39,285 nucleotides of DNA. It comes from an uncultured Chthoniobacterales bacterium (GTDB lineage: Bacteria > Actinomycetota > Acidimicrobiia > Acidimicrobiales > SHLQ01). Under the pieces are notes generated by a model. The model did not search any database and had not been told where the DNA came from. It saw only the letters and a program-made list of their open reading frames with translations. Positions within the stretch are counted from its first letter, which is position 1; every line of letters begins with the position of its first letter. Of the stretch, positions 1 through 39,285 are shown one piece after another. The translations under genes were made by a program, and so were the position numbers. The stretch spans positions 1 through 39,285 of the forward strand of contig CAXMRH010000153.1 of assembly GCA_964196045.1 (NCBI GenBank), written 5' to 3'.

Positions 1-122
1 TCGTCTTTGGTGTCGAATGCGACCGTTCCGCGGTCGAACCACTTTCTGGTAAGGGCGCCCGCGCCAGTGGCGAGTTCGACCGCGAGGTCGACGAGGCTCT
101 GTTCTACATCTGGCGCAGTCAC
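1..122 (-). CDS. Inositol monophosphatase-family protein, N-terminal fragment running off the window edge
   Basis: Hand translation of the minus strand from GTG at 122 gives VTAPDVEQSLVDLAVELATGAGALTRKWFDRGTVAFDTKD. This resembles the N-terminal helix and first strand of IMPase/SuhB/CysQ-like proteins. It is too short to be sure and is not in the ORF track. Confidence 0.3.
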   Translation of the reverse strand, partial: MTAPDVEQSLVDLAVELATGAGALTRKWFDRGTVAFDTKD

Positions 123-147
123 GGCAGACAAGCCTACTGAATTGCCG

Positions 148-1203
148 TCAAGAGCCTCCATGTCCGGCGGAGAAGGATGTGGTGTTCAGGGTCCCGGCAC
201 GTTCGTGGTAATTGCAGATCCACGCGTCCATTTCCACCCAACAGTCGAAGAGCCAGTCGATCTGTGCGCTTGGATCGGTCGGGATTGTGCTGCGAGCGAA
301 TCGCCATGCCCGAACGGCGACTGCATGGTCGGCGCCAAGGTTCGCCAATATCTGACCGATGGTGCCAAACGGTTCGAATCCGGCGTGGCCAAGCATGATC
401 ACATCTGCGTCTGGGGCTCCATCGAGCAGCGCCAAGGTGCCCGCAGGGTGGGGTGGGAGCAGGTACTGCATCTGTTGGGCAGCGGCGACGTGGTCCGGGT
501 CTCGCTCCTCGAGGTGGGCGATGGCTCGTGCCTTGCGGGTCTCGTTGAAGAACGTTCCCTCGGGGAAGATCACCCCAACCGAGTTCTCATCGATCCGAGT
601 TGCCAGATGTCGTATTGGCTCGAGGACGGCGTCGAGGTCTTGTGGCGCCCTTGTGACGAAGACGTGGCCCATGCGATGTCCGACGATGTCGATGTTCGGC
701 TCCCAACGAAGGTCTTCCTTGAGCGTGTAAAGGGCCGTCAGCCCGAGGTTGCCGAAGAGAACCGAGGGGTACACGGCATCAAGGAGGCTTCGATGCCTAC
801 TGACCACGATCGCATTGCCGGCGAGGAGGGTTTCGTCGAGCTCCGAGGTGTCGAACGGCAGAGGCACGATCCGCGAGATCGTGTTGATCAGCCTGTTCGT
901 CCACCAGGTCATGATCGATCGGTAGCGTGCTTGGCTCTTCGGCCGCATGACTCGGAGGCCGAAAGGTGAAATGAGCCACGCGCCGAAGACGACAACTCGA
1001 CCGATCAGGTCAACTAGAAAGAGCGTCGAAAGTAGGAGAACAACCCTCGACCGGCGCATACCGGGTGTCCTGGTGGTGAGATCGGCAAGAGCTGCGAGTA
1101 CAAGCGCGATCGGTCCCACGCTCAACGAAAGGAGACTCCCGATGACGAGCGCGACCAGACCAAGAGGCCGCCGGATCCATGTGCGAGGTACACCTTTTGA
1201 CAC
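148..1203 (-). CDS. Lysophospholipid / 1-acyl-sn-glycerol-3-phosphate acyltransferase family (PlsC-like), with N-terminal TM segments
   Basis: 351-aa ORF. It has the HX4D acyltransferase motif (VVSRHRSLLD) and the FPEGT motif (VIFPEGTFF), plus a hydrophobic N-terminus. Confidence 0.75.
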   Translation of the reverse strand: MSKGVPRTWIRRPLGLVALVIGSLLSLSVGPIALVLAALADLTTRTPGMRRSRVVLLLSTLFLVDLIGRVVVFGAWLISPFGLRVMRPKSQARYRSIMTWWTNRLINTISRIVPLPFDTSELDETLLAGNAIVVSRHRSLLDAVYPSVLFGNLGLTALYTLKEDLRWEPNIDIVGHRMGHVFVTRAPQDLDAVLEPIRHLATRIDENSVGVIFPEGTFFNETRKARAIAHLEERDPDHVAAAQQMQYLLPPHPAGTLALLDGAPDADVIMLGHAGFEPFGTIGQILANLGADHAVAVRAWRFARSTIPTDPSAQIDWLFDCWVEMDAWICNYHERAGTLNTTSFSAGHGGS

Positions 1204-1295
1204 CGCAGGAATCGTATTGCGGTTCTCGGTCGCTGTAGCAATCGCGACCCCCGTGTCATGAATAGGGATACACGTACATATGCGGGTTTACTGTT

Positions 1296-2882
1296 GTGGT
1301 GACGTCGCTTGTCGACACCTTGGCTAGTCGTTGGCGTTCGGGGTTCCGGCGTCAACTTGACGATCTTGCGCAGATCCCGAGGCCAAATCTCGGTGATCTG
1401 ACCGGGGGTATCAGCGTTGCGCTCGTCCTCATTCCCCAATCGCTCGCCTACGCCGGGCTCGCTGGGCTACCGCCGCTACTCGGACTCTTCGCTGCTGCAT
1501 TTCCGCTTCTGGTCTTTTCGGTCTTCGCGTCGTCACCATTCCTACAGACCGGGCCAGTGGCTCTGACCAGCCTGCTAACCGCCGGTGCGCTGGCTGGTGC
1601 CGGACTCGAACCGCAGACCGAGGCGTACATAGGCGCGGCGGCGATTTTGGCGATCGTGGTTGGCGTGACTCGTGCGATCATTGGTCTGGCCCGGCTTGGG
1701 TCGATCGTGTATCTGATGGCTGAGCCCGTGACGATCGGCTTCACGGCTGGCGCTGGCGTCGTGATCTTGTCCTCGCAACTGCCCCGCGCCTTAGGAGCGA
1801 AACTCCCAGAGAACGTGACCGGGTGGAGCAACCCAATCGCTCGCGCGGCATGGGCCTTGGTCCACCCAGGTTCGTGGACCTTCGCCGCTCTTGTGATCAG
1901 CGCTATCACCCTGCTGCTCGTGTTGCAGGGCCGAAAGGTGCACAGGCTCTTTCCAGGCGTGCTGGTTGCGGTCGTTCTAGCTCTCGTGTACTCACGACTG
2001 TTCGACTACGTCGGCGCGGTGATACCTGACATCGAGGCGGGTCTCCCTACCTGGAGCTTGGATCTGCCGTGGAGTTCGACCGGGTCATTGATCATGGGAG
2101 GTTTGGTCATCGCACTCCTCGGGTTCGCCGAGCCTGCGTCGATCGCTCGGACTTTTGCGAACGAAGACCAGACTCGGTGGGCGTCATCGAGAGAATTCTT
2201 CGCCTCAGGTTTGGCGAATGTCGTCTCAGGGCTCACCGGCGCGTATCCCGTCGGAGGGTCGTTCTCTCGAAGCTCCGTGAATCGGCTAGCGGGAGCGGAG
2301 ACACGGCTGAGCGGAGCTGTCACAGGCTTGATCGTCTTGGCTTTCCTTCCATTCGCCGGTCTGCTCGACGAGCTACCAGAGGCGGTCCTCGGAGCGATTG
2401 TCGTTGGGGCCGTGGTAAGTCTGATCAAGCCGAAGCGGTTGCTTCGATTGTGGACTCGTTCCCCATGGCAGGCGGCTCTGGCGTGGATCACTTTCGTCGC
2501 TACTCTGCTGACACCACCCAACGTGCAATACGCCGTTCTGCTTGGTGTTGGAGCAGCTGCAGTCCTGCACTTCTGGCGACCATTCAGGCTCGAAGTTGAA
2601 TCGGGCAAAGACGGCTCGCTCCATTTGCGCCCCAGGGGGCTCCTGTGGATCGCAACAAACACGAAGTTCAAGGATGCGTTGGAGGAGGCGATCGATCACG
2701 ACGATGGCCATGGTTTGGTGACTGTCAGCCTCGACAGGAGCACGGCAATCGACGCCGCAATTGCCGATGCCGTCGTCGGTGGACAAGCTGCGGCTCAACG
2801 TGCCGGTAGGGAGTTCCGAGTGACGAATCCGCCAGAAGGTGGGCGGCCGATCCTCGAGAACTTCGACTTGGCCGTCGATTAA
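1296..2882 (+). CDS. SulP-family anion (sulfate/bicarbonate) transporter with C-terminal STAS domain
   Basis: 528-aa polytopic ORF. The N-terminal signature GGISVALVLIPQSLAYAGLAGLPP is typical of SulP, and the soluble C-terminal tail of about 100 aa is consistent with STAS. GTG start. Confidence 0.85.
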   Translation: MVTSLVDTLASRWRSGFRRQLDDLAQIPRPNLGDLTGGISVALVLIPQSLAYAGLAGLPPLLGLFAAAFPLLVFSVFASSPFLQTGPVALTSLLTAGALAGAGLEPQTEAYIGAAAILAIVVGVTRAIIGLARLGSIVYLMAEPVTIGFTAGAGVVILSSQLPRALGAKLPENVTGWSNPIARAAWALVHPGSWTFAALVISAITLLLVLQGRKVHRLFPGVLVAVVLALVYSRLFDYVGAVIPDIEAGLPTWSLDLPWSSTGSLIMGGLVIALLGFAEPASIARTFANEDQTRWASSREFFASGLANVVSGLTGAYPVGGSFSRSSVNRLAGAETRLSGAVTGLIVLAFLPFAGLLDELPEAVLGAIVVGAVVSLIKPKRLLRLWTRSPWQAALAWITFVATLLTPPNVQYAVLLGVGAAAVLHFWRPFRLEVESGKDGSLHLRPRGLLWIATNTKFKDALEEAIDHDDGHGLVTVSLDRSTAIDAAIADAVVGGQAAAQRAGREFRVTNPPEGGRPILENFDLAVD

Positions 2883-2898
2883 CCACGGAAAACGAGCA

Positions 2899-2922
2899 GA
2901 GGCTCCGGCGAACCGGAGCCTC
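2899..2922. terminator. Perfect 10-bp GC-rich hairpin between the convergent SulP stop and the tRNA-Ser 3' end
   Basis: gaggctccgg-cgaa-ccggagcctc is a 10-bp stem with a tetraloop. No U-run follows on either strand, so terminator function is inferred from position only. Confidence 0.45.
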
Positions 2923-2929
2923 GTGCATC

Positions 2930-3023
2930 TGGCGGAGAGGGTGGGATTTGAACCCACGAGACGGGATAAACCGCCTACTCCCTTAGCAGGGGAGCGCCTT
3001 CGACCGGACTCGGCCACCTCTCC
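2930..3023 (-). tRNA. tRNA-Ser (anticodon GCU), CCA encoded
   Basis: The reverse complement reads GGAGAGGTGGCCGAGTCCGG...CCTGCTAAGGG...GGGTTCAAATCCCACCCTCTCCGCCA. It has a 7-bp acceptor stem, a long variable arm, the T-loop TTCAAAT and the anticodon loop CT-GCT-AA. Confidence 0.9.
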
Positions 3024-3102
3024 AGTTGCCCCAAGAGGTTATCGGTTTCGAGTCCGCGAACCGATTCGAACGCGGTCGGAAACATGGGGCTAAGTTCGGC
3101 AG

Positions 3103-3513
3103 ATGGTCAACCTCTCCCTCGTGTCACTCATCGTCCACGAGTATGACCCAGCGATCGAGTTCTTCGTTGACGTGCTTGGATTCGAGTTGGTGGAGGACTC
3201 GCCATCGACCACGAACGACGGACGCCCGAAGAGATGGGTGGTCGTGCGGCCTCCGAACGCGGAGACGGGACTACTTCTTGCCCGAGCCGACGGGGAGGAA
3301 CAGCAGGCCGCGGTCGGTCGGCAGATGGCTGGGCGCATCGGGTTCTTCCTCGAGGTGAACGATTTCGAGGCGATGTTTGATCGGATGGCGTCCGCTGGGG
3401 TCGAGTTCGTCGGGGAGGAACGCCGGGAGCCGTATGGTCGGCTCATCGTCTTTCGAGACATCGCAGGCAACACGTGGGATCTGCTCGGCCCCACCGGGAG
3501 CTCCGAATCGTAG
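3103..3513 (+). CDS. VOC-family protein (glyoxalase / bleomycin-resistance / dioxygenase fold)
   Basis: 136-aa ORF. It shows a typical single VOC module pattern (IVHEYDPAIEFFVDVLGFELVED ... GRLIVFRDIAGNTWDLL). Confidence 0.75.
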   Translation: MVNLSLVSLIVHEYDPAIEFFVDVLGFELVEDSPSTTNDGRPKRWVVVRPPNAETGLLLARADGEEQQAAVGRQMAGRIGFFLEVNDFEAMFDRMASAGVEFVGEERREPYGRLIVFRDIAGNTWDLLGPTGSSES

Positions 3514-3542
3514 GGCGATCCTCTGGCAACTCTTGATCTCAT

Positions 3543-4435
3543 GTGATCACCGAGACCCTCGCGCTTGTACCGGAGCTCGTGGTGCTGTTTTTCGGCGTCA
3601 CGTTTCTTGTGCAGCTATTCCAGCGCCGGATGGGCGTTCGCCCCCGGTCGCTGCATTAAAGGGCATCACGATCGGCTTCCTGACGCCGTTCTGCACCTTC
3701 ACGGCCATTCCGATGTTGATCGGTCTGCGCCAGGCTCGCGTGCCCGTGGCCGGGTAAGTGGCCTTCATCGTGGCCGCACCCGTGCTCGATCCGGTGTTTT
3801 TTGGTGCACTGGTCCTGATCGGCGGGGTGAAGGCAGTCATCAGCTACGTCGTCGTCGCCTTTCTTGCTGCGATGTCACTTGCGGCAATTGCCGAGCTGAT
3901 CGGGATCGAGCAACACTTCAAGAACATCGACACGTTCGATACAGACTCGTCCTGCGATGCTGGCACGGGCTGCGATGCAGTCTCATCCGGCGAGGGAGCA
4001 GAGACGTGGCTCGGGCTCCGATCTGAGTCCTTCGAGGCGGCCAGAAGTGCCGCGGTGCTGCTGCGAACGATGGCGCCACTGCTTCTTGCCGGAATCGCGC
4101 TCTCCTTGGTGATCGAGGCCGCCGTTCCAGCGGATGTGATGGCCCGTCTCATGGGTGCCGAGCCTCGTTTTTCGATCCCGATCGCGGCGGCTCTCGGCAC
4201 ACCGCTCTATGTCAGCACAGGCGTTTTCGTACCGATCGCTGACTCACTTCGAGGTGCGGGAGTCGGAGTGGGAGCGATCGTCGCTCTGACGATCGCAGGA
4301 GCCGGAGCGAACGTGCCGGAGTTTGTGATTCTGTCGAAACTTGCCAAGCCAAAGCTCATCTGCGCCTTCTTCACCTACGTGTTCGGTGTGGCGATCGTCG
4401 GTGGGCTTCTGGCGCAGGCTGTTGCCGCGACGTGA
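3543..4435 (+). pseudogene. UPF0718/ArsP-like permease disrupted by one frameshift (~3650) and one in-frame TAA (3755-3757)
   Basis: Three collinear pieces together make a normal-length permease of about 297 aa. Piece 1 is frame 3 from GTG 3543 (VITETLALVPELVVLFFGVTFLVQLFQRRMGV...). Piece 2 is frame 2 (LKGITIGFLTPFCTFTAIPMLIGLRQARVPVAG, then TAA). Piece 3 continues in the same frame (VAFIVAAPVLDPVFFGALVL... to 4435). The TPFC...IP motif is characteristic of the family. Only 3758-4435 is an intact ORF. Confidence 0.55.
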
Positions 4436-4520
4436 GTTTCATCCTGCCCCAGTAACGCATCTTTCGTCGCCATGTCGGGACTACTGGCTGGGTTTTGACG
4501 AACGGTGAGCGTTCTCGATT

Positions 4521-4610
4521 TGGCGGAGAGAGGGGGATTCGAACCCCCGGTGACCGTAAAGCCACAACGGTTTTCAAGACCGACGCAATCGTCCGCTCTG
4601 CCATCTCTCC
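4521..4610 (-). tRNA. tRNA-Ser (anticodon UGA), CCA encoded
   Basis: The reverse complement reads GGAGAGATGGCAGAGCGGACG...GGTCTTGAAAACC...GGGGGTTCGAATCCCCCTCTCTCCGCCA. It has a long variable arm and the anticodon loop CT-TGA-AA. Confidence 0.9.
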
Positions 4611-4720
4611 GCCCATGAGGATAGCGAGTGCTGCGCGATCCGCTCAGTCTCGTTAACGTCGGTCAGATGGACGCCGTCGAAGTGTGAGGCAACGAACCTG
4701 GGGACTACACTCTGCATACT

Positions 4721-4794
4721 GCGCTCGTAGCTCAATTGGATAGAGCATCTCGCTACGGACGAGAAGGTTTGGGGTTCGAGTCCCTACGAGCGCG
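4721..4794 (+). tRNA. tRNA-Arg (anticodon ACG), CCA not encoded
   Basis: GCGCTCGTAGCTCAATTGGATAGAGCATCTCGCTACGGACGAGAAGGTTTGGGGTTCGAGTCCCTACGAGCGCG. It folds as a cloverleaf with acceptor GCGCTCG/CGAGCGC and anticodon loop CT-ACG-GA. Confidence 0.9.
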
Positions 4795-4803
4795 CTGAGA
4801 AAA

Positions 4804-4820
4804 GTCGGGCTTCGCCCGAC
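4804..4820 (+). terminator. Hairpin immediately downstream of tRNA-Arg
   Basis: gtcgggc-ttc-gcccgac is a 7-bp stem lying 10 nt after the tRNA 3' end. There is no U-run. Confidence 0.35.
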
Positions 4821-4843
4821 ATCACGTCGGGAGTAATGTCTCG

Positions 4844-4905
4844 CTCGACACTTCCGGTCGAGATCCGCGGAAACCGACGTGGTCGCTACGCGAGCTTCGC
4901 TCTCG
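4844..4905 (+). repeat. Intergenic repeat 'L module', copy A
   Basis: Hairpin ctcgac-acttccg-gtcgag, followed by the palindrome tccgcgga and then aaaccgacgtggtcgctacgcgagcttcgctc. It matches the reverse complement of 27008-27066 at 47 of 49 positions, and 37313-37344 at 30 of 32. Confidence 0.8.
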
Positions 4906-4909
4906 CCAT

Positions 4910-5022
4910 GCCAGCTCCGGAGGGAGCGAGGGACGAACGACCGGGGCCCGCCTCGGGCGCGGCAGCGGAGCATCGAGGAGCGAAGCGACGGATTGCGACA
5001 GCTGGAGCGAGGAACGAGCGGG
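4910..5022 (+). repeat. Intergenic repeat 'R module', copy A, abutting the pheA stop codon
   Basis: gccagctccggagggagcgagggacgaacgaccgg...gagcgaggaacgagcggg. The first ~63 nt match the reverse complement of 26688-26800 at about 57 of 63 positions and the last 19 nt at 18 of 19. The centre is divergent. The element is bounded by the internal direct repeat GAGCGAGG(G)AACGA. Confidence 0.75.
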
Positions 5023-5026
5023 GGAC

Positions 5027-5875
5027 TCAGTTTTGATTGCGCCAATCGGACTTCGGGTAGGTGCCGAGTCGCTTCATCTTCGTGCAGAAGAACTGGAGTT
5101 CTTCGAAGGCGTTCGAGATTCTTGGGTCCGATGGGTGGCCCTCGACCTCCACGTAGAACTGAGCCGCGGTGAAACTCTGGTCGATGATGTAACTCTCGAG
5201 TTTCGTGATGTTCACTCCGTTCGTGGCAAACCCGCCAAGCGCCTTGTAGAGCGCACCAGGAACGCTGCGAGTTTCGAAGACCAGGCTGGTCATGGCCGGA
5301 CCCGCAAGTGGGTCGGGATCGATCGACGACCGTGACATGACGACCATACGCGTGGTGTTGCCCAGACGATCTTCGATGCGGCTTCGGAGAATCTGGAGCC
5401 CGTAGATTTCGGCGGCCAGTTCGCTCGCGATCGCACCGAAGCTCGGGTCGTTCCGTTCGGCGGCTTCCTTTGCCGCGCCCGCAGTGTCTCCGAAGTCCAT
5501 CGGCTCGAGTCCGAGCTCGCGGAAGAGCTCACGGCACTGTGCCAAGCCCTGCTCGTGTGACGCGACCGTCTTCAAGGTTTCGAGTGTTGCCCCCGGCGGG
5601 CCGAGCAGCTGGTGGCGTACCGGCTGGTAGTGCTCGCCGATGATGTAGAGGCTCGAGTCAGGCAACAGATGATGGATGTCGGCGACTCGGCCACCAAGGG
5701 TGTTTTCGATCGGGATCATCGCCAGATCGCAGTCGCCTTCTTCCACGGCTGCGAAGGCCTGGGAAAACGTGTCGTGGCCGACAGGCTCCATATCGGGGTA
5801 CGCGGTCGAGCATGCCACGTGGGAGTAGGCGCCAAGGACGCCTTGGAATGCGATGCGTTTTCGTTCAGCCACCAC
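5027..5875 (-). CDS. pheA: Prephenate dehydratase
   Basis: 282-aa ORF with the PDT domain (IAFQGVLGAYSHVA, ENTLGGRV) and a C-terminal ACT domain (TSLVFETRSVPGALYKALGGFATNGVNITKLESY). Confidence 0.9.
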   Translation of the reverse strand: MVAERKRIAFQGVLGAYSHVACSTAYPDMEPVGHDTFSQAFAAVEEGDCDLAMIPIENTLGGRVADIHHLLPDSSLYIIGEHYQPVRHQLLGPPGATLETLKTVASHEQGLAQCRELFRELGLEPMDFGDTAGAAKEAAERNDPSFGAIASELAAEIYGLQILRSRIEDRLGNTTRMVVMSRSSIDPDPLAGPAMTSLVFETRSVPGALYKALGGFATNGVNITKLESYIIDQSFTAAQFYVEVEGHPSDPRISNAFEELQFFCTKMKRLGTYPKSDWRNQN

Positions 5876-5955
5876 TTGACTCTACTGGCCGCGATCCAAG
5901 GCCCCCGAATCCACTTCGGTTCAGGACGGCCCTTCGGCATCGTGTGGTCGATGGT

Positions 5956-6738
5956 GTGAGATGGGTATTCCCTTGCCACGATGGTGCGGTGGATGAGACC
6001 GCGCTTCGAGCGCTGATCGAACAAGTTCGCTCTGGCGAGGCCAGCCCGGATGACGCCGTTGCGATGCTTCGAAGGCTTCCCTTTGCCGATCTCGATGACG
6101 CCAAGGTCGATCACCACCGTGCACTCCGCCAGGGTTTGCCCGAGGCCGTCTATGGCCCAGGCAAGACTCCCGAACAGTGTGTCGCCATCGTCGCCGAGCT
6201 GTTGTCGAACGGAGCCGGACCGGTTCTCGTCACTCGTGTCGCTGACGATCAGCGAGCCGCATTGACCACCGCCCACCTTGGGTCGACCTCCCACGGTGGC
6301 GTGATTGCATGGCGAACACCCGAGGTCAACAGTGAGTCTCGCGTGGCAGTGGTGACCGCGGGTACCGCCGATACGCCTGTAGCCGAAGAATGCGCGGCCA
6401 CCCTGCAGGCGTACGGGCTGGTGGTGGACCGCGTCAGCGATGTAGGAGTCGCCGGACTGCATCGACTGCTCGCGGAACTTGATCGGCTCACCTCCGCCGA
6501 CGTCGTGATCGTGATCGCTGGGATGGAAGGAGCCCTGGCTTCGGTCGTCGGTGGGCTCTGCGCCGGGCCAGTAATCGCCGTACCCACGAGTGTCGGCTAC
6601 GGAGCTGGGCTCGAAGGCGTCACCGCATTGCTCGGCATGTTGGCGTCCTGTGCTGCTGGCGTGTCTGTCGTGGGAATCGACAATGGGTATGGCGCCGCGG
6701 TGAGCGCAATCCGATCCCTGTCACTGGCCAAGTCATGA
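5956..6738 (+). CDS. larB: Nickel-pincer cofactor biosynthesis protein LarB (PurE-like NaAD carboxylase/hydrolase)
   Basis: Key matches are LPFADLDDAKVDHHRALRQGLPEAVYGPGKTPEQ and the PurE-like core AVVTAGTADTPVAEE...IAGMEGALASVVGG. The start is uncertain: GTG candidates lie at 5944, 5956 and 5989. The ORF-track start at 5812 would overlap the divergent pheA and was rejected. Confidence 0.8.
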   Translation: MRWVFPCHDGAVDETALRALIEQVRSGEASPDDAVAMLRRLPFADLDDAKVDHHRALRQGLPEAVYGPGKTPEQCVAIVAELLSNGAGPVLVTRVADDQRAALTTAHLGSTSHGGVIAWRTPEVNSESRVAVVTAGTADTPVAEECAATLQAYGLVVDRVSDVGVAGLHRLLAELDRLTSADVVIVIAGMEGALASVVGGLCAGPVIAVPTSVGYGAGLEGVTALLGMLASCAAGVSVVGIDNGYGAAVSAIRSLSLAKS

Positions 6739-7898
6739 CCACCACACTTTGGATTCACCCGTTCAACGGGATCGCTGGCGATATGACGATGGGGGCGTTG
6801 ATCGACGCTGGCGCCGATGTCGAGCAGGTTCGTGCGGATCTCAAGTCTCTCGACGTCGAGGGTTGGAGCCTCAACGCTGAACCGGTCTTCCGCAACGGGA
6901 TCGGTGCCGTCAACGTGACCGTGGAGGCGAACGAAGGGCATGTACATCGCACGGCTGGCGACATCATCTCCCTTGTGTCGAACGCGGGCCTTCCTCCGCG
7001 AGTAGTCGAACGGGCGCGAGCCGTATTCGCTGCTCTGGCAGAGGCCGAGGGCCACGTCCACCGAGAGAACCCCTCGTCCGTACATTTCCACGAGGTCGGC
7101 GGGATCGATGCCATCATCGACGTGGTTGGGTCATGTCTGGCTCTGGAACAGCTCGGCGTCGAGCGAATCGTCGTAGCGCCTGTTGCTGTTGGTCAGGGGA
7201 TTGCCAAGAGTGCGCACGGTCTGATTCCGAATCCAGCTCCTGCGACCGTCCGGCTGCTCGAAGGTGTGCCCGTTCGCGGACTCGACCTGCGCGTCGAACT
7301 CACCACTCCAACGGGCGCGGCAATCGTGTCTGCCTTGGCGGACCATTACGGGCCGATGCCGGCGATGACGGTCACTGCCTCCGGCTTCGGCGCTGGCGAT
7401 GCAGACCTCGCCGACCACCCCAACCTTTTGCACGTCGTTCTCGGTGAAGGCGAGGAGGTCGACCACCAGGACCTCGTCGTTCTCGAGGCGAATGTTGATG
7501 ACTTGAGCGGTGAGTACCTCGCCCACGCCGTTACAAGATTGCTCGACGAAGGCGCGCTTGACGCCTGGATCACTCCAATCGAGATGAAACGCAGACGTCC
7601 CGCAGCCCTCATCTCAGCCCTCGTGCCACCCCAGTTGATAGATCGCGTCAGCCACGTATTGATTTCCGAGACGGGCTCTATCGGCTACCGGGCACACGGG
7701 GTCGACCGACAGGCCATCCCTCGCGATGTTGGCGAGGTCGTCGTCGATGGCTTCACGATTCGGATCAAGGTCACCAACTACACACACAAGGCCGAGTTCG
7801 CCGATGTCGTGCTCGCTGCGCGTGAGCTCGACCGGCCAGCGCGCCAAATTGCCGATGAGGCCGAAGCCACCTGGCGCGCCATCGACACCTCGACCTGA
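6735..7898 (+). CDS. larC: Nickel insertion protein LarC (DUF111 family)
   Basis: 387-aa ORF. The N-terminus LWIHPFNGIAGDMTMGALIDAGAD is the LarC/DUF111 signature. The ATGA overlap with the larB stop implies translational coupling. Confidence 0.85.
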   Translation: MTTTLWIHPFNGIAGDMTMGALIDAGADVEQVRADLKSLDVEGWSLNAEPVFRNGIGAVNVTVEANEGHVHRTAGDIISLVSNAGLPPRVVERARAVFAALAEAEGHVHRENPSSVHFHEVGGIDAIIDVVGSCLALEQLGVERIVVAPVAVGQGIAKSAHGLIPNPAPATVRLLEGVPVRGLDLRVELTTPTGAAIVSALADHYGPMPAMTVTASGFGAGDADLADHPNLLHVVLGEGEEVDHQDLVVLEANVDDLSGEYLAHAVTRLLDEGALDAWITPIEMKRRRPAALISALVPPQLIDRVSHVLISETGSIGYRAHGVDRQAIPRDVGEVVVDGFTIRIKVTNYTHKAEFADVVLAARELDRPARQIADEAEATWRAIDTST

Positions 7899-7924
7899 TC
7901 GCGCGCCGAAGCAGCGGCCGTACG

Positions 7925-8650
7925 ATGAAACTTGTGAATGACGACCGCTTGTACTTTCGTCAGCTGCTATCGGGGCGCGACTTCGCCCAGGCTGACCCCT
8001 TCGCACAACAGATGGTCAACTTCGTCTACCTGATCGGCGATCGGGAGACGCGAGAAGCTGTCATCGTGGACCCTGCCTACGACCCGAAGGGAATCCTCGA
8101 CATCCTCGAGGCCGATGACATGAGCTGTGTTGGCATGCTGGGGACGCACTATCACGCGGACCACGTGGGTGGATCCATGATGGGTTTGCAGGTCCCAGGC
8201 GCAGCGGAGTTGCTCGGGCACACGAGTGTTCCTTTGCACATCCAGGTGGACGAGGCCGACTTCGTGAAAACGGTGACCGGCCTCGAAGATACCGATCTCG
8301 TGCAACACGACGGCAGTGGTTCGATCGACGTCGGAGCAATCCAAATCGAACTCCTGCATACACCCGGCCACACACCCGGTTCCCAGTCATTTCTTGTGCA
8401 GAACCGTCTGGTCGCCGGAGACACACTGTTTCTGCAGGGCTGTGGGCGGACCGACCTACCAGGCGGCGATCCGGCACGACTGTACGACAGCCTGACAACA
8501 GTTCTCTCGAAGGTGCCAGACGACGCCATATTGTTTCCCGGCCATCAATACTCTCCAGCGCCGTTCGCATCGATGGGCGAGACGCGGGAACAGAACATGG
8601 TCTTCGCACCGAAGACCGCTGAGCAGTGGATGTCGATGTTCGGGAGTTGA
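7925..8650 (+). CDS. MBL-fold metallo-hydrolase (glyoxalase II-like)
   Basis: 241 aa, with the HxHxDH motif (THYHADHVGG) and the downstream His motif (HTPGHTPGS). Confidence 0.85.
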   Translation: MKLVNDDRLYFRQLLSGRDFAQADPFAQQMVNFVYLIGDRETREAVIVDPAYDPKGILDILEADDMSCVGMLGTHYHADHVGGSMMGLQVPGAAELLGHTSVPLHIQVDEADFVKTVTGLEDTDLVQHDGSGSIDVGAIQIELLHTPGHTPGSQSFLVQNRLVAGDTLFLQGCGRTDLPGGDPARLYDSLTTVLSKVPDDAILFPGHQYSPAPFASMGETREQNMVFAPKTAEQWMSMFGS

Positions 8651-8661
8651 GCCCGACCGGT

Positions 8662-10149
8662 TCAGTCCGCTTTTGAATCGGGGATGTACGGGGTGAACCA
8701 CATGTGGTCACATGAGGGGCAACTCACGTGAACATGACGGCCAATCGGATCGTCCAGGTCGACCTGGCACTCGTCTCCGCAGTTCGGGCATTCTGAATCG
8801 AACGCGATCTCGAGCTGGGCGGCGCCCCGATCTTCGGGTTCGGCGATATGTGTGGCTGTTTCGCGACGCTCGGCCTTCCGGCGTTTGCGTTCGTCTCCGC
8901 CGAAAAGTTTCGGCCTTCTCGCCCAGAGGCTCTTCGTGGATGGTTCCTCGTCCAGGCGCATATAGGCCCACGGGTCGCGCTCGTCCTCCTCCGACGTTTC
9001 AGGGGTGTTGTCCAGCCCGACCCACCCGGTGTGTTTCGCGTCAGCGGCCGATTGTGGTCGAATGGGTTGGAACGAATCAAGTGCCGTTTCGGTCGCCGAG
9101 TACAATTCGTCAGCTGCTGAGCTTTGGGGCTCAGGACGTATCGGCACGACATTGTCGAACGAGCCGCTTTCGAACGTCTCGCTCGTGAACGGATCCGGGT
9201 CGAGGTCAGCGGTGTCGAAGCCGAGGCCGTCAACGCCCTCCGTTTCGAAGGTGAATAGCTCTCTCAGGTCACCTTCGATTTCGTCGGCAGTCGCGACCGA
9301 GTCGAACGCGCCCATCATGGTCACATCCGTCAACAGTTGTGCATCGTTATCATTCTGTCCGTCACTGCCCGAGGCCTCGATCTCAGACTCATTGCTGTCG
9401 AACGCGGTGATGGCGGTCTCATCGAGTTCGAACACCGCCACGTCTGGAATGTCTTCGACCGGCACCTCTTGCGGGGTCTCCGCATCGAATGCGAGCTCGT
9501 TCTGGAAGACAAGATCTTCGAAGATCGCTATAGGCGTGCCGCCGAACTCCGGCAGCTCGATCTCCTGGGTGGGTTCGTGATGGAACGGGCTATCACGGAA
9601 CGCGAGATCGAACACCGAGTCGACCCGAGGTTGACTGTCCAGGTTTTGTCTATCCACCTCGAGTTCGTCGATGGCTGGCTCGACGACGTCGCGTGCGTCC
9701 AGATCGAGTTCGTCGACCTCTAGTTCTGCCGTGCCTAGCGCTGGTTCGACGATATCGAGTGGTGCCAGCGCCTCGAGTTCGAAGTCCAACTCGTCGGTGA
9801 TTGCTCCTAGCGGTTCAAGCAAAGCACGAACTGCGGAGGTGTTCAGTTCAAGCGGGGGCAGTGGATCGGGGAGGAGATTGAGTTCGAAATGGCGTTCAGT
9901 CGCGGATTGGTCACCGGACTCGACCTGACCGTCCAGGATTTCCGCGGGGTCATCGGCGAGAGCCGGTTCAAGGGATACGCGCAGAGATCCCGAGGAGCCC
10001 TCTTTCTCATCGCGGACCACATCCACTGAGGAACGAGCGCGTCGAGATGCGGCGATCGCGGTTTGTGTCCGTCTTGCGACATCGCTCGGTGCGACGTCAC
10101 GAAGAACGGCCTCAAACGACGGCCATTCGGTCTCCTCCTTTTGCAGCAT
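8662..10149 (-). CDS. Hypothetical, extremely acidic low-complexity protein with a C-terminal CxxC...CxxC zinc ribbon
   Basis: 495-aa ORF with coding-like third-position GC. The body is D/E-rich. A basic patch (KLFGGDERKRRKAERRE) follows, then CPNCGDECQVDLDDPIGRHVHVSCPSCDHMWF at the C-terminus. No family was recognised. Confidence 0.6.
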   Translation of the reverse strand: MLQKEETEWPSFEAVLRDVAPSDVARRTQTAIAASRRARSSVDVVRDEKEGSSGSLRVSLEPALADDPAEILDGQVESGDQSATERHFELNLLPDPLPPLELNTSAVRALLEPLGAITDELDFELEALAPLDIVEPALGTAELEVDELDLDARDVVEPAIDELEVDRQNLDSQPRVDSVFDLAFRDSPFHHEPTQEIELPEFGGTPIAIFEDLVFQNELAFDAETPQEVPVEDIPDVAVFELDETAITAFDSNESEIEASGSDGQNDNDAQLLTDVTMMGAFDSVATADEIEGDLRELFTFETEGVDGLGFDTADLDPDPFTSETFESGSFDNVVPIRPEPQSSAADELYSATETALDSFQPIRPQSAADAKHTGWVGLDNTPETSEEDERDPWAYMRLDEEPSTKSLWARRPKLFGGDERKRRKAERRETATHIAEPEDRGAAQLEIAFDSECPNCGDECQVDLDDPIGRHVHVSCPSCDHMWFTPYIPDSKAD

Positions 10150-10380
10150 TCCTTGTCTCCATCAGGTGTTAGCGATCGGCATGATCTCCGCGAAGAGCGC
10201 CATGCGTGAACTATCGGTGGCGGCGTGTAGAAGCTGAGCGGTTCCGTGGCGATTTCCACGTCCTCTGCGCTCCCCCTCTTTGGCATCGGCCATGTCGAAG
10301 GTTCGTTGGGCCCATTGCCAGGTCCGCCAGTTGGCCGACTTCACAAACGACGGCATGAAGCGGCCTCCATAACCACGCCG

Positions 10381-10797
10381 ATGACGATGAAGGAAGGGTT
10401 CGTGGACCAATCCGCAAGCAGCGAGGGCCCGGCGACGAGAATCGCTCGGCTCGAGCACGAGCTCGCACTCGCACTCGAACGAGCAGCCGTCGCCGAGGAA
10501 CAACTCAAACGTGTGCACATTGCCGTTCGGGCTTTCAAGCAAAGTCAGACGAATGCACACGCCCGTCGAGAAGATCTCATGAAGAGCGCACGCAAGCACG
10601 CCGATGAGATCGTCCGGAAGGCCAAGACGGAAGCCGAGAAACTTGAATCGGCGCAGGCGGTCAACCACTCGTCCTTGTACAACTCGTGGCTCGTCTCTGA
10701 TCCAAGTCTTGATGAGCGTTTGGACGACTATCTGCAGAGCGAATTCGAACCCGATAGGTCACGCGACTGGATGTTGAGCGAGGACAAGGCGAAATGA
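10381..10797 (+). CDS. Hypothetical coiled-coil protein (DivIVA- / ATPase-b-like heptad region)
   Basis: RIARLEHELALALERAAVAEEQLKRV...ARKHADEIVRKAKTEAEKLESAQ shows coiled-coil character and coding-like codon usage. The start is uncertain: the ORF opens at 10246 and the first ATG is at 10381. It competes with the antisense ORF 10162-10668, which looks non-coding. Confidence 0.45.
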   Translation: MTMKEGFVDQSASSEGPATRIARLEHELALALERAAVAEEQLKRVHIAVRAFKQSQTNAHARREDLMKSARKHADEIVRKAKTEAEKLESAQAVNHSSLYNSWLVSDPSLDERLDDYLQSEFEPDRSRDWMLSEDKAK

Positions 10798-10803
10798 GCT
10801 CCG

Positions 10804-12117
10804 TTACCGAAGCTTGAATTCGATCCGTCGACTTGCGACCTCGTCTTCAACTCCATCGACGAGCACTGGTTGGCTCTCACCGAATCCCTCTGCTGTTAGG
10901 CGAGTTCCGTCCACACCCTGACTGATTAGATAGACCCGCACCGCGTTCGCCCGACGGTCGGAGAGCCGTTGATTGGGTTCAGAAGGACCAACGGTGTCTG
11001 TGTGGCCCTCGATCAGCGCGTTGGCGTCGGGGTTCTCGGCGAAGTAGTCGACTGCCTTTTCCAGCTCAAGTTGACTGGCGGGAGCAATGACGGAGGAAAG
11101 GGGGTCGAACTGGATCGTGCCGAGTTGGATCACCTCGTTGATCGTCGGGGGTTCGAGCACAGTGTGGATGACAAGAACGTTCCCGTTGAGCGCTTCGAGA
11201 CCGTCGAGGGAGACGCGGGCAGTCCCGTTGAGGATGACGTCGTCCCCCTCGAGGGAAACATCGATGGGAAGCCCGACGCGCGAGGAGATCTGCCCGCCCG
11301 CGGCCTCGAGCAGAAGTTCGGGAGTCAACCGCTGGTCGAGGAAGTGATAACTGATGAGCGCCTCGGCTGCGGCGGGGTCCGTCGCAAGGCTGTTGAGCTG
11401 CTCGGGAGTAAGCGAGGAAATGGCCTCATCAGATGGAGCGAAGAGGGTGAACTCGATCTGATTGCCCTCATCATCGGTCTGAGCCTCGAGCAAGGCTTGT
11501 AAACCAAGCGGTCCGCCGAGTGAAGCAAACTGTCGGGTGCCACTCGACGCGCCGAGCAGCTCCCAAGCGGTTTGGGGGATCTCGGGAACGGCTTCCGTTG
11601 TCGATGGCGCCTCGGTACTTGGCGCCGCTGTCGAAGTGGTCTGTGGAGCGTCAGTGCTCGATCCCTCGGGGCTGCTCGTCGTGACAGAACTACTCAAGCT
11701 CTCTTGAGGATCGGAGAGGTTGTCATCGTCCGAGGAGCCAAATAGGTCACCCCAGAACACGAGGCCGAGAACTATCAGCAAGCCGATCAGCAGGAGCGGA
11801 AGCAGATATGCGATTTTCCGGCGATCGTCCTCCTCCTCGTCGACGGCGTTGTCGGCACGAACATCATTCGATTCGGACGGTACGACGAGCTCATAGGAAA
11901 TCGACGCCGCGGAAATGATCTCGAAGGTGTCCTCTTCGATCTCGTCCGCAGATTCGCTCTCTGGTTCCTGGGCCGGATCGTGTGCCTCGGTCGTGGGAGT
12001 GGCCTCAGGCTCATCGACCTCAGGCTCATCAATCGATACACGGATGCGCTCGAGCATCCCCTGGGCTCGTTCCGCAAGACTTTCGATGTTGTGCTCGCCT
12101 GGCGAGTATTCCGTCAT
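10804..12117 (-). CDS. Membrane-anchored fasciclin (FAS1) plus OmpA-like peptidoglycan-binding domain protein
   Basis: 437 aa. The layout is an acidic N-terminal segment, a single TM (IAYLLPLLLIGLLIVLGLVFWG), an S/T/P-rich linker, a FAS1 pattern (FTLFAPSDEAI...LISYHFL...VLVIHTVLEPP) and an OmpA_C pattern (IEGHTDTVGPSEPNQRLSDRRANAVRVYL...AEGFGESQPV). Confidence 0.8.
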   Translation of the reverse strand: MTEYSPGEHNIESLAERAQGMLERIRVSIDEPEVDEPEATPTTEAHDPAQEPESESADEIEEDTFEIISAASISYELVVPSESNDVRADNAVDEEEDDRRKIAYLLPLLLIGLLIVLGLVFWGDLFGSSDDDNLSDPQESLSSSVTTSSPEGSSTDAPQTTSTAAPSTEAPSTTEAVPEIPQTAWELLGASSGTRQFASLGGPLGLQALLEAQTDDEGNQIEFTLFAPSDEAISSLTPEQLNSLATDPAAAEALISYHFLDQRLTPELLLEAAGGQISSRVGLPIDVSLEGDDVILNGTARVSLDGLEALNGNVLVIHTVLEPPTINEVIQLGTIQFDPLSSVIAPASQLELEKAVDYFAENPDANALIEGHTDTVGPSEPNQRLSDRRANAVRVYLISQGVDGTRLTAEGFGESQPVLVDGVEDEVASRRIEFKLR

Positions 12118-12310
12118 TACAGCACCTTGTGTCGGCGGTCCCCCGGGGAGGACGCTAGCCCAGTCGCGGCGCTGGCTCAGTGACGATTCTTACCAGCGAC
12201 GAAGATGTCTCGCGTCCCGCGATGATCGAGATCTGAAGAGATCGCATGGTCGTCGAGTCCGCACCAGCCACATACGAATGACGTGGAGCTAAAGCCTGCT
12301 GGTTGAGTTG

Positions 12311-12394
12311 TGCGCGAGGGGGGACTTGAACCCCCACGCCCTTTCGGACACAGGCACCTGAAGCCTGCGCGTCTGCCAATTCCGCCACTCGCGC
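12311..12394 (-). tRNA. tRNA-Leu (anticodon CAG), CCA not encoded
   Basis: The reverse complement reads GCGCGAGTGGCGGAATTGGCAGACGCGCAGGCTTCAGGTGCCTGTG...GGGGGTTCAAGTCCCCCCTCGCGCA. It has a long variable arm and the anticodon loop TT-CAG-GT. Confidence 0.9.
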
Positions 12395-12492
12395 AAAGTA
12401 AGCGAAGGCCGAGGCTAGCGGCCTTTTGCCGATCTGGGGCGCGCTCCCGGGTTGCCGATGTACGCCGCCCAGCGGTTGTAGCGTTCGTGACC

Positions 12493-13161
12493 ATGGGACT
12501 TCGCGATCTGGAGCGTGCGATTGAACGGGGCGTCGACGGCGTGCTCGGTCGCGTCTTTCGATCCGAAGTGAGCCGCCTCGAGATCGCAAAGCGGGTGGAG
12601 CGTGAACTCGACGCTGGGACACGCCGAGGCGCTGCTGGTACACGGGTCATGCCGAACGAGATCGAGATCCGAATCCACCCCGATGACGCCAGGGTGCTCC
12701 ACGTAGACATCGACGAGATCGAACGCGAGCTCCTCGCGATGGCACGCGAGCATGCACGCGATCTTGATTGTGTCTTCGAAGGCCCCCTGGTTGTCACGCT
12801 CACCACCACACCCGAAGCGCTACGGGGCACGATCCAAGTATTCGCAACGGCCGAACACTCGATCGCTGGCGTACCGCCAGGCACACTGATCTATCCAGAC
12901 GGCTATCGCTATGACCTGGTTGCTTCCGGCGTCGACGGAATCGTCCTGGGTCGAGACCAACGATGCGACATTGTGATCGACGACGACCGGGCCTCGCGCG
13001 AGCACGCTCACGCGAGGCCGAGTGCGCGTGGCTGGATCGTAGAAGACATGAGCTCGACGAACGGTACGAGGGTCAACGGCTTCCGGACGTACGCTCAGCT
13101 TCTAGTCGATGGAGACCGCGTCACAATCGGCGCAACGACCTTTACATTCGACGCATCGTGA
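12493..13161 (+). CDS. fhaA: FhaA-like protein (DUF3662 N-domain plus C-terminal FHA domain)
   Basis: MGLRDLERAIERGVDGVLGRVF is the typical FhaA N-terminus. The C-terminal FHA pattern is LGRDQRCDIVIDDDRASREHA...STNGTRVNG. The ORF-track start at 12310 overlaps tRNA-Leu and was rejected. Confidence 0.85.
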   Translation: MGLRDLERAIERGVDGVLGRVFRSEVSRLEIAKRVERELDAGTRRGAAGTRVMPNEIEIRIHPDDARVLHVDIDEIERELLAMAREHARDLDCVFEGPLVVTLTTTPEALRGTIQVFATAEHSIAGVPPGTLIYPDGYRYDLVASGVDGIVLGRDQRCDIVIDDDRASREHAHARPSARGWIVEDMSSTNGTRVNGFRTYAQLLVDGDRVTIGATTFTFDAS

Positions 13162-13197
13162 TGCCCCCACACGCCCTGACCCCGGCAACAGAGATAG

Positions 13198-13647
13198 ATG
13201 TCTGACGCAGTTCTCACACTCATGAAATTCGGGCTACTGCTCGCGCTGTATCTCTTCTTCGCGTGGGTTTTGTGGTCAGCCTTCAACCAGCTTCGGCGGA
13301 GTCCCGTGGCGGTCGCACCAATAACGGCGCAACCACGGTTCGGGTCCACTAGCAACTCGGTGCGCGGGCAAATAGCGATTCTCGAACCGCCCGAGCTTGC
13401 CGGAGCGGTGATGACGATTGGCGATGAGTTGACGATCGGGCGAGCTGCCGCGTGCACCCTGACATTGGACGACACCTATGTCTCCCAACTACATGCCAGC
13501 ATTGTCTGGCGTGATCGCCAGTACCTCGCCGAAGACACCGGCTCGACGAACGGAACATTCGTGAACCGTGAGCGCCTCGTGACTCCTGTCGTGCTCCGGC
13601 CCGGCGACCGCGTACAAATTGGAAGTACGGTGCTTGAGTTCTCATGA
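13198..13647 (+). CDS. fhaB: FhaB/FipA-like protein (N-terminal TM plus FHA domain)
   Basis: 149 aa with a hydrophobic N-terminus (LMKFGLLLALYLFFAWVLW) and an FHA pattern (IGRAAACTLTLDDTYVSQLHA...STNGTFVN). Confidence 0.85.
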   Translation: MSDAVLTLMKFGLLLALYLFFAWVLWSAFNQLRRSPVAVAPITAQPRFGSTSNSVRGQIAILEPPELAGAVMTIGDELTIGRAAACTLTLDDTYVSQLHASIVWRDRQYLAEDTGSTNGTFVNRERLVTPVVLRPGDRVQIGSTVLEFS

Positions 13648-13699
13648 GCTGTAGGCAACCCACCACTAACGGCGTGCGACCGACGGAAGAAGCACCACA

Positions 13700-14485
13700 A
13701 TGAGCACAACCAGACTTCGCTGGGGGCTGCGTTCCGACGTCGGCATGGTGCGCCGTGTGAACCAAGACGCCGCGATGGCGAACGGCACGCTCTTTGCTGT
13801 TGCCGATGGAATGGGCGGCCACCGTGGCGGCGAGGTCGCGGCGGAGATCGCGGCGGGGCACTTCCGGATCGTCGAACAGGTTCTCACCATCGACGAACTC
13901 GAGCGAGCAGTTGTCGCTGCCAACGAGCTGATCAGGGCACGGGCCGCAGCCGATCCCGATCTGACCGGCATGGGAACAACGATCGTTGCGATGGGAGTCC
14001 TCACCGACACAGAGCCCGACAGCCCACTCCAGCTCGGGGCGGTGAACGTGGGTGATAGCCGCTTGTACCTTTACGAGGAGGGCGAACTCTCACAGGTCTC
14101 CGTCGATCACAGCCTCGTAGGCGAGCTGACACGCGCTGGCCAACTCACTGAAGAAGAAGCGGCTCGACACCCCCAACGAAACGTAGTAACGCGTGCCCTT
14201 GGGGCCGAACAGCAGGTACTCGTCGATAGTTGGACGCTCCCAGCACGACTCGGACAGCGCTACCTGATGTGCTCGGATGGGCTCGTTAACGAGGTCAGCG
14301 ACCAAGGTGTCCGCGGAGTTCTCGAAGACGTCGACGATCCCGAGGCTGCAGCGGGACGGCTGGTCGACATGGCGAATCGATCCGGGGGCCGGGACAACAT
14401 CACGGTCCTGATCCTTGACATCGTCGACAGTGCGCACTCCACCCCGGACGCTTCGCCATGCGATCCCGCCGAAACCACGAGTTAG
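13700..14485 (+). CDS. pstP: PP2C-family Ser/Thr phosphatase (PstP-like, catalytic domain only)
   Basis: Matches include FAVADGMGGHRGGEVAAE and DNITVLILD. At 261 aa it has no C-terminal TM or extracellular segment. It overlaps the next gene by 28 nt. Confidence 0.9.
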   Translation: MSTTRLRWGLRSDVGMVRRVNQDAAMANGTLFAVADGMGGHRGGEVAAEIAAGHFRIVEQVLTIDELERAVVAANELIRARAAADPDLTGMGTTIVAMGVLTDTEPDSPLQLGAVNVGDSRLYLYEEGELSQVSVDHSLVGELTRAGQLTEEEAARHPQRNVVTRALGAEQQVLVDSWTLPARLGQRYLMCSDGLVNEVSDQGVRGVLEDVDDPEAAAGRLVDMANRSGGRDNITVLILDIVDSAHSTPDASPCDPAETTS

Positions 14486-15786
14486 TACTCCTCGCCGCGG
14501 CGGCCGCGATCACCGCGGGAGCGTACGCACTAGCGAGCCTCGGACGGACAGCGTCAATTCCCGCGGACTTGTTGCCGTTCTTCGCCGTCGTACTTGGGTT
14601 GTTGCTCGTGGCACACCTGGTACTTCGCCGCTTCGCACCGCTGGCCGACCCCACGATTCTCCCAGTTGTCGCGCTATTGAACGGTCTCGGCTACGTGTTC
14701 ATCGTGCGCTTGGCGAACGACATCGGCGACGCGGAGTCCCTCCCCGGGCAGCAGGCGACGTGGACCGCAGTAGGTATCGCCGCGTTCACCGCGACCTTGA
14801 TTCTTGTGCCGAGGATCAAGGTCCTGGACAAGTACCGCTACCTGGCCGCGATCACGGGAATCGTGCTTCTGATCTTGCCGCTCATGCCGGTGATCGGGCG
14901 GGAGGTGAACTCCGCTCGGATCTGGGTTCGCTTCGGGCCGATCAACTTTCAACCGGGGGAGTTTGCGAAGATCGCCCTGGCCGTCTTCATCGCTAGCTAC
15001 TTAGCGGAGAAGCGGGAGATCATGCTCGACGCACGCTTCCGCGTTGGACCGTTCAGCCTTCCAGAAGCGAAACATCTCGCGCCGGTGATGGCTGCGTGGG
15101 GTGCGTCGCTCGTCGTAATGGTCGCCGAGAAGGACCTCGGATCCTCATTGCTGTTGTTCCTGTTGGTCATCGTGATGCTGTGGGTGGCGACTGCTCGCAC
15201 CAGCTATCTGGTAACCGGACTGGGCCTGTTCGCGATCGGAGGATGGGCCGCATCGAAACAGTTCGGTCACGTCCAAGATCGCTTCGACATCTGGCTTGAT
15301 CCGTGGGCCGACCCGGATGGGGTGGGCTTTCAACCGGTCGAGGCCAGTTTCGCTCTCGCCAACGGTGGTCTCACAGGCACCGGCCCGGGTCGCGGTGAGC
15401 CGTATCGAATTCCCGAGGTCGAAACCGACTTTATCTTCGCGGCTATTGGCGAAGAGCTGGGTTTGGTTGGCTCGGTGGGAATTCTGATCGCCTTCGTCGT
15501 CATTGTCACCTCGGGGCTACGGATTGCGATTGGCACCCGAGACGACTTCGGCAAGCTGCTCGCAGCCGCACTGTCGGCTCTGATTGGTCTACAAGCCTTC
15601 ATCATCATCGGGGGGATCATCCGAATCGTGCCGCTCACAGGAATCACGTTGCCGTTCGTGAGCTATGGAGGCAGCTCGCTTGTCGCGAATTACGTACTGG
15701 TTGCCCTGCTGTTGCGGATTTCACACGACGGCGCCACGCGCCCCGATATTGCGTTGGATCCAGCCGACGCGCTCGTGACGACATGA
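14458..15786 (+). CDS. rodA: FtsW/RodA/SpoVE-family peptidoglycan glycosyltransferase
   Basis: 442-aa polytopic ORF with PGEFAKIALAVFIASYL, TDFIFAAIGEELGLVG and GITLPFVSYGGSS. Confidence 0.9.
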   Translation: MRSRRNHELVLLAAAAAITAGAYALASLGRTASIPADLLPFFAVVLGLLLVAHLVLRRFAPLADPTILPVVALLNGLGYVFIVRLANDIGDAESLPGQQATWTAVGIAAFTATLILVPRIKVLDKYRYLAAITGIVLLILPLMPVIGREVNSARIWVRFGPINFQPGEFAKIALAVFIASYLAEKREIMLDARFRVGPFSLPEAKHLAPVMAAWGASLVVMVAEKDLGSSLLLFLLVIVMLWVATARTSYLVTGLGLFAIGGWAASKQFGHVQDRFDIWLDPWADPDGVGFQPVEASFALANGGLTGTGPGRGEPYRIPEVETDFIFAAIGEELGLVGSVGILIAFVVIVTSGLRIAIGTRDDFGKLLAAALSALIGLQAFIIIGGIIRIVPLTGITLPFVSYGGSSLVANYVLVALLLRISHDGATRPDIALDPADALVTT

Positions 15787-15787
15787 G

Positions 15788-17341
15788 TTGGAAGTCCTCG
15801 TGAACCGTCAGATCTTGCGCCTGGGCGTGGGGCTTATGGCCGCCTACCTGGTGCTGTTCGTCCAGCTCAACAGGATTCAGGTGTTCGGAGCCGAACGCCT
15901 CGACACCCATCCGTCGAACAGCCGTCCCCTCGTTGAAGATTTCGGCGCACCCCGCGGGGAAATTCGAGCCGCCGACGGGACCGTGCTCGCTCGGTCGGTC
16001 GACTTGAAAGACGGCGCCTTCGAGCGCCAGCGCGAGTATCCGCTCGGGGAGCTGTTCGCCGAAGTGACCGGGTTCCTGTCCTTTGATGCGGGTTCTGACG
16101 GCCTCGAACAGACGTGGGATGAGGAACTCCGCGGCGATCAGAACGAACTGGAAGATGGCCTTCAGGAGCTTCTCGGTGGCGAAGCGACCACAGCCGATGT
16201 GGTGACGACATTGTCCGTCGAGGTGCAAACGGCCGCTCGCGACGCCTTGGGCGAACGGCGAGGCTCGGTGGTCGTGCTCGACCCGCAGTCCGGGGCAGTC
16301 CTCGCCATGTGGTCATGGCCGACGTATGACCCGAACCCGCTCGCGTCCACCAGCAACACCATCGCGAAGTCGGCGAGACGGGCACTTCTCGCCGACCCGA
16401 TAAACCCCTTGCTTCCTCGTACGACGAGAGAGCTGTTCTTCCCCGGATCGACCTTCAAAGTTGTTACTGCGGCCGCCGCCCTCGAAACGAATGCCGTCGA
16501 ACTCGACACGCCGGTCTTCTCGATCACCGAGAGCTACACGCCACCGCTGACCTCGAATCCGCTGTCCAACTTCGGGGGTGCACAGTGTGGGGGAGCGCTA
16601 CGTGAACTCATTCGGCGGTCGTGTAATGCAGGCATGGCCCAGTTGGCTGTTGAGCTGCTCGGTGCCGATCGACTCGTCGAAACCGCGCAGAACTTCGGCT
16701 TCGGATCGGTCCCGCCCATTGGGCTCCCTGGCGTTGTGGCGTCGGTGATGCCCGATGATTTTGGTGCCGATCTGGGAACGGCGGTCGAGGTGGAACCCGA
16801 GCTCTTGGCGCAGCTGGACGAGGATCCAATGGTCATGTTGACCGACGACATGCCATCGCTCGCTCAGGCGGCGGTGGGCCAGTTCGAGGTCAAGGCGACT
16901 CCGCTTCAGATGGCGCTCGTCGTCGCTGCGATCGCCAACGATGGCGACGTCCCCAATCCACACGTGGTGCAAAGGGTCATCGATGCCGATGGCTCGATCG
17001 TGCATCAGGCGGATCTCGAAGCGTGGCGGCAGGCAATGTCACAAGAAACATCGAGAGAGCTACGTAGTGCCATGTTGGCTGTTGTGGAGTCGGGGACGGC
17101 GCAGGGCCTTGCCATCGACGGATTGGTGGTCGGCGCCAAGACCGGGACGGCGCAGATCGGCGCAGACATCGATGCCACACACGCCTGGTTGATTGCCTTC
17201 GCAGGTGAACGAATCGATCGCCCGACGGTTGTCATCGCCGTCATGATCGAGGCGGATGAAGCCGTTGGTGAACAGACCGGAGGTCGTGTGGCGGGCCCAG
17301 TCGGCCTCGAGGTGCTCGAGGCATGGAACGCGCAGCGTTGA
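15788..17341 (+). CDS. pbpA: Class B penicillin-binding protein (PbpA-like transpeptidase)
   Basis: Contains STFK (PGSTFKVV), SxN (RSCNAG) and KTGT (GAKTGTAQ). A GTG start at 15800, preceded by ggaag, is an equally plausible alternative to TTG at 15788. Confidence 0.9.
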   Translation: MEVLVNRQILRLGVGLMAAYLVLFVQLNRIQVFGAERLDTHPSNSRPLVEDFGAPRGEIRAADGTVLARSVDLKDGAFERQREYPLGELFAEVTGFLSFDAGSDGLEQTWDEELRGDQNELEDGLQELLGGEATTADVVTTLSVEVQTAARDALGERRGSVVVLDPQSGAVLAMWSWPTYDPNPLASTSNTIAKSARRALLADPINPLLPRTTRELFFPGSTFKVVTAAAALETNAVELDTPVFSITESYTPPLTSNPLSNFGGAQCGGALRELIRRSCNAGMAQLAVELLGADRLVETAQNFGFGSVPPIGLPGVVASVMPDDFGADLGTAVEVEPELLAQLDEDPMVMLTDDMPSLAQAAVGQFEVKATPLQMALVVAAIANDGDVPNPHVVQRVIDADGSIVHQADLEAWRQAMSQETSRELRSAMLAVVESGTAQGLAIDGLVVGAKTGTAQIGADIDATHAWLIAFAGERIDRPTVVIAVMIEADEAVGEQTGGRVAGPVGLEVLEAWNAQR

Positions 17342-17398
17342 TACTCATGTGCGGCTTGATCTGCGTTCTGTGGTCCTTGTCGATATCCTTTACCGGTT

Positions 17399-19531
17399 AT
17401 GTCTGACGCCCCCTATGAAGTCCTCGCTGGCCGGTACGAGCTGCACCGTCAGCTCGCGACCGGTGGCAGCGCCGACGTCTTCCTCGCACGAGACCAGCTT
17501 CTGAACCGTCCGGTCGCAGTGAAGGTGCTCAACGCCACACTGTCCGAGGACCAGGATTTCGTGGAGCGCCTCCGCCGAGAGGCCCAGCTCGTCGCAAGCC
17601 TCAACCACCAGAACATCGTCGGGGTGTTCGATCAGGGTGAACAAGATGGCGCCCCGTTCATCGTCATGGAGTACGTGGACGGGCGCAGTCTCGCGGACAT
17701 CTTGCGTAGCGAGGGCCGCTTGCACCCGGATCGTGCAGCCACGATCGCCGTTGATGTGGCCGCCGCCCTCGACGCTGCCCATCGACAGGGCATGGTCCAC
17801 ATGGACGTCAAGCCGGGCAACGTGCTCATCACTTCCGAAGGCCAGGTGAAGCTTGCAGACTTTGGCATAGCGAAGGCGCTGAACGAGGGCTCCGAGACGG
17901 ACCTGACCGCCGAAGGCGGAACGGTGATGGGCACGGCCACGTATCTGTCCCCCGAGCAGGCCCAAGGACAGAAGGTCGGGCCGCGTAGCGATGTGTACTC
18001 GCTGGCGGTTGTGCTCTACGAGATGATGACCGGTCGTCCGCCATTCATCGGCGACACGCCAGTAGAAATCGCACGCAAACACGTCGAGGAAGCTCCACAA
18101 GCGCCACATCGTCTGGGGGTCGAGATAGCGCAGTCGTTGGAAGCGATCACACTGAAAGGCTTGGCCAAGAGTCCGGTTAATCGGTACCCGTCGGTGCGCG
18201 ATTTCGCAGCCGACCTGAAGCGGTATCTGGCCGGTGCTCACAGCCTGACCGACAACGCCCCGTCGGGCACCAAGCCTGCAGCGGCCGCCGCTGCACCCCC
18301 GATTGTTCGAGCTGTGACCGGACGGTCCACCGCACCGGAGCAGAAGGACCAAACGGTTCTCATACCCGCGACGCCGGGCGCCGCGCCTGTGGCACGACCC
18401 CCCCAAGGTGGTCTACCGCGCCAAGCCGCAGCTCCAGCCCGAGCACCGAGGAAGCCAGATCCCGCCGACCTCGAGCGTCGCCCGGTCGTTGTACGAAGCG
18501 ACGACACGTGGAAGCGCAATGTCTTGTTTTTCGTTGCGTTGTGCATCTTGTTACTTCTGCTCGGCTTCTTGGCCCGAGCGTTCGTCGACGTGTTACGTGA
18601 CGACGACAGCACCATCGACGAAACCCCGACAACGGGCGAGACCGTCACACTTCCGAATTTCACGAACTTTGATCGTGATCAGGCAATCACGTTGATCGAG
18701 AATCAAGGCCTCGTACCAGAGATCGAGTTCGCTCCTAACAACGACGTCGCCGATGGCCGTGTCTTCCGCCAGGATCCTGTGGCGGGGGCGATCGTCGAGC
18801 TTGGTTCCACGGTCAAGATCACTGTCAGCGAAGCAGAGGGCAAGGTCGAAGTGCCGACGCTCGTCGACCTTACGCGAGAAGAGGCGGAACGAACGCTCCG
18901 CCGACTTGGGTTCACGCCCGATGTGCAGGAGGTCGACAACGACTTCTTCGGACCTGGCTCGGTTATCAGCCAGGAGCCACTCCCTGGAGTAAGTGCGGAT
19001 CGTGGGTCGGTCGTCTTCCTTCAAGTGTCGCTCGGGTTCTCGGAACGAACGGTTCCTGATCTTGCAGGGCAAACATTGAACGAAGCTCTTGCCAAGTTGT
19101 TCGATCTGGATTTCCGAATCACCCAGGTCGAGGAACCAGATCCTGAGGTCGAGGAAGGTCTTGTGCTTCGGACAGAACCGGCTGCGGGTTCGTTGTTGCG
19201 GGGCCGTGAGATCGTGACGGTGTATGTGTCGACAGGGGTCGCCCGCGTGCCCGTGCCTTCGGTCATCGGGTTGTTGGCAGATTCCGCTCGCCAACAGCTG
19301 ACCGCGAGTGGCTTCGAGGTGCAGATCGACTTCATCGAGGTAGAGGATCCCGCCGACATCAACAAGGTGATCGACCAGACACCCCCGGCGAATATCGAGC
19401 TGCGCGAAGGGGAGTCCGTGCGGATCATCGTTGGTCTGGAACCGCCGCCCGAAGAGACGACGACTACAACGACCGAGGCCGCCACGACGACCACGACGTC
19501 GACCACCACCACGACCGCCGCGCCCGGCTGA
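17399..19531 (+). CDS. pknB: Ser/Thr protein kinase PknB with four PASTA repeats
   Basis: Hanks kinase motifs are present (VAVKVL, HMDVKPGNVL, DFGIA, SPEQA). A TM (LFFVALCILLLLLGFLA) follows, then four PASTA-like units of about 65 aa and a poly-Thr C-terminal tail. Confidence 0.95.
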   Translation: MSDAPYEVLAGRYELHRQLATGGSADVFLARDQLLNRPVAVKVLNATLSEDQDFVERLRREAQLVASLNHQNIVGVFDQGEQDGAPFIVMEYVDGRSLADILRSEGRLHPDRAATIAVDVAAALDAAHRQGMVHMDVKPGNVLITSEGQVKLADFGIAKALNEGSETDLTAEGGTVMGTATYLSPEQAQGQKVGPRSDVYSLAVVLYEMMTGRPPFIGDTPVEIARKHVEEAPQAPHRLGVEIAQSLEAITLKGLAKSPVNRYPSVRDFAADLKRYLAGAHSLTDNAPSGTKPAAAAAAPPIVRAVTGRSTAPEQKDQTVLIPATPGAAPVARPPQGGLPRQAAAPARAPRKPDPADLERRPVVVRSDDTWKRNVLFFVALCILLLLLGFLARAFVDVLRDDDSTIDETPTTGETVTLPNFTNFDRDQAITLIENQGLVPEIEFAPNNDVADGRVFRQDPVAGAIVELGSTVKITVSEAEGKVEVPTLVDLTREEAERTLRRLGFTPDVQEVDNDFFGPGSVISQEPLPGVSADRGSVVFLQVSLGFSERTVPDLAGQTLNEALAKLFDLDFRITQVEEPDPEVEEGLVLRTEPAAGSLLRGREIVTVYVSTGVARVPVPSVIGLLADSARQQLTASGFEVQIDFIEVEDPADINKVIDQTPPANIELREGESVRIIVGLEPPPEETTTTTTEAATTTTTSTTTTTAAPG

Positions 19532-19554
19532 CGAACGAGCGAGTTTCGATACCG

Positions 19555-20130
19555 CTAGACGGTTCGGGCGAGGAAGTTCTGGAGCAAGTCGTGACCTGAT
19601 GCGGTCAGGATCGATTCTGGATGAAATTGCACGCCCTCGATGTCGTGCTCGGCGTGGCGAAGGCCCATGACCAGGCCGTCACTCGATTCCGCAGTGATCT
19701 CGAGGTCGTCGGGCACCGAGTCGCGCTCGACTATGAGCGAGTGATAACGGGTTGCTTCGAGCGGATTGGGAAGGCCGACGAATACTCCAGAATTGGTGTG
19801 GCTGATCATCGACGTCTTGCCATGCATAACCTCGGGCGCACGGCTGACAGTGCCGCCGTAGACCTCTCCGATGCACTGCATGCCAAGACACACACCGAAA
19901 ACGGGCCGTTTCCCCGGTGAATCCGCTATCAGAGCGCTTGAAATACCAGCTTCGCTCGGGGTCCCTGGCCCAGGGCTGATCAACACACCATCAGGATTCA
20001 TAGCATCGACGCCAGCGAGGTCGATCTCGTCATGGCGTTTCACAATGGGGTTCGCGCCGAGCTGGCCGAGGTACTGGACCAGGTTGTAGACGAACGAGTC
20101 GTAGTTGTCGATCACCAAGATGTCGCTCAT
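19555..20130 (-). CDS. trpG: Glutamine amidotransferase component II of anthranilate / aminodeoxychorismate synthase
   Basis: 191 aa with GVCLGMQ (nucleophile Cys) and VQFHPES. Its position next to pknB and crgA is as in other actinobacteria. Confidence 0.9.
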   Translation of the reverse strand: MSDILVIDNYDSFVYNLVQYLGQLGANPIVKRHDEIDLAGVDAMNPDGVLISPGPGTPSEAGISSALIADSPGKRPVFGVCLGMQCIGEVYGGTVSRAPEVMHGKTSMISHTNSGVFVGLPNPLEATRYHSLIVERDSVPDDLEITAESSDGLVMGLRHAEHDIEGVQFHPESILTASGHDLLQNFLARTV

Positions 20131-20216
20131 GAACCCACAACGCTAGCCAACTCATCTCACTTGCCACCGCGTTCACCGACGCAGGGCTTAAACCCAAAAC
20201 GCACTAGACTCGAAGG

Positions 20217-20498
20217 ATGTCGAGTCCGAAGAAGCGCCGGGTGCAAGGCGGGCGCGTCACCCCCAAGGGGACGCAGCCGCACAACGCAAAGTCTGTCGAG
20301 ACGCTGCATCATGTCAGCGATGAGCCGAGTGCTCCGTGGGTGACGTGGGTTCTCTTCGGATTACTCGCCCTAGGCATGCTCGTGATCTTCTTGAACTACA
20401 CGAAGCTGGTTCCTGGCGGCGAAACCCACAACGGGTTCACGCTGCTCGGCCTCGGGTTTATTCTTGGCGGGATTATCACCGCCACTCGCTTGCGGTAG
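20217..20498 (+). CDS. crgA: Cell division protein CrgA
   Basis: 93 aa with a basic N-terminus (SSPKKRRVQGGRVTPKG) and two TM helices (WVTWVLFGLLALGMLVIFLNY, LLGLGFILGGIITATRL). It is in the conserved syntenic position. Confidence 0.85.
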   Translation: MSSPKKRRVQGGRVTPKGTQPHNAKSVETLHHVSDEPSAPWVTWVLFGLLALGMLVIFLNYTKLVPGGETHNGFTLLGLGFILGGIITATRLR

Positions 20499-20558
20499 CT
20501 CACCGACGAACCGGCCGATTTGCCGGTCCAAACTACATCGCGGTAGTTCCCCCCAGGG

Positions 20559-20824
20559 TTGTGCACATCCTGTGGATAACTTAAGGGCGTTTTGAATAGT
20601 TTGACCGTAATCCACAGGCTGCGCAGTTTTTCCCACAGGGGTGGCATCAACCGTGGAAATAGCGCTTCACGGGCACGCATGATCCACGCACTGCCCTAGT
20701 TTTGGCGTTTCTAGTGATGCAGGCGCTCGTGGTGTTGCTTATGTTGCTGATGTTATTCGTGGTGTTCCACAATGCGGGACGCTCATGGTGGACAACTTGC
20801 GCGAATGTACAGGCATGTGGATAT
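20559..20824. promoter_or_regulatory. Cluster of DnaA-box-like 9-mers in a relatively AT-rich spacer (candidate DnaA-binding locus: oriC-like or a titration site)
   Basis: There is one perfect TTATCCACA (20571-20579, minus strand). One-mismatch boxes lie at 20559-20567 (ttgtgcaca), 20608-20616 (taatccaca), 20787-20795 (revcomp ttgtccacc) and 20816-20824 (revcomp atatccaca). Two-mismatch boxes lie at 20629-20637, 20680-20688 and 20763-20771. Three boxes share the extension CCACAGG. Confidence 0.55.
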
Positions 20825-20828
20825 CGAC

Positions 20829-21092
20829 CTATTCGATCGGAGTGATCTGATCCATTTCTTGCATGCAGTGCCGGGGAGATTCGGGTTCCTGATCGGTCGA
20901 TGTGGTCATACGCACCTCGGTGCCACAGACAAGGCACCGATACTGGATCTTGACCTTTCGCAGCTCTCCCGGCGGAGGTGGCTCTGGAATGGGTGCGGCC
21001 ATGCCCCGAAGAATGCCCAGTCCCCCTCGGATGATCAGGTATCCGACGACGACTGCAATGAGCAGATTCGTGAGCGGGACTCCGAAGACCAT
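20829..21092 (-). CDS. Hypothetical small membrane protein with a C-terminal Cys/His cluster
   Basis: 87 aa with an N-terminal TM (LLIAVVVGYLIIRGGLGIL), a proline-rich linker and then CLVCGTEV...RHCMQEM. It lies 21 nt downstream of the Mo-oxidoreductase gene and has coding-like codon usage. Confidence 0.5.
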   Translation of the reverse strand: MVFGVPLTNLLIAVVVGYLIIRGGLGILRGMAAPIPEPPPPGELRKVKIQYRCLVCGTEVRMTTSTDQEPESPRHCMQEMDQITPIE

Positions 21093-21113
21093 GCGGTCAC
21101 TCTACGAGGAGGC

Positions 21114-21854
21114 TCACAGACCCGAGTACCAGTCGTAGCCCCGCTCGTTCCAGTAGTCGGGCCCTCGTTCGTCAGAGAACGAGATCCGGCCGATTCGTTT
21201 GATCTGCTTGATGCCGTACTTGACGGGAGTCACGAGACGCAGCGGCGCACCGTGTAGTTGCGTCAGCGGCTCACCATTGAGCTCCCATGCCAACAGCGTC
21301 TGTGGGTGCATCATGGTCGCCCGATCGAGACTGACATAATACGCGCCGTCCGGTGTCTCGAGATCGACGAAGGGCGCCTCGGCCTCTGTCGCGTAGAGCT
21401 CCGCGAAGTTCGAGAACTGGGTACCTCCCCACGTGACGACCTCACTCCATCCCTCGACGCATTTGTGAAGCACGGTCATTTCCATGGACGGAAGGTGGTG
21501 CACGTCTTCGATGATGTGTGTCCCGATCGTGCTTCCAGCCCTTCCCACGATGTCGACCTTCCATTCGTCGAGCTCGATCTCCTCGCGAACTCCATGGCGA
21601 CCGTTGACACGAATCGGGCGAGCTTCGATGGAGTGGTATGTGGGGGCGAGACGGTCCGTGCTGACCGACTGCCAGATCGAAGCATTCCGTTCGTGGACCG
21701 AACGAAGAATTCCGGGGATCCGATCGACGGGGTCGTCGTTCTGGATGGCTCGCCAACCTCCGTATCCTGCAGCGATACCCGCCAGCCCGGTAAGGAACGA
21801 TCGTCGCGAACGCGACCTGAACTCGGATTCGGTGATGGTCTTGCGCTCAGACAT
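21114..21854 (-). CDS. Molybdopterin-dependent oxidoreductase (sulfite-oxidase/MsrP-like fold) with Tat signal
   Basis: Contains a twin-arginine signal (SRSRRSFLTGLAGIAAG), the Mo-ligand Cys motif HKCVEGWS and GAPLRLVTPVKYGIKQIKRI. Confidence 0.85.
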   Translation of the reverse strand: MSERKTITESEFRSRSRRSFLTGLAGIAAGYGGWRAIQNDDPVDRIPGILRSVHERNASIWQSVSTDRLAPTYHSIEARPIRVNGRHGVREEIELDEWKVDIVGRAGSTIGTHIIEDVHHLPSMEMTVLHKCVEGWSEVVTWGGTQFSNFAELYATEAEAPFVDLETPDGAYYVSLDRATMMHPQTLLAWELNGEPLTQLHGAPLRLVTPVKYGIKQIKRIGRISFSDERGPDYWNERGYDWYSGL

Positions 21855-22557
21855 CGGACTCAGACTCGAGCTCGTATCCGCTGATCATGGACCAGAAGTT
21901 CCCGAACCCCGCTCGCGCCACCTGGACGATGTGCACCGCAAAGAATGCGAGGAACGACATTGTCACGATGAAGTGGATCAGTCGCGCGTTCTGGTACCCA
22001 CCGAAAATCCCGGTCAACCAACCGAGCTGCACCGGCTTGTAGATCGCGAACCCGGTCGCAAGAGCGAGGAACCCGAGGACGATGACCAGGCTGTACGCCA
22101 ACTGCTGCATCACGTTGTACTGCCCGGTCTCAGGAGCTTCTTTGCGAAGCCCGAGGTCATGAAGCAACGTCGCCGACACCATCTTCAGGTCGCCCCGGCT
22201 CGGCACGAGGTGTTTCCATTCGCGACTCGCGGCCAGGTAGAGCACGTACAGCAGGCCGTTGATAAAGAAGAGCCAGCCGAAAGTGAAGTGGAACGCCATG
22301 CCGCGGGCGAGCTTCCGATTGAGTTGGAGTGCGTCATAGAACCCCTCGGGGAAGAGCGTCTCCTCACCGAAACGAATCGACGGAATCCGTGACACGTCGA
22401 ACGACCAGTAGATTCGCAGGCCACTCCAGATCATCACGGTGAGGATCGGGAAGTTCAACCAATGCATCCACCGGATCGCGCGTGGGTGCTTTTCTTTTGC
22501 AATTCGCTCGGGTGGGTCAGAAGACTCCACCTCGACTGGATTGATCGTGTCGGTCAT
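21847..22557 (-). CDS. Membrane b-type cytochrome (cytochrome b561 / hydrogenase b-subunit-like), partner of the Mo enzyme
   Basis: HPRAIRWMHWLNFPILTVMIWSGLRIYW is the typical first helix with a haem His. The start is set at the ATG at 22557, which is preceded by aggaggaggaaca (strong SD). It overlaps the downstream gene by 8 nt. Confidence 0.8.
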   Translation of the reverse strand: MTDTINPVEVESSDPPERIAKEKHPRAIRWMHWLNFPILTVMIWSGLRIYWSFDVSRIPSIRFGEETLFPEGFYDALQLNRKLARGMAFHFTFGWLFFINGLLYVLYLAASREWKHLVPSRGDLKMVSATLLHDLGLRKEAPETGQYNVMQQLAYSLVIVLGFLALATGFAIYKPVQLGWLTGIFGGYQNARLIHFIVTMSFLAFFAVHIVQVARAGFGNFWSMISGYELESESDV

Positions 22558-22700
22558 TGTTCCTCCTCCTAGCTCCATAGAAGAACCGAACACGAATGCA
22601 GCGCTTCAATTTGGCTCGAATGTTCCGAGATGTTCACATCACTTGGTTGCCCAACCAAGGGCGTAGAACTGGATTATCCCGCTACGATTGTTGGCTGTTC

Positions 22701-22773
22701 GGGGCCTTAGCTCAGTTGGTAGAGCGCTTGCTTTGCAAGCAAGATGTCGGGAGTTCGATTCTCCCAGGCTCCA
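22701..22773 (+). tRNA. tRNA-Ala (anticodon UGC), CCA not encoded
   Basis: GGGGCCTTAGCTCAGTTGGTAGAGCGCTTGCTTTGCAAGCAAGATGTCGGGAGTTCGATTCTCCCAGGCTCCA. The G3:U70 identity pair is present and the anticodon loop is TT-TGC-AA. Confidence 0.92.
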
Positions 22774-22809
22774 CGCCGTTCGTCGGTCGCATAGCGACCT
22801 CCTCACTCC

Positions 22810-22923
22810 CTGCCTTTCGGCGCTGGGGCGCCTAAAGGCGCCGTTCGCTTCGCTCTGAAAACGCTCCTGCCGTTCGGCGCTGGGGCGCCTAAAGGCGCCG
22901 TTCGCTTCGTTCTGAAAACGCTC
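22810..22923. repeat. Two tandem copies of a 57-bp unit, each with a GGCGCC-taaa-GGCGCC hairpin
   Basis: Copy 1 (22810-22866) and copy 2 (22867-22923) differ at 2 positions. The flanks (cctcactccct at 22801, cgttcgtccc at 22934-22943) share short blocks with the R module at 4910-5022 and 26688-26800. Confidence 0.85.
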
Positions 22924-23007
22924 CGTTCGAGGCCGTTCGTCCCTGCTGGCGGGCCACGAATTGAGACAGCTTGGCGGGTCTTCGGTTGTCTTGCGGCAGA
23001 CTTTGTT

Positions 23008-24255
23008 GTGCTTTCTTCTTTGCCATCGGTTTCTTCGAGTCGTCTGGCGGTGCGGCTTACGCCAGATGCGCTGCGTCAGGTTCGTGGCGGCCATCCCTGG
23101 GTGTATTCCAAAGCCATCACGTCGGTGTCCAATCCCTCTGCAGCGCCCGGAACCTTGGCAGTCATTTTCGACAAGAACCGTGCCTTCGTCGCCATTGGGC
23201 TGTGGGACCCGTCATCGCCAATCCGAATCCGAGTGCTGCACACCGGCAAACCCCAACAGGTCGACGAGGAGTTCTGGCACGCAGTCATCGGACGAGCCGG
23301 TCGAACGCGTAAGGCGCTTCCCCGCTCTGGTACCACCGGCTTTCGCCTCCTACATGGCGAGAACGATGGCACGGGAGGCCTGGTCGTCGACCGTTATGAC
23401 TCGACCTTGGTCTGCAAGGTGTATTCCGCAGCGTGGCTCCCACACCTCAACGCGGTCCTCGACGCGCTGAACGTTGTTGTTCAGCCGAGCCGAATCATGC
23501 TACGTCTCGGTCGGCTGGCAGCCGCCGACAGCGCAGTTCGACGTGCCGGCCTTACCGATGGGATGACACTTCTCGGGGACCCACCGACCGAGCCAATTCT
23601 CTTCATGGAGAATGGGCTCACGTTCGAAGCTGACGTCGTCAACGGACAAAAGACAGGGCACTTTCTGGATCAGCGCGACAACCGACAGTTCATTCGCTCT
23701 GTCGCGCAAGATACGTCTGTTCTCGATGTGTTCTCGTGCACCGGCGGCTTCTCGGTTTACGCTGCCGCGGGCGGAGCCACCCAGGTGCACAGCGTGGACA
23801 TCGCGCCGCTTGCTCTCGAGACGGCGAAACGCAACATGATCCACAACAAGGTTGGAGACGCTGCGACAGTCAATTCGGCCACTCGACACCGTGTTACCGC
23901 TGGCGACGCATTCGAGGTGATGGACAAGCTCGGTGCGCAAGGTGAGCAGTACGACATCGTGGTGATCGACCCGCCGTCGTTTGCGTCCCGTGCGTCCGAG
24001 CGGGATGGTGCGCTGCGTGCATACCGCAAACTTGCCGAGTTAGGGCTGCCACTCGTCCGGCCTGGGGGGCGGTTGATGCAGTCATCGTGTTCCTCCCATG
24101 TGACCGAAGAGGACCTGGCAGCGACCGTGCGTGCGACCGTTCGATCCCACGGGCGCCAGATCCACGACGAGATCGTCACCGGGCATGCCGTCGACCATCC
24201 GATTGGGTTTCCACAGGGCCGCTACCTCAAGGCGCTCACTGGCAACGTTTCATAG
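23008..24255 (+). CDS. RlmI-like class I SAM-dependent rRNA (cytosine-C5) methyltransferase (PUA-like N-domain)
   Basis: Matches include LRQVRGGHPWVYS, GLWDPSSPIRIRVL, TGHFLDQRDNR, VLDVFSCTGGFSVYAA and IVVIDPPSFA. The start may be the downstream GTG near 23050. Confidence 0.8.
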   Translation: MLSSLPSVSSSRLAVRLTPDALRQVRGGHPWVYSKAITSVSNPSAAPGTLAVIFDKNRAFVAIGLWDPSSPIRIRVLHTGKPQQVDEEFWHAVIGRAGRTRKALPRSGTTGFRLLHGENDGTGGLVVDRYDSTLVCKVYSAAWLPHLNAVLDALNVVVQPSRIMLRLGRLAAADSAVRRAGLTDGMTLLGDPPTEPILFMENGLTFEADVVNGQKTGHFLDQRDNRQFIRSVAQDTSVLDVFSCTGGFSVYAAAGGATQVHSVDIAPLALETAKRNMIHNKVGDAATVNSATRHRVTAGDAFEVMDKLGAQGEQYDIVVIDPPSFASRASERDGALRAYRKLAELGLPLVRPGGRLMQSSCSSHVTEEDLAATVRATVRSHGRQIHDEIVTGHAVDHPIGFPQGRYLKALTGNVS

Positions 24256-24357
24256 CGGGTCTGCAAACGATTGTCCTCTGAGAGCGAGTTCACGAGGCCA
24301 GATCCGGGTGCCTTGGTTCGATCGCGATGGTGCCGATGAAACAGAGATGGTGACAAC

Positions 24358-25599
24358 GTGAAGAGCATCATGCTTCGGACTGGTGGCTCGGCCGCTGTCG
24401 TGGCCGTGTTCTTGGCGGCGTTCATTGCCCTCACTGCGACCGGTGACCCCGAATCCGATCTCAGCACCGAGGCGTTGGTCATCCCGGCCACAACGACTGT
24501 GCTCGAGCGTTCTGCACCGGCTCGCGAAGCGGAGAAAACTGTTGGCGAACCGCGGGACTCAGGCGCAGCAGCATCCTTCGTTGACGTGGCCGACGAAGGC
24601 TTCCCTCCACCCCTAGGCATTCGTGAGGAGGCCTCAGCTTCGAGCTCTCCTGCACCCGCGGCTCCCTCAGGGGTAGCACCCGTTCGCATCGCTCGTCCGA
24701 CGTGTGCATCGAGCCTGGCTGCGCCCACAACCCGAACCGCCCCCTTCACTGGCCTGTCCGCATCGATCCCTTCGAACATGCCGGCGGTGCTGGTCAAGGT
24801 TTCCAACAACAGTTGGAAGAGCCGGTCAGCGCTGATCGGCCTCGACCAGGCAGACATCGTCTTCGAAGAGAGAATCGAAGCGTCGGCGACGCGCTTTGCC
24901 GCCATCTTCCACTCCTCCGTGCCAGCAAACGTCGGCCCGGTTCGGTCCGGTCGCACGACCGACATTCAAATCACCCAGAACCTCAACCGGCCGGTGATGG
25001 GGTATTCCGGCAGCAACCAAGGTGTTGCCGCACAGATCAAGTTCGCCGCCGACAACGGCCTCCTCGTTCCATACGTGAACACCGATTCGGCTCCATTTGC
25101 ACGGGACGGTCGCTACACGGCACCCGACAATCTCTTCGTCGACCCGACCAGTCTTGGCGGATGTGGGGGCGGCGGAGACCCGACTGCCATCTTCAGCTAT
25201 GGCGCACCGAGCTCGACGACTGCTGAGGCAGCCTCGTCAGTCTCGTTGCAGGCACGTTCGCCCTATCGCTTCGATTGGGATGGCTCCCGCTGGGTTCGCT
25301 CGCAGGATGGGTCCCCACACACGACGCGAACTGGAGCGGCAATTGCCCCGGCAAACGTTGTTGTCCTGTTCGTGCCCTACGTGCAAAGCGTGATTGATTC
25401 CGCATCGGTCGACGCCCAGACCATCGGGTCTGGCTCGGCGTGGTTTCTTCGTGACGGGACGATCACCACAGGTTCGTGGAGTCGATCGAAAGGGCACTTG
25501 CCCTACACGCTCACCGATGGAGCCGGAGTCGCGACGACCCTGACCCCAGGCCAAACCTGGGTGGTCCTCGCCCCCGCCGGCTCCGCCACCTGGAACTGA
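24358..25599 (+). CDS. DUF3048-domain secreted or membrane-anchored protein
   Basis: It has an N-terminal signal/TM (AAVVAVFLAAFIAL). The core VKVSNNS...IGLDQADIVFEERIEASATRFAAIFHS...VGPVRSGRTTD matches the DUF3048 pattern. Confidence 0.75.
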   Translation: MKSIMLRTGGSAAVVAVFLAAFIALTATGDPESDLSTEALVIPATTTVLERSAPAREAEKTVGEPRDSGAAASFVDVADEGFPPPLGIREEASASSSPAPAAPSGVAPVRIARPTCASSLAAPTTRTAPFTGLSASIPSNMPAVLVKVSNNSWKSRSALIGLDQADIVFEERIEASATRFAAIFHSSVPANVGPVRSGRTTDIQITQNLNRPVMGYSGSNQGVAAQIKFAADNGLLVPYVNTDSAPFARDGRYTAPDNLFVDPTSLGGCGGGGDPTAIFSYGAPSSTTAEAASSVSLQARSPYRFDWDGSRWVRSQDGSPHTTRTGAAIAPANVVVLFVPYVQSVIDSASVDAQTIGSGSAWFLRDGTITTGSWSRSKGHLPYTLTDGAGVATTLTPGQTWVVLAPAGSATWN

Positions 25600-25626
25600 G
25601 TTCGATCCGAGCTTGCTCGGTCGAAC
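25600..25626 (+). terminator. Hairpin directly after the DUF3048 gene stop
   Basis: gttcga(t)ccgag-cttg-ctcggtcgaac is an 11-bp stem with one bulge. There is no U-run. Confidence 0.35.
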
Positions 25627-25695
25627 GGGGCCGGCCTCTGGCCAACCGCAGGCGGGTCGAGGGCCGCTAGGCCCGGATCCCGCCCGCGGCGAAAG

Positions 25696-26628
25696 TCAGT
25701 TGTTATGGCTGGGGCGGCCGTTGCCGTCTTGCGGGGTGCCGAACATGTTCGAGTTCAGGCGAGCATCGTTGCAAATCTGACGCATGACATCGCCGAGGCC
25801 TTCTGGATCATCGCTCTGCGATCCGTGGGGTCCAAGGACCCAACCTTCGGCAACGCCGACACGATCGCCCACGACATCGAAGACTCGTCCGGTGATGCTC
25901 GCGGACTCGGAAGACGCAAGCCAGGTAGCCACGTTGGCGATCCAGCGAGGGTCCATGCCGCCGATCTGCTCTTCAGTGAGATCCGAGAAGCCAGGCAGGT
26001 CTTTGGTCATGCGGGTGTAGGCCGCAGGTGCGATGGCGTTGCAGGTGACTCCGTAGTTTGCGAGCTCCATGGCAACGATGGTTGTGAAGGAGGCAATGCC
26101 TGCCTTGGCTGCGCCGTAGTTGGACTGGCCGACGTTGCCGTAGATGCCCGAAGGGGACGAGGTGTTGATGATTCTGGCATCTGGTTGATTGCCGGCCTTG
26201 GACTGTTCACGCCAGTACTTTGCTGCGTGGTGGGTGGGGCCGAAGGTGCCCTTCAGGTGCACGGCGATGACCGCGTCCCAATCGGATTCCTCCATCTTGA
26301 AGATCATTCGGTCGCGCAAGATACCTGCGTTGTTGATGAGGATGTCGAGCCCACCGAAGGTGTCGATTGCTTGGTGGATCATGGCCTCTGCCTGACCGAA
26401 GTCAGCAACATTGGAGCCATTGACGACGGCCTCGCCCCCGAGCGCAGCGATCTCGTCGACCACGGACTGCGCTGGCGTGACGTCGCCGCCAGCACCGGCC
26501 ATGTCTCCGCCGAGATCGTTCACGACTACCTTTGCACCCTTGCTGGCGAGCGATAGTGCGTGCTCGCGGCCGATCCCTCGACCAGCCCCAGTAACGATCG
26601 CCACTCGACCCTCAACCAAACCGCTCAT
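25696..26628 (-). CDS. SDR-family oxidoreductase (classical NAD(P)-binding type)
   Basis: 310 aa with TGAGRGIG, NNAG and the S...YxxxK triad (SNYGAAKAG). Confidence 0.9.
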   Translation of the reverse strand: MSGLVEGRVAIVTGAGRGIGREHALSLASKGAKVVVNDLGGDMAGAGGDVTPAQSVVDEIAALGGEAVVNGSNVADFGQAEAMIHQAIDTFGGLDILINNAGILRDRMIFKMEESDWDAVIAVHLKGTFGPTHHAAKYWREQSKAGNQPDARIINTSSPSGIYGNVGQSNYGAAKAGIASFTTIVAMELANYGVTCNAIAPAAYTRMTKDLPGFSDLTEEQIGGMDPRWIANVATWLASSESASITGRVFDVVGDRVGVAEGWVLGPHGSQSDDPEGLGDVMRQICNDARLNSNMFGTPQDGNGRPSHNN

Positions 26629-26687
26629 GATGTGCTCCTCGTACAGAAAGACTCAGGCCGAATCTTACCGCCCGGTAACCTCTATTT

Positions 26688-26800
26688 CCCGCTTGTTCCT
26701 CGCTCCCGGCAATCGCACATTCGCCGCCGGCTCGGTGTGCTCTGCGGCTGCGCCCGAGGCGGAGCCCGGTCGTTCGTCCCTCACTCCCTCCGGAGCTGGC
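26688..26800 (-). repeat. Intergenic repeat 'R module', copy B
   Basis: The reverse complement aligns with 4910-5022: both ends are conserved and the centre is divergent. It ends about 60 nt upstream of the SDR start codon. Confidence 0.75.
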
Positions 26801-26854
26801 GTCCTTCCGTGCGTATAGGGGAGGCTGTTGGTCTCGCCGAGCAACGTACGGCGT

Positions 26855-26871
26855 AAGGGGTCAGGCCCCTT
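26855..26871. repeat. Hairpin aagggg-tcagg-cccctt, sister copy of the 26922-26938 hairpin
   Basis: The near-identical 17-mer aaggggtcagRcccctt occurs twice, 67 nt apart, within the ~200-bp segment that separates the L and R modules at this locus. Confidence 0.6.
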
Positions 26872-26917
26872 TGTCCGAAATCGTTGAATTTCGAAGGGTT
26901 TAGCTGTCGTCTCGGGC

Positions 26918-26938
26918 AAAAAAGGGGTCAGACCCCTT
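26918..26938 (-). terminator. Intrinsic terminator, probably for prfC
   Basis: On the minus strand, aaggggt-ctg-acccctt is followed directly by tttttg. It lies about 140 nt downstream of the prfC stop. Confidence 0.6.
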
Positions 26939-27007
26939 CACCAGTGGGTGCGATGTTTCAGCCCGCCAGGGATGGAACTCGGTCAGCGAACGTAGTGAGC
27001 GGCCGGG

Positions 27008-27066
27008 AGCGGAGCTCGCGTAGCGACCATGTCGGTTTCCGCGGATCTCGACCGGCAGCGTCGAGA
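27008..27066 (-). repeat. Intergenic repeat 'L module', copy B, in the prfC 3' region
   Basis: The minus strand reads tctcgac-gctgccg-gtcgaga then tccgcggaaaccgacatggtcgctacgcgagctccgctc. It has the same stem as copy A with a different loop. It starts 14 nt after the prfC stop and lies in the same orientation as prfC. Confidence 0.8.
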
Positions 27067-27079
27067 ACAAGACAGGTCG

Positions 27080-28672
27080 CTAGCTCTCTCCGGCGACGAG
27101 TTTCTCCAGGACGAGTTCTGGGCGTTCTCCGATGAGGCGATCCAGCCAGTAGGGGCTCTCGAAGAGTGCGAGAAGTGTTCCATCTGAGCGCTCAAGTACA
27201 TCGACACCTTGCATGGAGCGGAGATCTCGAGTTGATGCTTCGTCGGTGACGCGGGCAACGGAATAGTTGGTCATCGACAGCTCGACCGGGGCGCCGAACT
27301 CGTTCTCGAGCCGGTGCGTGGCCACTTCGAACTGCATTGGGCCCACGGCGGCGAGAACCGGTGCCTGATCACCGATGTCGGGATCGCGCAGCACCTGGAC
27401 CACACCCTCTTCATCGAGCTGCGATACTCCTTTGCGAAACTGTTTGAACCTGCTGGTATCGGTGACACGGGCGATCGCAAAGTGTTGTGGGGCGAACGAT
27501 GGAATCCCGGGGAACTCCACCTTGTCCTCTTGCCACAAGGTGTCGCCGATCCGCACGTCGTTCGCGTTCACGAGGCCGACGATGTCGCCGGGCCAGGCTT
27601 CGTCGAGCGTCTCGCGGTCGGTTCCGAACGCGGTGTGGGCGTACTTGGTGGCGAGCGGCTTTCCCGTCGCCTGATGGGTTACGACCATGCCTCGCTCGAA
27701 CCTGCCAGAACACACGCGGAAGAAGGCCGTGCGGTCTCGGTGAGCCTTATCCATATTGGCCTGCACCTTGAACACGAACCCGGAAAAAGGTGCATCGAGG
27801 GCTCGGTCGGTGCCGGTTGCATCCTCTTTCGGCAATGGTGACGGAGTCAGGTCCACGACAGCGTCCAGCAGGAGCCGAACACCGAAGTTCGTGAGTGCTG
27901 ACCCGAAGAACACCGGCGTGGTTACGCCGGCGAGGAAAGTCTCCTCGTCGTACTCGGCGCCGACGGCTTCGAGCAGGCCGAGTTCTTCCACGGCGTCTTG
28001 GTAGGGATCGCCCTCTTCTCTCATGGCACGTTCGGGTTCCACAATCTCTTCAGGTGCGATCGTGGCACCACGGGCGGTTCGGGTGAATCGAACGAAGTCT
28101 CCGGTGCGCTGGTCGAGAACTCCCCGGAATCCTTCAGAGGAACCGACAGGCCAGGACAAGGGCGTGGGGGTCAGGGCGAGTTGTTTCTCGATGTCGTCGA
28201 GGATTTCCAGCGGCTGGAGCGAGGGACGATCCCATTTGTTCACGAACGTGAGGATCGGGATTTCTCGGTCGCGGCACACTTCGAAGAGCTTCAGCGTCTG
28301 TGGCTCGATTCCCTTGGCTCCATCGAGCACCATGATTGCGGCGTCGGCGGCAGCGAGAACTCGGTACGTGTCCTCGGAAAAGTCGCGGTGACCTGGGGTG
28401 TCGAGCAGGTTGATTATGTGGTCCCGGTAAGGAAACTGAAGCACGGTCGAGGTGATCGAGATGCCTCGTTGTTGTTCCAGCTCCATCCAGTCAGATGTTG
28501 CAGATCGTCGACCGGAGCGAGCCTTCACGGACCCGGCCTCTGTGCCGAGCGCACCTCCGTAGAGGAGGAACTTCTCCGTGAGCGTGGTTTTGCCGGCGTC
28601 AGGGTGCGAGATGATCGCAAAGGTCCGACGGCGGTTCGCCTCGGAAAGCACCTGGTCTGAAGAGGTCACCAC
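27080..28672 (-). CDS. prfC: Peptide chain release factor 3
   Basis: 530 aa with RRTFAIISHPDAGKTTLTEKFLLYGGA (G1 motif) and DTPGHRDF, and overall RF3 length. Confidence 0.95.
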   Translation of the reverse strand: MVTSSDQVLSEANRRRTFAIISHPDAGKTTLTEKFLLYGGALGTEAGSVKARSGRRSATSDWMELEQQRGISITSTVLQFPYRDHIINLLDTPGHRDFSEDTYRVLAAADAAIMVLDGAKGIEPQTLKLFEVCRDREIPILTFVNKWDRPSLQPLEILDDIEKQLALTPTPLSWPVGSSEGFRGVLDQRTGDFVRFTRTARGATIAPEEIVEPERAMREEGDPYQDAVEELGLLEAVGAEYDEETFLAGVTTPVFFGSALTNFGVRLLLDAVVDLTPSPLPKEDATGTDRALDAPFSGFVFKVQANMDKAHRDRTAFFRVCSGRFERGMVVTHQATGKPLATKYAHTAFGTDRETLDEAWPGDIVGLVNANDVRIGDTLWQEDKVEFPGIPSFAPQHFAIARVTDTSRFKQFRKGVSQLDEEGVVQVLRDPDIGDQAPVLAAVGPMQFEVATHRLENEFGAPVELSMTNYSVARVTDEASTRDLRSMQGVDVLERSDGTLLALFESPYWLDRLIGERPELVLEKLVAGES

Positions 28673-28747
28673 TCAAGCCAAGCGCCTCGGCTCATGTTTT
28701 CCACACGTGGTGGCTCCTCGGTCGTCACCGGGCCCAGGTGAAGCTGA

Positions 28748-29791
28748 TCAGCTTGACCTGGCGGCCAGGAACTCTGCAAGCTCGATAAGACGAAGTCCAG
28801 CATCCGCAGCGAGGTCGGCTGATTCGATGGCGGCTATCGCCTCGGTCGTGAGTGCGTCGATCTGCTGCTCGACCTCGGCGAGGGCCCCACTGTCCCGCAG
28901 GATCGACTGCAACTCGGTGACTTGGGTGTTTGAGAGGTCGGTTCCCGCCAGGCTGAGCTTCTCGGTCTGGTCGGGGGTTGCGAGATGACGGGCCCGAGCG
29001 AGCAGCGGTGTGGGCTTACCTTCGCGAAGATCGTCGCCGACTGGCTTGCCCGTTACCTCGGGTTCGCCGAAGGCGCCAAGGATGTCGTCTCGAAGCTGGA
29101 AGGCGATCCCAAGGGGCGTGCCGATGTGTCCAAGAACTGCTTCCAAATCGGTGCGTCCGGTGAGGGCGGCACCCATCTGTAGTGGGCGGACGATCGTGTA
29201 CCGAGCAGTCTTGTACTCGACAATTCGTTCGGCCGTTTCTAGCGAAACATCGCCCCGGGCGGTGCCGACGACGTCGAGGAATTGTCCGAGGTTCACTTCG
29301 ACGCGAAGGTCGTTCCACAACGTTCGAACCTCGGGCCCAACATCGTGGAGCAACACGTCGGACAGGACGAGCGAGACGTCACCAGCCAAGATCGCCACCG
29401 CTTCGCCGTAACGGCGCGCCTCGCCGCGCCAACCGTTCGCTTCATGTAAGCGGATCGCACGTACATGAGCAGTTGGGGCGCCACGTCGGGTAGGGGAGCC
29501 GTCCATGACGTCGTCGTGAAAGAGCGCGAAGGCCTGAAGGAGCTCGAGTGCTGCGCCGAGATTGGCGACCGCACCTATCGATCCGTCGCCTCCAGCTCCC
29601 ACGTATCCCCAATAGGCCATGGCAGGGCGAACCCTTTTCCCGCCAGCCAGAACGAGCGTTTCCAGCAGGTCGATCGTCTCGCCGAACAGCGGGTCGAGGG
29701 TTCCCCACTCGGCGCGGTATTGGTCCAAGATTTCCGACAGGCGCGCATCGACCTGACCCGCAGGGATGAGCAGGGCTGTAGGGGTGGTCAC
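28748..29791 (-). CDS. Polyprenyl diphosphate synthase (GGPP-synthase-like, IdsA/IdsB type)
   Basis: Contains FARM (LFHDDVMD) and SARM (FQLRDDILGAFGEPEVTGKP). It overlaps the xseB stop by 4 nt. Confidence 0.85.
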   Translation of the reverse strand: MTTPTALLIPAGQVDARLSEILDQYRAEWGTLDPLFGETIDLLETLVLAGGKRVRPAMAYWGYVGAGGDGSIGAVANLGAALELLQAFALFHDDVMDGSPTRRGAPTAHVRAIRLHEANGWRGEARRYGEAVAILAGDVSLVLSDVLLHDVGPEVRTLWNDLRVEVNLGQFLDVVGTARGDVSLETAERIVEYKTARYTIVRPLQMGAALTGRTDLEAVLGHIGTPLGIAFQLRDDILGAFGEPEVTGKPVGDDLREGKPTPLLARARHLATPDQTEKLSLAGTDLSNTQVTELQSILRDSGALAEVEQQIDALTTEAIAAIESADLAADAGLRLIELAEFLAARSS

Positions 29792-30039
29792 TCGTCGTCG
29801 CCGAGCTCTTCGAGGTCGGCGACGATCTGCTCGACCTGCGTCCGGGCAGACGTGATTCGGCTTCGACAGAACCGAATGAGTACGGAGGCCCGCTCCACTC
29901 GTTCGGCGAGGACGTCGACGTCGAGCGCTTCGTCTTCGAGTTCGAGCAAGATGTCGTCGAGCTCGGCCACGGCGGACGAATAGTCGAGCTCGGGCCTGTC
30001 GGGTGAGGAGCTGGGTGCGTCGGGATCAGTGGTGCTCAT
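29788..30039 (-). CDS. xseB: Exodeoxyribonuclease VII small subunit
   Basis: 83-aa helical acidic protein (YSSAVAELDDILLELEDEALDVDVLAERVERASVLIRFCRSRI). It overlaps the xseA stop by 4 nt. Confidence 0.85.
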   Translation of the reverse strand: MSTTDPDAPSSSPDRPELDYSSAVAELDDILLELEDEALDVDVLAERVERASVLIRFCRSRITSARTQVEQIVADLEELGDDE

Positions 30040-31337
30040 GGTTGATCTTCCTGAGTGCGCTCGGCGAGCGTGACGTTGCTGATGATCGATCCGTCGACCA
30101 GCGCGGTGACCAGTGTGTCTCCTGGCTTGGCCTGATCGACAGATCGGAGGACTTCTCCGTCAGAGGTTGTGGTGATCGACCACCCGCGGCGGAGCAGAAC
30201 TGCCGGATCTGCAGCCCGCACCCGAGCGTCGAGATGTTCGAGTCGGGTCTCGGCTGAACGGAGTGTGCGATCGACGGTCTTCGGGAGCTGTCGCGATCGC
30301 ACAGTAAGGCGATGGTCCGCGAGTTGGAGGCCTTCACGGCCGGCGAGGGCACCGCGCCGGGCGATGGCGGCGAGGCGTTGTTGGGCCAGACGAGATTGTG
30401 CGTGTGCCACGACTGAGATTGCCTCCCACGAGCCCTCGACGTGTTCGACATATCGGCCGACGGCTCGACAGAGCTGGGCCGCGACTGCCGTTGGTGTCTT
30501 CAACGAGGTGTGGGCAACGACGTCGGCCACGGACCGGTCCACTTCGTGGCCGATACCCGTGAGGACCGGCACCGGGGCGCTGGCGATCGCACGAGCGAGT
30601 TGTTCGTTGTCGAACACCGCGAGGTCGCCGCGCGAGCCGCCACCACGGATGAGCACGATCACGTCCACGCTCTCGCGATACATCGCACGAAGACCGCCGA
30701 TGAGAGTGCTCGCCGCCAGGTCACCCTGGACCCTGCTGTCGCAGACGACGACTCGAAACGCGAACCCGGTGCTCTCGAGCTCGGTGAGGAAGTCTGCAGC
30801 TGCGGCGCTGCCTGTACTTGTGATCAGACCGACTCGAAGGGGAACCAGTGGAAAGGGGAGCGCTTTGTTCTGCTCGGTCACACCTTCGGAGTGCAATCGA
30901 GCGATCAGCGCATCTCGTTCGGCCGCCATCGCTGCCAGGATGTACCGCGGGTCGATGCCGGTCATCCGAAGCTGCAGTCGGCCTTGCGGCGGGTAGTAGT
31001 CGACGGCGGCTTTGATGCGTACGGCCATCCCGTCCACCAGTCGGCCGACGTTCTGGCGTTTGAGCTGATTGTTGACGATCTGTTTCGTCTGGCTGAACAG
31101 CACGACCGACAGCCGGGCTGTCGATGGCGTTCCTGGTGTCGCTGGCTCGACCAGGTCGAAGTACACGTGGCCAGCCCGCGACCGGTTCAGGTTCGAGATC
31201 TCGCCTTCGACCCAAAGGTCGTCCGGAAAGATCTGCTCCATGGCCCCGGCGATGATCGAGCCAAGTTGCACGACAGTGAAGCTCGGTTCATCACGCGGCG
31301 GAGCTGGGACCTCGGTATTGAACAGCGGTGTATCCAC
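30036..31337 (-). CDS. xseA: Exodeoxyribonuclease VII large subunit
   Basis: 433 aa with an N-terminal OB-fold pattern (LWVEGEISNLNRSRAGHVYFDL) and a catalytic core (VIVLIRGGGSRGDLAVFDNE, TGIGHEVD). Confidence 0.92.
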   Translation of the reverse strand: MDTPLFNTEVPAPPRDEPSFTVVQLGSIIAGAMEQIFPDDLWVEGEISNLNRSRAGHVYFDLVEPATPGTPSTARLSVVLFSQTKQIVNNQLKRQNVGRLVDGMAVRIKAAVDYYPPQGRLQLRMTGIDPRYILAAMAAERDALIARLHSEGVTEQNKALPFPLVPLRVGLITSTGSAAAADFLTELESTGFAFRVVVCDSRVQGDLAASTLIGGLRAMYRESVDVIVLIRGGGSRGDLAVFDNEQLARAIASAPVPVLTGIGHEVDRSVADVVAHTSLKTPTAVAAQLCRAVGRYVEHVEGSWEAISVVAHAQSRLAQQRLAAIARRGALAGREGLQLADHRLTVRSRQLPKTVDRTLRSAETRLEHLDARVRAADPAVLLRRGWSITTTSDGEVLRSVDQAKPGDTLVTALVDGSIISNVTLAERTQEDQP

Positions 31338-31348
31338 GACGCGCGAGG

Positions 31349-33301
31349 TTAGTTGTCCGCTATGACGTCGACTCGGAGCAGGTTCTCGTACAGGGTGTCG
31401 TAGAGACCTGACAGGTCACGAAGTTCCTGGTGGGTGCCCTGCTCGACGACCCGTCCGTCGTCGACCACGATGATCTGATCTGCTGACGTGATCGTCGAGA
31501 GTCGATGGGCAATTACGAGCGAAGTCCGACCTTTGAGGGCATGTTCGAGCGCCTGTTGGATCAGGTGCTCGTTCTCGGTGTCGAGGTGACTCGTCGCTTC
31601 GTCGAGGATGACGATCGCGGGGTCTTTGAGAAGCATGCGAGCAATCGCCAGACGTTGTTTCTCGCCGCCAGAGAGTCGGTAACCGCGTTCGCCGACGACC
31701 GTGTCGAAGCCATCGGGGAGGTCGGCGATCACCTGGTGGATTCTTGCCGCCTTCGTGGCCTCGACTAGCTGTTCCTCCGTCGCGGTGGGGTTGGCGTACC
31801 GAAGGTTCGCGCCGACGGTGTCGTGGAACATGTGCGGGTCCTGGTTCACGACTCCGATCGATCTCCTGAGACTGTCCTGAGTGACGCCCCGGATGTCTTG
31901 ACCGTCGACCTCGATCGAACCGCCCGATACGTCATAGAGACGCGGGACCAGGTTGAGCAGCGTGGACTTACCCCCGCCGGAAGGGCCGACGATGGCCACG
32001 AGTTGCCCAGCCTCGATCTCGAGGTCGACTCCGTGCAGCACTTCACGTTCGACGCCGTTGCCGCTGTAGGTGGGAGCGTCGGTAAGAGGGATGAGACCAG
32101 TACCGATTCGGCTGCCGGCGCCACGAGTCGGTAGACGGCGAGTGGTGCTGTCTTCGAGCGATGCGATGGTTGACTCATCGGCGCTCGGGTAAGTGAAGAC
32201 CACGTCGCGGAACGCCACATTGCCCTTGACGTTCGTGAGTTCGGTTGCATCGGCAGCATCGACGATGGGGTTGGACATGTCAAGAATCTCGAAGACACGC
32301 TCGAATGAGACCAACGCACTGGTCACGTCGACACGCGCGTTGCTAAGGGCCGTCAATGGTAGGTACACGCGCACCACCAACAGACTGAGTACGGCCAGGT
32401 TGCCGAGGGTGATGGTCTCGTTGATCACCATGCGGCCGCCAATCCAGTAGATCGCAGCAGTGCCCAATGCGCCCACCAGGGTCATTGCGGTCATGAACAC
32501 GCGGGCCAACATCGCGGAGCGGATGCCGATGTCGCGAACTCGTGCGGCTCGGCTCGAGAAGTCGTCTGCTTCGACACGTGGCTGGCCGAAGAGTTTCACG
32601 AGCATGGCGCCGCTCACGTTGAAACGCTCGGTCATGGTCGTGTTCATCGAGGCGTTCAGCTCCATCGATTCCCGGGTGATCTCGGCCATGCGGACGCCGA
32701 CCCTGCGGGAGGGAATGAGGAAGAACGGCAGGATGACCAGGCTGAGGAGCGTCAGCCGCCACTCGATGGCGAACATCGTGACCAGCGTGATGCCGAGGTT
32801 GATGACGTTGCCGATGACCGTTGACAGAAAGGTCGTGAAGGCACGCTGAGCGCCGATGACGTCGTTGTTCAGGCGCGAGATGAGGGCGCCGGTCTGGGTC
32901 TGGGTGAAGAAACCAAGGGGCATGTCCTGCACGTGGCGGAAGAGCTTGTCTCGAAGGTCGTAGATGATTCCTTCGCCGATTCGGCTTGACAGCCACCGTT
33001 CGATCATCGAAATGCCCGCCGACAAGATTGCGGCCCCTACGACGATGATGCCGAGCACGTTGAGGCGAGAGCGATCCCCGGTTTCTTGACCGATGGGGAT
33101 TGCGTTGTCGATGATGTCACCGAATGCAAGTGTCGGAACGAGGCCGATGATCGTGCCGAGGATTATCAGGAAGATGAACCCGACGATCATTCGGCGATAC
33201 GGTCCGGAGAAACCCCAGACGCGGGCGACGGTTTTTCGGTCGATGCCCTTGGGGTCTTCGGCGCCAGTGCTCATCGAGTGCAGAATCTGCATGGGATGCA
33301 T
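31349..33301 (-). CDS. ABC exporter, fused TMD-NBD (MsbA/MdlB-like)
   Basis: 650 aa with six TM helices, then Walker A (GPSGGGKST), the signature LSGGEKQR and Walker B (ILDEATS). An extended loop is present at the start of the NBD. Confidence 0.9.
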   Translation of the reverse strand: MHPMQILHSMSTGAEDPKGIDRKTVARVWGFSGPYRRMIVGFIFLIILGTIIGLVPTLAFGDIIDNAIPIGQETGDRSRLNVLGIIVVGAAILSAGISMIERWLSSRIGEGIIYDLRDKLFRHVQDMPLGFFTQTQTGALISRLNNDVIGAQRAFTTFLSTVIGNVINLGITLVTMFAIEWRLTLLSLVILPFFLIPSRRVGVRMAEITRESMELNASMNTTMTERFNVSGAMLVKLFGQPRVEADDFSSRAARVRDIGIRSAMLARVFMTAMTLVGALGTAAIYWIGGRMVINETITLGNLAVLSLLVVRVYLPLTALSNARVDVTSALVSFERVFEILDMSNPIVDAADATELTNVKGNVAFRDVVFTYPSADESTIASLEDSTTRRLPTRGAGSRIGTGLIPLTDAPTYSGNGVEREVLHGVDLEIEAGQLVAIVGPSGGGKSTLLNLVPRLYDVSGGSIEVDGQDIRGVTQDSLRRSIGVVNQDPHMFHDTVGANLRYANPTATEEQLVEATKAARIHQVIADLPDGFDTVVGERGYRLSGGEKQRLAIARMLLKDPAIVILDEATSHLDTENEHLIQQALEHALKGRTSLVIAHRLSTITSADQIIVVDDGRVVEQGTHQELRDLSGLYDTLYENLLRVDVIADN

Positions 33302-33381
33302 GTGTCGAGGCTATGCCTCAATTCGCTGCGGCCAGCCGCAGACGCCTCGTGCAGGCGCCGCGGCGAGCTACAGGTCGGTGC

Positions 33382-33741
33382 CTACTTGGCGAGACGGTCG
33401 CGGATCTCGGTGAGGAGATCGATTTCAGATGGTCCACCCACTGCTTCTTCCTCAGCTTCGTTCGTCTTGTTGTATGCCTTCACGAGGAAGAACATCACGA
33501 TTGCCACGAGCATGAAGCCGACGACCGTTGTGATCCATCGTCCGACAAGGATGTCTGCATCGCCGAGACCGATGCTGATGCTGTCGAAGTTCGGCTCGCC
33601 GACGATGGCGGCGATGATCGGCATGATGATGTTGTCGATGAACCCCGTCACGACGGGCGCAAATGCGAGCGCCAAGATCAGGCCTACCGCCGTTTCGAAG
33701 ATGTTGCCGTTGTTGATGAAGTCCTTGAATTCTTGAATCAC
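33382..33741 (-). CDS. mscL: Large-conductance mechanosensitive channel
   Basis: 119 aa. MIQEFKDFINNGNIFETAVGLILALAF...IDNIIMPIIAAIVG matches the canonical MscL N-terminus and TM1. Confidence 0.92.
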   Translation of the reverse strand: MIQEFKDFINNGNIFETAVGLILALAFAPVVTGFIDNIIMPIIAAIVGEPNFDSISIGLGDADILVGRWITTVVGFMLVAIVMFFLVKAYNKTNEAEEEAVGGPSEIDLLTEIRDRLAK

Positions 33742-33923
33742 GGAGATCCTCCCCAGATTTCAGCGACCCGGTGTCGGCTCGCTGCGGGCGCACTTTGCCC
33801 ACCGCCGCCGAGACTGTAGTGAGGAAGGCGGAAGCGCAAAAGTCCAACATGCGCAAAGTGCTCGCCCGCCGGCCTGGCCTGCCCACCGGCCTGGCGGGAC
33901 CGAGCGATGCGGACAAAATAGAT

Positions 33924-34063
33924 CACGCCCGCTTTCGGGAGTGACGGCCAGGCGATCTGCGGCACACGGCAGGCCTCGCTGAGAGCTGCTGCCTTCCGGC
34001 CCTGACCCGGTTCACGAGCTCCCGTTGCACAGGACCCGACCGTCACACCCCAAAGCGGGCGTG
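33924..34063. repeat. 140-bp element bounded by 24-nt imperfect inverted repeats (MITE-like or a long-stem structured RNA)
   Basis: The left arm is cacgcccgctttcgggagtgacgg (33924-33947). The right arm is ccgtcacaccccaaagcgggcgtg (34040-34063). They are complementary at 22 of 24 positions. The element lies in the 417-bp spacer between the divergent mscL and the HHDH-like gene. Confidence 0.6.
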
Positions 34064-34158
34064 CACCAAGTTTACTCAGTGAGAGCCGCTTTCGGTCAGT
34101 CGCGTCCTACGCCACGCAACGAGTTCGACGGGCAACCTCGTGGGACTACGGTGCAGAG

Positions 34159-34905
34159 ATGCATGAGAAGCCAGTCGCAATCATCTCCAACGCGAAGCAC
34201 TACGTCGGTCCTGAACTAGCCGTGACGATGGCCTCAGCCGGGTACGACCTGGTCCTTGGTGAGCCATCTCCGGAGACGGTTGAGGCGGTCACGGCTGCTG
34301 GCGCGGACAGCTGGGTCGTGGATGGAGCGCTCGATCTATCCGACCCTGCTTCGGCTCCTCGTTTGGTCGACATGGCCATGGATGCGTACGCGCGGATCGA
34401 CTCAGCTGTGTTCTTCAGTGGCGAGATCGTGCTCGGCAAGTTCCTTGATGCGACCGATGCTGATTTCGAGAAGGTCGTGTCAGGGAATTTCGAGGCGGCG
34501 TTTCGGTCATTGCGGGCCTTCGTGCATCCGATGGTCGAGGCCGGCAGCGGACAGATCTTGGCCATCACCAGCGCTTCGGGAATCAAGGTCACGCCGATGG
34601 CTTCTCTGTATTCCTCGACGCGCGCCGCCGCCAACATGTTGGTGCGCAACGTTGCCGCCGAGGTCGCCCGAAGTGGTGTGCAGGTAAATGCGGTCGGAAC
34701 CAACTTCATGGATTTCCCGATGTTCCGTGCCGCCATGGGTGCCGATGATCCCGAAATCATGGCCAAGATCGAGAAGAACGTGCCCATGGGGCGACTCGGC
34801 ACGATGACCGAGTTCGCACAGTTCTGTCGTGTGTTTCTCGATGGCACCTCGCGTTTTCAGACAGGCCAGGTCGTCGGGTTCGACGGAGGTTGGTCCGCGC
34901 AGTGA
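34159..34905 (+). CDS. SDR-fold protein with halohydrin dehalogenase (HHDH) signatures
   Basis: 248 aa. The N-terminus AIISNAKHYVGPEL (S10-x4-Y15-x-G17) replaces the TGxxxGxG cofactor motif. The catalytic region ITS138-x12-Y151-SST-R155 gives S-x12-Y-x3-R, with Arg in place of the SDR Lys. The N-terminus resembles HheC AIVTNVKHFGG, recalled from memory. Confidence 0.65.
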   Translation: MHEKPVAIISNAKHYVGPELAVTMASAGYDLVLGEPSPETVEAVTAAGADSWVVDGALDLSDPASAPRLVDMAMDAYARIDSAVFFSGEIVLGKFLDATDADFEKVVSGNFEAAFRSLRAFVHPMVEAGSGQILAITSASGIKVTPMASLYSSTRAAANMLVRNVAAEVARSGVQVNAVGTNFMDFPMFRAAMGADDPEIMAKIEKNVPMGRLGTMTEFAQFCRVFLDGTSRFQTGQVVGFDGGWSAQ

Positions 34906-35468
34906 AGGCCGGAATCCTCGAGACCGAACGTCTGGCCATCCGACCATGGCGCGTCCACGAGGCGGAGATTCTTTTTGCGATTCGCAGTGACATCGGAGTC
35001 GCGAAGTGGTTGGACCCGCCCGAGCCCTGGACCGGCCTAGAACAAGCCGTTGATGCGATCGTCGGATACAGCCGACGAATCGAGACTGAACCTCCGCTCG
35101 GCGATTGGGCAGTCGTGCCGAACGAGCTCGGCCATCCCGTGGGCTCAGTCTCGCTACACAAGCTCCCCGAGGATGGCTTGTTTGCGACTGGTTGGTATCT
35201 CCACCCCGACGCCTTCGGGAACGGCTATGCCCCCGAGGCAGCGAAGGCCATGATCGCCGCTGGGTTCGCCGGCGGGCTAACCGAGATATGGGCCGTCATG
35301 TTCGAGCAGAACGAGGCTTCTGCGCGTGTAGCCACGAAGGCGGGGATGACCGACCTGGGCCTGCGCGATGACCCTTGGTACGGAACAGTGGAGCACCCGC
35401 AGTCTCGAATGTTCTGCGCCTACGCAGAGGGCTCGACCGGGTGGAGTAGTCCGTCGGTGACGTCGTAG
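34902..35468 (+). CDS. GNAT-family N-acetyltransferase (RimJ/RimL-like)
   Basis: The N-terminus ILETERLAIRPW is typical of the RimJ-like GNAT subgroup, and GYAPEAAKAMI matches the acetyl-CoA binding region. The GTG at 34902 overlaps the upstream TGA (GTGA). Confidence 0.75.
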   Translation: MKAGILETERLAIRPWRVHEAEILFAIRSDIGVAKWLDPPEPWTGLEQAVDAIVGYSRRIETEPPLGDWAVVPNELGHPVGSVSLHKLPEDGLFATGWYLHPDAFGNGYAPEAAKAMIAAGFAGGLTEIWAVMFEQNEASARVATKAGMTDLGLRDDPWYGTVEHPQSRMFCAYAEGSTGWSSPSVTS

Positions 35469-35944
35469 ACGAATCCGCTGATGTGGTCCTTGTTGGGCAG
35501 GAACGGTGTGAGCTCAAGGCGTTGCATCGATTGAGCAACGTCGGCGTATGGATCCGAGAAGGCCTCCAAAGACCACCAGGGTTTCACGCCCAGTTCGGCT
35601 TCTAGTTCGTCTCGGAACTTGGCCTCGTCGACGTGCTGCAGCCCACAGTCGGTGTGGTGAATGAGAATGATCTCGCGGGTCCCGAGAAACCGCTGTGACA
35701 GACACAGCGACCGGATGACGTCGTCGGTGATCACACCGCCGGCGTTGCGGATGATGTGCGCTTCGCCATTGCCCAGACGGAGGATCTTGAATGTGTCCAT
35801 TCTCGAGTCCATGCACAACACGATGGCCAGGTGGCGCAACGGTTGCACTTGAAGGTCGGCATCGTCGAACACCGCTGCTTGAGCAATGTTGTTTCCCACG
35901 AGCTCGTCGACGCTTGGTTCGAAATCGTCGCTCACGATTGGCAC
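35420..35944 (-). CDS. Beta-class carbonic anhydrase
   Basis: 174 aa with zinc ligand motifs CMDSR and HHTDCG. Its 3' end overlaps the convergent GNAT gene by 49 nt. Confidence 0.88.
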   Translation of the reverse strand: MPIVSDDFEPSVDELVGNNIAQAAVFDDADLQVQPLRHLAIVLCMDSRMDTFKILRLGNGEAHIIRNAGGVITDDVIRSLCLSQRFLGTREIILIHHTDCGLQHVDEAKFRDELEAELGVKPWWSLEAFSDPYADVAQSMQRLELTPFLPNKDHISGFVYDVTDGLLHPVEPSA

Positions 35945-36018
35945 TCCACTTCAGTCATTGGACAGGCAGGATACCCAAGACACAAACGATGGCAGGGGAG
36001 GGTGCGCCCCCGCTAGGG

Positions 36019-37313
36019 CTATACCGGAATTTCCGTTCCATCGGGGCGCAAGGTGTGCCAGGACCCATAATGGTCTCGATAGATCGTGAACCCCTTTTGT
36101 TTCCAACGATTATGTTTCCCGCACAGCGGCGCCCCGTTGCCAGGGTTGGTTCTGCCTTCTCTCGAGTGTTCGAGAACGTGGTCGTTCTCGCACTTCGATA
36201 CCGGCGTGCAACAGCCAGGCCACACACAATGGGCATGAGATAACTTCACGGCGAGTCGAGCGCCGCCGGTGAACCGTCGAGCGGCCCCTTGGTCGGTGAC
36301 CATGCTCTTGGCATCGATCAACACCCGCCGAATGCGGCCCACGATCGACATGTCGAACATCTCGGTCGCGTCGACGGGTATTCCGTCGATAATCTGGCAC
36401 CCGATTGTGTCGGTCTCGATGCAATCGCGTGGGTCGCTGGGAGCTGTCGGGGCGCGAGCGTCGCCCTTGAACTCACCGTCGTACTCGGCGATGTCATCCT
36501 CGTCTTCGAGGTCGCTGCTGTCGTCTTCTTCGCCGAAGAACTTCTCGGCCATGTCTTCGAAGGTGTCGGCGTCCCACATGATGTCGTGCACGAAGTCGGC
36601 AGGCACTGCGCTGTTGAGGTTGGCCGCAGCATCGATGAAGCTCTGCCAAAGTGCATCGGCTCGACGCTTTTGGATCGTGCGGGGCAGGTGCTCGCTCGTC
36701 GCCGCATCGCCATGTTCTGCCCGTGCCTTCTCCCAGTCGGCGATCGTCTCGGCGTCGAGGCAACGATCGAACACCTCGAAGATCTGGAGGCCCTGCATCG
36801 ACGCGAAGCTCGCCACGAAGTCCTACGTGGTGTCGAAGTTCTGGGTCATGCGGACGTTGCGGTCTTCGTGTGCCCGCTCGTTTGGCGGCGTGGGTTCGCA
36901 TGCACCAAGCTCAGCGACCTGATCTGGTCGGTGCCCAACGCTCCCGACCGATAGGCCATGCCAATGTCTGGGCACGTGTCGGTCAACCTTGCTACCCGAT
37001 CCGGGGCAGCAGCTTCGCCGTTGCTCAGCTTGGCGTGATGTCGCACTATTGCCGTGGAGTGGCCGTCACCGAGGTGGAAGCGGCACTCCTCGATGGCCGA
37101 CATCACCTCGACGGCAGCGTGATCGGCGAGCCGTCGAACCTGCTCTACCTCTTGAATCAGAGTGATCGAATCACGAGCGTTCGCTGGTTCGATTCCGGCT
37201 GATTGCAGCGCAGCGAAACCAGCGACAATCTGCTCGATCGCCACCCCAATCTCTCTGTTCGCTACCCGTGACCCCATACGAACAAGTGTACGATTAGTGT
37301 ATGACAACGACAT
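36019..37313 (-). pseudogene. DUF222 / HNH endonuclease gene (13E12-repeat type) broken by a frameshift and an in-frame TAG
   Basis: The N-terminal ORF 36846-37313 has a DUF222-like pattern (IQEVEQVRRLADHAAVEVM...GALGTDQIRSLSLVHANPR). The C-terminal ORF 36019-36816 carries the HNH motif (CVWPGCCTPVSKCENDHVLEHSREGRTNPGNGAPLCGKHNRWK). The two are in different frames. Hand translation of the junction shows a third-frame bridge ending in TAG at about 36825. Confidence 0.65.
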
Positions 37314-37384
37314 CTCGACACTTCCGGTCGAGAACCGCGGAAACCGGCATGCTCGATCGCCTCCGGCTCACTCTCCTCTTCGCT
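37313..37384 (+). repeat. Intergenic repeat 'L module', copy D
   Basis: tctcgac-acttccg-gtcgaga then accgcggaaaccgg. It matches copy A at 30 of 32 positions and then diverges. It starts at the initiation codon of the DUF222 pseudogene, on the opposite strand. Confidence 0.7.
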
Positions 37385-37597
37385 TTGGATGCTCTGCGGA
37401 TACCCATCGGGTTGTCCATCGACTCGAGCCGGTGGCGGTTCTCCCAAGCCCACGCCAGCGATTCACCCAGGGCTTCCTTCGCGCGATCCAAACCCAAGCC
37501 GCCCAAAAACGTTCGCCAGAGTTATGGCCGAGCTTCGCCAAGCAGGGTCTCCGTATCGACGTTCATACCGACTAAACGTCTAGCGCTGTGAAACCCG

Positions 37598-38419
37598 CTA
37601 CGTCGGAATGAGTGTGTTTGCGAAGATCTGCCAGGCCAGCACGCTCTTGGCCACGAAGCTGAGCATGATGTAGACCCGCTCGCCGTGGAGGTAGTCGGCC
37701 CAGCGGCCCTTGCCTCGGTACTGCAGCCATTGGTTGATGGCGAATGTGTTGAAGAAGAAGAAGATCGACGCGATGATGCCGTAGACAAATCCGGGAGGGC
37801 CCTCTCCTCCTTCTTGGCTCACGTTGAACCAGAGCGGAACGAGGATGGCCAGCCAGGGGCCGATGCCGGCTACGCAGCCCATCCAGAACGGTGACCACCA
37901 CACGGTTTTGCGCTTGACGTCGTCGGTCGAGTTGACCATTTCCATGATCCAGCCGAAAAAGATCATTGAGACGTTGGCGAAGGCCAGTCCGATGAGTGCA
38001 GCCAGGTCGGTGATTCCCGTCGTCGCTGCGATCAACACCATCATCAGCGTGGACGACAGCGCGTATTCGATCCAGCGGAAGCGATTGCGCCCATGGCGGA
38101 GCTCGCTCTTGTACTTCGGGAACACGACGAGTGCGATCAGGAAGTGGAAGAGGGCCGACAGCAACGAGAACGCAGCAACCCCAGCGGCCAGCGGAATCCC
38201 GAAGAACTCGTTGAGGGCTCCATCTGCGAGGGGGGTTCCAGGAGGTCCGCTGATGTTGAACCCGCTCACGGGGAGCTCAAAGTCGAGATCGCCCAGCACG
38301 ATCATCGCTAGGCCGGTCACGAGGTGAAGGACACCAGCTCCCAAGTTCAGCTTGCGGAGGCGGCTTGCATTGTCGTCGGTGAGCTCGACGACCTTTCGGT
38401 CGAAGTCGATGTTTGGCAT
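37598..38419 (-). CDS. Heliorhodopsin
   Basis: Seven-TM protein with blocks matching my recollection of heliorhodopsin 48C12: NISGPPGT, LSALFHF, FRWIEYALSSTLMMVLIA (counterion Glu), NVSMIFFGW, PFWMGCVAGIGPW, PGFVYGIIASIFFFFNTFAINQWLQYRGKGRWADYLHGERVYIMLSFVAKSVLAWQIF. The Schiff-base Lys codon is at 37646-37648. The start is taken at ATG 38419 (MPNIDFD); the ORF opens at GTG 38512. Confidence 0.85.
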   Translation of the reverse strand: MPNIDFDRKVVELTDDNASRLRKLNLGAGVLHLVTGLAMIVLGDLDFELPVSGFNISGPPGTPLADGALNEFFGIPLAAGVAAFSLLSALFHFLIALVVFPKYKSELRHGRNRFRWIEYALSSTLMMVLIAATTGITDLAALIGLAFANVSMIFFGWIMEMVNSTDDVKRKTVWWSPFWMGCVAGIGPWLAILVPLWFNVSQEGGEGPPGFVYGIIASIFFFFNTFAINQWLQYRGKGRWADYLHGERVYIMLSFVAKSVLAWQIFANTLIPT

Positions 38420-38591
38420 GGGTGTGGTTCTAGACGCCAGCGCCACAGGATGAATGATCAAGGGGGCCCGGATCCCAGCTGGACCTGAACTGAGGCCGAC
38501 TCGTCGAGCCACTGCAACACTGTCGCTCGCTTGTAACGTGGTGGGCTGCTTCGATGCTGAGCTGGCGCGTGCTGGCGAAGGGTCGTTGTCT

Positions 38592-38679
38592 GGAGGAGTG
38601 CGAGAGCGGCCGAATCGGCACGCTTGGAAAGCGTGTGACCTTTACGGGTCCGTGGGTTCGAATCCCACCTCCTCCGCCA
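38592..38679 (+). tRNA. tRNA-Ser (anticodon GGA), CCA encoded
   Basis: GGAGGAGTGCGAGAGCGGCCGAATCGGCACGCTTGGAAAGCGTGTGACCTTTACGGGTCCGTGGGTTCGAATCCCACCTCCTCCGCCA. It has a long variable arm and the anticodon loop TT-GGA-AA. Confidence 0.9.
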
Positions 38680-38730
38680 AACCGGGCCGTATGTCGCGCT
38701 TTCGGGGCCGACTAGAAGTGCTGTTGTGCA

Positions 38731-38955
38731 TTAGAAAAATGTATCGATTGTCATGGCAACCGTTTCATTGCCTTCGTCTCGACTGAGTCCAAGTTTGCGT
38801 CGGACTTGGAGGCCGGTGGTGATGCAGCGCGCTGCTGCTTCGGGGTCGAGGTCTTCGCGTAGGGTCCAGTCCGCTATCCCTCTGCGAATAATGGCCGCGA
38901 ACGTTCGTTCCTTCTCGCCGTGTTTCGACGCAGTCTGCTGCGGACAGTGGGTCAT
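38731..38955 (-). pseudogene. Possible remnant of a TetR-family regulator (C-terminal domain only)
   Basis: The 74-aa ORF contains RRGIADWTLREDLDPEAAARCITTGL, which resembles the ligand-domain helices of TetR proteins. No intact HTH lies upstream; only a degenerate VSQIALVRLSVNSAI appears in another frame. The region has visibly lower GC. Confidence 0.3.
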
Positions 38956-39069
38956 GCGGGCCGAGCTCGATGGCAGAGTTAACAGATAGACGAACTAGCG
39001 CGATCTGGCTGACCATCATCGGGCACTGAGCTCGTAGCGAAATAGAACACGAAGAGTATGAACGCGAAA

Positions 39070-39099
39070 ATCCCCCAGCGGCACAGGCCCCTGGGGGAT
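39070..39099 (-). terminator. Intrinsic terminator for the FtsX-like permease gene
   Basis: The minus strand has a 9-bp stem atcccccag/ctgggggat with a 12-nt loop, followed by tttcgcgtt. It lies about 25 nt after the stop codon at 39123-39125. Confidence 0.5.
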
Positions 39100-39122
39100 G
39101 ATTCACGACTGCTCAGCGAGCG

Positions 39123-39285
39123 TCAGTGAGAGATGGCGTCGAGGACGTTCAAACGTCCCGCACGTCTTGCCGGAAGAACAGCCGCAAGGACTCCAGCAGC
39201 TGCGGCGACGATCACAAGTGTGATGATCGACTGGTACGGAATCGAAAGCGTCGAGGCGAAGGAATCGGGAAGGGCTTCGACAACG
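39123..39285 (-). CDS. ABC transporter permease, FtsX/MacB-like, C-terminal fragment running off the window edge
   Basis: Hand translation gives VVEALPDSFASTLSIPYQSIITLVIVAAAAGVLAAVLPARRAGRLNVLDAISH, then a stop. The final TM plus PARRA(A/G)RL...L is the typical FtsX-family C-terminus. It is not in the ORF track because it is truncated. Confidence 0.55.
   Translation of the reverse strand, partial: VVEALPDSFASTLSIPYQSIITLVIVAAAAGVLAAVLPARRAGRLNVLDAISH

What the first reader, a model, noticed from the sequence alone, without database searches (positions are those of the whole stretch)
4844..5022. Bipartite L+R intergenic repeat: contiguous here, split by about 200 bp at a second locus
At 4844-5022 an L module (hairpin plus the tccgcgga palindrome plus a conserved tail) is followed 4 nt later by an R module. 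At 26688-27066, in the opposite orientation, the same L (47 of 49 identical) and R (about 57 of 63 at one end, 18 of 19 at the other) recur in the same order. There they are separated by roughly 200 bp that carries two copies of a different hairpin. This suggests either a composite element that received an insertion or independently mobile modules that co-locate. R has conserved ends and a divergent centre and is bounded by a direct repeat GAGCGAGG(G)AACGA. No transposase is associated. I do not recognise the sequence as any named REP, MITE or RNA family.
Basis: seen in the sequence. Interest (0 to 1): 0.6.

Follow-up and report, generated by a model that had tools for sequence, protein, structure and literature searches.

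The report
Mosaic hairpin repeats of marine Acidimicrobiia
The two "L+R" loci are real copies of a previously undescribed family of short, hairpin-forming, multi-copy intergenic repeats in uncultured marine-sediment Acidimicrobiia; this is an ordinary kind of genome feature (like REP/BIME or MIRU repeats), though one module is unusually well conserved.

Summary
L (62 nt, 92%) and R (63 nt, 90%, plus an 18/20 end) recur at 4844-5022(+) and 27066-26688(-). A third L lies at 37314-37379(+).

The flanks are unrelated core genes: tRNA-Arg/pheA, prfC/SDR and heliorhodopsin. No transposase, integrase or cas gene lies anywhere in the window. Rfam, plasmid, phage and literature searches found nothing.

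L has about 50 copies in 29 contigs from at least 5 Acidimicrobiia MAG species and sediment metagenomes. It is a 6-7 bp hairpin whose arms covary (5 of 7 pairs compensatory). The loop ACTTCCG and 3' tail ATCCGCGGAAACC are almost invariant. It often occurs in 56-70 nt tandems and often starts 1-22 nt after a stop codon.

R is a separate structured module of about 135 nt with two subtypes. In 7 of 7 cases it lies downstream of L in the same orientation, at spacings of 4 to about 680 nt. One copy sits in frame inside a gene.

In sediment metagenomes L and R are about 40-180 times deeper than their single-copy flanks. A related strain lacks the 368-nt block. Padam5 keeps only the L core at the same site.

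Best reading: a REP/BIME-like mosaic repeat family mobilised in trans. The enzyme is unknown, and an HUH/RAYT-like one is only inferred.

The parts
4844..4904 (+). L unit, copy 1. It consists of 5' arm CTCGAC 4844-4849, loop ACTTCCG 4850-4856, 3' arm GTCGAG 4857-4862, invariant tail ATCCGCGGAAACC 4863-4875, GACGTGG 4876-4882 and the GC-rich tail T1 (TCGCTACGCGAGCTTCGCTCTCG...) to about 4904.
   Evidence: CM hit 4834-4889, 66.8 bits. Boundaries come from metagenome loose ends at 4844, 4885 and 4902/4904.
4910..5022 (+). R module, copy 1 (subtype A, 5'-truncated). It consists of Q GCCAGCTCC 4910-4918, E1 GGAGCGAGGGACGAACGAC 4923-4941, hairpin CGCCTCGGGCG 4949-4959, central stem GCATC 4970-4974 / GATTGC 4991-4996 and E2 GGAGCGAGGAACGAGCGGG 5004-5022.
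   Evidence: (nhmmer E 4e-30).
27004..27066 (-). L unit, copy 2. The arm TCTCGAC starts at 27066, the loop is GCTGCCG (two changes from consensus), the tail ATCCGCGGAAACC spans 27046-27034, and T1 runs to about 27004. It starts 15 nt after the prfC stop codon.
   Evidence: 70.5 bits.
26819..27003 (-). Spacer between L and R in copy 2. It is built of other multi-copy pieces, including two GGGGYCTGACCCC(T-run) terminator-like hairpins (26924-26936 and 26857-26869).
   Evidence: (depth 105-565 against about 9 in the flank).
26688..26818 (-). R module, copy 2 (subtype B, full length). It consists of P TATACGCAC, Q CGCCAGCTCC, E1, hairpin CGCCTCGGGCG, central stem GCACA/TGTGC and E2 GGAGCGAGGAACAAGCGGG. 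It ends 60 nt upstream of the SDR start codon.
   Evidence: (E 5e-30).
37314..37379 (+). L unit, copy 3. It has consensus hairpin and loop, tail AACCGCGGAAACC, and the alternative tail T2 (GATCGCCTCCGGCTCACTCTCC). No R follows. It is antisense to both neighbouring genes.
   Evidence: 69.7 bits. Unit boundaries 37314 and 37377-37379, and depth 440-2200 against about 8, come.
4806..4833 (+). Possible decayed L-like hairpin (GTCGGG-CTTCG-CCCGAC-ATCACG...) between tRNA-Arg and L copy 1. Alternatively it is simply the tRNA terminator hairpin.
   Evidence: Read from the sequence. It uses the same arm pair GTCGGG/CCCGAC as L subtypes in L022 and L029. Depth is about 5 times the flank. The CM did not detect it.

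Best explanation
L and R are two modules of a family of short, non-coding, structured, multi-copy intergenic repeats. The family is specific to Acidimicrobiia of marine and sediment habitats. In organisation it resembles the REP/BIME mosaics of enterobacteria and the MIRU minisatellites of mycobacteria.

L is the 'palindromic unit', 59-66 nt long. It has a short 5' motif (T/A)AC-NN, a 6-7 bp hairpin whose arms are free to change as long as they pair, an invariant loop ACTTCCG, an invariant 3' tail ATCCGCGGAAACC-NA-CATG, and a variable GC-rich second hairpin.

R is a distinct module of about 135 nt. Its parts are GTATACGCAC, CGCCAGCTCC, two GGAGCGAGGRACGA motifs, a GCGCC-loop-GGCGC hairpin and a central stem.

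The modules are copied and inserted in trans, singly, in head-to-tail tandems and in mixed clusters. They go into the same permissive intergenic spots, preferentially immediately 3' of stop codons. This produces L-4nt-R at one site and L-200nt-R at another.

What is shown: multiplicity, dispersal, modularity, hairpin selection, L-to-R polarity, strain-level presence/absence, and absence of any local mobility gene.

What is inferred: the constant loop and tail, together with covarying arms, mark the recognition site of a trans-acting protein. This protein most plausibly acts on the folded single strand, as an HUH/Y1 (RAYT- or IS200/IS605-TnpA-like) enzyme does. Order-wide invariance would then reflect co-inheritance with that enzyme.
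For: Multi-copy and dispersed:
- The 20-nt L core hits 13 contigs of at least 5 Acidimicrobiia MAG species, and the metagenome-collection scan returned 21 stretches, about two-thirds of which carry true hairpin-bearing L copies; the rest are hairpin-less chance matches.
- The CM finds about 50 strong copies in 29 loci.
- Metagenome depth over L is 730-2360 and over R 380-1330, against 7-13 on the unique flanks.

Structure is under selection:
- In the L hairpin, 5 of 7 pairs show compensatory changes, 24 cells in all, and 0 of 500 shuffles reach this.
- At least 9 different arm pairs were seen, including a swapped one.
- R subtypes A and B differ in the centre by paired changes.

Modularity:
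- L occurs alone in most loci.
- L forms tandems with 56-70 nt period.
- Inverted L pairs occur in L010, L036 and L039.
- One R lies alone and in frame in a HerA/DUF87 gene, and its relatives carry R-derived peptides such as GARNER, GARDER and PVYAP.

Polarity: R or E-units lie downstream of L and co-oriented in 7 of 7 loci.

Variable occupancy:
- An X8 strain contig replaces 26704-27071 with 17 nt.
- Padam5 keeps only the L core at the syntenic prfC-SDR site.
- L032 and L009 differ by about 215 nt of hairpin modules next to the same L.

Site bias: 10 of 14 L copies downstream of a co-directional gene start no more than 22 nt after its stop, against about 1.9 expected (P about 1e-7).

No mobility gene: none was found in the 39-kb window or next to L in the other loci inspected.

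No orientation rule relative to flanking transcription: 6 sense and 5 antisense in tandem-gene contexts.
Against: - The mobilisation mechanism is therefore unproven.
- L lacks the GTAG/GTRG 5' tetranucleotide typical of REPs.
- Exact-core copy number per MAG is low (1-7; 2 in the 4.87-Mb Padam5 contig). That is less than classical REP families.
- Two L sites are retained at orthologous positions across genomes, with 94-100% identity of the core while neighbouring intergenic DNA has diverged. This fits a host function at least as well as selfish spread.
- L and R sequences occur in a metatranscriptome assembly.
- No clean empty site with precise excision boundaries was recovered. The X8 allele is a rearranged form, not a simple empty site.
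Confidence: 0.6

Rival explanations
1. L (with or without R) is a cis-acting RNA element. It would be a structured 3'-UTR or intercistronic motif, a hairpin or an H-type pseudoknot (loop UUCCG pairing with CGGAA of the tail). A conserved RNA-binding protein or RNase would recognise it. It would act on mRNA 3'-end stability or processing, or on translation termination, since it so often sits right after a stop codon.
For: - The loop and tail are invariant while the arms covary, which is the classic signature of a protein-recognised RNA hairpin.
- 10 of 14 co-directional copies start no more than 22 nt after the stop codon.
- L is retained at orthologous sites in different genomes.
- L and R are present in metatranscriptome contigs at depths like tRNA-containing contigs.
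- R also shows compensatory changes.
- From general knowledge: E. coli REPs within about 15 nt of a stop codon modulate translation.
Against: - About half of the copies between same-direction genes are antisense to those genes, including window copy 3.
- Some copies lie in divergent promoter regions (L009, L012, L015).
- No conserved promoter precedes L.
- The pseudoknot pairs never covary, and loop variants (ACTGCCG, ACTCCCG) are not compensated.
- Whole-region folding is not more stable than shuffles (z = -0.6 and -0.3).
- There is no Rfam family.
- The metatranscriptome contigs carry no strand information and may include DNA.
Confidence: 0.2
2. L-to-R is one bipartite non-autonomous transposon of the IS200/IS605-derived (PATE) or MITE type. 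L would be the left end and R the right end, with a variable, dispensable interior. Solo L units would be remnants.
For: - L-to-R order and orientation are constant in 7 of 7 loci, with interiors from 4 to about 680 nt.
- Several further L-tail to R junction variants exist in the metagenomes.
- The 5' (T/A)AC next to a subterminal hairpin recalls the TTAC target abutting the IS608 left end (general knowledge).
- There are no target-site duplications, as in that family.
- The whole 368-nt L-to-R block is the unit missing in the X8 strain.
Against: - R has no L-like hairpin (the CM finds none in R), and there are no terminal inverted repeats between L and R.
- Solo L and L tandems far outnumber L-R pairs.
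- R occurs alone inside a gene.
- Padam5 keeps L without R at the same site.
- The X8 allele retains an L-like 5' half of a different subtype plus the last 16 nt of R, so it is not a clean excision.
- No tnpA or tnpB was found in any locus.
Confidence: 0.1
3. L is a double-stranded DNA site, either the operator of a regulon or an architectural or partition-type site, bound by a dimeric protein. Candidate recognition features are the palindromes TCTCGAC-N7-GTCGAGA, TCCGCGGA and CATG.
For: - L lies in very short divergent promoter regions. In Padam5, L fills 35 of about 80 nt between rplU and an ABC ATPase gene.
- Orientation independence fits a DNA site.
- L is conserved at orthologous sites.
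Against: - Half-sites of an operator should be conserved, not covary. Here at least 9 arm pairs exist, while the asymmetric loop and tail are the invariant parts.
- Neighbouring genes have no common function.
- Tandem arrays, the position after stop codons and clustering with other repeats are not operator-like.
Confidence: 0.07
4. The two loci are a chance similarity or a recent local segmental duplication.
For: None beyond the two loci lying in the same window.
Against: - E-values are 1e-16 to 1e-19.
- The flanks are unrelated.
- Boundaries are sharp.
- Dozens of copies exist in other genomes.
Confidence: 0.01

Closest known systems
REP / BIME (repetitive extragenic palindromes and bacterial interspersed mosaic elements of Enterobacteria and Pseudomonas; REPIN-RAYT systems)
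   Same: - Short hairpin units of 20-40 nt, multi-copy and strictly extragenic among core genes.
- They occur singly, in tandem, in inverted pairs and mixed with other short motifs into mosaics.
- Only pairing, not sequence, is conserved in the arms.
- No mobility gene lies nearby.
- They are often just downstream of stop codons.
   Different: - There is no GTAG/GTRG 5' tetranucleotide. The invariant parts are the 7-nt loop and a 13-nt 3' tail.
- Apparent copy number per genome is lower.
- The host is Actinomycetota (Acidimicrobiia).
- Association with a RAYT was not tested.
- The core is conserved across genera rather than being genus- or species-specific.
MIRU (mycobacterial interspersed repetitive units, 40-100 bp intergenic minisatellites)
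   Same: - Same phylum.
- Units of 56-70 nt in short head-to-tail arrays, scattered in intergenic regions of operons and abutting stop codons.
- Unit number varies between strains.
   Different: - MIRUs are oriented with the flanking genes and carry small ORFs overlapping stop and start codons. L has no conserved ORF: tail lengths differ by non-multiples of 3.
- L occurs in both orientations.
- L has a covarying hairpin.
IS200/IS605-derived PATEs and other MITEs
   Same: - Non-autonomous.
- A subterminal hairpin sits next to a short conserved 5' tetranucleotide-like motif.
- No target-site duplication.
- The interior between two conserved end modules is variable.
   Different: - There are no matching hairpins at both ends and no TIRs.
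- Solo L predominates.
- No tnpA or tnpB was seen.
RPE (Rickettsia palindromic elements)
   Same: An R copy sits in frame inside a conserved protein gene (HerA/DUF87 linker), and relatives retain R-derived peptide segments.
   Different: Only a single such case was seen. R is otherwise intergenic, and the sequences are unrelated.
CRISPR repeats (type I, hairpin followed by ...GAAAC)
   Same: A unit of about 34 nt with a stable hairpin and a 3' tail ending GGAAAC(C), with tandem period 56-70 nt.
   Different: - The 'spacers' between tandem L cores are themselves homologous tails.
- Arrays have at most 2-3 units.
- No cas genes are present.
- No locus has many core matches.

Membership tests
REP/REPIN-RAYT | Short (about 20-40 nt) imperfect palindrome able to form a hairpin | tested here: met
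   6-7 bp stem with a 7-nt loop. 5 of 7 pairs are compensatory and 0 of 500 shuffles reach this.
REP/REPIN-RAYT | Many dispersed extragenic copies per genome | tested here: inconclusive
   There are 3 copies in 39 kb here, and 1-7 exact-core hits per MAG. Metagenome depth is 40-180 times the flanks but is summed over species. No complete genome could be censused.
REP/REPIN-RAYT | Conserved GTAG/GTRG tetranucleotide 5' of the hairpin | tested here: not met
   The 5' motif is (T/A)AC followed by 2 nt. The invariants lie in the loop and the 3' tail.
REP/REPIN-RAYT | Inverted doublets (REPINs) | tested here: inconclusive
   Inverted L pairs occur in L010, L036 and L039. The window copies are singletons, and direct tandems are commoner.
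REP/REPIN-RAYT | A single-copy RAYT (Y1 transposase, PF01797) gene flanked by the REPs | not testable with these tools
   Only 8-kb loci around matches could be fetched. No such gene is in the window or in the loci inspected.
BIME | Mosaic combination of palindromic units with other conserved short motifs in fixed relative orders | tested here: met
   The recurrent order is L - tail - GCCTSAGGC hairpin - GTGCGTATAC / GTATACGCAC - CGCCAGCTCC - E - hairpin - E. R is downstream and co-oriented in 7 of 7 loci. This is a likeness of organisation only; the sequences are unrelated to E. coli BIMEs.
MITE | Terminal inverted repeats and target-site duplication | tested here: not met
   There is no inverted repeat between the L and R ends and no duplication at the flanks of copies 1 and 2. 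The GAGCGAGG..ACGA pair is internal to R.
IS200/IS605-type PATE | Similar subterminal hairpins at both ends, and insertion 3' of a fixed tetra- or pentanucleotide | tested here: not met
   R lacks an L-type hairpin. The 5' motif is degenerate (TTAC, TAAC, CTAC, CAAC, CGAC...).
CRISPR array | Regular array of identical repeats separated by unique spacers; cas genes | tested here: not met
   There are at most 2-3 units. The inter-core segments are homologous tails. No cas genes are present.
Any Rfam 15 RNA family | Match to a covariance model | tested here: not met
   Nothing at the gathering threshold, and only noise at E up to 10 over both loci.
MIRU | Unit carries a small ORF overlapping flanking stop and start codons and is co-oriented with the operon | tested here: not met
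   Tail variants differ by 5 nt and other non-multiples of 3. Orientation is 6 sense and 5 antisense.

The most novel reading that the evidence does not exclude
L may not be selfish DNA but an order-wide conserved cis-element. It would be a hairpin, possibly an H-type pseudoknot using loop UUCCG and tail CGGAA, with an invariant loop and tail read by a conserved host protein. That protein could be a domesticated HUH/RAYT-like enzyme or an RNA-binding protein. L would be kept at orthologous positions directly after stop codons (prfC) or in core promoter regions (rplU), where it would control mRNA 3' ends, translation termination or local DNA transactions. The tandem and mosaic copies would then be secondary amplification.
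Probability: 0.15. Interest if true: 0.7.

Novelty: new member of a known kind. Interest (0 to 1): 0.4.

Why it matters
REP/BIME-type repeats are well studied in Proteobacteria but hardly at all in Actinomycetota outside mycobacteria, and not in Acidimicrobiia. Acidimicrobiia are abundant, mostly uncultured marine and sediment bacteria.

This family offers several practical uses:
- It gives a defined covariance model (hairpin plus invariant loop and tail).
- It provides a handle for finding the enzyme that recognises it.
- It explains assembly breaks and strain-level variation in these MAGs.
- It warns annotators that some 'linker' peptides (GARNER/GARDER) are repeat-derived.

If the invariant loop and tail turn out to serve the host, L would be a new conserved cis-element.

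Tried and rejected
- Rfam: gathering threshold on the whole window, and E up to 10 on both loci. Only tRNAs, SRP RNA and noise were found.
- Viral-contig scan for the L core: 0 hits.
- Plasmid and phage BLAST of L+R: no match.
- Literature search for the tail sequence and for Acidimicrobiia REPs: 0 papers.
- Exact-protein look-up of the two flanking genes, to fetch the source contig: not on record.
- RNA runs for the organism: none. One metatranscriptome holds L and R from other loci, but as undirected contigs.
- Pseudoknot (loop UUCCG with tail CGGAA): geometrically plausible, but all pairs are invariant and loop variants are uncompensated, so it is neither supported nor refuted.
- Long-range pairing of the L tail (GAGCTTCGCTC) with the R centre (GAGCGAAGC), predicted by MFE in copy 1: not maintained in L006, L038 or subtype B. 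The fold is no better than shuffles. Rejected.
- Small-ORF reading of CATGG plus tail: tails differ by non-multiples of 3. Rejected.
- The ORFs overlapping copy 3 (37294-37506(-) and 37162-37575(+)) have no Pfam hit and implausible sequence.
- The L038 ORF between L and R was not resolved.
- Similarity of the 57-nt tandem repeat at 22809-22922 to R: only about 2.5-3.6 SD above shuffles, so it is left as a remark.
- Seven metagenome-collection loci (L021, L023, L030, L033, L034, L037, L040) lack a convincing hairpin and count as chance matches: six have none, and L021 has only a possible 5-bp one. They fit the roughly 5 expected by chance.
- No clean empty site was found for copies 1 or 3.

Full report
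**1. Checking the observation.**

The window has about 61% G+C. The repeat finder reports two inverted-orientation matches. BLAST E-values are 6e-19 and 1.5e-16.

In copy 1, 4 nt separate L and R. In copy 2, 203 nt separate them, and this stretch contains GGGGTCTGACCCC and GGGGCCTGACCCC hairpins.

A third L lies at 37314-37379(+) without R.

The flanking genes are unrelated:
- Copy 1: tRNA-Arg(ACG) and the 3' end of prephenate dehydratase.
- Copy 2: the 3' end of prfC (RF3) and the start of an SDR gene.
- Copy 3: the 3' end of a heliorhodopsin gene and an unknown ORF.

**2. What L is.**

Rfam gives nothing. A scan of one genome per species with the 20-nt core CGGTCGAGANCCGCGGAAACC returned 13 true loci from at least 5 Acidimicrobiia/Acidimicrobiales MAG species, plus 6 chance hits in other phyla. 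A metagenome scan that left the 3' arm free returned 14 more true loci.

All copies share the same plan:
- a 5' motif (T/A)AC followed by 2 nt,
- a 5-7 bp stem,
- the loop ACTTCCG,
- the tail ATCCGCGGAAACC,
- N-A-CATG(G/T),
- a variable GC-rich tail that usually holds a second hairpin.

The stem arms differ between copies but stay complementary. The pairs seen are CTCGAC/GTCGAG, GTCGAG/CTCGAC, CTCGG/CCGAG, CTGGG/CCCAG, GTCGGG/CCCGAC, GTCGAT/ATCGAC, TTGGC/GCCAA, CTCGGG/CCCGAG and TTCGG/CCGAA. On a 39-sequence alignment, 5 of 7 stem pairs show double changes (24 cells), and 0 of 500 shuffles reach this.

The loop UUCCG could pair with CGGAA of the tail to give an H-type pseudoknot. Those positions never covary, and loop variants are uncompensated.

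A covariance model built from the alignment finds about 50 strong copies in 29 loci, and only the three known ones in the window.

**3. What R is.**

An HMM built from three copies finds six R copies:
- the two in the window,
- L006,
- L035,
- two in L038.

Full-length R starts with TGTATACGCAC-N8-CGCCAGCTCC. Copy 1 in the window is truncated at 4910. This agrees with the metagenome loose-end consensus ...CCTGTATACGCACAAACAGAC immediately before 4910.

R contains two GGAGCGAGG(G/A)ACGA(A/G)CG motifs (E1 and E2), a GCGCC-loop-GGCGC hairpin and a central stem. These are present in every copy, so they are part of the element.

Two subtypes differ in the centre: A (copy 1, L006, L038) and B (copy 2, L035). 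The differences are compensated, GCATC...GATTGC against GCACA...TGTGC, and 8 of 23 predicted pairs show double changes.

R-like units made of an E motif plus a hairpin also follow L in two other loci. L015 has one E. L031 has three 70-nt tandem units.

**4. The relation of L to R.**

In all seven loci where R or E-units occur near L, they lie downstream of L on the same strand. The distances are 4, about 25, about 70, about 70, about 145, about 200 and about 680 nt. Further L-tail to R junction variants exist elsewhere in the metagenomes. Polarity is therefore not random.

The modules are nevertheless separable:
- Most L loci have no R.
- One R copy sits alone and in frame in the linker of a HerA/DUF87 ATPase gene (L038 2861-2994). 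Its closest homologues carry R-derived peptide pieces of varying length: GARNER from GGAGCGAGGAACGAGCGG, GARDER, and P(V/I)YAP from GTATACGCAC.

Other recurrent modules fill the space between L and R. These are a GCCTSAGGC hairpin, the half-palindromes GTGCGTATAC and GTATACGCAC, and GGGGYCTGACCCC terminator-like hairpins. In L010 the cluster is closed by an inverted L of another subtype.

**5. Abundance and variability.**

The DNA of the window is found in marine-sediment metagenomes. Laying their contigs on the window gives depth 7-13 on unique flanks, 730-2360 on L and 380-1330 on R. Sharp loose-end boundaries appear at 4844, 4885, 4902/4904, 4910, 5022, 37314 and 37377-37379. Many 'goes back 51-59' joints appear, which are tandem L units. 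These depths sum over all community members, so per-genome copy number remains unknown. Exact-core counts per MAG are 1-7.

In run X8, a contig about 94% identical on both sides joins 26703 to 27072 through 17 nt, GGCAGTCCCGACGTATA. The 368-nt L-spacer-R block is therefore absent. It is replaced by what looks like the 5' half of an L of the GTCGGG subtype, fused to the last 16 nt of R.

The Padam5 genome (L014) is syntenic with window 23-31 kb (prfC 90% and SDR 95% amino-acid identity). It has only the 34-nt L core after prfC, differing at 2 loop positions, with no tail, spacer or R.

A second orthologous L sits between rplU and an ABC ATPase gene in Padam5 (L009) and in L032. L032 carries about 215 extra nt of hairpin modules.

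**6. Position and orientation.**

Of 14 L clusters downstream of a co-directional gene, 10 begin no more than 22 nt after its stop codon. About 1.9 are expected under random placement (P about 1e-7, a rough model). In six of them the TAA stop coincides with the element's TAAC motif.

Between same-direction genes, L is sense in 6 loci and antisense in 5. The three window copies are +, - and +, on a stretch with monotonic cumulative GC skew.

No transposase, integrase or cas gene occurs in the fully annotated window. The window is a core region with fhaB-pstP-rodA-pbpA-pknB, crgA, prfC, xseAB, mscL and SRP RNA. None occurs next to L in the other loci inspected.

**7. Transcription.**

No RNA run of this organism is available. 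One sediment metatranscriptome assembly contains two contigs with L and one with R, from other loci, at depths like tRNA-bearing contigs. These contigs carry no strand information and DNA carry-over is possible. This shows presence only.

**8. Interpretation.**

The data fit a family of short structured interspersed repeats organised as mosaics, as REP/BIME elements are. The units can be tandemly amplified, as MIRUs are.

The combination of free but paired arms with an invariant asymmetric loop and 3' tail indicates recognition of the folded single strand by one protein. The lack of any rule relative to flanking transcription, the in-ORF R copy, the tandem and inverted arrangements and the strain-level differences all favour action at the DNA level.

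I therefore take trans-mobilisation by an HUH/Y1-type enzyme as the most likely mechanism. This step is inferred, not shown. Membership in the REP-RAYT family proper is not claimed, because the GTAG signature is absent and the RAYT could not be sought.

The main rival is a cis-acting RNA element. It is kept at 0.2 because of the stop-codon proximity and the orthologous retention of L.

The single bipartite transposon reading is weakened by solo L, solo R and the Padam5 allele. The operator reading is contradicted by arm covariation.

**9. Novelty.**

No match was found in Rfam, plasmids, phages or the searchable literature. This is a new family of a known kind of element, with one unusual trait: order-wide invariance of the loop and tail.

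Noticed in passing
window 22809-22922 (+), just after tRNA-Ala 22701-22774: Two tandem 57-nt units, 96% identical, each with a GGCGCC-TAAA-GGCGCC hairpin and CCGTTCGCTTCGCTC. The reverse complement of that motif, GAGCGAAGCGAACGG, resembles the E motif of R. Overall similarity to R is only marginal (2.5-3.6 SD above shuffles).
   Followed up: partly
window 26857-26869 and 26924-26936; L003 12-24 and 112-124; L032 1767-1906; L039 591-603: GGGGYCWGACCCC hairpins flanked by A- and T-runs look like bidirectional terminators. They form their own dispersed multi-copy family (depth 10-60 times the flanks) and tend to sit next to L.
   Followed up: partly
L038 2861-2994 and proteins P0001-P0007: An R copy is translated in frame in the linker of a HerA/DUF87 ATPase. 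Close homologues keep pieces such as GARNER, GARDER and P(V/I)YAP, while more distant ones have a shorter unrelated linker.
   Followed up: yes
window 26704-27071 compared with the run X8 contig: A strain about 94% identical has 17 nt (GGCAGTCCCGACGTATA on the + strand) in place of the 368-nt L-spacer-R block. The 17 nt resemble the 5' half of an L of another arm subtype. X17 carries yet another allele beyond 27073.
   Followed up: partly
window 37598-38512 (-): Heliorhodopsin gene (PF18761, E 1e-89). The about 170 nt between it and L copy 3 (37410-37580) are missing or divergent in the related strains of X5, X8 and X17.
   Followed up: no
window 33535-33609 (+) and 38592-38679 (+): ARAGORN calls tRNA-Leu(GAG) and tRNA-Ser(GGA) here, but Rfam at the gathering threshold lists neither. 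The first lies inside the mscL ORF (33382-33741) and is probably false. The second resembles tRNA-Ser 4521-4610 and may be real.
   Followed up: no
window 13198-20498: The conserved actinobacterial cluster FHA protein - PP2C phosphatase - FtsW/RodA - PBP - PknB(PASTA) - (pabA/trpG) - crgA is present. It is usually origin-proximal, so the window is core chromosome.
   Followed up: no
L015 (JBLIMK010000021.1) and P0028: These are records labelled Verrucomicrobiales. L015 carries a perfect L, and P0028 is an Acidimicrobiia-type HerA protein. The contigs are probably misbinned or mislabelled.
   Followed up: no
window 4806-4833 (+): The hairpin after tRNA-Arg, GTCGGG-CTTCG-CCCGAC-ATCACG, uses the same arms as one L subtype. 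It may be a decayed L forming a tandem with copy 1. Its depth is about 5 times the flank.
   Followed up: partly

Follow-up and report, generated by a model that had tools for sequence, protein, structure and literature searches.

A conserved DnaA-box module 3' of crgA in Acidimicrobiia, a probable counterpart of the crgA-adjacent DnaA interaction site of mycobacteria

The spacer between crgA and a convergent gene for an 87-aa protein (orf87) probably holds the counterpart, in Acidimicrobiia, of the DnaA interaction site that lies next to crgA in mycobacteria, a double-stranded DNA locus that binds protein rather than an origin, a promoter or an RNA. The spacer was analysed within a stretch of 39,285 nucleotides, referred to below as the window. 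Its conserved core (20531-20579) starts 33 bp past the crgA stop and consists of an inverted repeat, a CCCCA element and a tight group of DnaA boxes, two of which are opposed. This module is best read as a non-origin, orientation-independent and putatively DnaA-binding regulatory locus. For the control of DnaA outside oriC, the Rv0010c-Rv0011c site is the one well-documented extra site in mycobacteria, and in clinical M. tuberculosis it affects both the length of the cells and their tolerance to isoniazid. Sequence comparisons show that the mycobacterial site is one copy of a composite element that is conserved in Acidimicrobiia and Actinomycetes and is always made of the same parts. A preliminary description of the window had listed a regulatory DnaA site of the datA, DARS or DBC type among the options for the spacer. 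As a class this assignment is supported, with a mycobacterial counterpart that binds DnaA.

The crgA-orf87 spacer is 330 bp long (20499-20828) and has a GC content of 0.53-0.54 vs. 0.61 for the whole window, in agreement with the preliminary description of a region less GC-rich than its surroundings. The gene order of tRNA-Leu, fhaA...pknB, trpG, crgA and tRNA-Ala is also as described, and the gyrBA-dnaN-dnaA continuation is indeed missing, as none of the frames of the window contains a signature of DnaA, GyrA, GyrB or RecF. The orf87 product has one transmembrane helix and a CxxC...HC motif and matches no Pfam family. Its homologues occur in about 25 loci (45-58% identity by tblastn), and in Acidimicrobiales this is the gene that usually follows the module. 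The coordinates of the genes, the inverted repeat and the boxes are listed in Table 1.

Table 1. Genes, inverted repeat and DnaA boxes in and around the crgA-orf87 spacer (positions of the window)
Feature	Position	Strand	Remark
crgA	20217-20498	+	93 aa, cell-division protein CrgA; Pfam PF06781, E=1.2e-5; called in the source MAG
Inverted repeat AACTAC-atcgcg-GTAGTT, AACTACAtcgcGGTAGTT	20531-20548		Counterpart of the M. tuberculosis palindrome AATCACAcgcaTGTGATT
Degenerate box TTCCCCCCA (TCCCCA element)	20547-20555	+	Third, weak box when read on the minus strand
DnaA box TTGTGCACA	20559-20567	+	One mismatch to TTGTCCACA
Perfect DnaA box TTATCCACA	20571-20579	-	Most conserved box of the module
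Box TAATCCACA, read as TAATCCACAgg	20608-20616	+	One mismatch to TTATCCACA
Box TTTCCCACAgg	20629-20637	+	Two mismatches
Weak box TGATCCACG	20680-20688	+	Two mismatches
Distal box TGTTCCACA	20763-20771	+	Two mismatches
Distal box TTGTCCACC	20787-20795	-	One mismatch to TTGTCCACA
Distal box ATATCCACA	20816-20824	-	One mismatch to TTATCCACA
orf87 (convergent 87-aa gene)	20829-21092	-	Gene call present in the source MAG as well

Scoring of the spacer against TTATCCACA alone gives two one-mismatch boxes (20608 and 20816), and two more (20559 and 20787) are recognised when the actinobacterial consensus TTGTCCACA is added. The tally of one perfect, four one-mismatch and three two-mismatch boxes given in the preliminary description is reproduced with both consensus forms together, but not with TTATCCACA alone. 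The longer core CCACAGG, said to be shared by three boxes, is found at 20612-18 and 20633-39 and as the reverse complement of 20569-75. Simulations showed that the cluster is genuine and non-random, as had been proposed. The 330-bp spacer holds five of the 14 boxes with at most one mismatch in the 39-kb window, whereas none of 200 first-order Markov simulations of the window had a 330-bp stretch with more than three. With the spacer's own composition, the probability of three or more such boxes is 0.0013. Six boxes lie beyond the core, and the cluster has thereby grown to eight in this genome. The part of the spacer with the boxes at 20608-20637 has no counterpart in the other loci, and these boxes are a lineage-specific extension of the cluster.

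The core is built of the same parts as in the relatives, with a deviation in the inverted repeat. The ACA of the ACA-N4-TGT palindrome is kept (20535-20537), and the TGT found in nearly all relatives, including the mycobacterial site, is replaced by GGT (20542-20544), so that one functionally sensitive base, 20542, is a G in place of the first T. Since this base is the site of a mutant phenotype in M. tuberculosis, the window copy may work differently. The CCCCA element is kept in the Acidimicrobiales alignment, and the consensus derived from 60 Actinomycetes modules, TCATCCCCA, contains it as well. The box cluster TTCCCCCCA / TTGTGCACA / TGTGGATAA occupies 20547-20579 and includes a consensus box, and its TTGTGCACA box and perfect box are opposed with a 3-bp gap between them. 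Read on the minus strand, the three 9-mers of the core are TTATCCACA-N3-TGTGCACAA-N3-TGGGGGGAA, in which two strong boxes are opposed and a weak box follows in tandem. The last box has the consensus TGTGGAyAA in the 60 Actinomycetes modules, and the same consensus is present in the Acidimicrobiales alignment. An nhmmer profile search of 1.56 Mb gave a single match in the window, at 20530-20580 (E=1.4e-10).

The module is located 3' of the crgA stop in 25 Acidimicrobiales loci whose GC content ranges from 43 to 74%. The core in these relatives lies in spacers of 70-140 bp with 50-69% GC, in most cases with 3-5 boxes. The module is also present 3' of crgA in Saccharopolyspora rosea, the M. tuberculosis complex, Mycolicibacterium and Crossiella, and the Acidimicrobiia profile detects 22 Actinomycetes modules as well. 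Metagenomes were scanned with a CrgA alignment of Actinomycetes only, a mixed alignment of Acidimicrobiia and Actinomycetes being too divergent. About 78 of the 80 metagenomic Actinomycetes crgA loci carry the module. At least two boxes lie within 200 bp of the crgA stop in 70 of 73 loci, and the box density in the metagenomic crgA set is 10.8 vs. 0.30 boxes/kb. Of 60 Actinomycetes modules, 57 have an inter-box spacer of N4. The opposed boxes are separated by 3 bp in the window and in most Acidimicrobiales vs. 1 bp in Actinomycetes, where the layout has the two strongest boxes in tandem and not inverted. The downstream gene differs with the class, being a co-directional bPH_6 gene in Actinomycetes and the convergent orf87 in Acidimicrobiales. 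The module is inverted in two relatives (L021 and L039) and is displaced by 2.9 kb from crgA in another (L075). The module is independent of its orientation and of the downstream gene. A second Acidimicrobiia clade has no module within 10 kb of crgA; thus, the module is dispensable at the crgA position. The papers that were searched contain no description of its conservation across classes. The composite core, its wide conservation in the phylum and the prior experimental hit in M. tuberculosis are all absent from the preliminary description.

The M. tuberculosis copy of the module is the Rv0010c-Rv0011c "cryptic DnaA interaction site" (Hicks 2020, PMC7738170). Binding of DnaA to this site was demonstrated in vitro by IDAP-seq and by EMSA and, in M. 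smegmatis, also in vivo by ChIP-seq, and mutations of the site result in longer cells and higher isoniazid tolerance, as do mutations of dnaA (PMC7738170). The window module resembles this site in its position directly 3' of crgA and in the order of its parts, which is the ACA-N4-TGT repeat, (T)CCCCA and boxes ending in a perfect TGTGGATAA; the sequence similarity is also detected by the cross-class profile search. By analogy, the module would bind DnaA in this organism too. However, the downstream gene is the convergent 87-aa gene here and a co-directional Rv0010c-type bPH_6 gene there, and the middle box is forward with 3-bp gaps here and reverse with 1-bp and 4-bp gaps in mycobacteria. In addition, the window has six further boxes, with the cluster spread over 330 bp. 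Alignment of the two sites showed that the convergent clinical mutations 13629-31 and 13636-38 of M. tuberculosis map to the near-invariant TGT and ACA positions, respectively, and that G13619T, which arose in two independent events, maps within the CCCCA element. The bases of the module that are near-invariant within the phylum are those mutated in clinical M. tuberculosis strains. The selected mutations are in the inverted repeat and not in the canonical boxes. Since the canonical boxes are spared, the protein that matters most at the site could be one other than DnaA.

The conservation of the module provides handles on its mechanism, namely which bases, spacings and orientation matter, and it is indicative of an accessory factor with specificity for the ACA-N4-TGT repeat. 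In vitro, 8 uM HigA2 binds to the M. tuberculosis repeat, and Rv0010c is up-regulated in a higA2 mutant. However, HigA2 is known as a lineage-restricted antitoxin and thus cannot explain the conservation across classes. The spacing and half-sites of the repeat do not appear to fit the consensus sequences of dif, CRP, BldD and NrdR sites, nor do they fit parS. The half-sites resemble GTnAC, a point in favour of MtrA, but MtrA sites are direct repeats, and MtrA is not supported as the binder. Two supplementary files of the MtrA ChIP-seq paper contain no entry for Rv0010c, Rv0011c or crgA.

Comparison with the DnaA-reactivating sequences (DARS) of E. coli, which stimulate the release of ADP from ADP-DnaA, showed that the core likewise has three close boxes, of which the first two are opposed and the third is tandem and degenerate. 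The resulting forward/reverse/reverse topology is the same as in E. coli DARS1, the core of which is TTATCCACT-N5-TGTGGATAA-N3-TGTGTATTA. The window element also shares with DARS the presence of at least one perfect consensus box and its nature as a small element outside oriC, and its conserved flanking accessory sequence is reminiscent of the IHF and Fis sites of DARS2. However, where DARS has a conserved 5 bp between the opposed boxes, the window has 3 bp and Actinomycetes have 1 bp, and there is no sequence homology beyond the boxes. The Hda/RIDA cycle, which DARS counteracts in E. coli, is not known from Actinobacteria. As a non-origin box cluster in an intergenic or 3'-end position, the element is also similar to datA, to the B. 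subtilis DnaA-box clusters and to D78 of Streptomyces coelicolor. The first two are known to modulate initiation and D78 reportedly does so as well, but none of them has the crgA-linked repeat and CCCCA module or the fixed three-box geometry, and datA, which stimulates the hydrolysis of ATP-DnaA, needs an IHF site.

In the proposed mechanism, the strong boxes would be bound by domain IV of DnaA, and the opposed pair would make two DnaA molecules face each other. The weak third box and the inverted repeat would extend or modulate the DnaA complex, with the ACA-N4-TGT repeat probably binding an accessory factor or serving as two DnaA sites that are themselves very weak. The complex would then alter the amount of active DnaA, coupling replication initiation to cell division, and the six extra boxes in this genome would raise its capacity. 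Hicks et al. liken the phenotype of the clinical dnaA variants to that of reduced-activity dnaA variants of other bacteria (PMC7738170). By analogy, we favour a DARS-like, activity-promoting role over simple titration, because the core fits only 3-5 DnaA molecules and because the M. tuberculosis site mutants match these clinical variants. Tentatively, and as a possibility rather than an expectation, the crgA-linked module may be an ancient regulator of DnaA activity in at least two Actinomycetota classes, in function a Gram-positive counterpart of DARS with an opposed pair in its three-box core and with an accessory-factor site. The module would then tie initiation, physically as well as functionally, to a cell-division gene. 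The mycobacterial site would then be one instance of it and the eight-box expansion in the window a lineage-specific one.

Pure titration or negative control, as in the original model of datA, the B. subtilis clusters or D78, in which the boxes keep DnaA from reaching oriC or favour its inactivation and the eight-box expansion serves as a larger sink, would suit the presence of eight boxes within 330 bp and has a parallel in D78, the deletion of which is said to have raised the replication frequency of S. coelicolor. It is also named as one possibility by Hicks et al. (PMC7738170). However, most relatives would have a very small sink, with only 3-5 boxes in their 70-140-bp spacers, and a sink would need neither the strict N4 spacing nor the conserved flanking repeat. 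Moreover, the mycobacterial site mutants resemble the reduced-activity-like clinical dnaA variants and not the over-initiation that would be expected after the loss of a sink. Titration is therefore rather unlikely as the main function. An effect on transcription, with DnaA and the repeat factor forming a roadblock or operator that acts on crgA read-through or on the downstream gene, is even less probable. The element is closely tied to the 3' end of crgA, the module lies within the 5' region of the Rv0010c-like gene in Actinomycetes, and the HigA2 results on the repeat and on Rv0010c point the same way. However, in Acidimicrobiales both neighbouring genes end at the element, leaving no promoter to regulate. 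A scan of the spacer detected no promoter-like or terminator-like site, and the downstream gene varies by lineage, in line with the preliminary description, which had dismissed a promoter operator. The inversion of the module in two genomes is a further objection, its independence of the downstream gene argues against a role as Rv0010c promoter, and dnaA mutants show no change in the expression of either Rv0010c or Rv0011c (PMC7738170).

The other option raised in the preliminary description, that in this lineage all or part of a chromosomal origin lies here and not at dnaA-dnaN, is not supported and is highly improbable. The dense box cluster with a GC content below that of the surroundings would suit an origin, as would the stretch at 20580-20611, which is moderately AT-rich (~37% GC) and has no visible trinucleotide repeat of the GAT type. 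No DnaA signature occurs within 10 kb of the locus in any of the Acidimicrobiia relatives examined, and nine of 15 relatives show a change from negative to positive skew at the element. However, in the window, which comes from a fragmented MAG, the skew over 20 kb is +0.028 on one side of the spacer and +0.026 on the other, and so does not change sign. Across the 15 relatives with 10-kb flanks, the effect of the side is not significant after control for gene strand (+0.009, CI -0.001 to 0.018), whereas the strand effect is significant (-0.019). The apparent skew switch in some relatives thus reflects the strand of the flanking genes, and the relatives with the strongest skew (L003, L075 and L016) have no switch. 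The flanking genes point towards the element, opposite to the usual layout of an origin, and a search for parS found none. Neither dnaA nor dnaN, which typically adjoin the origin in Actinobacteria, lies near the spacer. The core occurs in spacers as short as 70 bp, which leave no room for an unwinding element, and the homologous mycobacterial site is bound by DnaA in its own right and is distinct from oriC, lying ~12 kb from the dnaA-dnaN origin that was established by experiment. A small RNA or a bidirectional intrinsic terminator, formed by two hairpins with DnaA-box-like stems, is the least credible of the alternatives. Both conserved parts are potentially foldable palindromes and the element lies between convergent genes. 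However, in 25 modules the pairing amounts to 80.5% of cells vs. 79.1% in column shuffles, with no covariation beyond composition, and RNAalifold gives no consensus structure. Rfam has no match in the spacer at gathering or permissive thresholds, and an RNA element was rejected on these grounds. The spacer scan, as noted, gave no terminator-like site. The AT-rich stem sequence is kept even in genomes of 70-74% GC, the arms are exact matches to the DnaA-box consensus, and the tandem arrangement of the two strongest boxes in Actinomycetes is at odds with a hairpin. The preferred reading of the spacer thus remains a protein-binding DNA locus that is putatively recognised by DnaA.

A hydrophobic 47-aa ORF at 20702-20845 underlies the run of 9-bp-spaced units noted in the preliminary description. 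It has no Pfam family, no gene call in the MAG and no homologue among 168 loci, and its GC3 is 0.58 vs. 0.66-0.78 in real genes. The ORF was treated as non-coding, an assignment of low certainty. The 9-bp-spaced units themselves are borne out only as a weak tandem repeat of 2.4 copies, TGTTGCTGA, at 20733-20754 (TRF score 37).

The spacer between the crgA stop and the stop of the convergent 87-aa gene (20499-20828) holds a dense cluster of DnaA boxes. Scanning with the universal (TTATCCACA) and the actinobacterial (TTGTCCACA) DnaA box showed that 5 of the 14 boxes with at most one mismatch in the 39-kb window lie within these 330 bp, whereas the densest 330-bp stretch of 200 simulated windows never held more than 3. 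Under the spacer's own dinucleotide composition, the probability of at least 3 boxes is 0.0013. The cluster claimed in the preliminary description is therefore real. Its tally of one perfect, four one-mismatch and three two-mismatch boxes holds with both consensus forms combined and not otherwise, the lower GC content that it noted is borne out (0.53-0.54 vs. 0.61 for the window), and its 9-bp-spaced units shrink to a 2.4-copy tandem repeat.

Features of the spacer and its surroundings in the window
Feature	Position	Strand	Basis
crgA	20217-20498	+	Pfam CrgA
87-aa ORF, convergent with crgA	20829-21092	-	gene call in source MAG GCA_964196615.1 too
DnaA box, perfect	20571-79	-	consensus scan
DnaA boxes, one-mismatch (n=4)	20559, 20608, 20787, 20816		consensus scan
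DnaA boxes, two-mismatch (n=3)	20629, 20680, 20763		consensus scan
small SRP RNA	33943-34041	-	
heliorhodopsin gene	37598-38512	-	Pfam E=1e-89

Using TrpG as the anchor, 80 loci were fetched from reference genomes. The loci closest to the window are all from Acidimicrobiales, and the source organism, a member of the class Acidimicrobiia, is an actinobacterium of aquatic type. Across about 25 Acidimicrobiales genomes (GC 43-74%), crgA and its neighbour, the 87-aa gene, converge with 70-335 bp between them, and this spacer is usually the densest DnaA-box window of its 20-kb locus. Alignment of 25 of these spacers showed a common module of ~50 nt with the consensus aGTTACA-tcgg-TGTrACT - cTCCCCA - N3 - TTGTCCACA - N3 - TGTGGAyAA, which in the window (20531-20579) reads AACTACA-tcgc-GGTAGTT - CCCCCCA - ggg - TTGTGCACA - tcc - TGTGGATAA. 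Each Acidimicrobiales locus has essentially one copy of the palindrome that the two strong boxes form, whereas the non-actinobacterial loci of the same search almost entirely lack it. Two loci (L021 and L039) carry the module inverted with respect to crgA, and in another (L075) it lies intact 2.9 kb from crgA, between two convergent gene ends and adjoining a thiolase stop. In a second Acidimicrobiia clade (L028, L031, L033, L038, L041, L045, L046 and L065) there is no module within 10 kb of crgA, on which a thiolase-like gene converges directly; here the module has been lost or moved.

The module extends to Actinomycetes. In Saccharopolyspora rosea, found via TrpG, it lies directly 3' of the crgA stop, with a co-directional gene of the Rv0010c type (bPH_6) after it, and reads from crgA CAACAccggTGTAAGT-CATCCCCA-c-TGGGGACAA-ctcc-TGTGGATAA. 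The M. tuberculosis locus was retrieved by a CrgA search whose top matches were 99% identical. Its intergenic sequence agrees with the H37Rv recombineering oligos listed in the supplement of PMC7738170. After crgA, the M. tuberculosis complex has AATCACAcgcaTGTGATT-CATCCCCA-c-TGTTGATAG-cgtc-TGTGGATAA, a layout shared by Mycolicibacterium and Crossiella. Scanning metagenomes with a CrgA alignment from Actinomycetes added 80 loci. In 70 of the 73 with enough downstream sequence, two or more boxes lie in the first 200 bp past the crgA stop, at a density of 10.8/kb vs. 0.30/kb elsewhere in the same loci. Their consensus is gAAnnACAcggnTGTaAnTCATCCCCAnTGtGGAcAA-N4-TGTGGATAA, and 57 of 60 Actinomycetes modules (54 distinct sequences) retain the N4 gap; in one locus (L140) the module lies 425 bp downstream of crgA. 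Two metagenomic loci (L168:2832-2914 and L161) carry the inverted repeat and box in tandem duplicate, reading AAACACAcgcgTGTAAG-TTATCCACA-c-TGTGGAAAT-CACAtgtgTGTAAG-TCATCCCCA..., which suggests that the inverted repeat can be copied as one unit with the box next to it.

Rv0011c is crgA, and the Rv0010c-Rv0011c intergenic region is one of five regions strongly bound by M. tuberculosis DnaA in IDAP-seq and EMSA, together with oriC, rpmH-dnaA, the region upstream of dnaB and the Rv3843c region; ChIP-seq in M. smegmatis recovers the same five (PMC7738170). Searching 1.56 Mb of sequence with nhmmer profiles gave a single match in the window (20530-20580, E=1.4e-10), and the Acidimicrobiia profile also detects 22 Actinomycetes modules. 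The window element is therefore the Acidimicrobiia counterpart of the DnaA-bound mycobacterial site. In the Acidimicrobiia form the middle box is flipped and the gene context is convergent, and the cluster is expanded in the window genome. The kind of element is already known, and the Acidimicrobiia form is a variant rather than a new class. Hicks et al. saw no obvious correspondence between this site and DnaA binding elsewhere among bacteria (PMC7738170), and in the literature searched we found no earlier description of the composite module as conserved across classes. With this conservation, a site of clinical relevance that is poorly understood becomes a comparative system defined across classes.

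The small palindrome described 65 bp upstream of Rv0010c (PMC7738170) is the inverted repeat of the module. In the mutation table of that study, convergent M. tuberculosis events map to 13629-13631 (TGT) and 13636-13638 (ACA), two more fall at 13619 within the CCCCA element, the junction (13625) carries 22 IS6110 insertions, and the canonical TGTGGATAA box has no mutations. The clinically mutated ACA and TGT positions are near-invariant columns of the Acidimicrobiia alignment, a coincidence for which the literature searched held no earlier description. The inverted repeat of the window (20531-20548) reads ACA-tcgc-GGT vs. ACA-N4-TGT in nearly all relatives, with the first T replaced by G at 20542, and its outer stem is altered symmetrically (AACTAC/GTAGTT vs. 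AGTTAC/GTAACT). Position 20542 corresponds to M. tuberculosis 13631, which is mutated in six independent clinical lineages and at which an engineered change gives a phenotype (PMC7738170). Because the G occupies this recurrently mutated position, the window copy may be functionally shifted.

The preliminary description had offered a displaced oriC as one reading of the cluster and had noted the missing gyrBA-dnaN-dnaA continuation. Indeed, no DnaA, DnaN, GyrA, GyrB or RecF is encoded in the window. A replication origin is highly improbable here. The GC skew has the same sign over 20 kb on either side of the spacer (+0.028 and +0.026), no parS sites were found, dnaA and dnaN are not adjacent, and the flanking genes on both sides are directed towards the element. 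The core also fits into 70-bp spacers, which leave no room for an unwinding element, and the mycobacterial copy is distinct from the established dnaA-dnaN origin (PMC7738170). A negative skew on one side and a positive skew on the other occur in 9 of 15 relatives, as an origin would produce. However, when per-gene skew was regressed on strand and side, the strand effect was significant (-0.019) and the side effect was not (+0.009, CI -0.001 to 0.018), and the most strongly skewed loci (L003, L075 and L016) show no switch. As the gene calls in this regression are crude and the skew covers single loci, the origin reading is rated as very unlikely, short of a rejection. The strand effect means that coding strands are on average C-rich in these high-GC Acidimicrobiales (13 loci, L003-L043, and the window). 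At convergent genes such strands mimic an origin-like skew switch, so that origins predicted from skew on short contigs need caution.

Read along the minus strand, the core in the window is TTATCCACA-N3-TGTGCACAA-N3-TGGGGGGAA: a strong box comes first, then a second strong one in opposed orientation, then a weak one in tandem, and the inverted repeat lies beyond them. The topology is the same as in E. coli DARS1 (TTATCCACT-N5-TGTGGATAA-N3-TGTGTATTA in MG1655); the DARS core has three boxes, of which I and II stand head-to-head across 5 bp with conserved spacing (PMC6868365). The opposed boxes stand 5 bp apart in DARS, 3 bp in the window and 1 bp in Actinomycetes; owing to this difference the module is not a DARS family member, although it may work similarly. 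Titration of DnaA by the boxes is possible. The six further boxes at 20608-20824, specific to this lineage, would add capacity. We favour a core that would form a DnaA activity-modulating complex over a mere sink, since it could accommodate just 3-5 DnaA molecules, its spacing is strictly conserved, and the flanking accessory site is conserved and a mutational target in M. tuberculosis. The phenotype of site mutants, shared with clinical dnaA variants, argues in the same direction: engineered mutants have longer cells and low-level isoniazid tolerance, resembling dnaA mutants, and Hicks et al. liken the clinical variants to reduced-activity dnaA variants of other bacteria (PMC7738170). A local transcriptional role of the module is also possible, although Rv0010c and Rv0011c expression is unchanged in dnaA mutants (PMC7738170).

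Readings of the module as an RNA, promoter or terminator were rejected. Rfam gave no match in the spacer, the share of paired cells in the two candidate stems is 80.5% over the 25 modules vs. 79.1% in column shuffles, and RNAalifold on these modules gave no consensus structure. No promoter-like or terminator-like site was found in the spacer scan, in agreement with the earlier view that the spacer is not a promoter. As pairing is no better than in shuffles and no structure was predicted, the palindromes are kept as sequence, the pattern of protein-binding sites.

The HigA2 antitoxin, a candidate partner of the inverted repeat, is to our knowledge lineage-restricted. It binds the M. tuberculosis inverted repeat ATCAC-N6-GTGAT (L083:3354-3371) in vitro, and Rv0010c is up-regulated in the higA2 mutant (PMC11205783). 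The same 18 bp are claimed for two different proteins. MtrA as the repeat binder is not supported: MtrA-like half-sites occur in the repeat, but they are inverted rather than direct, and crgA and Rv0010c are missing from two supplementary files of the MtrA ChIP-seq paper.

A 47-aa ORF in the spacer (20702-20845, +), with a hydrophobic stretch VVLLMLLMLFVVF, underlies the 9-bp units. Pfam assigns it to no family, none of 168 loci holds a homologue, the MAG annotation does not call it, and its GC3 (0.58) is lower than that of the real genes of the window. It is probably non-coding, but could conceivably encode a lineage-specific small membrane peptide. The 87-aa gene (e.g. L003:9310-9561), without a Pfam family, adjoins crgA in ~25 Acidimicrobiales loci at 45-58% identity; its product has a single transmembrane helix at the N-terminus, a linker rich in proline and a CxxC...HC motif. 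The window carries heliorhodopsin besides the fhaA-pknB-trpG-crgA block, consistent with a light-exposed aquatic actinobacterium.

Follow-up and report, generated by a model that had tools for sequence, protein, structure and literature searches.

A probable G-type halohydrin dehalogenase gene in a housekeeping region of an uncultured acidimicrobial genome

The locus and its genomic setting

The window, by which we mean the whole stretch of 39,285 nucleotides analysed here, contains a gene whose product is very probably a cofactor-independent, G-subtype halohydrin dehalogenase (HHDH; also called haloalcohol dehalogenase or halohydrin hydrogen-halide lyase). Its open reading frame runs intact from an ATG start to a TGA stop and encodes 248 amino acids, exactly where an earlier sequence-only reading had called it and on the same strand (Table 1). 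The predicted N-terminus, MHEKPVA, is common to its homologues, and the GC content at the three codon positions of the frame (0.62, 0.47 and 0.72) fits a genuine gene of high GC, with an overall GC content of 0.604 for the gene and 0.611 for the window. Two opposite-strand ORFs (34200–34847 and 34507–34947) were rejected as shadow ORFs of this high-GC gene. Comparison with five orthologues gave dN/dS values of 0.036–0.11, and the least saturated of these comparisons (the relative at locus L081, dS 0.50) gave 0.036. The gene is functional and under strong purifying selection.

Table 1. Positions of the genes and sequence features discussed in the text
Feature	Position	Strand	Evidence or remark
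SRP RNA gene	33943–34041	minus	Rfam; within the 417-bp gap upstream of the HHDH gene
Probable G-type HHDH gene (SDR fold, without cofactor motif)	34159–34905	plus	ORF and translation, Pfam, PDB phmmer, AF2/Foldseek, dN/dS
Motif 1, S10-N-A-K-H-Y15-V-G17	34186–34209	plus	Regex; alignment with HheC, HheG, AbHheG and 7wkq
Motif 2, catalytic triad S138-x12-Y151-x3-R155	34570–34623	plus	Regex; alignment with HheC
Putative nucleophile-binding loop, G180-T-N-F-M-D-F-P187	34696–34719	plus	Alignment; homology to HheC
GNAT gene (Acetyltransf_3)	34902–35468	plus	PF13302, 4.5e-24; GTG start overlaps the HHDH stop

In the 417-bp gap upstream of the HHDH gene Rfam detected no riboswitch, and a scan of the upstream region found no sigma-70 consensus promoter. 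Beyond the SRP RNA gene lie MscL, an ABC exporter and XseAB, while the GNAT acetyltransferase gene is followed downstream by a beta-carbonic anhydrase, two unannotated ORFs and a heliorhodopsin. Elsewhere the window carries housekeeping genes, among them an FHA–PP2C–FtsW–PBP–PknB cluster, CrgA, RF3, a polyprenyl synthase and tRNAs. No catabolic neighbour of the HHDH gene was found in the window, and among the 35 ORFs scanned across its 39 kb none carries an epoxide hydrolase or alpha/beta-hydrolase domain. The sequence-only reading had remarked on the missing epoxide hydrolase as a departure from the classical hheC context; the absence itself holds for all 35 ORFs, but it is the rule and not the exception for HHDH genes, because just two known ones share an operon with an epoxide hydrolase (PMC4989007).

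When one genome per species was scanned, relatives of the HHDH gene turned up in at least 213 species genomes, the best 80 of which come almost entirely from Acidimicrobiia or from Acidimicrobiales MAGs. Conservation of the genomic setting was followed in the loci of these best 80 genomes, by tblastn with the neighbours encoded in the window and by a search of all the ORFs of these loci with an HMM of the GNAT orthologues. Of the 80 loci, 6 have a GNAT gene directly after the HHDH gene. At the GTGA junction in the window the HHDH stop codon (TGA, 34903–34905) overlaps the GTG of the GNAT frame (34902–34904), with a TTG at 34890 as another possible GNAT start. Overlaps of 4 nt (ATGA or GTGA) are found in the window and at loci L081, L005 and L006, and spacers of 10–20 nt at L001–L003 and L007. 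In contrast, L082, an 88%-identical relative, has no GNAT gene, and a carbonic anhydrase comes next after the HHDH. The gene order XseA–ABC–MscL–HHDH–GNAT recurs in the closest relatives only.

When every ORF lying up to 3 kb from the HHDH gene was clustered for 81 loci (without a GC3 filter), no gene family was present in more than 13 of them, so that within this distance no conserved HHDH neighbour was found. A functional HHDH–GNAT module was dropped as a general explanation on both of these counts. The translational coupling to GNAT proposed from the sequence is thus real as an overlap, even with the TTG as a possible start, but it is confined to a narrow lineage and therefore gives no family-wide clue to function.

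Family assignment and catalytic motifs

Searching the PDB with phmmer, we found that the eight best distinct sequences are all G-type HHDHs: AbHheG (8h8y, 8.9e-83), its engineered variant (8hqp, 8e-81), 7wkq (1.5e-78) and five Ilumatobacter HheG entries (about 1e-59 to 2.7e-57). With an E-value of 8.9e-83 to a crystallised halohydrin dehalogenase, the similarity reflects homology and not chance. The top NAD-dependent SDR comes next at 5.6e-22, which leaves the NAD(P)-dependent SDRs about 60 orders of magnitude behind the best HHDH structures, and the clustering with such enzymes that would have spoken against the HHDH reading was not seen. The protein is 56.7% identical to AbHheG, 54.7% to 7wkq, 48% to HheG and 26–27% to HheC. 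As HHDH subtypes have less than 30% identity to each other (PMC4989007), identities of 48–57% are far above the between-subtype level and place the protein in the G subtype by sequence. The earlier claim of an HHDH is borne out by both the PDB and the fold matches, which place the protein in the Acidimicrobiia (Ilumatobacter) group that the sequence-only reading had mentioned.

The fold itself was modelled with AF2 as a monomer on the basis of 69 homologues, giving a mean pLDDT of 90.1, a pTM of 0.89 and the alternating beta and alpha elements of an SDR. In a Foldseek comparison with the PDB every match was SDR-fold; the 25 best chains were all G-type HHDHs, with TM-scores of 0.91 to 8h8y and 0.90 to HheG, and NAD-bound SDRs came next, about ten orders weaker in E-value. 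The PDB relatives are all deposited with four or more chains, which is suggestive, though only that, of a homotetramer built as a dimer of dimers.

Searched exhaustively, a set of 1.84 billion cluster representatives showed how sharply the family is delimited. Just 29 representatives reached E ≤ 1e-30, and among the 60 best, down to about 1e-29, the full-length ones have S-x12-Y-x3-R and lack TGxxxGxG, the exceptions being one with a different Ser–Tyr spacing and a few motif-less ones that are truncated sequences. SDRs with YxxxK and TGxxxGxG start at about 1e-28. This boundary puts the window protein deep within a compact, motif-defined family.

The motif definitions used for HHDH mining were taken from PMC11976700 and PMC4989007. 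Both motifs described in the sequence-only reading were recovered by regex. A BLASTP alignment pairs S138, Y151 and R155 with S132, Y145 and R149 of HheC, whose reference sequence was checked and is identical to PDB 1pwx_A; since R155 pairs with R149, it occupies the catalytic Arg position, which is that of the Lys in SDRs, as had been proposed. The S-x12-Y-x3-R triad is invariant in 120 of 120 nearest homologues and in all of the best 80 species genomes. S10, Y15 and G17 of motif 1 pair with T7, F12 and G14 of HheC in the same way, and in the 120 homologues G17 is invariant and Y15 nearly so. Motif 1 stands, as claimed, in place of the glycine-rich dinucleotide motif: a regex search of the protein found no TGxxxGxG-type motif, and a loose G-x-G pattern occurs just once, as GQVVGFDG at residue 236. 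The G180–P187 loop pairs with G174-P-N-Y-L-H-S-E-D-S-P of HheC and, by homology to that enzyme (structure 1PWX), is presumably the halide loop; G180, N182, D185 and F186 are invariant in the homologue alignment.

In characterised HHDHs, motif 1 lines the nucleophile or halide pocket and takes the place of the SDR TGxxxGxG (PMC11976700). Its strict published form begins with Thr, and the window protein has Ser10. The counterparts are T-x4-Y-x-G in HheG, S-x4-Y-x-G in AbHheG and G-x4-Y-x-G in 7wkq, and the last two were noted as natural variants by Staar et al. (PMC11976700). When the motif-1 Thr of HheC and HheG was substituted, activity was detectable with Ser alone, the HheC T7S and HheG T13S mutants still being active (PMC11976700). 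Because of the natural Ser and Gly variants and the active Thr-to-Ser mutants, we do not count the motif-1 Thr as defining. The Ser highlighted in the sequence-only reading is thus present, but it is not a novelty, as AbHheG already has Ser and 7wkq Gly at this position.

Clade, proposed function and alternative readings

Homologues 63–96% identical to the window protein number over 120 when clustered at 90% identity. A neighbour-joining (NJ) tree with 100 bootstraps was built from the window protein and 26 sequences sampled from the 120 homologues nearest to it (63–96% identity), with AbHheG, 7wkq and HheG as references and with HheC, whose sequence could be checked against the PDB, as the one representative of the other subtypes. 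The window protein and the sampled homologues form one clade with 97% bootstrap support; AbHheG, 7wkq and HheG fall outside it, and no characterised enzyme falls inside. The branching order among the groups within the G type has bootstrap values of 20–27, and a long branch parts the G-type group, with the window protein inside it, from HheC. Signatures of the window clade are an invariant W52 in SW[VT]VDG and a C-terminus of the form G[FY]DGGWS.

The first position of motif 1 varies widely in this branch. In the 120 nearest proteins it is Ala in 82, Ser in 23, Asn in 8 and Thr in 3, and in the best 80 of the 213 species genomes Ala in 56, Ser in 10, Cys in 4 and Thr in 3; one natural homologue with Ala at this position is P0002 (VAIVANAKHYVG). 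As Thr is so rare here, a mining filter of the form T-x4-[FY]-x-G would lose about 96% of them. The Ala of these natural members stands at odds with HheC and HheG, in which Thr-to-Ala exchanges gave no detectable activity. This puzzle leaves the window protein, with its Ser, untouched. A literature search on HHDH mining by relaxed motifs or similarity networks found nothing relevant. A clade without characterised enzymes in which the motif-1 Thr is mostly replaced by Ala is mildly new; the window protein itself is an ordinary, not yet characterised G-type HHDH and nothing categorically new.

By homology with HheC and HheG, the chemistry of the protein can be outlined. Ser138 and Tyr151 would form hydrogen bonds to the hydroxyl of the substrate or to the oxygen of the epoxide, with Tyr151 acting as catalytic base or acid and Arg155, at the position of the SDR Lys, tuning the pKa of the Tyr. 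A small anion pocket would take up the room that NAD(P) fills in SDRs, walled by motif 1 (S10, Y15 and G17) and the G180–P187 loop, and the enzyme would accordingly work without a cofactor. Such a site should interconvert vicinal haloalcohols and epoxides by reversible ring closure, although the main reaction, as in the G-type relatives, would be the opening of epoxides, including bulky and internal ones, by halide, azide, cyanide, nitrite or cyanate. The characterised G-type enzymes hardly dehalogenate small beta-chloroalcohols at all but open epoxide rings well (PMC10099379), and by analogy the window protein is expected to show the same bias. For this reason the name 'dehalogenase' may misname the in vivo reaction. 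In weighing the HHDH assignment we counted against it that motif 1 departs from the strict Thr-first form, that the 97% clade holds no characterised enzyme and the closest characterised relative is only 57% identical, that W52 and the C-terminus are the clade's own, that the G type hardly dehalogenates small beta-chloroalcohols, and that no catabolic partner of the gene was found in its surroundings.

A related reading keeps the HHDH scaffold and triad but gives them a halide-free physiological reaction, with dehalogenation as a side activity; examples would be natural epoxides or small O-heterocycles reacting with a biological anion, or, together with the GNAT, a modification of an amino-alcohol product. 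The broad epoxide and nucleophile promiscuity of the G type, with the near absence of small beta-chloroalcohol dehalogenation (PMC10099379), agrees with it, as do a field review that leaves room for other physiological functions (PMC4989007), the housekeeping neighbours, the vertical synteny in close relatives, the strong purifying selection and the 4-nt overlap with GNAT in several relatives. However, 13 of the 81 loci is the most in which any neighbour family occurs, GNAT is missing even from the 88%-identical relative, and we found nothing positive for any particular alternative substrate. We therefore consider this reading unlikely, albeit the best of those competing with a G-type HHDH.

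The public names of the homologues ('SDR family NAD(P)-dependent oxidoreductase' and '3-oxoacyl-ACP reductase') would make the product an ordinary NAD(P)(H)-dependent short-chain dehydrogenase/reductase. Pfam does return generic SDR families alone (adh_short_C2, 5.9e-35; adh_short, 1.6e-26), and NCBIfam gives weak matches to many SDR models. However, all NCBIfam matches stay under cutoff, the best at 119 bits against a required 215, and no HHDH-specific model was matched; the SDR names reflect the lack of such a model and automatic naming. The absence of TGxxxGxG, the Arg in place of the catalytic Lys and the distance in E-value between true SDRs and the HHDH crystal structures all argue against this reading. 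The window also offers an internal contrast: a canonical SDR at 25696–26628 has TGAGRGIG and YxxxK, scores above its NCBIfam cutoff and serves as an example of a true cofactor motif from this genome. An NAD(P)-dependent enzyme is thus very improbable here. That the gene is a decaying, non-functional SDR relic with HHDH-like motifs arising by chance, to which the departure of motif 1 from the published consensus might be taken to point, can be dismissed in view of the intact frame, the low dN/dS, the invariant triad across more than 120 homologous 90%-identity clusters, the occurrence of relatives in 213 species genomes, and the E-value of 9e-83 to a characterised enzyme.

With the G-type HHDH reading retained, a wider and rather speculative suggestion, which we think has a rather low chance of being right, is that the clade represents a separate G-type lineage, mainly of uncultured Acidimicrobiia, in which the Thr-to-Ala exchange goes with a compensated or altered anion pocket and a conserved, non-xenobiotic role. 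It draws on the 97% NJ clade, on vertical inheritance among core housekeeping genes and on strong purifying selection. If true, the role of the lineage might involve, for example, natural epoxides, organohalogens or a biological anion, with a link to GNAT possible in a sublineage. The housekeeping setting, in which no catabolic neighbours were found, is a further indication that HHDHs do more in nature than simply degrade xenobiotics.

As biocatalysts, HHDHs are prized for the synthesis of chiral epoxides and beta-substituted alcohols, and it is the G-type enzymes among them that accept bulky internal epoxides. The gene is one more biocatalyst candidate and points to a large G-type clade without a characterised member, which is mis-annotated as NAD(P)-dependent SDRs and is skipped almost entirely (about 96%) by the Thr-based motif. 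The natural Ala at the first position of motif 1, set against the inactive Thr-to-Ala mutants, is a testable question for HHDH enzymologists.

Comparison with characterised halohydrin dehalogenases

The closest characterised relative is AbHheG (PDB 8h8y), from an Acidimicrobiia bacterium, an enzyme that has been crystallised and is active (Zhou et al. 2023 ACS Catal, as cited in PMC11976700). The 56.7% identity extends over 245 residues without internal gaps, and the TM-score of 0.91 refers to our AF2 model. The two proteins have equal triad spacing and an identical GTNFMDFP loop, both begin motif 1 with Ser (SDTRYYVG in AbHheG, SNAKHYVG in the window protein), and both lack the HheG loop 39–47. 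In contrast, AbHheG lies outside the 97% window clade, with RIVPVTG where the clade has SW[VT]VDG (W52) and an end AGGWA where the window protein has DGGWSAQ, and it is experimentally characterised whereas the window protein is known from sequence.

The next relative, 7wkq, also from an Acidimicrobiia bacterium, is probably the HHDHamb of Wang et al. 2022 (Angew Chem), as judged from the DPAE linker named in PMC11536340 and from PMC11775713. At 54.7% identity it shares the short-loop G-type architecture, the triad and the same GTNFMDFP nucleophile loop with the window protein, but has Gly in place of Ser at the first position of motif 1. For 7wkq, PMC11775713 reports that the active site is narrow and that nitrite attacks N-selectively; neither the narrow site nor the nitrite selectivity is predictable for the window protein.

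HheG of Ilumatobacter coccineus (5o30, 6i9u, 6i9v, 6i9w and 7qy3; with HheG2 and HheG3) is likewise of the G subtype and from the Acidimicrobiia, and at 48% identity it shares the Y-x-G of motif 1, the triad and, as GTNYMDFP, the loop, with a Foldseek TM-score of 0.90. It differs by the Thr in motif 1 and by about 13 more residues after beta2, including the loop 39–47, which the window protein, AbHheG and 7wkq lack. This dynamic loop controls the activity and enantioselectivity of HheG (PMC11536340), and of 32 published homologues 24 have it and 8 do not (PMC11536340 Fig. S1). The lack of an HheG-type loop therefore assigns the window protein to the short-loop branch and leaves its G subtype intact, as the loop is typical but not universal.

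The most distant reference, HheC of Agrobacterium radiobacter AD1 (1pwx), belongs to another subtype at 26–27% identity; its halide loop is longer and its C-terminus is extended, with W249 in the extension. Its gene, which adjoins an epoxide hydrolase in a catabolic cluster, also differs in setting from the HHDH gene of the window. HheC nevertheless serves as the mechanistic reference, presumably working in the same way, sharing the SDR fold and matching the motif residues of the window protein one to one.

Setting of the window

The cell-division and signalling cluster is ordinary and typical of actinobacteria, with a PknB-type kinase carrying four PASTA repeats and a glutamine amidotransferase of the anthranilate/PABA type; it favours Actinomycetota as the source of the window. 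The short-chain dehydrogenase (SDR) likewise is an ordinary gene, scoring 379.5 bits against NCBIfam PRK07791 (cutoff 373), and offers a comparison, within the same window, with the halohydrin dehalogenase (HHDH) homologue.

Features of the window around and beyond the HHDH gene
Feature	Position	Strand	Basis or content
Actinobacterial cell-division/signalling cluster	13198-20498		FHA, PP2C phosphatase, FtsW/RodA, penicillin-binding protein, PknB-type kinase, glutamine amidotransferase, CrgA
Canonical SDR, 310 aa	25696-26628	-	TGAGRGIG and Ser...YxxxK triad
Bacterial small SRP (4.5S) RNA gene	33943-34041	-	Rfam RF00169, 74.2 bits, E 6.8e-15
GNAT/beta-carbonic anhydrase convergent 3' overlap	35420-35468	GNAT +, carbonic anhydrase -	49 nt from ORF coordinates; 3' ends at 35468 (GNAT) and 35420 (carbonic anhydrase)
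ORF with HNH-like stretch	36019-36816	-	By eye
Neighbouring ORF, in a different frame from the preceding one	36846-37313	-	ORF scan
Heliorhodopsin gene	37598-38512	-	Pfam PF18761, E 9.9e-90

Neighbourhood of the HHDH gene

Between MscL and the HHDH gene there seems to be an intergenic gap of 417 bp, but it is occupied by the SRP RNA gene that Rfam identifies, and once this is counted only ~117 bp remain 5′ of the HHDH start. Downstream, the acetyltransferase (GNAT) gene is absent from L082, the locus of an 88%-identical relative, where the next gene after HHDH is the carbonic anhydrase; this suggests that GNAT was gained or lost at this spot. Farther on, the two minus-strand ORFs had no match in Pfam or NCBIfam, and by eye the first contains a Cys/His-rich, HNH-like stretch (CVWPGC...CENDH...CGKHN). 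The related loci L010 and L015 have homologues (60% identity) close to their HHDH genes. This could be a mobile gene of the HNH type that has been disrupted. In L001-L003, L009 and L010, heliorhodopsin homologues (68-85% identity) sit no more than a few kb from the HHDH gene, and this fits a light-exposed aquatic Acidimicrobiia lineage.

A more distant group, comprising ~13 MAGs mainly of uncultured Acidimicrobiia within L044-L075, carries G-type HHDH genes 54-57% identical to that of the window. Clustering of the surrounding ORFs showed that the group has its own conserved neighbourhood, which includes conserved ORFs on the downstream side and, upstream and in the opposite orientation, an ORF resembling a Zn-alcohol dehydrogenase; this could hint at function in that lineage.

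First position of motif 1

Ala occupies the first position of motif 1, which is Ser in the window protein, in 82 of the 120 nearest homologues and in 56 of the best 80 species genomes, while the consensus Thr appears in only three of each set. In the characterised enzymes HheC and HheG, however, Ser substitutions of this Thr were the only ones to give detectable activity (PMC11976700). Set against these mutants, the common natural Ala would imply either compensation in the window HHDH's clade or an altered pocket.

Follow-up and report, generated by a model that had tools for sequence, protein, structure and literature searches.

An intact heliorhodopsin gene beside tRNA-Ser(GGA) in an Acidimicrobiia genome, and what its neighbourhood suggests

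The open reading frame at 37598-38419 raises the question of whether it codes for a genuine heliorhodopsin (HeR), and whether its surroundings reveal an acquired element, a partner gene or a source of retinal. The window, that is, the whole stretch of DNA analyzed (39,285 nucleotides), contains the gene and its retinal-site codons as follows.

37598-38419, minus strand: HeR coding sequence, 273 amino acids, start codon ATG at 38417-38419 and stop codon TAG at 37598-37600
37646-37648, minus strand: codon AAG of Lys258, the Schiff-base lysine on helix 7, aligned with K241 of the HeR 48C12, within SFVAKSVLAWQ
38066-38068, minus strand: codon GAA of Glu118, the counterion on helix 3, aligned with E107 of 48C12, within FRWIEYALSS

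This open reading frame is a genuine, intact and orthodox bacterial heliorhodopsin of an Acidimicrobiia genome of the Acidimicrobiales type. The protein matched the Pfam family Heliorhodopsin (PF18761) with 301 bits (E=6.8e-90, cutoff 26.7) over profile positions 1-242 of 242, and the NCBIfam equivalog NF038020, 'heliorhodopsin HeR', with 287 bits (cutoff 100) over positions 1-244 of 244. It also matched the 48C12 structure PDB 6su3 (E=5e-67), and was 49% identical to 48C12 over 244 aligned residues. No other Pfam family was found at E<=1, the type-1 rhodopsin profile included. The ATG start is supported by the homologues, which are 264-285 amino acids long and have their N-termini in register. 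At E<=1e-20 there were 4755 relatives, and those with names were Acidimicrobiales or Ilumatobacter HeRs. Neither a domain fusion nor an unusual residue is present in the protein, which is a typical representative of a well-described family. A sequence-only reading had named the gene a heliorhodopsin and had proposed weighing the heliorhodopsin profile against the type-1 profile. These results agree with its identification, and both peptides that it quoted, SFVAKSVLAWQ and FRWIEYALSS, are present in the open reading frame.

The residues that define the family were well conserved. K258, E118, H32, H92 and S254 were invariant in an alignment of 30 HeR sequences, and H32/H92 and S254 correspond to the His23/His80 pair and Ser237 of 48C12. 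All of the 48C12 residues H23, S76, H80, R104, E107, Y108, E149, Q213, Y226, E230, S237 and K241 are kept, and the lateral fenestration motif is intact (F178, C182, G185, F223, N224, A227). The codon that had been given for the retinal lysine was exact, and this lysine and the glutamate put forward as counterion are homologous to K241 and E107, respectively. Of the parts outside the membrane, the N-terminus and the BC, DE and FG loops together contain all 18 Lys/Arg residues, whereas the AB loop, the EF loop and the C-terminus contain 0. This positive-inside count of 18 versus 0 predicts an inverted topology with a cytoplasmic N-terminus, as the sequence-only reading had expected and consistent with the solved HeRs. 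The AF2 model (pLDDT 81.9) has seven long helices and strands at residues 48-55 and 68-76. Its best Foldseek matches were 6su4, 6su3, 6uh3 and 9ljj, with TM scores of 0.91-0.93 and an rmsd of 2.2 A to the 48C12 structures; the TM score was 0.88 for TaHeR, and 0.5-0.7 for type-1 rhodopsins, at 8-17% identity in the structural alignment.

We hold, at a probability of roughly 85%, that this is an intact orthodox HeR whose gene has kept a conserved chromosomal site through vertical inheritance, and which works as a light sensor with a slow photocycle. By analogy with its relatives, it most probably has the generic role of a slow-cycling sensor that would act through its positively charged cytoplasmic loops. 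Judging by the conserved residues, retinal would form a protonated Schiff base with Lys258, for which Glu118 would be the only counterion, and His32, His92 and Ser254 would have supporting roles. Ion pumping is expected to be absent, as in the characterized relatives 48C12, TaHeR and OcHeR. The positively charged cytoplasmic BC loop (KYKSELRHGRNRFR) and FG loop (YRGKGRWADYLHGER) may bind and modulate at least one partner protein. In a similar way, OcHeR binds and up-regulates an ABC exporter via charged residues of its intracellular loops (PMC11109279), and earlier work, as related in the same article, described HeR binding to glutamine synthetase and photolyase. The regulatory mechanism suggested here is carried over from relatives of about 50-60% identity. 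Vertical descent would account for the position of the gene, which is oriented divergently to tRNA-Ser(GGA) and precedes a housekeeping block. A DUF222/HNH remnant and the variable region past the tRNA would be incidental neighbours outside any HeR system.

The intact fenestration bears on a different role that we consider unlikely, although it is the likeliest of the alternatives: instead of acting as a regulator, the protein might mainly harvest light with two chromophores, one of them an external xanthophyll recruited to the lateral fenestration, as proposed in a 2025 preprint by Kornilov et al. The full motif of the carotenoid site is present, with the aromatic residues F178/F223 (162/206 in 48C12), the small residues C182/A227 (166/210), and G185 and N224 as counterparts of Gly169 and Asn207 of 48C12. 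The model also predicts a monoderm host, which fits. The nearest loci are labelled Acidimicrobiia or Acidimicrobiales, and the window contains the actinobacterial genes fhaA-fhaB-pstP-rodA-pbpA-pknB and crgA. However, the motif occurs in 91% of HeRs, so it is uninformative on this particular locus. The carotenoid case presented in the part of the preprint covered here consists of sequence analysis, AlphaFold modelling, docking and lipid densities in crystals, and the energy-conserving output is undefined for a protein that does not pump.

For the sensor that we prefer, the chromophore may come from genes elsewhere in the genome, or by uptake via the same fenestration. One gene of isoprenoid metabolism lies nearby.

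28748-29791, minus strand: short-chain trans-polyprenyl diphosphate synthase (PF00348, 175 bits), syntenic in the related locus L002

The sequence-only reading had presented this gene, 7.8 kb from HeR, as GGPP-synthase-like and as the only isoprenoid gene of the window, and the Pfam families of the main open reading frames agree that no other is present. Its best NCBIfam match was the mycobacterial FPP/GPP synthase model (317 bits, cutoff 600). It scored 64 bits with the CrtE model (cutoff 460) and is thus not a CrtE equivalog. The first of its aspartate-rich motifs reads DDVMD and has a Phe at position -5. None of the blh, crtY, crtB and crtI families was found in any main open reading frame of the 39-kb window, and a cluster of crtE/B/I/Y and blh was likewise absent from it; the window represents about 1% of a genome of this kind. 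The missing retinal pathway had been reported as a feature of the locus. It is indeed absent from the window, but this is the published norm for HeR and not notable: blh is seldom found beside HeR genes or elsewhere in their genomes (bioRxiv 10.1101/2021.02.16.431466), and the full retinal pathway was present in 1 of 381 HeR-only genomes (bioRxiv 10.1101/2021.02.01.429150).

Further genes on the 3' side of HeR are listed here outward from the gene.

35420-35944, minus strand, as HeR: short beta-class carbonic-anhydrase-like gene (PF00484, 44.5 bits, partial match)
34890-35468, plus strand, opposite to HeR: GNAT acetyltransferase (PF13302, 86 bits), with orthologues in L002, L003 and L004
34159-34905, plus strand, opposite to HeR: SDR oxidoreductase (PF13561 and PF00106)
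33943-34041, minus strand: SRP RNA, ffs (Rfam RF00169, 74.2 bits), in a conserved housekeeping block
31349-33301, minus strand: MsbA-like type-I ABC exporter half-transporter (PF00664 and PF00005), membrane and ATPase domains fused, under every NCBIfam equivalog cutoff

The SDR and the ABC exporter had been overlooked in the sequence-only reading, and both classes are reported recurrent neighbours of HeR. [quoted passage not shown] None of the ten was co-directional with HeR within its predicted operon in the window, and the eight groups other than SDR and ABC transporter were not found in the window at all. Open reading frames were also called in 81 related loci, and those at <=6 kb from HeR were clustered. 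Leaving aside HeR itself and other-frame open reading frames that overlap it, no cluster was present in more than 12 of the 81 loci, and the locus therefore gives no indication of a specific partner. The neighbours in the window were common to its closest relatives only, which makes this synteny by descent and not functional linkage.

Against this background we regard it as improbable that HeR is specifically coupled to the carbonic-anhydrase-like gene, to the SDR as a retinol dehydrogenase supplying retinal, or to the MsbA-like exporter by analogy with OcHeR and OmrDE. In favour of coupling, the carbonic anhydrase orthologue in L002 (74% identical) is the immediate downstream neighbour of HeR and begins 132 bp after it on the same strand, SDRs close to HeRs have been proposed in the literature as retinol dehydrogenases, and the ten recurrent groups include both SDRs and ABC transporters (PMC11109279). 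Orthologues of the SDR and the exporter also lie near HeR in four to five close relatives, those of the SDR in L002, L003, L004, L005 and L012 (70-85% identity) and those of the exporter in L002, L003, L004 and L012. However, the carbonic anhydrase gene adjoins HeR in only 2 of the 81 loci, and SDR-like genes occur, by raw count, in 12 of the 81. The SDR reached the cutoff of no specific NCBIfam equivalog. Neither the SDR nor the exporter belongs to the HeR operon, since the SDR is encoded opposite to HeR and the exporter lies 4.3 kb away, past ffs and convergent genes. Moreover, the conserved block is made up of housekeeping genes (ffs, xseAB, prfC), and shared descent therefore explains the synteny. 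A functional pairing of HeR with the short carbonic-anhydrase-like gene in this Acidimicrobiia lineage, split in the window by the DUF222/HNH gene, seems highly improbable. If true, it would mean a light-modulated interconversion of CO2 and bicarbonate, and a partner class outside those described for heliorhodopsins.

The position of the gene was interpreted differently by the sequence-only reading, which placed HeR between a decayed HNH element and tRNA-Ser with a low-GC flank and took the context as accessory and possibly acquired. The features that bear on this are the following.

38731-38955, minus strand: open reading frame of 74 amino acids, convergent with tRNA-Ser, with weak, sub-threshold TetR C-terminal similarity
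38592-38679, plus strand: tRNA-Ser(GGA) (ARAGORN; Rfam RF00005, 50.4 bits), divergent from HeR
38420-38591, no strand: divergent intergenic region of 172 bp separating HeR from tRNA-Ser, presumably with the promoters of both genes, colinear with L002
37314-37347, plus strand: short dispersed intergenic repeat, one of three copies in the window (the others at 4844-4895 and 27024-27066)
36019-37313, minus strand: DUF222/HNH pseudogene, two open reading frame fragments in different frames

The two flanking elements were correctly recognized. The tRNA gene is real, and lies 172 bp upstream of HeR in divergent orientation. The promoter role of the 172-bp region is only presumed, since no consensus match to a sigma-70-like promoter was found upstream of HeR in a scan that is uninformative for Actinobacteria. 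The segment at 36019-37313 is classed as a pseudogene of the DUF222/HNH family through its intact homologue of 453 amino acids in L012 and not by a direct profile match. In tblastn searches with this homologue the segment was 59-62% identical; it has lost about 38 codons with a change of frame at about 36888-36894, and has an in-frame stop at about 36822. The L012 protein itself matched DUF222 (PF02720) with 35.6 bits against a gathering score of 24.4 and HNH weakly, while the window fragments gave no match to DUF222 and a sub-threshold 13 bits to HNH. The short repeat, for whose copies 0 matches were expected by chance, was also considered as a structured RNA and rejected: its folding was not better than that of shuffled sequence (z -0.7 to 0.1), and it matched no Rfam family.

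The suggestion of an acquired context was not borne out by the comparison of neighbourhoods that the same reading had proposed. The window was colinear with L002, from a related member of the Acidimicrobiia (4.87-Mb contig JAWPMS010000001.1), over about 12.6 kb that include tRNA-Ser and HeR and extend past prfC as far as the following SDR gene. Colinearity past HeR covers about 11.5 kb, with the genes for the carbonic anhydrase, GNAT, SDR, SRP RNA, ABC exporter, xseAB, polyprenyl synthase, prfC and SDR, and the HeR block shows partial synteny with L003, L004 and L012. The 86% identity of the two HeRs, the conserved tRNA-Ser/HeR pair and this shared gene order point to vertical inheritance.

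It is very unlikely, in our opinion, that HeR belongs to an accessory island that was acquired recently by integration at tRNA-Ser(GGA). The synteny with L002 does end at the 3' end of the tRNA, and the genes beyond differ: the window, which is continued in L001, has there a TetR-like fragment, which is the 74-residue open reading frame and the first gene of the non-syntenic region, and a MacB/FtsX ABC system, whereas L002 continues with polysaccharide-biosynthesis genes. A terminator-like hairpin is located at 38762-38745. A DUF222/HNH gene, a mobile type, also lies downstream of HeR. Nevertheless, HeR is located 5' of the tRNA, within the conserved block. A search of L001, L002 and the window for repeats of the tRNA 3' end (18-45 nt) gave only the tRNA itself, with 4.6 kb of sequence covered on its 3' side; neither an att repeat nor an integrase was seen. 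The GC content was at genome level, 0.57-0.62 throughout and normal in bins of 100-500 bp, and the GC3 of HeR (0.76) was inside the range of the other open reading frames of the window. A low-GC dip does exist, but it is a single intergenic one of about 100 bp, down to 47%. HeR was rare on plasmids (2 of 72,556, at 39-43% identity to the window HeR) and absent from phage records, and neither source contained close relatives. The DUF222/HNH segment is missing from L002, and alignment of the window flanks with the 146-bp spacer of L002 gave no clear insertion junction or target duplication. The gene looks like an old resident, since intact copies occupy the equivalent site in L012 and L015 and since it has diverged from these counterparts (59-62% amino acid identity) about as much as HeR (69%). 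An island may be present on the 3' side of tRNA-Ser, with HeR outside it.

A light-driven or light-gated proton transporter like the viral V2HeR3 is scarcely credible here: one viral HeR is reported to move protons (cited in PMC11109279 and PMC12873467), but the window HeR belongs with the bacterial proteins of the 48C12 type (49% identity, with all tested functional residues kept), vesicles with the actinobacterial OcHeR showed no pumping (PMC11109279), and the fenestration motif present here is absent from the transporting viral subfamily.

Acidimicrobiia heliorhodopsins are already catalogued, and standard pipelines name them automatically. The locus, which lacks a conserved partner gene, therefore has little importance beyond correct annotation, and the general questions of physiological role and chromophore source are no easier to test here than elsewhere. 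In practice, it offers surveys of HeR diversity an additional wild-type sequence whose DE loop is slightly more basic.

In comparison with known systems, the window HeR shares the seven-helix retinal-binding fold and the lysine on helix 7 with type-1 rhodopsins (bacteriorhodopsin, proteorhodopsin, actinorhodopsin), which have the opposite membrane orientation and whose Pfam profile had no match here. OcHeR of Ornithinimicrobium cerasi is likewise actinobacterial, with positive charge on its intracellular loops 1 and 3, and a type-I ABC exporter gene is in the vicinity of both HeRs. However, OmrDE is a heterodimer pair, whereas the exporter in the window is a lone half-transporter gene; a functional link is unsupported because of the 4.3-kb distance and the separate operon. 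Identity to the window HeR was about 59-61% for Ornithinimicrobium HeRs and 65% for the Ilumatobacter sp. HeR. The HeR 48C12, from an actinobacterial fosmid (6SU3, 6SU4, 6UH3), is homologous over its full length and has the same fold, the Schiff-base lysine, the single glutamate counterion, the histidine pair, the polar cytoplasmic residues, the fenestration motif, the AB-loop beta-hairpin and the N-in charge bias. Relative to 48C12, the window HeR has about 10 additional N-terminal residues, a 5-residue insertion (VKRKT) with three more positive charges in the cytoplasmic DE loop, and, among the compared positions, the substitutions S109A, I116M, L143F, F164M and L238F. The annotated HeRs of Acidimicrobiia include MDW3176762.1 (MAG Padam5, the L002 locus), which NCBI labels 'heliorhodopsin HeR'. 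Unlike in L002, the window HeR is split from the carbonic anhydrase gene by the decayed DUF222/HNH gene and has other genes beyond the tRNA, but the two loci have the same divergent tRNA-Ser(GGA)/HeR pair and the same gene order downstream.

The minus-strand gene at 37598-38419 codes for an intact heliorhodopsin (HeR) apoprotein, with all retinal-binding and photocycle residues, an N-in topology and the HeR fold. The open reading frame runs from ATG (38417-38419) to TAG (37598-37600) and specifies 273 aa. A longer, GTG-initiated version reaches 38512, but ATG is the preferred start, given that homologues measure 264-285 aa and line up with the ATG version at the N-terminus. The protein covered the whole Pfam Heliorhodopsin profile (PF18761, 301 bits), with no other Pfam family reported at E<=1, and scored 287 bits against the NCBIfam equivalog 'heliorhodopsin HeR' (cutoff 100). 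Against the solved 48C12 heliorhodopsin the match reached E=5e-67, and 49% of the 244 aligned positions are identical. These results confirmed the assignment made in the sequence-only reading, including the Schiff-base lysine (K258, codon AAG at 37646-37648, aligned to 48C12 K241) and the counterion glutamate (E118, codon GAA at 38066-38068, aligned to 48C12 E107). All mapped functional positions of 48C12 are kept, its H23 and H80 as H32 and H92, along with S88, R115, Y119, E160, Q230, Y243, E247, and S254. Of the Lys/Arg residues not in membrane segments, all 18 belong to the N-terminus or to the BC, DE, and FG loops and none to the AB loop, EF loop, or C-terminus. This distribution of charge fits the inverted, N-in orientation that had been anticipated. 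An AlphaFold2 model built with 30 homologues (pLDDT 81.9, pTM 0.78) has seven long helices and an AB-loop beta-hairpin. Its best PDB matches were the 48C12 structures (rmsd 2.2 A; TM 0.91-0.93 when scaled by target length), followed by TaHeR (TM 0.88) and, below it, type-1 rhodopsins (TM 0.5-0.7).

The protein is a typical representative of a well-described family; HeRs of its clade have been catalogued before and receive their annotation automatically. A large database search returned 4755 relatives (E<=1e-20), those with names being labelled Acidimicrobiales, Ilumatobacter or Aldehydirespiratoraceae HeR, and a scan of species-representative genomes gave 80 loci, the majority from Acidimicrobiales. 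The closest locus, L002, belongs to an Acidimicrobiia MAG, where its contig measures 4.87 Mb; its HeR is 86% identical and already carries the NCBI annotation 'heliorhodopsin HeR' (MDW3176762.1). Nothing in the sequence or context of the gene is unexpected. Two HeR contigs were attributed to diderm phyla, L014 (JBLIMK010000015.1, labelled Verrucomicrobiales) and that of protein P0103 (labelled Paracrocinitomix sp.). L014 has 61.8% GC and about 90% nucleotide identity to the Acidimicrobiales locus L016 across HeR and 1.6 kb of flank; it is probably an actinobacterial contig placed in the wrong bin, and not a diderm HeR.

The source of the chromophore was considered within the 39-kb window, about 1% of such a genome. 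As the sequence-only reading had stated, carotenoid and retinal gene families were not found in any main ORF of the window. The gene at 28748-29791, taken there for GGPP-synthase-like, does code for a polyprenyl synthase, but a generic short-chain one. The NCBIfam model that fitted it best, the mycobacterial FPP/GPP synthase, stayed under its cutoff, and the CrtE model scored 64 bits where 460 are required. DDVMD, the first of its aspartate-rich motifs, has Phe at -5, which we take to be a sign of a short-chain product. The gene blh is rare beside HeR genes, and likewise genome-wide in HeR-only organisms (bioRxiv 10.1101/2021.02.16.431466). Only 1 of 381 HeR-only genomes has a full retinal pathway, while a beta-carotene oxygenase is present in 55% and a retinol dehydrogenase in 63% (bioRxiv 10.1101/2021.02.01.429150). 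The lateral fenestration ('carotenoid-binding-site') motif is intact (F178, C182, G185, F223, N224, A227); it was described in a 2025 preprint, and the protein thereby belongs to the 91% majority of HeRs. Harvesting through a carotenoid antenna is unlikely, though the most probable of the alternatives.

A specific local partner is more doubtful still. When ORFs within 6 kb of HeR were clustered across 81 loci, no cluster apart from HeR itself occurred in more than 12. The SDR neighbour recurs in the nearest relatives only (L002, L003, L004, L005, L012), as does the ABC exporter (L002, L003, L004, L012), and the short beta-class carbonic-anhydrase-like gene (beta-CA) recurs in L002 only. SDRs and ABC transporters are two of ten recurrent HeR-neighbour groups (PMC11109279), and SDRs near HeRs have been suggested to act as retinol dehydrogenases (bioRxiv 10.1101/2021.02.01.429150). 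Here, though, the SDR is encoded on the other strand and 4.3 kb separate the exporter from HeR, so neither is in an operon with HeR. Since housekeeping genes are scattered among these neighbours, common descent accounts for the shared neighbourhood. In 12 Actinomycetales loci (L057 10899-15479 and 11 others), a conserved ORF on the same strand follows HeR at a median distance of 68 bp; it is absent from the window's clade. The L057 ORF (1526 aa) has thiamine-pyrophosphate enzyme domains confined to its C-terminal third; it may represent a gene fusion, or an ORF that was called too long in high-GC DNA.

The suggestion that HeR sits in an accessory, possibly acquired context was not supported, and an acquired island is very improbable. 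DNA comparison showed the window to be colinear with L002 in four blocks, totalling about 12.6 kb.

Blocks colinear between the window and L002 (window; L002; content)
26025-26639; 20192-20807; next SDR gene
27033-33740; 13416-20129; ABC exporter, xseAB, polyprenyl synthase, prfC
34147-35924; 10955-12802; beta-CA, GNAT, SDR
37599-38681; 9739-10809; tRNA-Ser and HeR

The sole break is window 35925-37598, with the HNH pseudogene, against a 146-bp spacer in L002. A search of the window, L001 and L002, reaching 4.6 kb beyond the tRNA, gave no repeat of the tRNA-Ser end, and composition did not deviate. Among 72,556 plasmid records only two carry a HeR, which shares 39-43% identity with the window protein, and among phage records there is none. 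The tRNA-Ser(GGA) at 38592-38679 is real (Rfam, 50.4 bits) and divergent from HeR, 172 bp apart. Synteny stops at its 3' end, beyond which the window and its continuation in a second assembly contig, L001, carry a MacB/FtsX-type ABC system along with a TetR-like fragment, and L002 polysaccharide-biosynthesis genes. The 3' side of the tRNA is a variable region, but HeR is on the opposite side. The reported low-GC flank exists, but only as a single dip of about 100 bp to 47% GC, located at and near the 51-bp spacer that separates tRNA-Ser from a convergent 74-aa ORF, beside a terminator-like hairpin. Genes for a MacB/FtsX permease and an ABC ATPase lie upstream of that ORF (38731-38955), which has only sub-threshold similarity to TetR C-terminal domains and may be a truncated regulator remnant; its block runs past 39285 into L001 865-4183, in place of the L002 polysaccharide-biosynthesis genes. 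The two plasmid genes, both annotated heR, are on NZ_CP141705.1 (4149-4946; Lactococcus petauri, 10.5 kb, mobilizable) and CP069395.1 (72588-73352; Chloroflexota); for this family, a mobilizable Lactococcus plasmid of such small size is an uncommon carrier.

The decayed HNH element was borne out by comparison with an intact homologue. The two fragments of 36019-37313 matched no profile above threshold, but are 59-62% identical to a 453-aa L012 protein whose DUF222 match exceeds the gathering score. Relative to it, the window copy lacks about 38 codons and changes frame at about 36888-36894, with an in-frame stop following at about 36822. Intact copies occupy the same place downstream of HeR in L012 (9843-11204) and L015 (about 11340-12770), both with a HeR 69% identical to that of the window; long residence with loss in some lineages therefore seems likelier than recent arrival. 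Three Acidimicrobiales lineages carry the gene downstream of HeR, while L002, L003, and L004 lack it; it may be an old resident lost more than once, or a mobile gene with a preference for this site.

Elsewhere, the window consists of core actinobacterial chromosome (fhaA-fhaB-pstP-rodA-pbpA-pknB, a trpG/pabA-type amidotransferase, crgA, prfC, xseAB, ffs). The SRP RNA gene (33943-34041, minus strand; L002 13081-13221; Rfam RF00169, 74 bits) is 98.6% identical to that of L002 over 141 bp, against about 75% in flanking DNA. It is inverted in L002 relative to otherwise colinear flanks, the window orientation being kept in L003, L004, and L012. ARAGORN called a 75-nt tRNA-Leu(gag) at 33535-33609 (anticodon at position 31), and a focused Rfam search found no tRNA there at E<=0.01; this is probably a false call, a tRNA-Leu that lacks the long variable arm being atypical. 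A dispersed intergenic repeat of about 35-55 nt, with CTCGAC-N7-GTCGAG and CCGCGG, occurs at 4844-4895, 27024-27066, and 37314-37347 (3 copies in 39 kb against 0 expected) and at L002 20096-20130. One copy directly follows the prfC stop, and the L002 copy is at the orthologous site. The repeat folded no better than shuffled sequence and matched no Rfam family. At 5812-7898, an AIR-carboxylase-like gene (LarB-type, PF00731) adjoins a nickel-insertion gene (LarC-type, PF01969, 410 bits), a pair that resembles nickel-pincer cofactor biosynthesis genes. Two minus-strand ORFs, 8662-10149 (495 aa) and 10162-10668 (168 aa), adjoin an OmpA/fasciclin-domain gene (10804-12117); neither matched Pfam at E<=0.001, nor did the 495-aa ORF match NCBIfam.

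By analogy with characterised relatives, the protein would bind all-trans retinal at K258 and undergo a slow photocycle without pumping, and it would most probably signal through one or several partners that its basic cytoplasmic loops contact in a light-dependent way. Proton transport is the least probable alternative. Little separates the window protein from 48C12: the N-terminus is longer by about 10 residues, the DE loop contains a basic insertion of 5 residues (VKRKT), and a few of the positions compared carry conservative substitutions.
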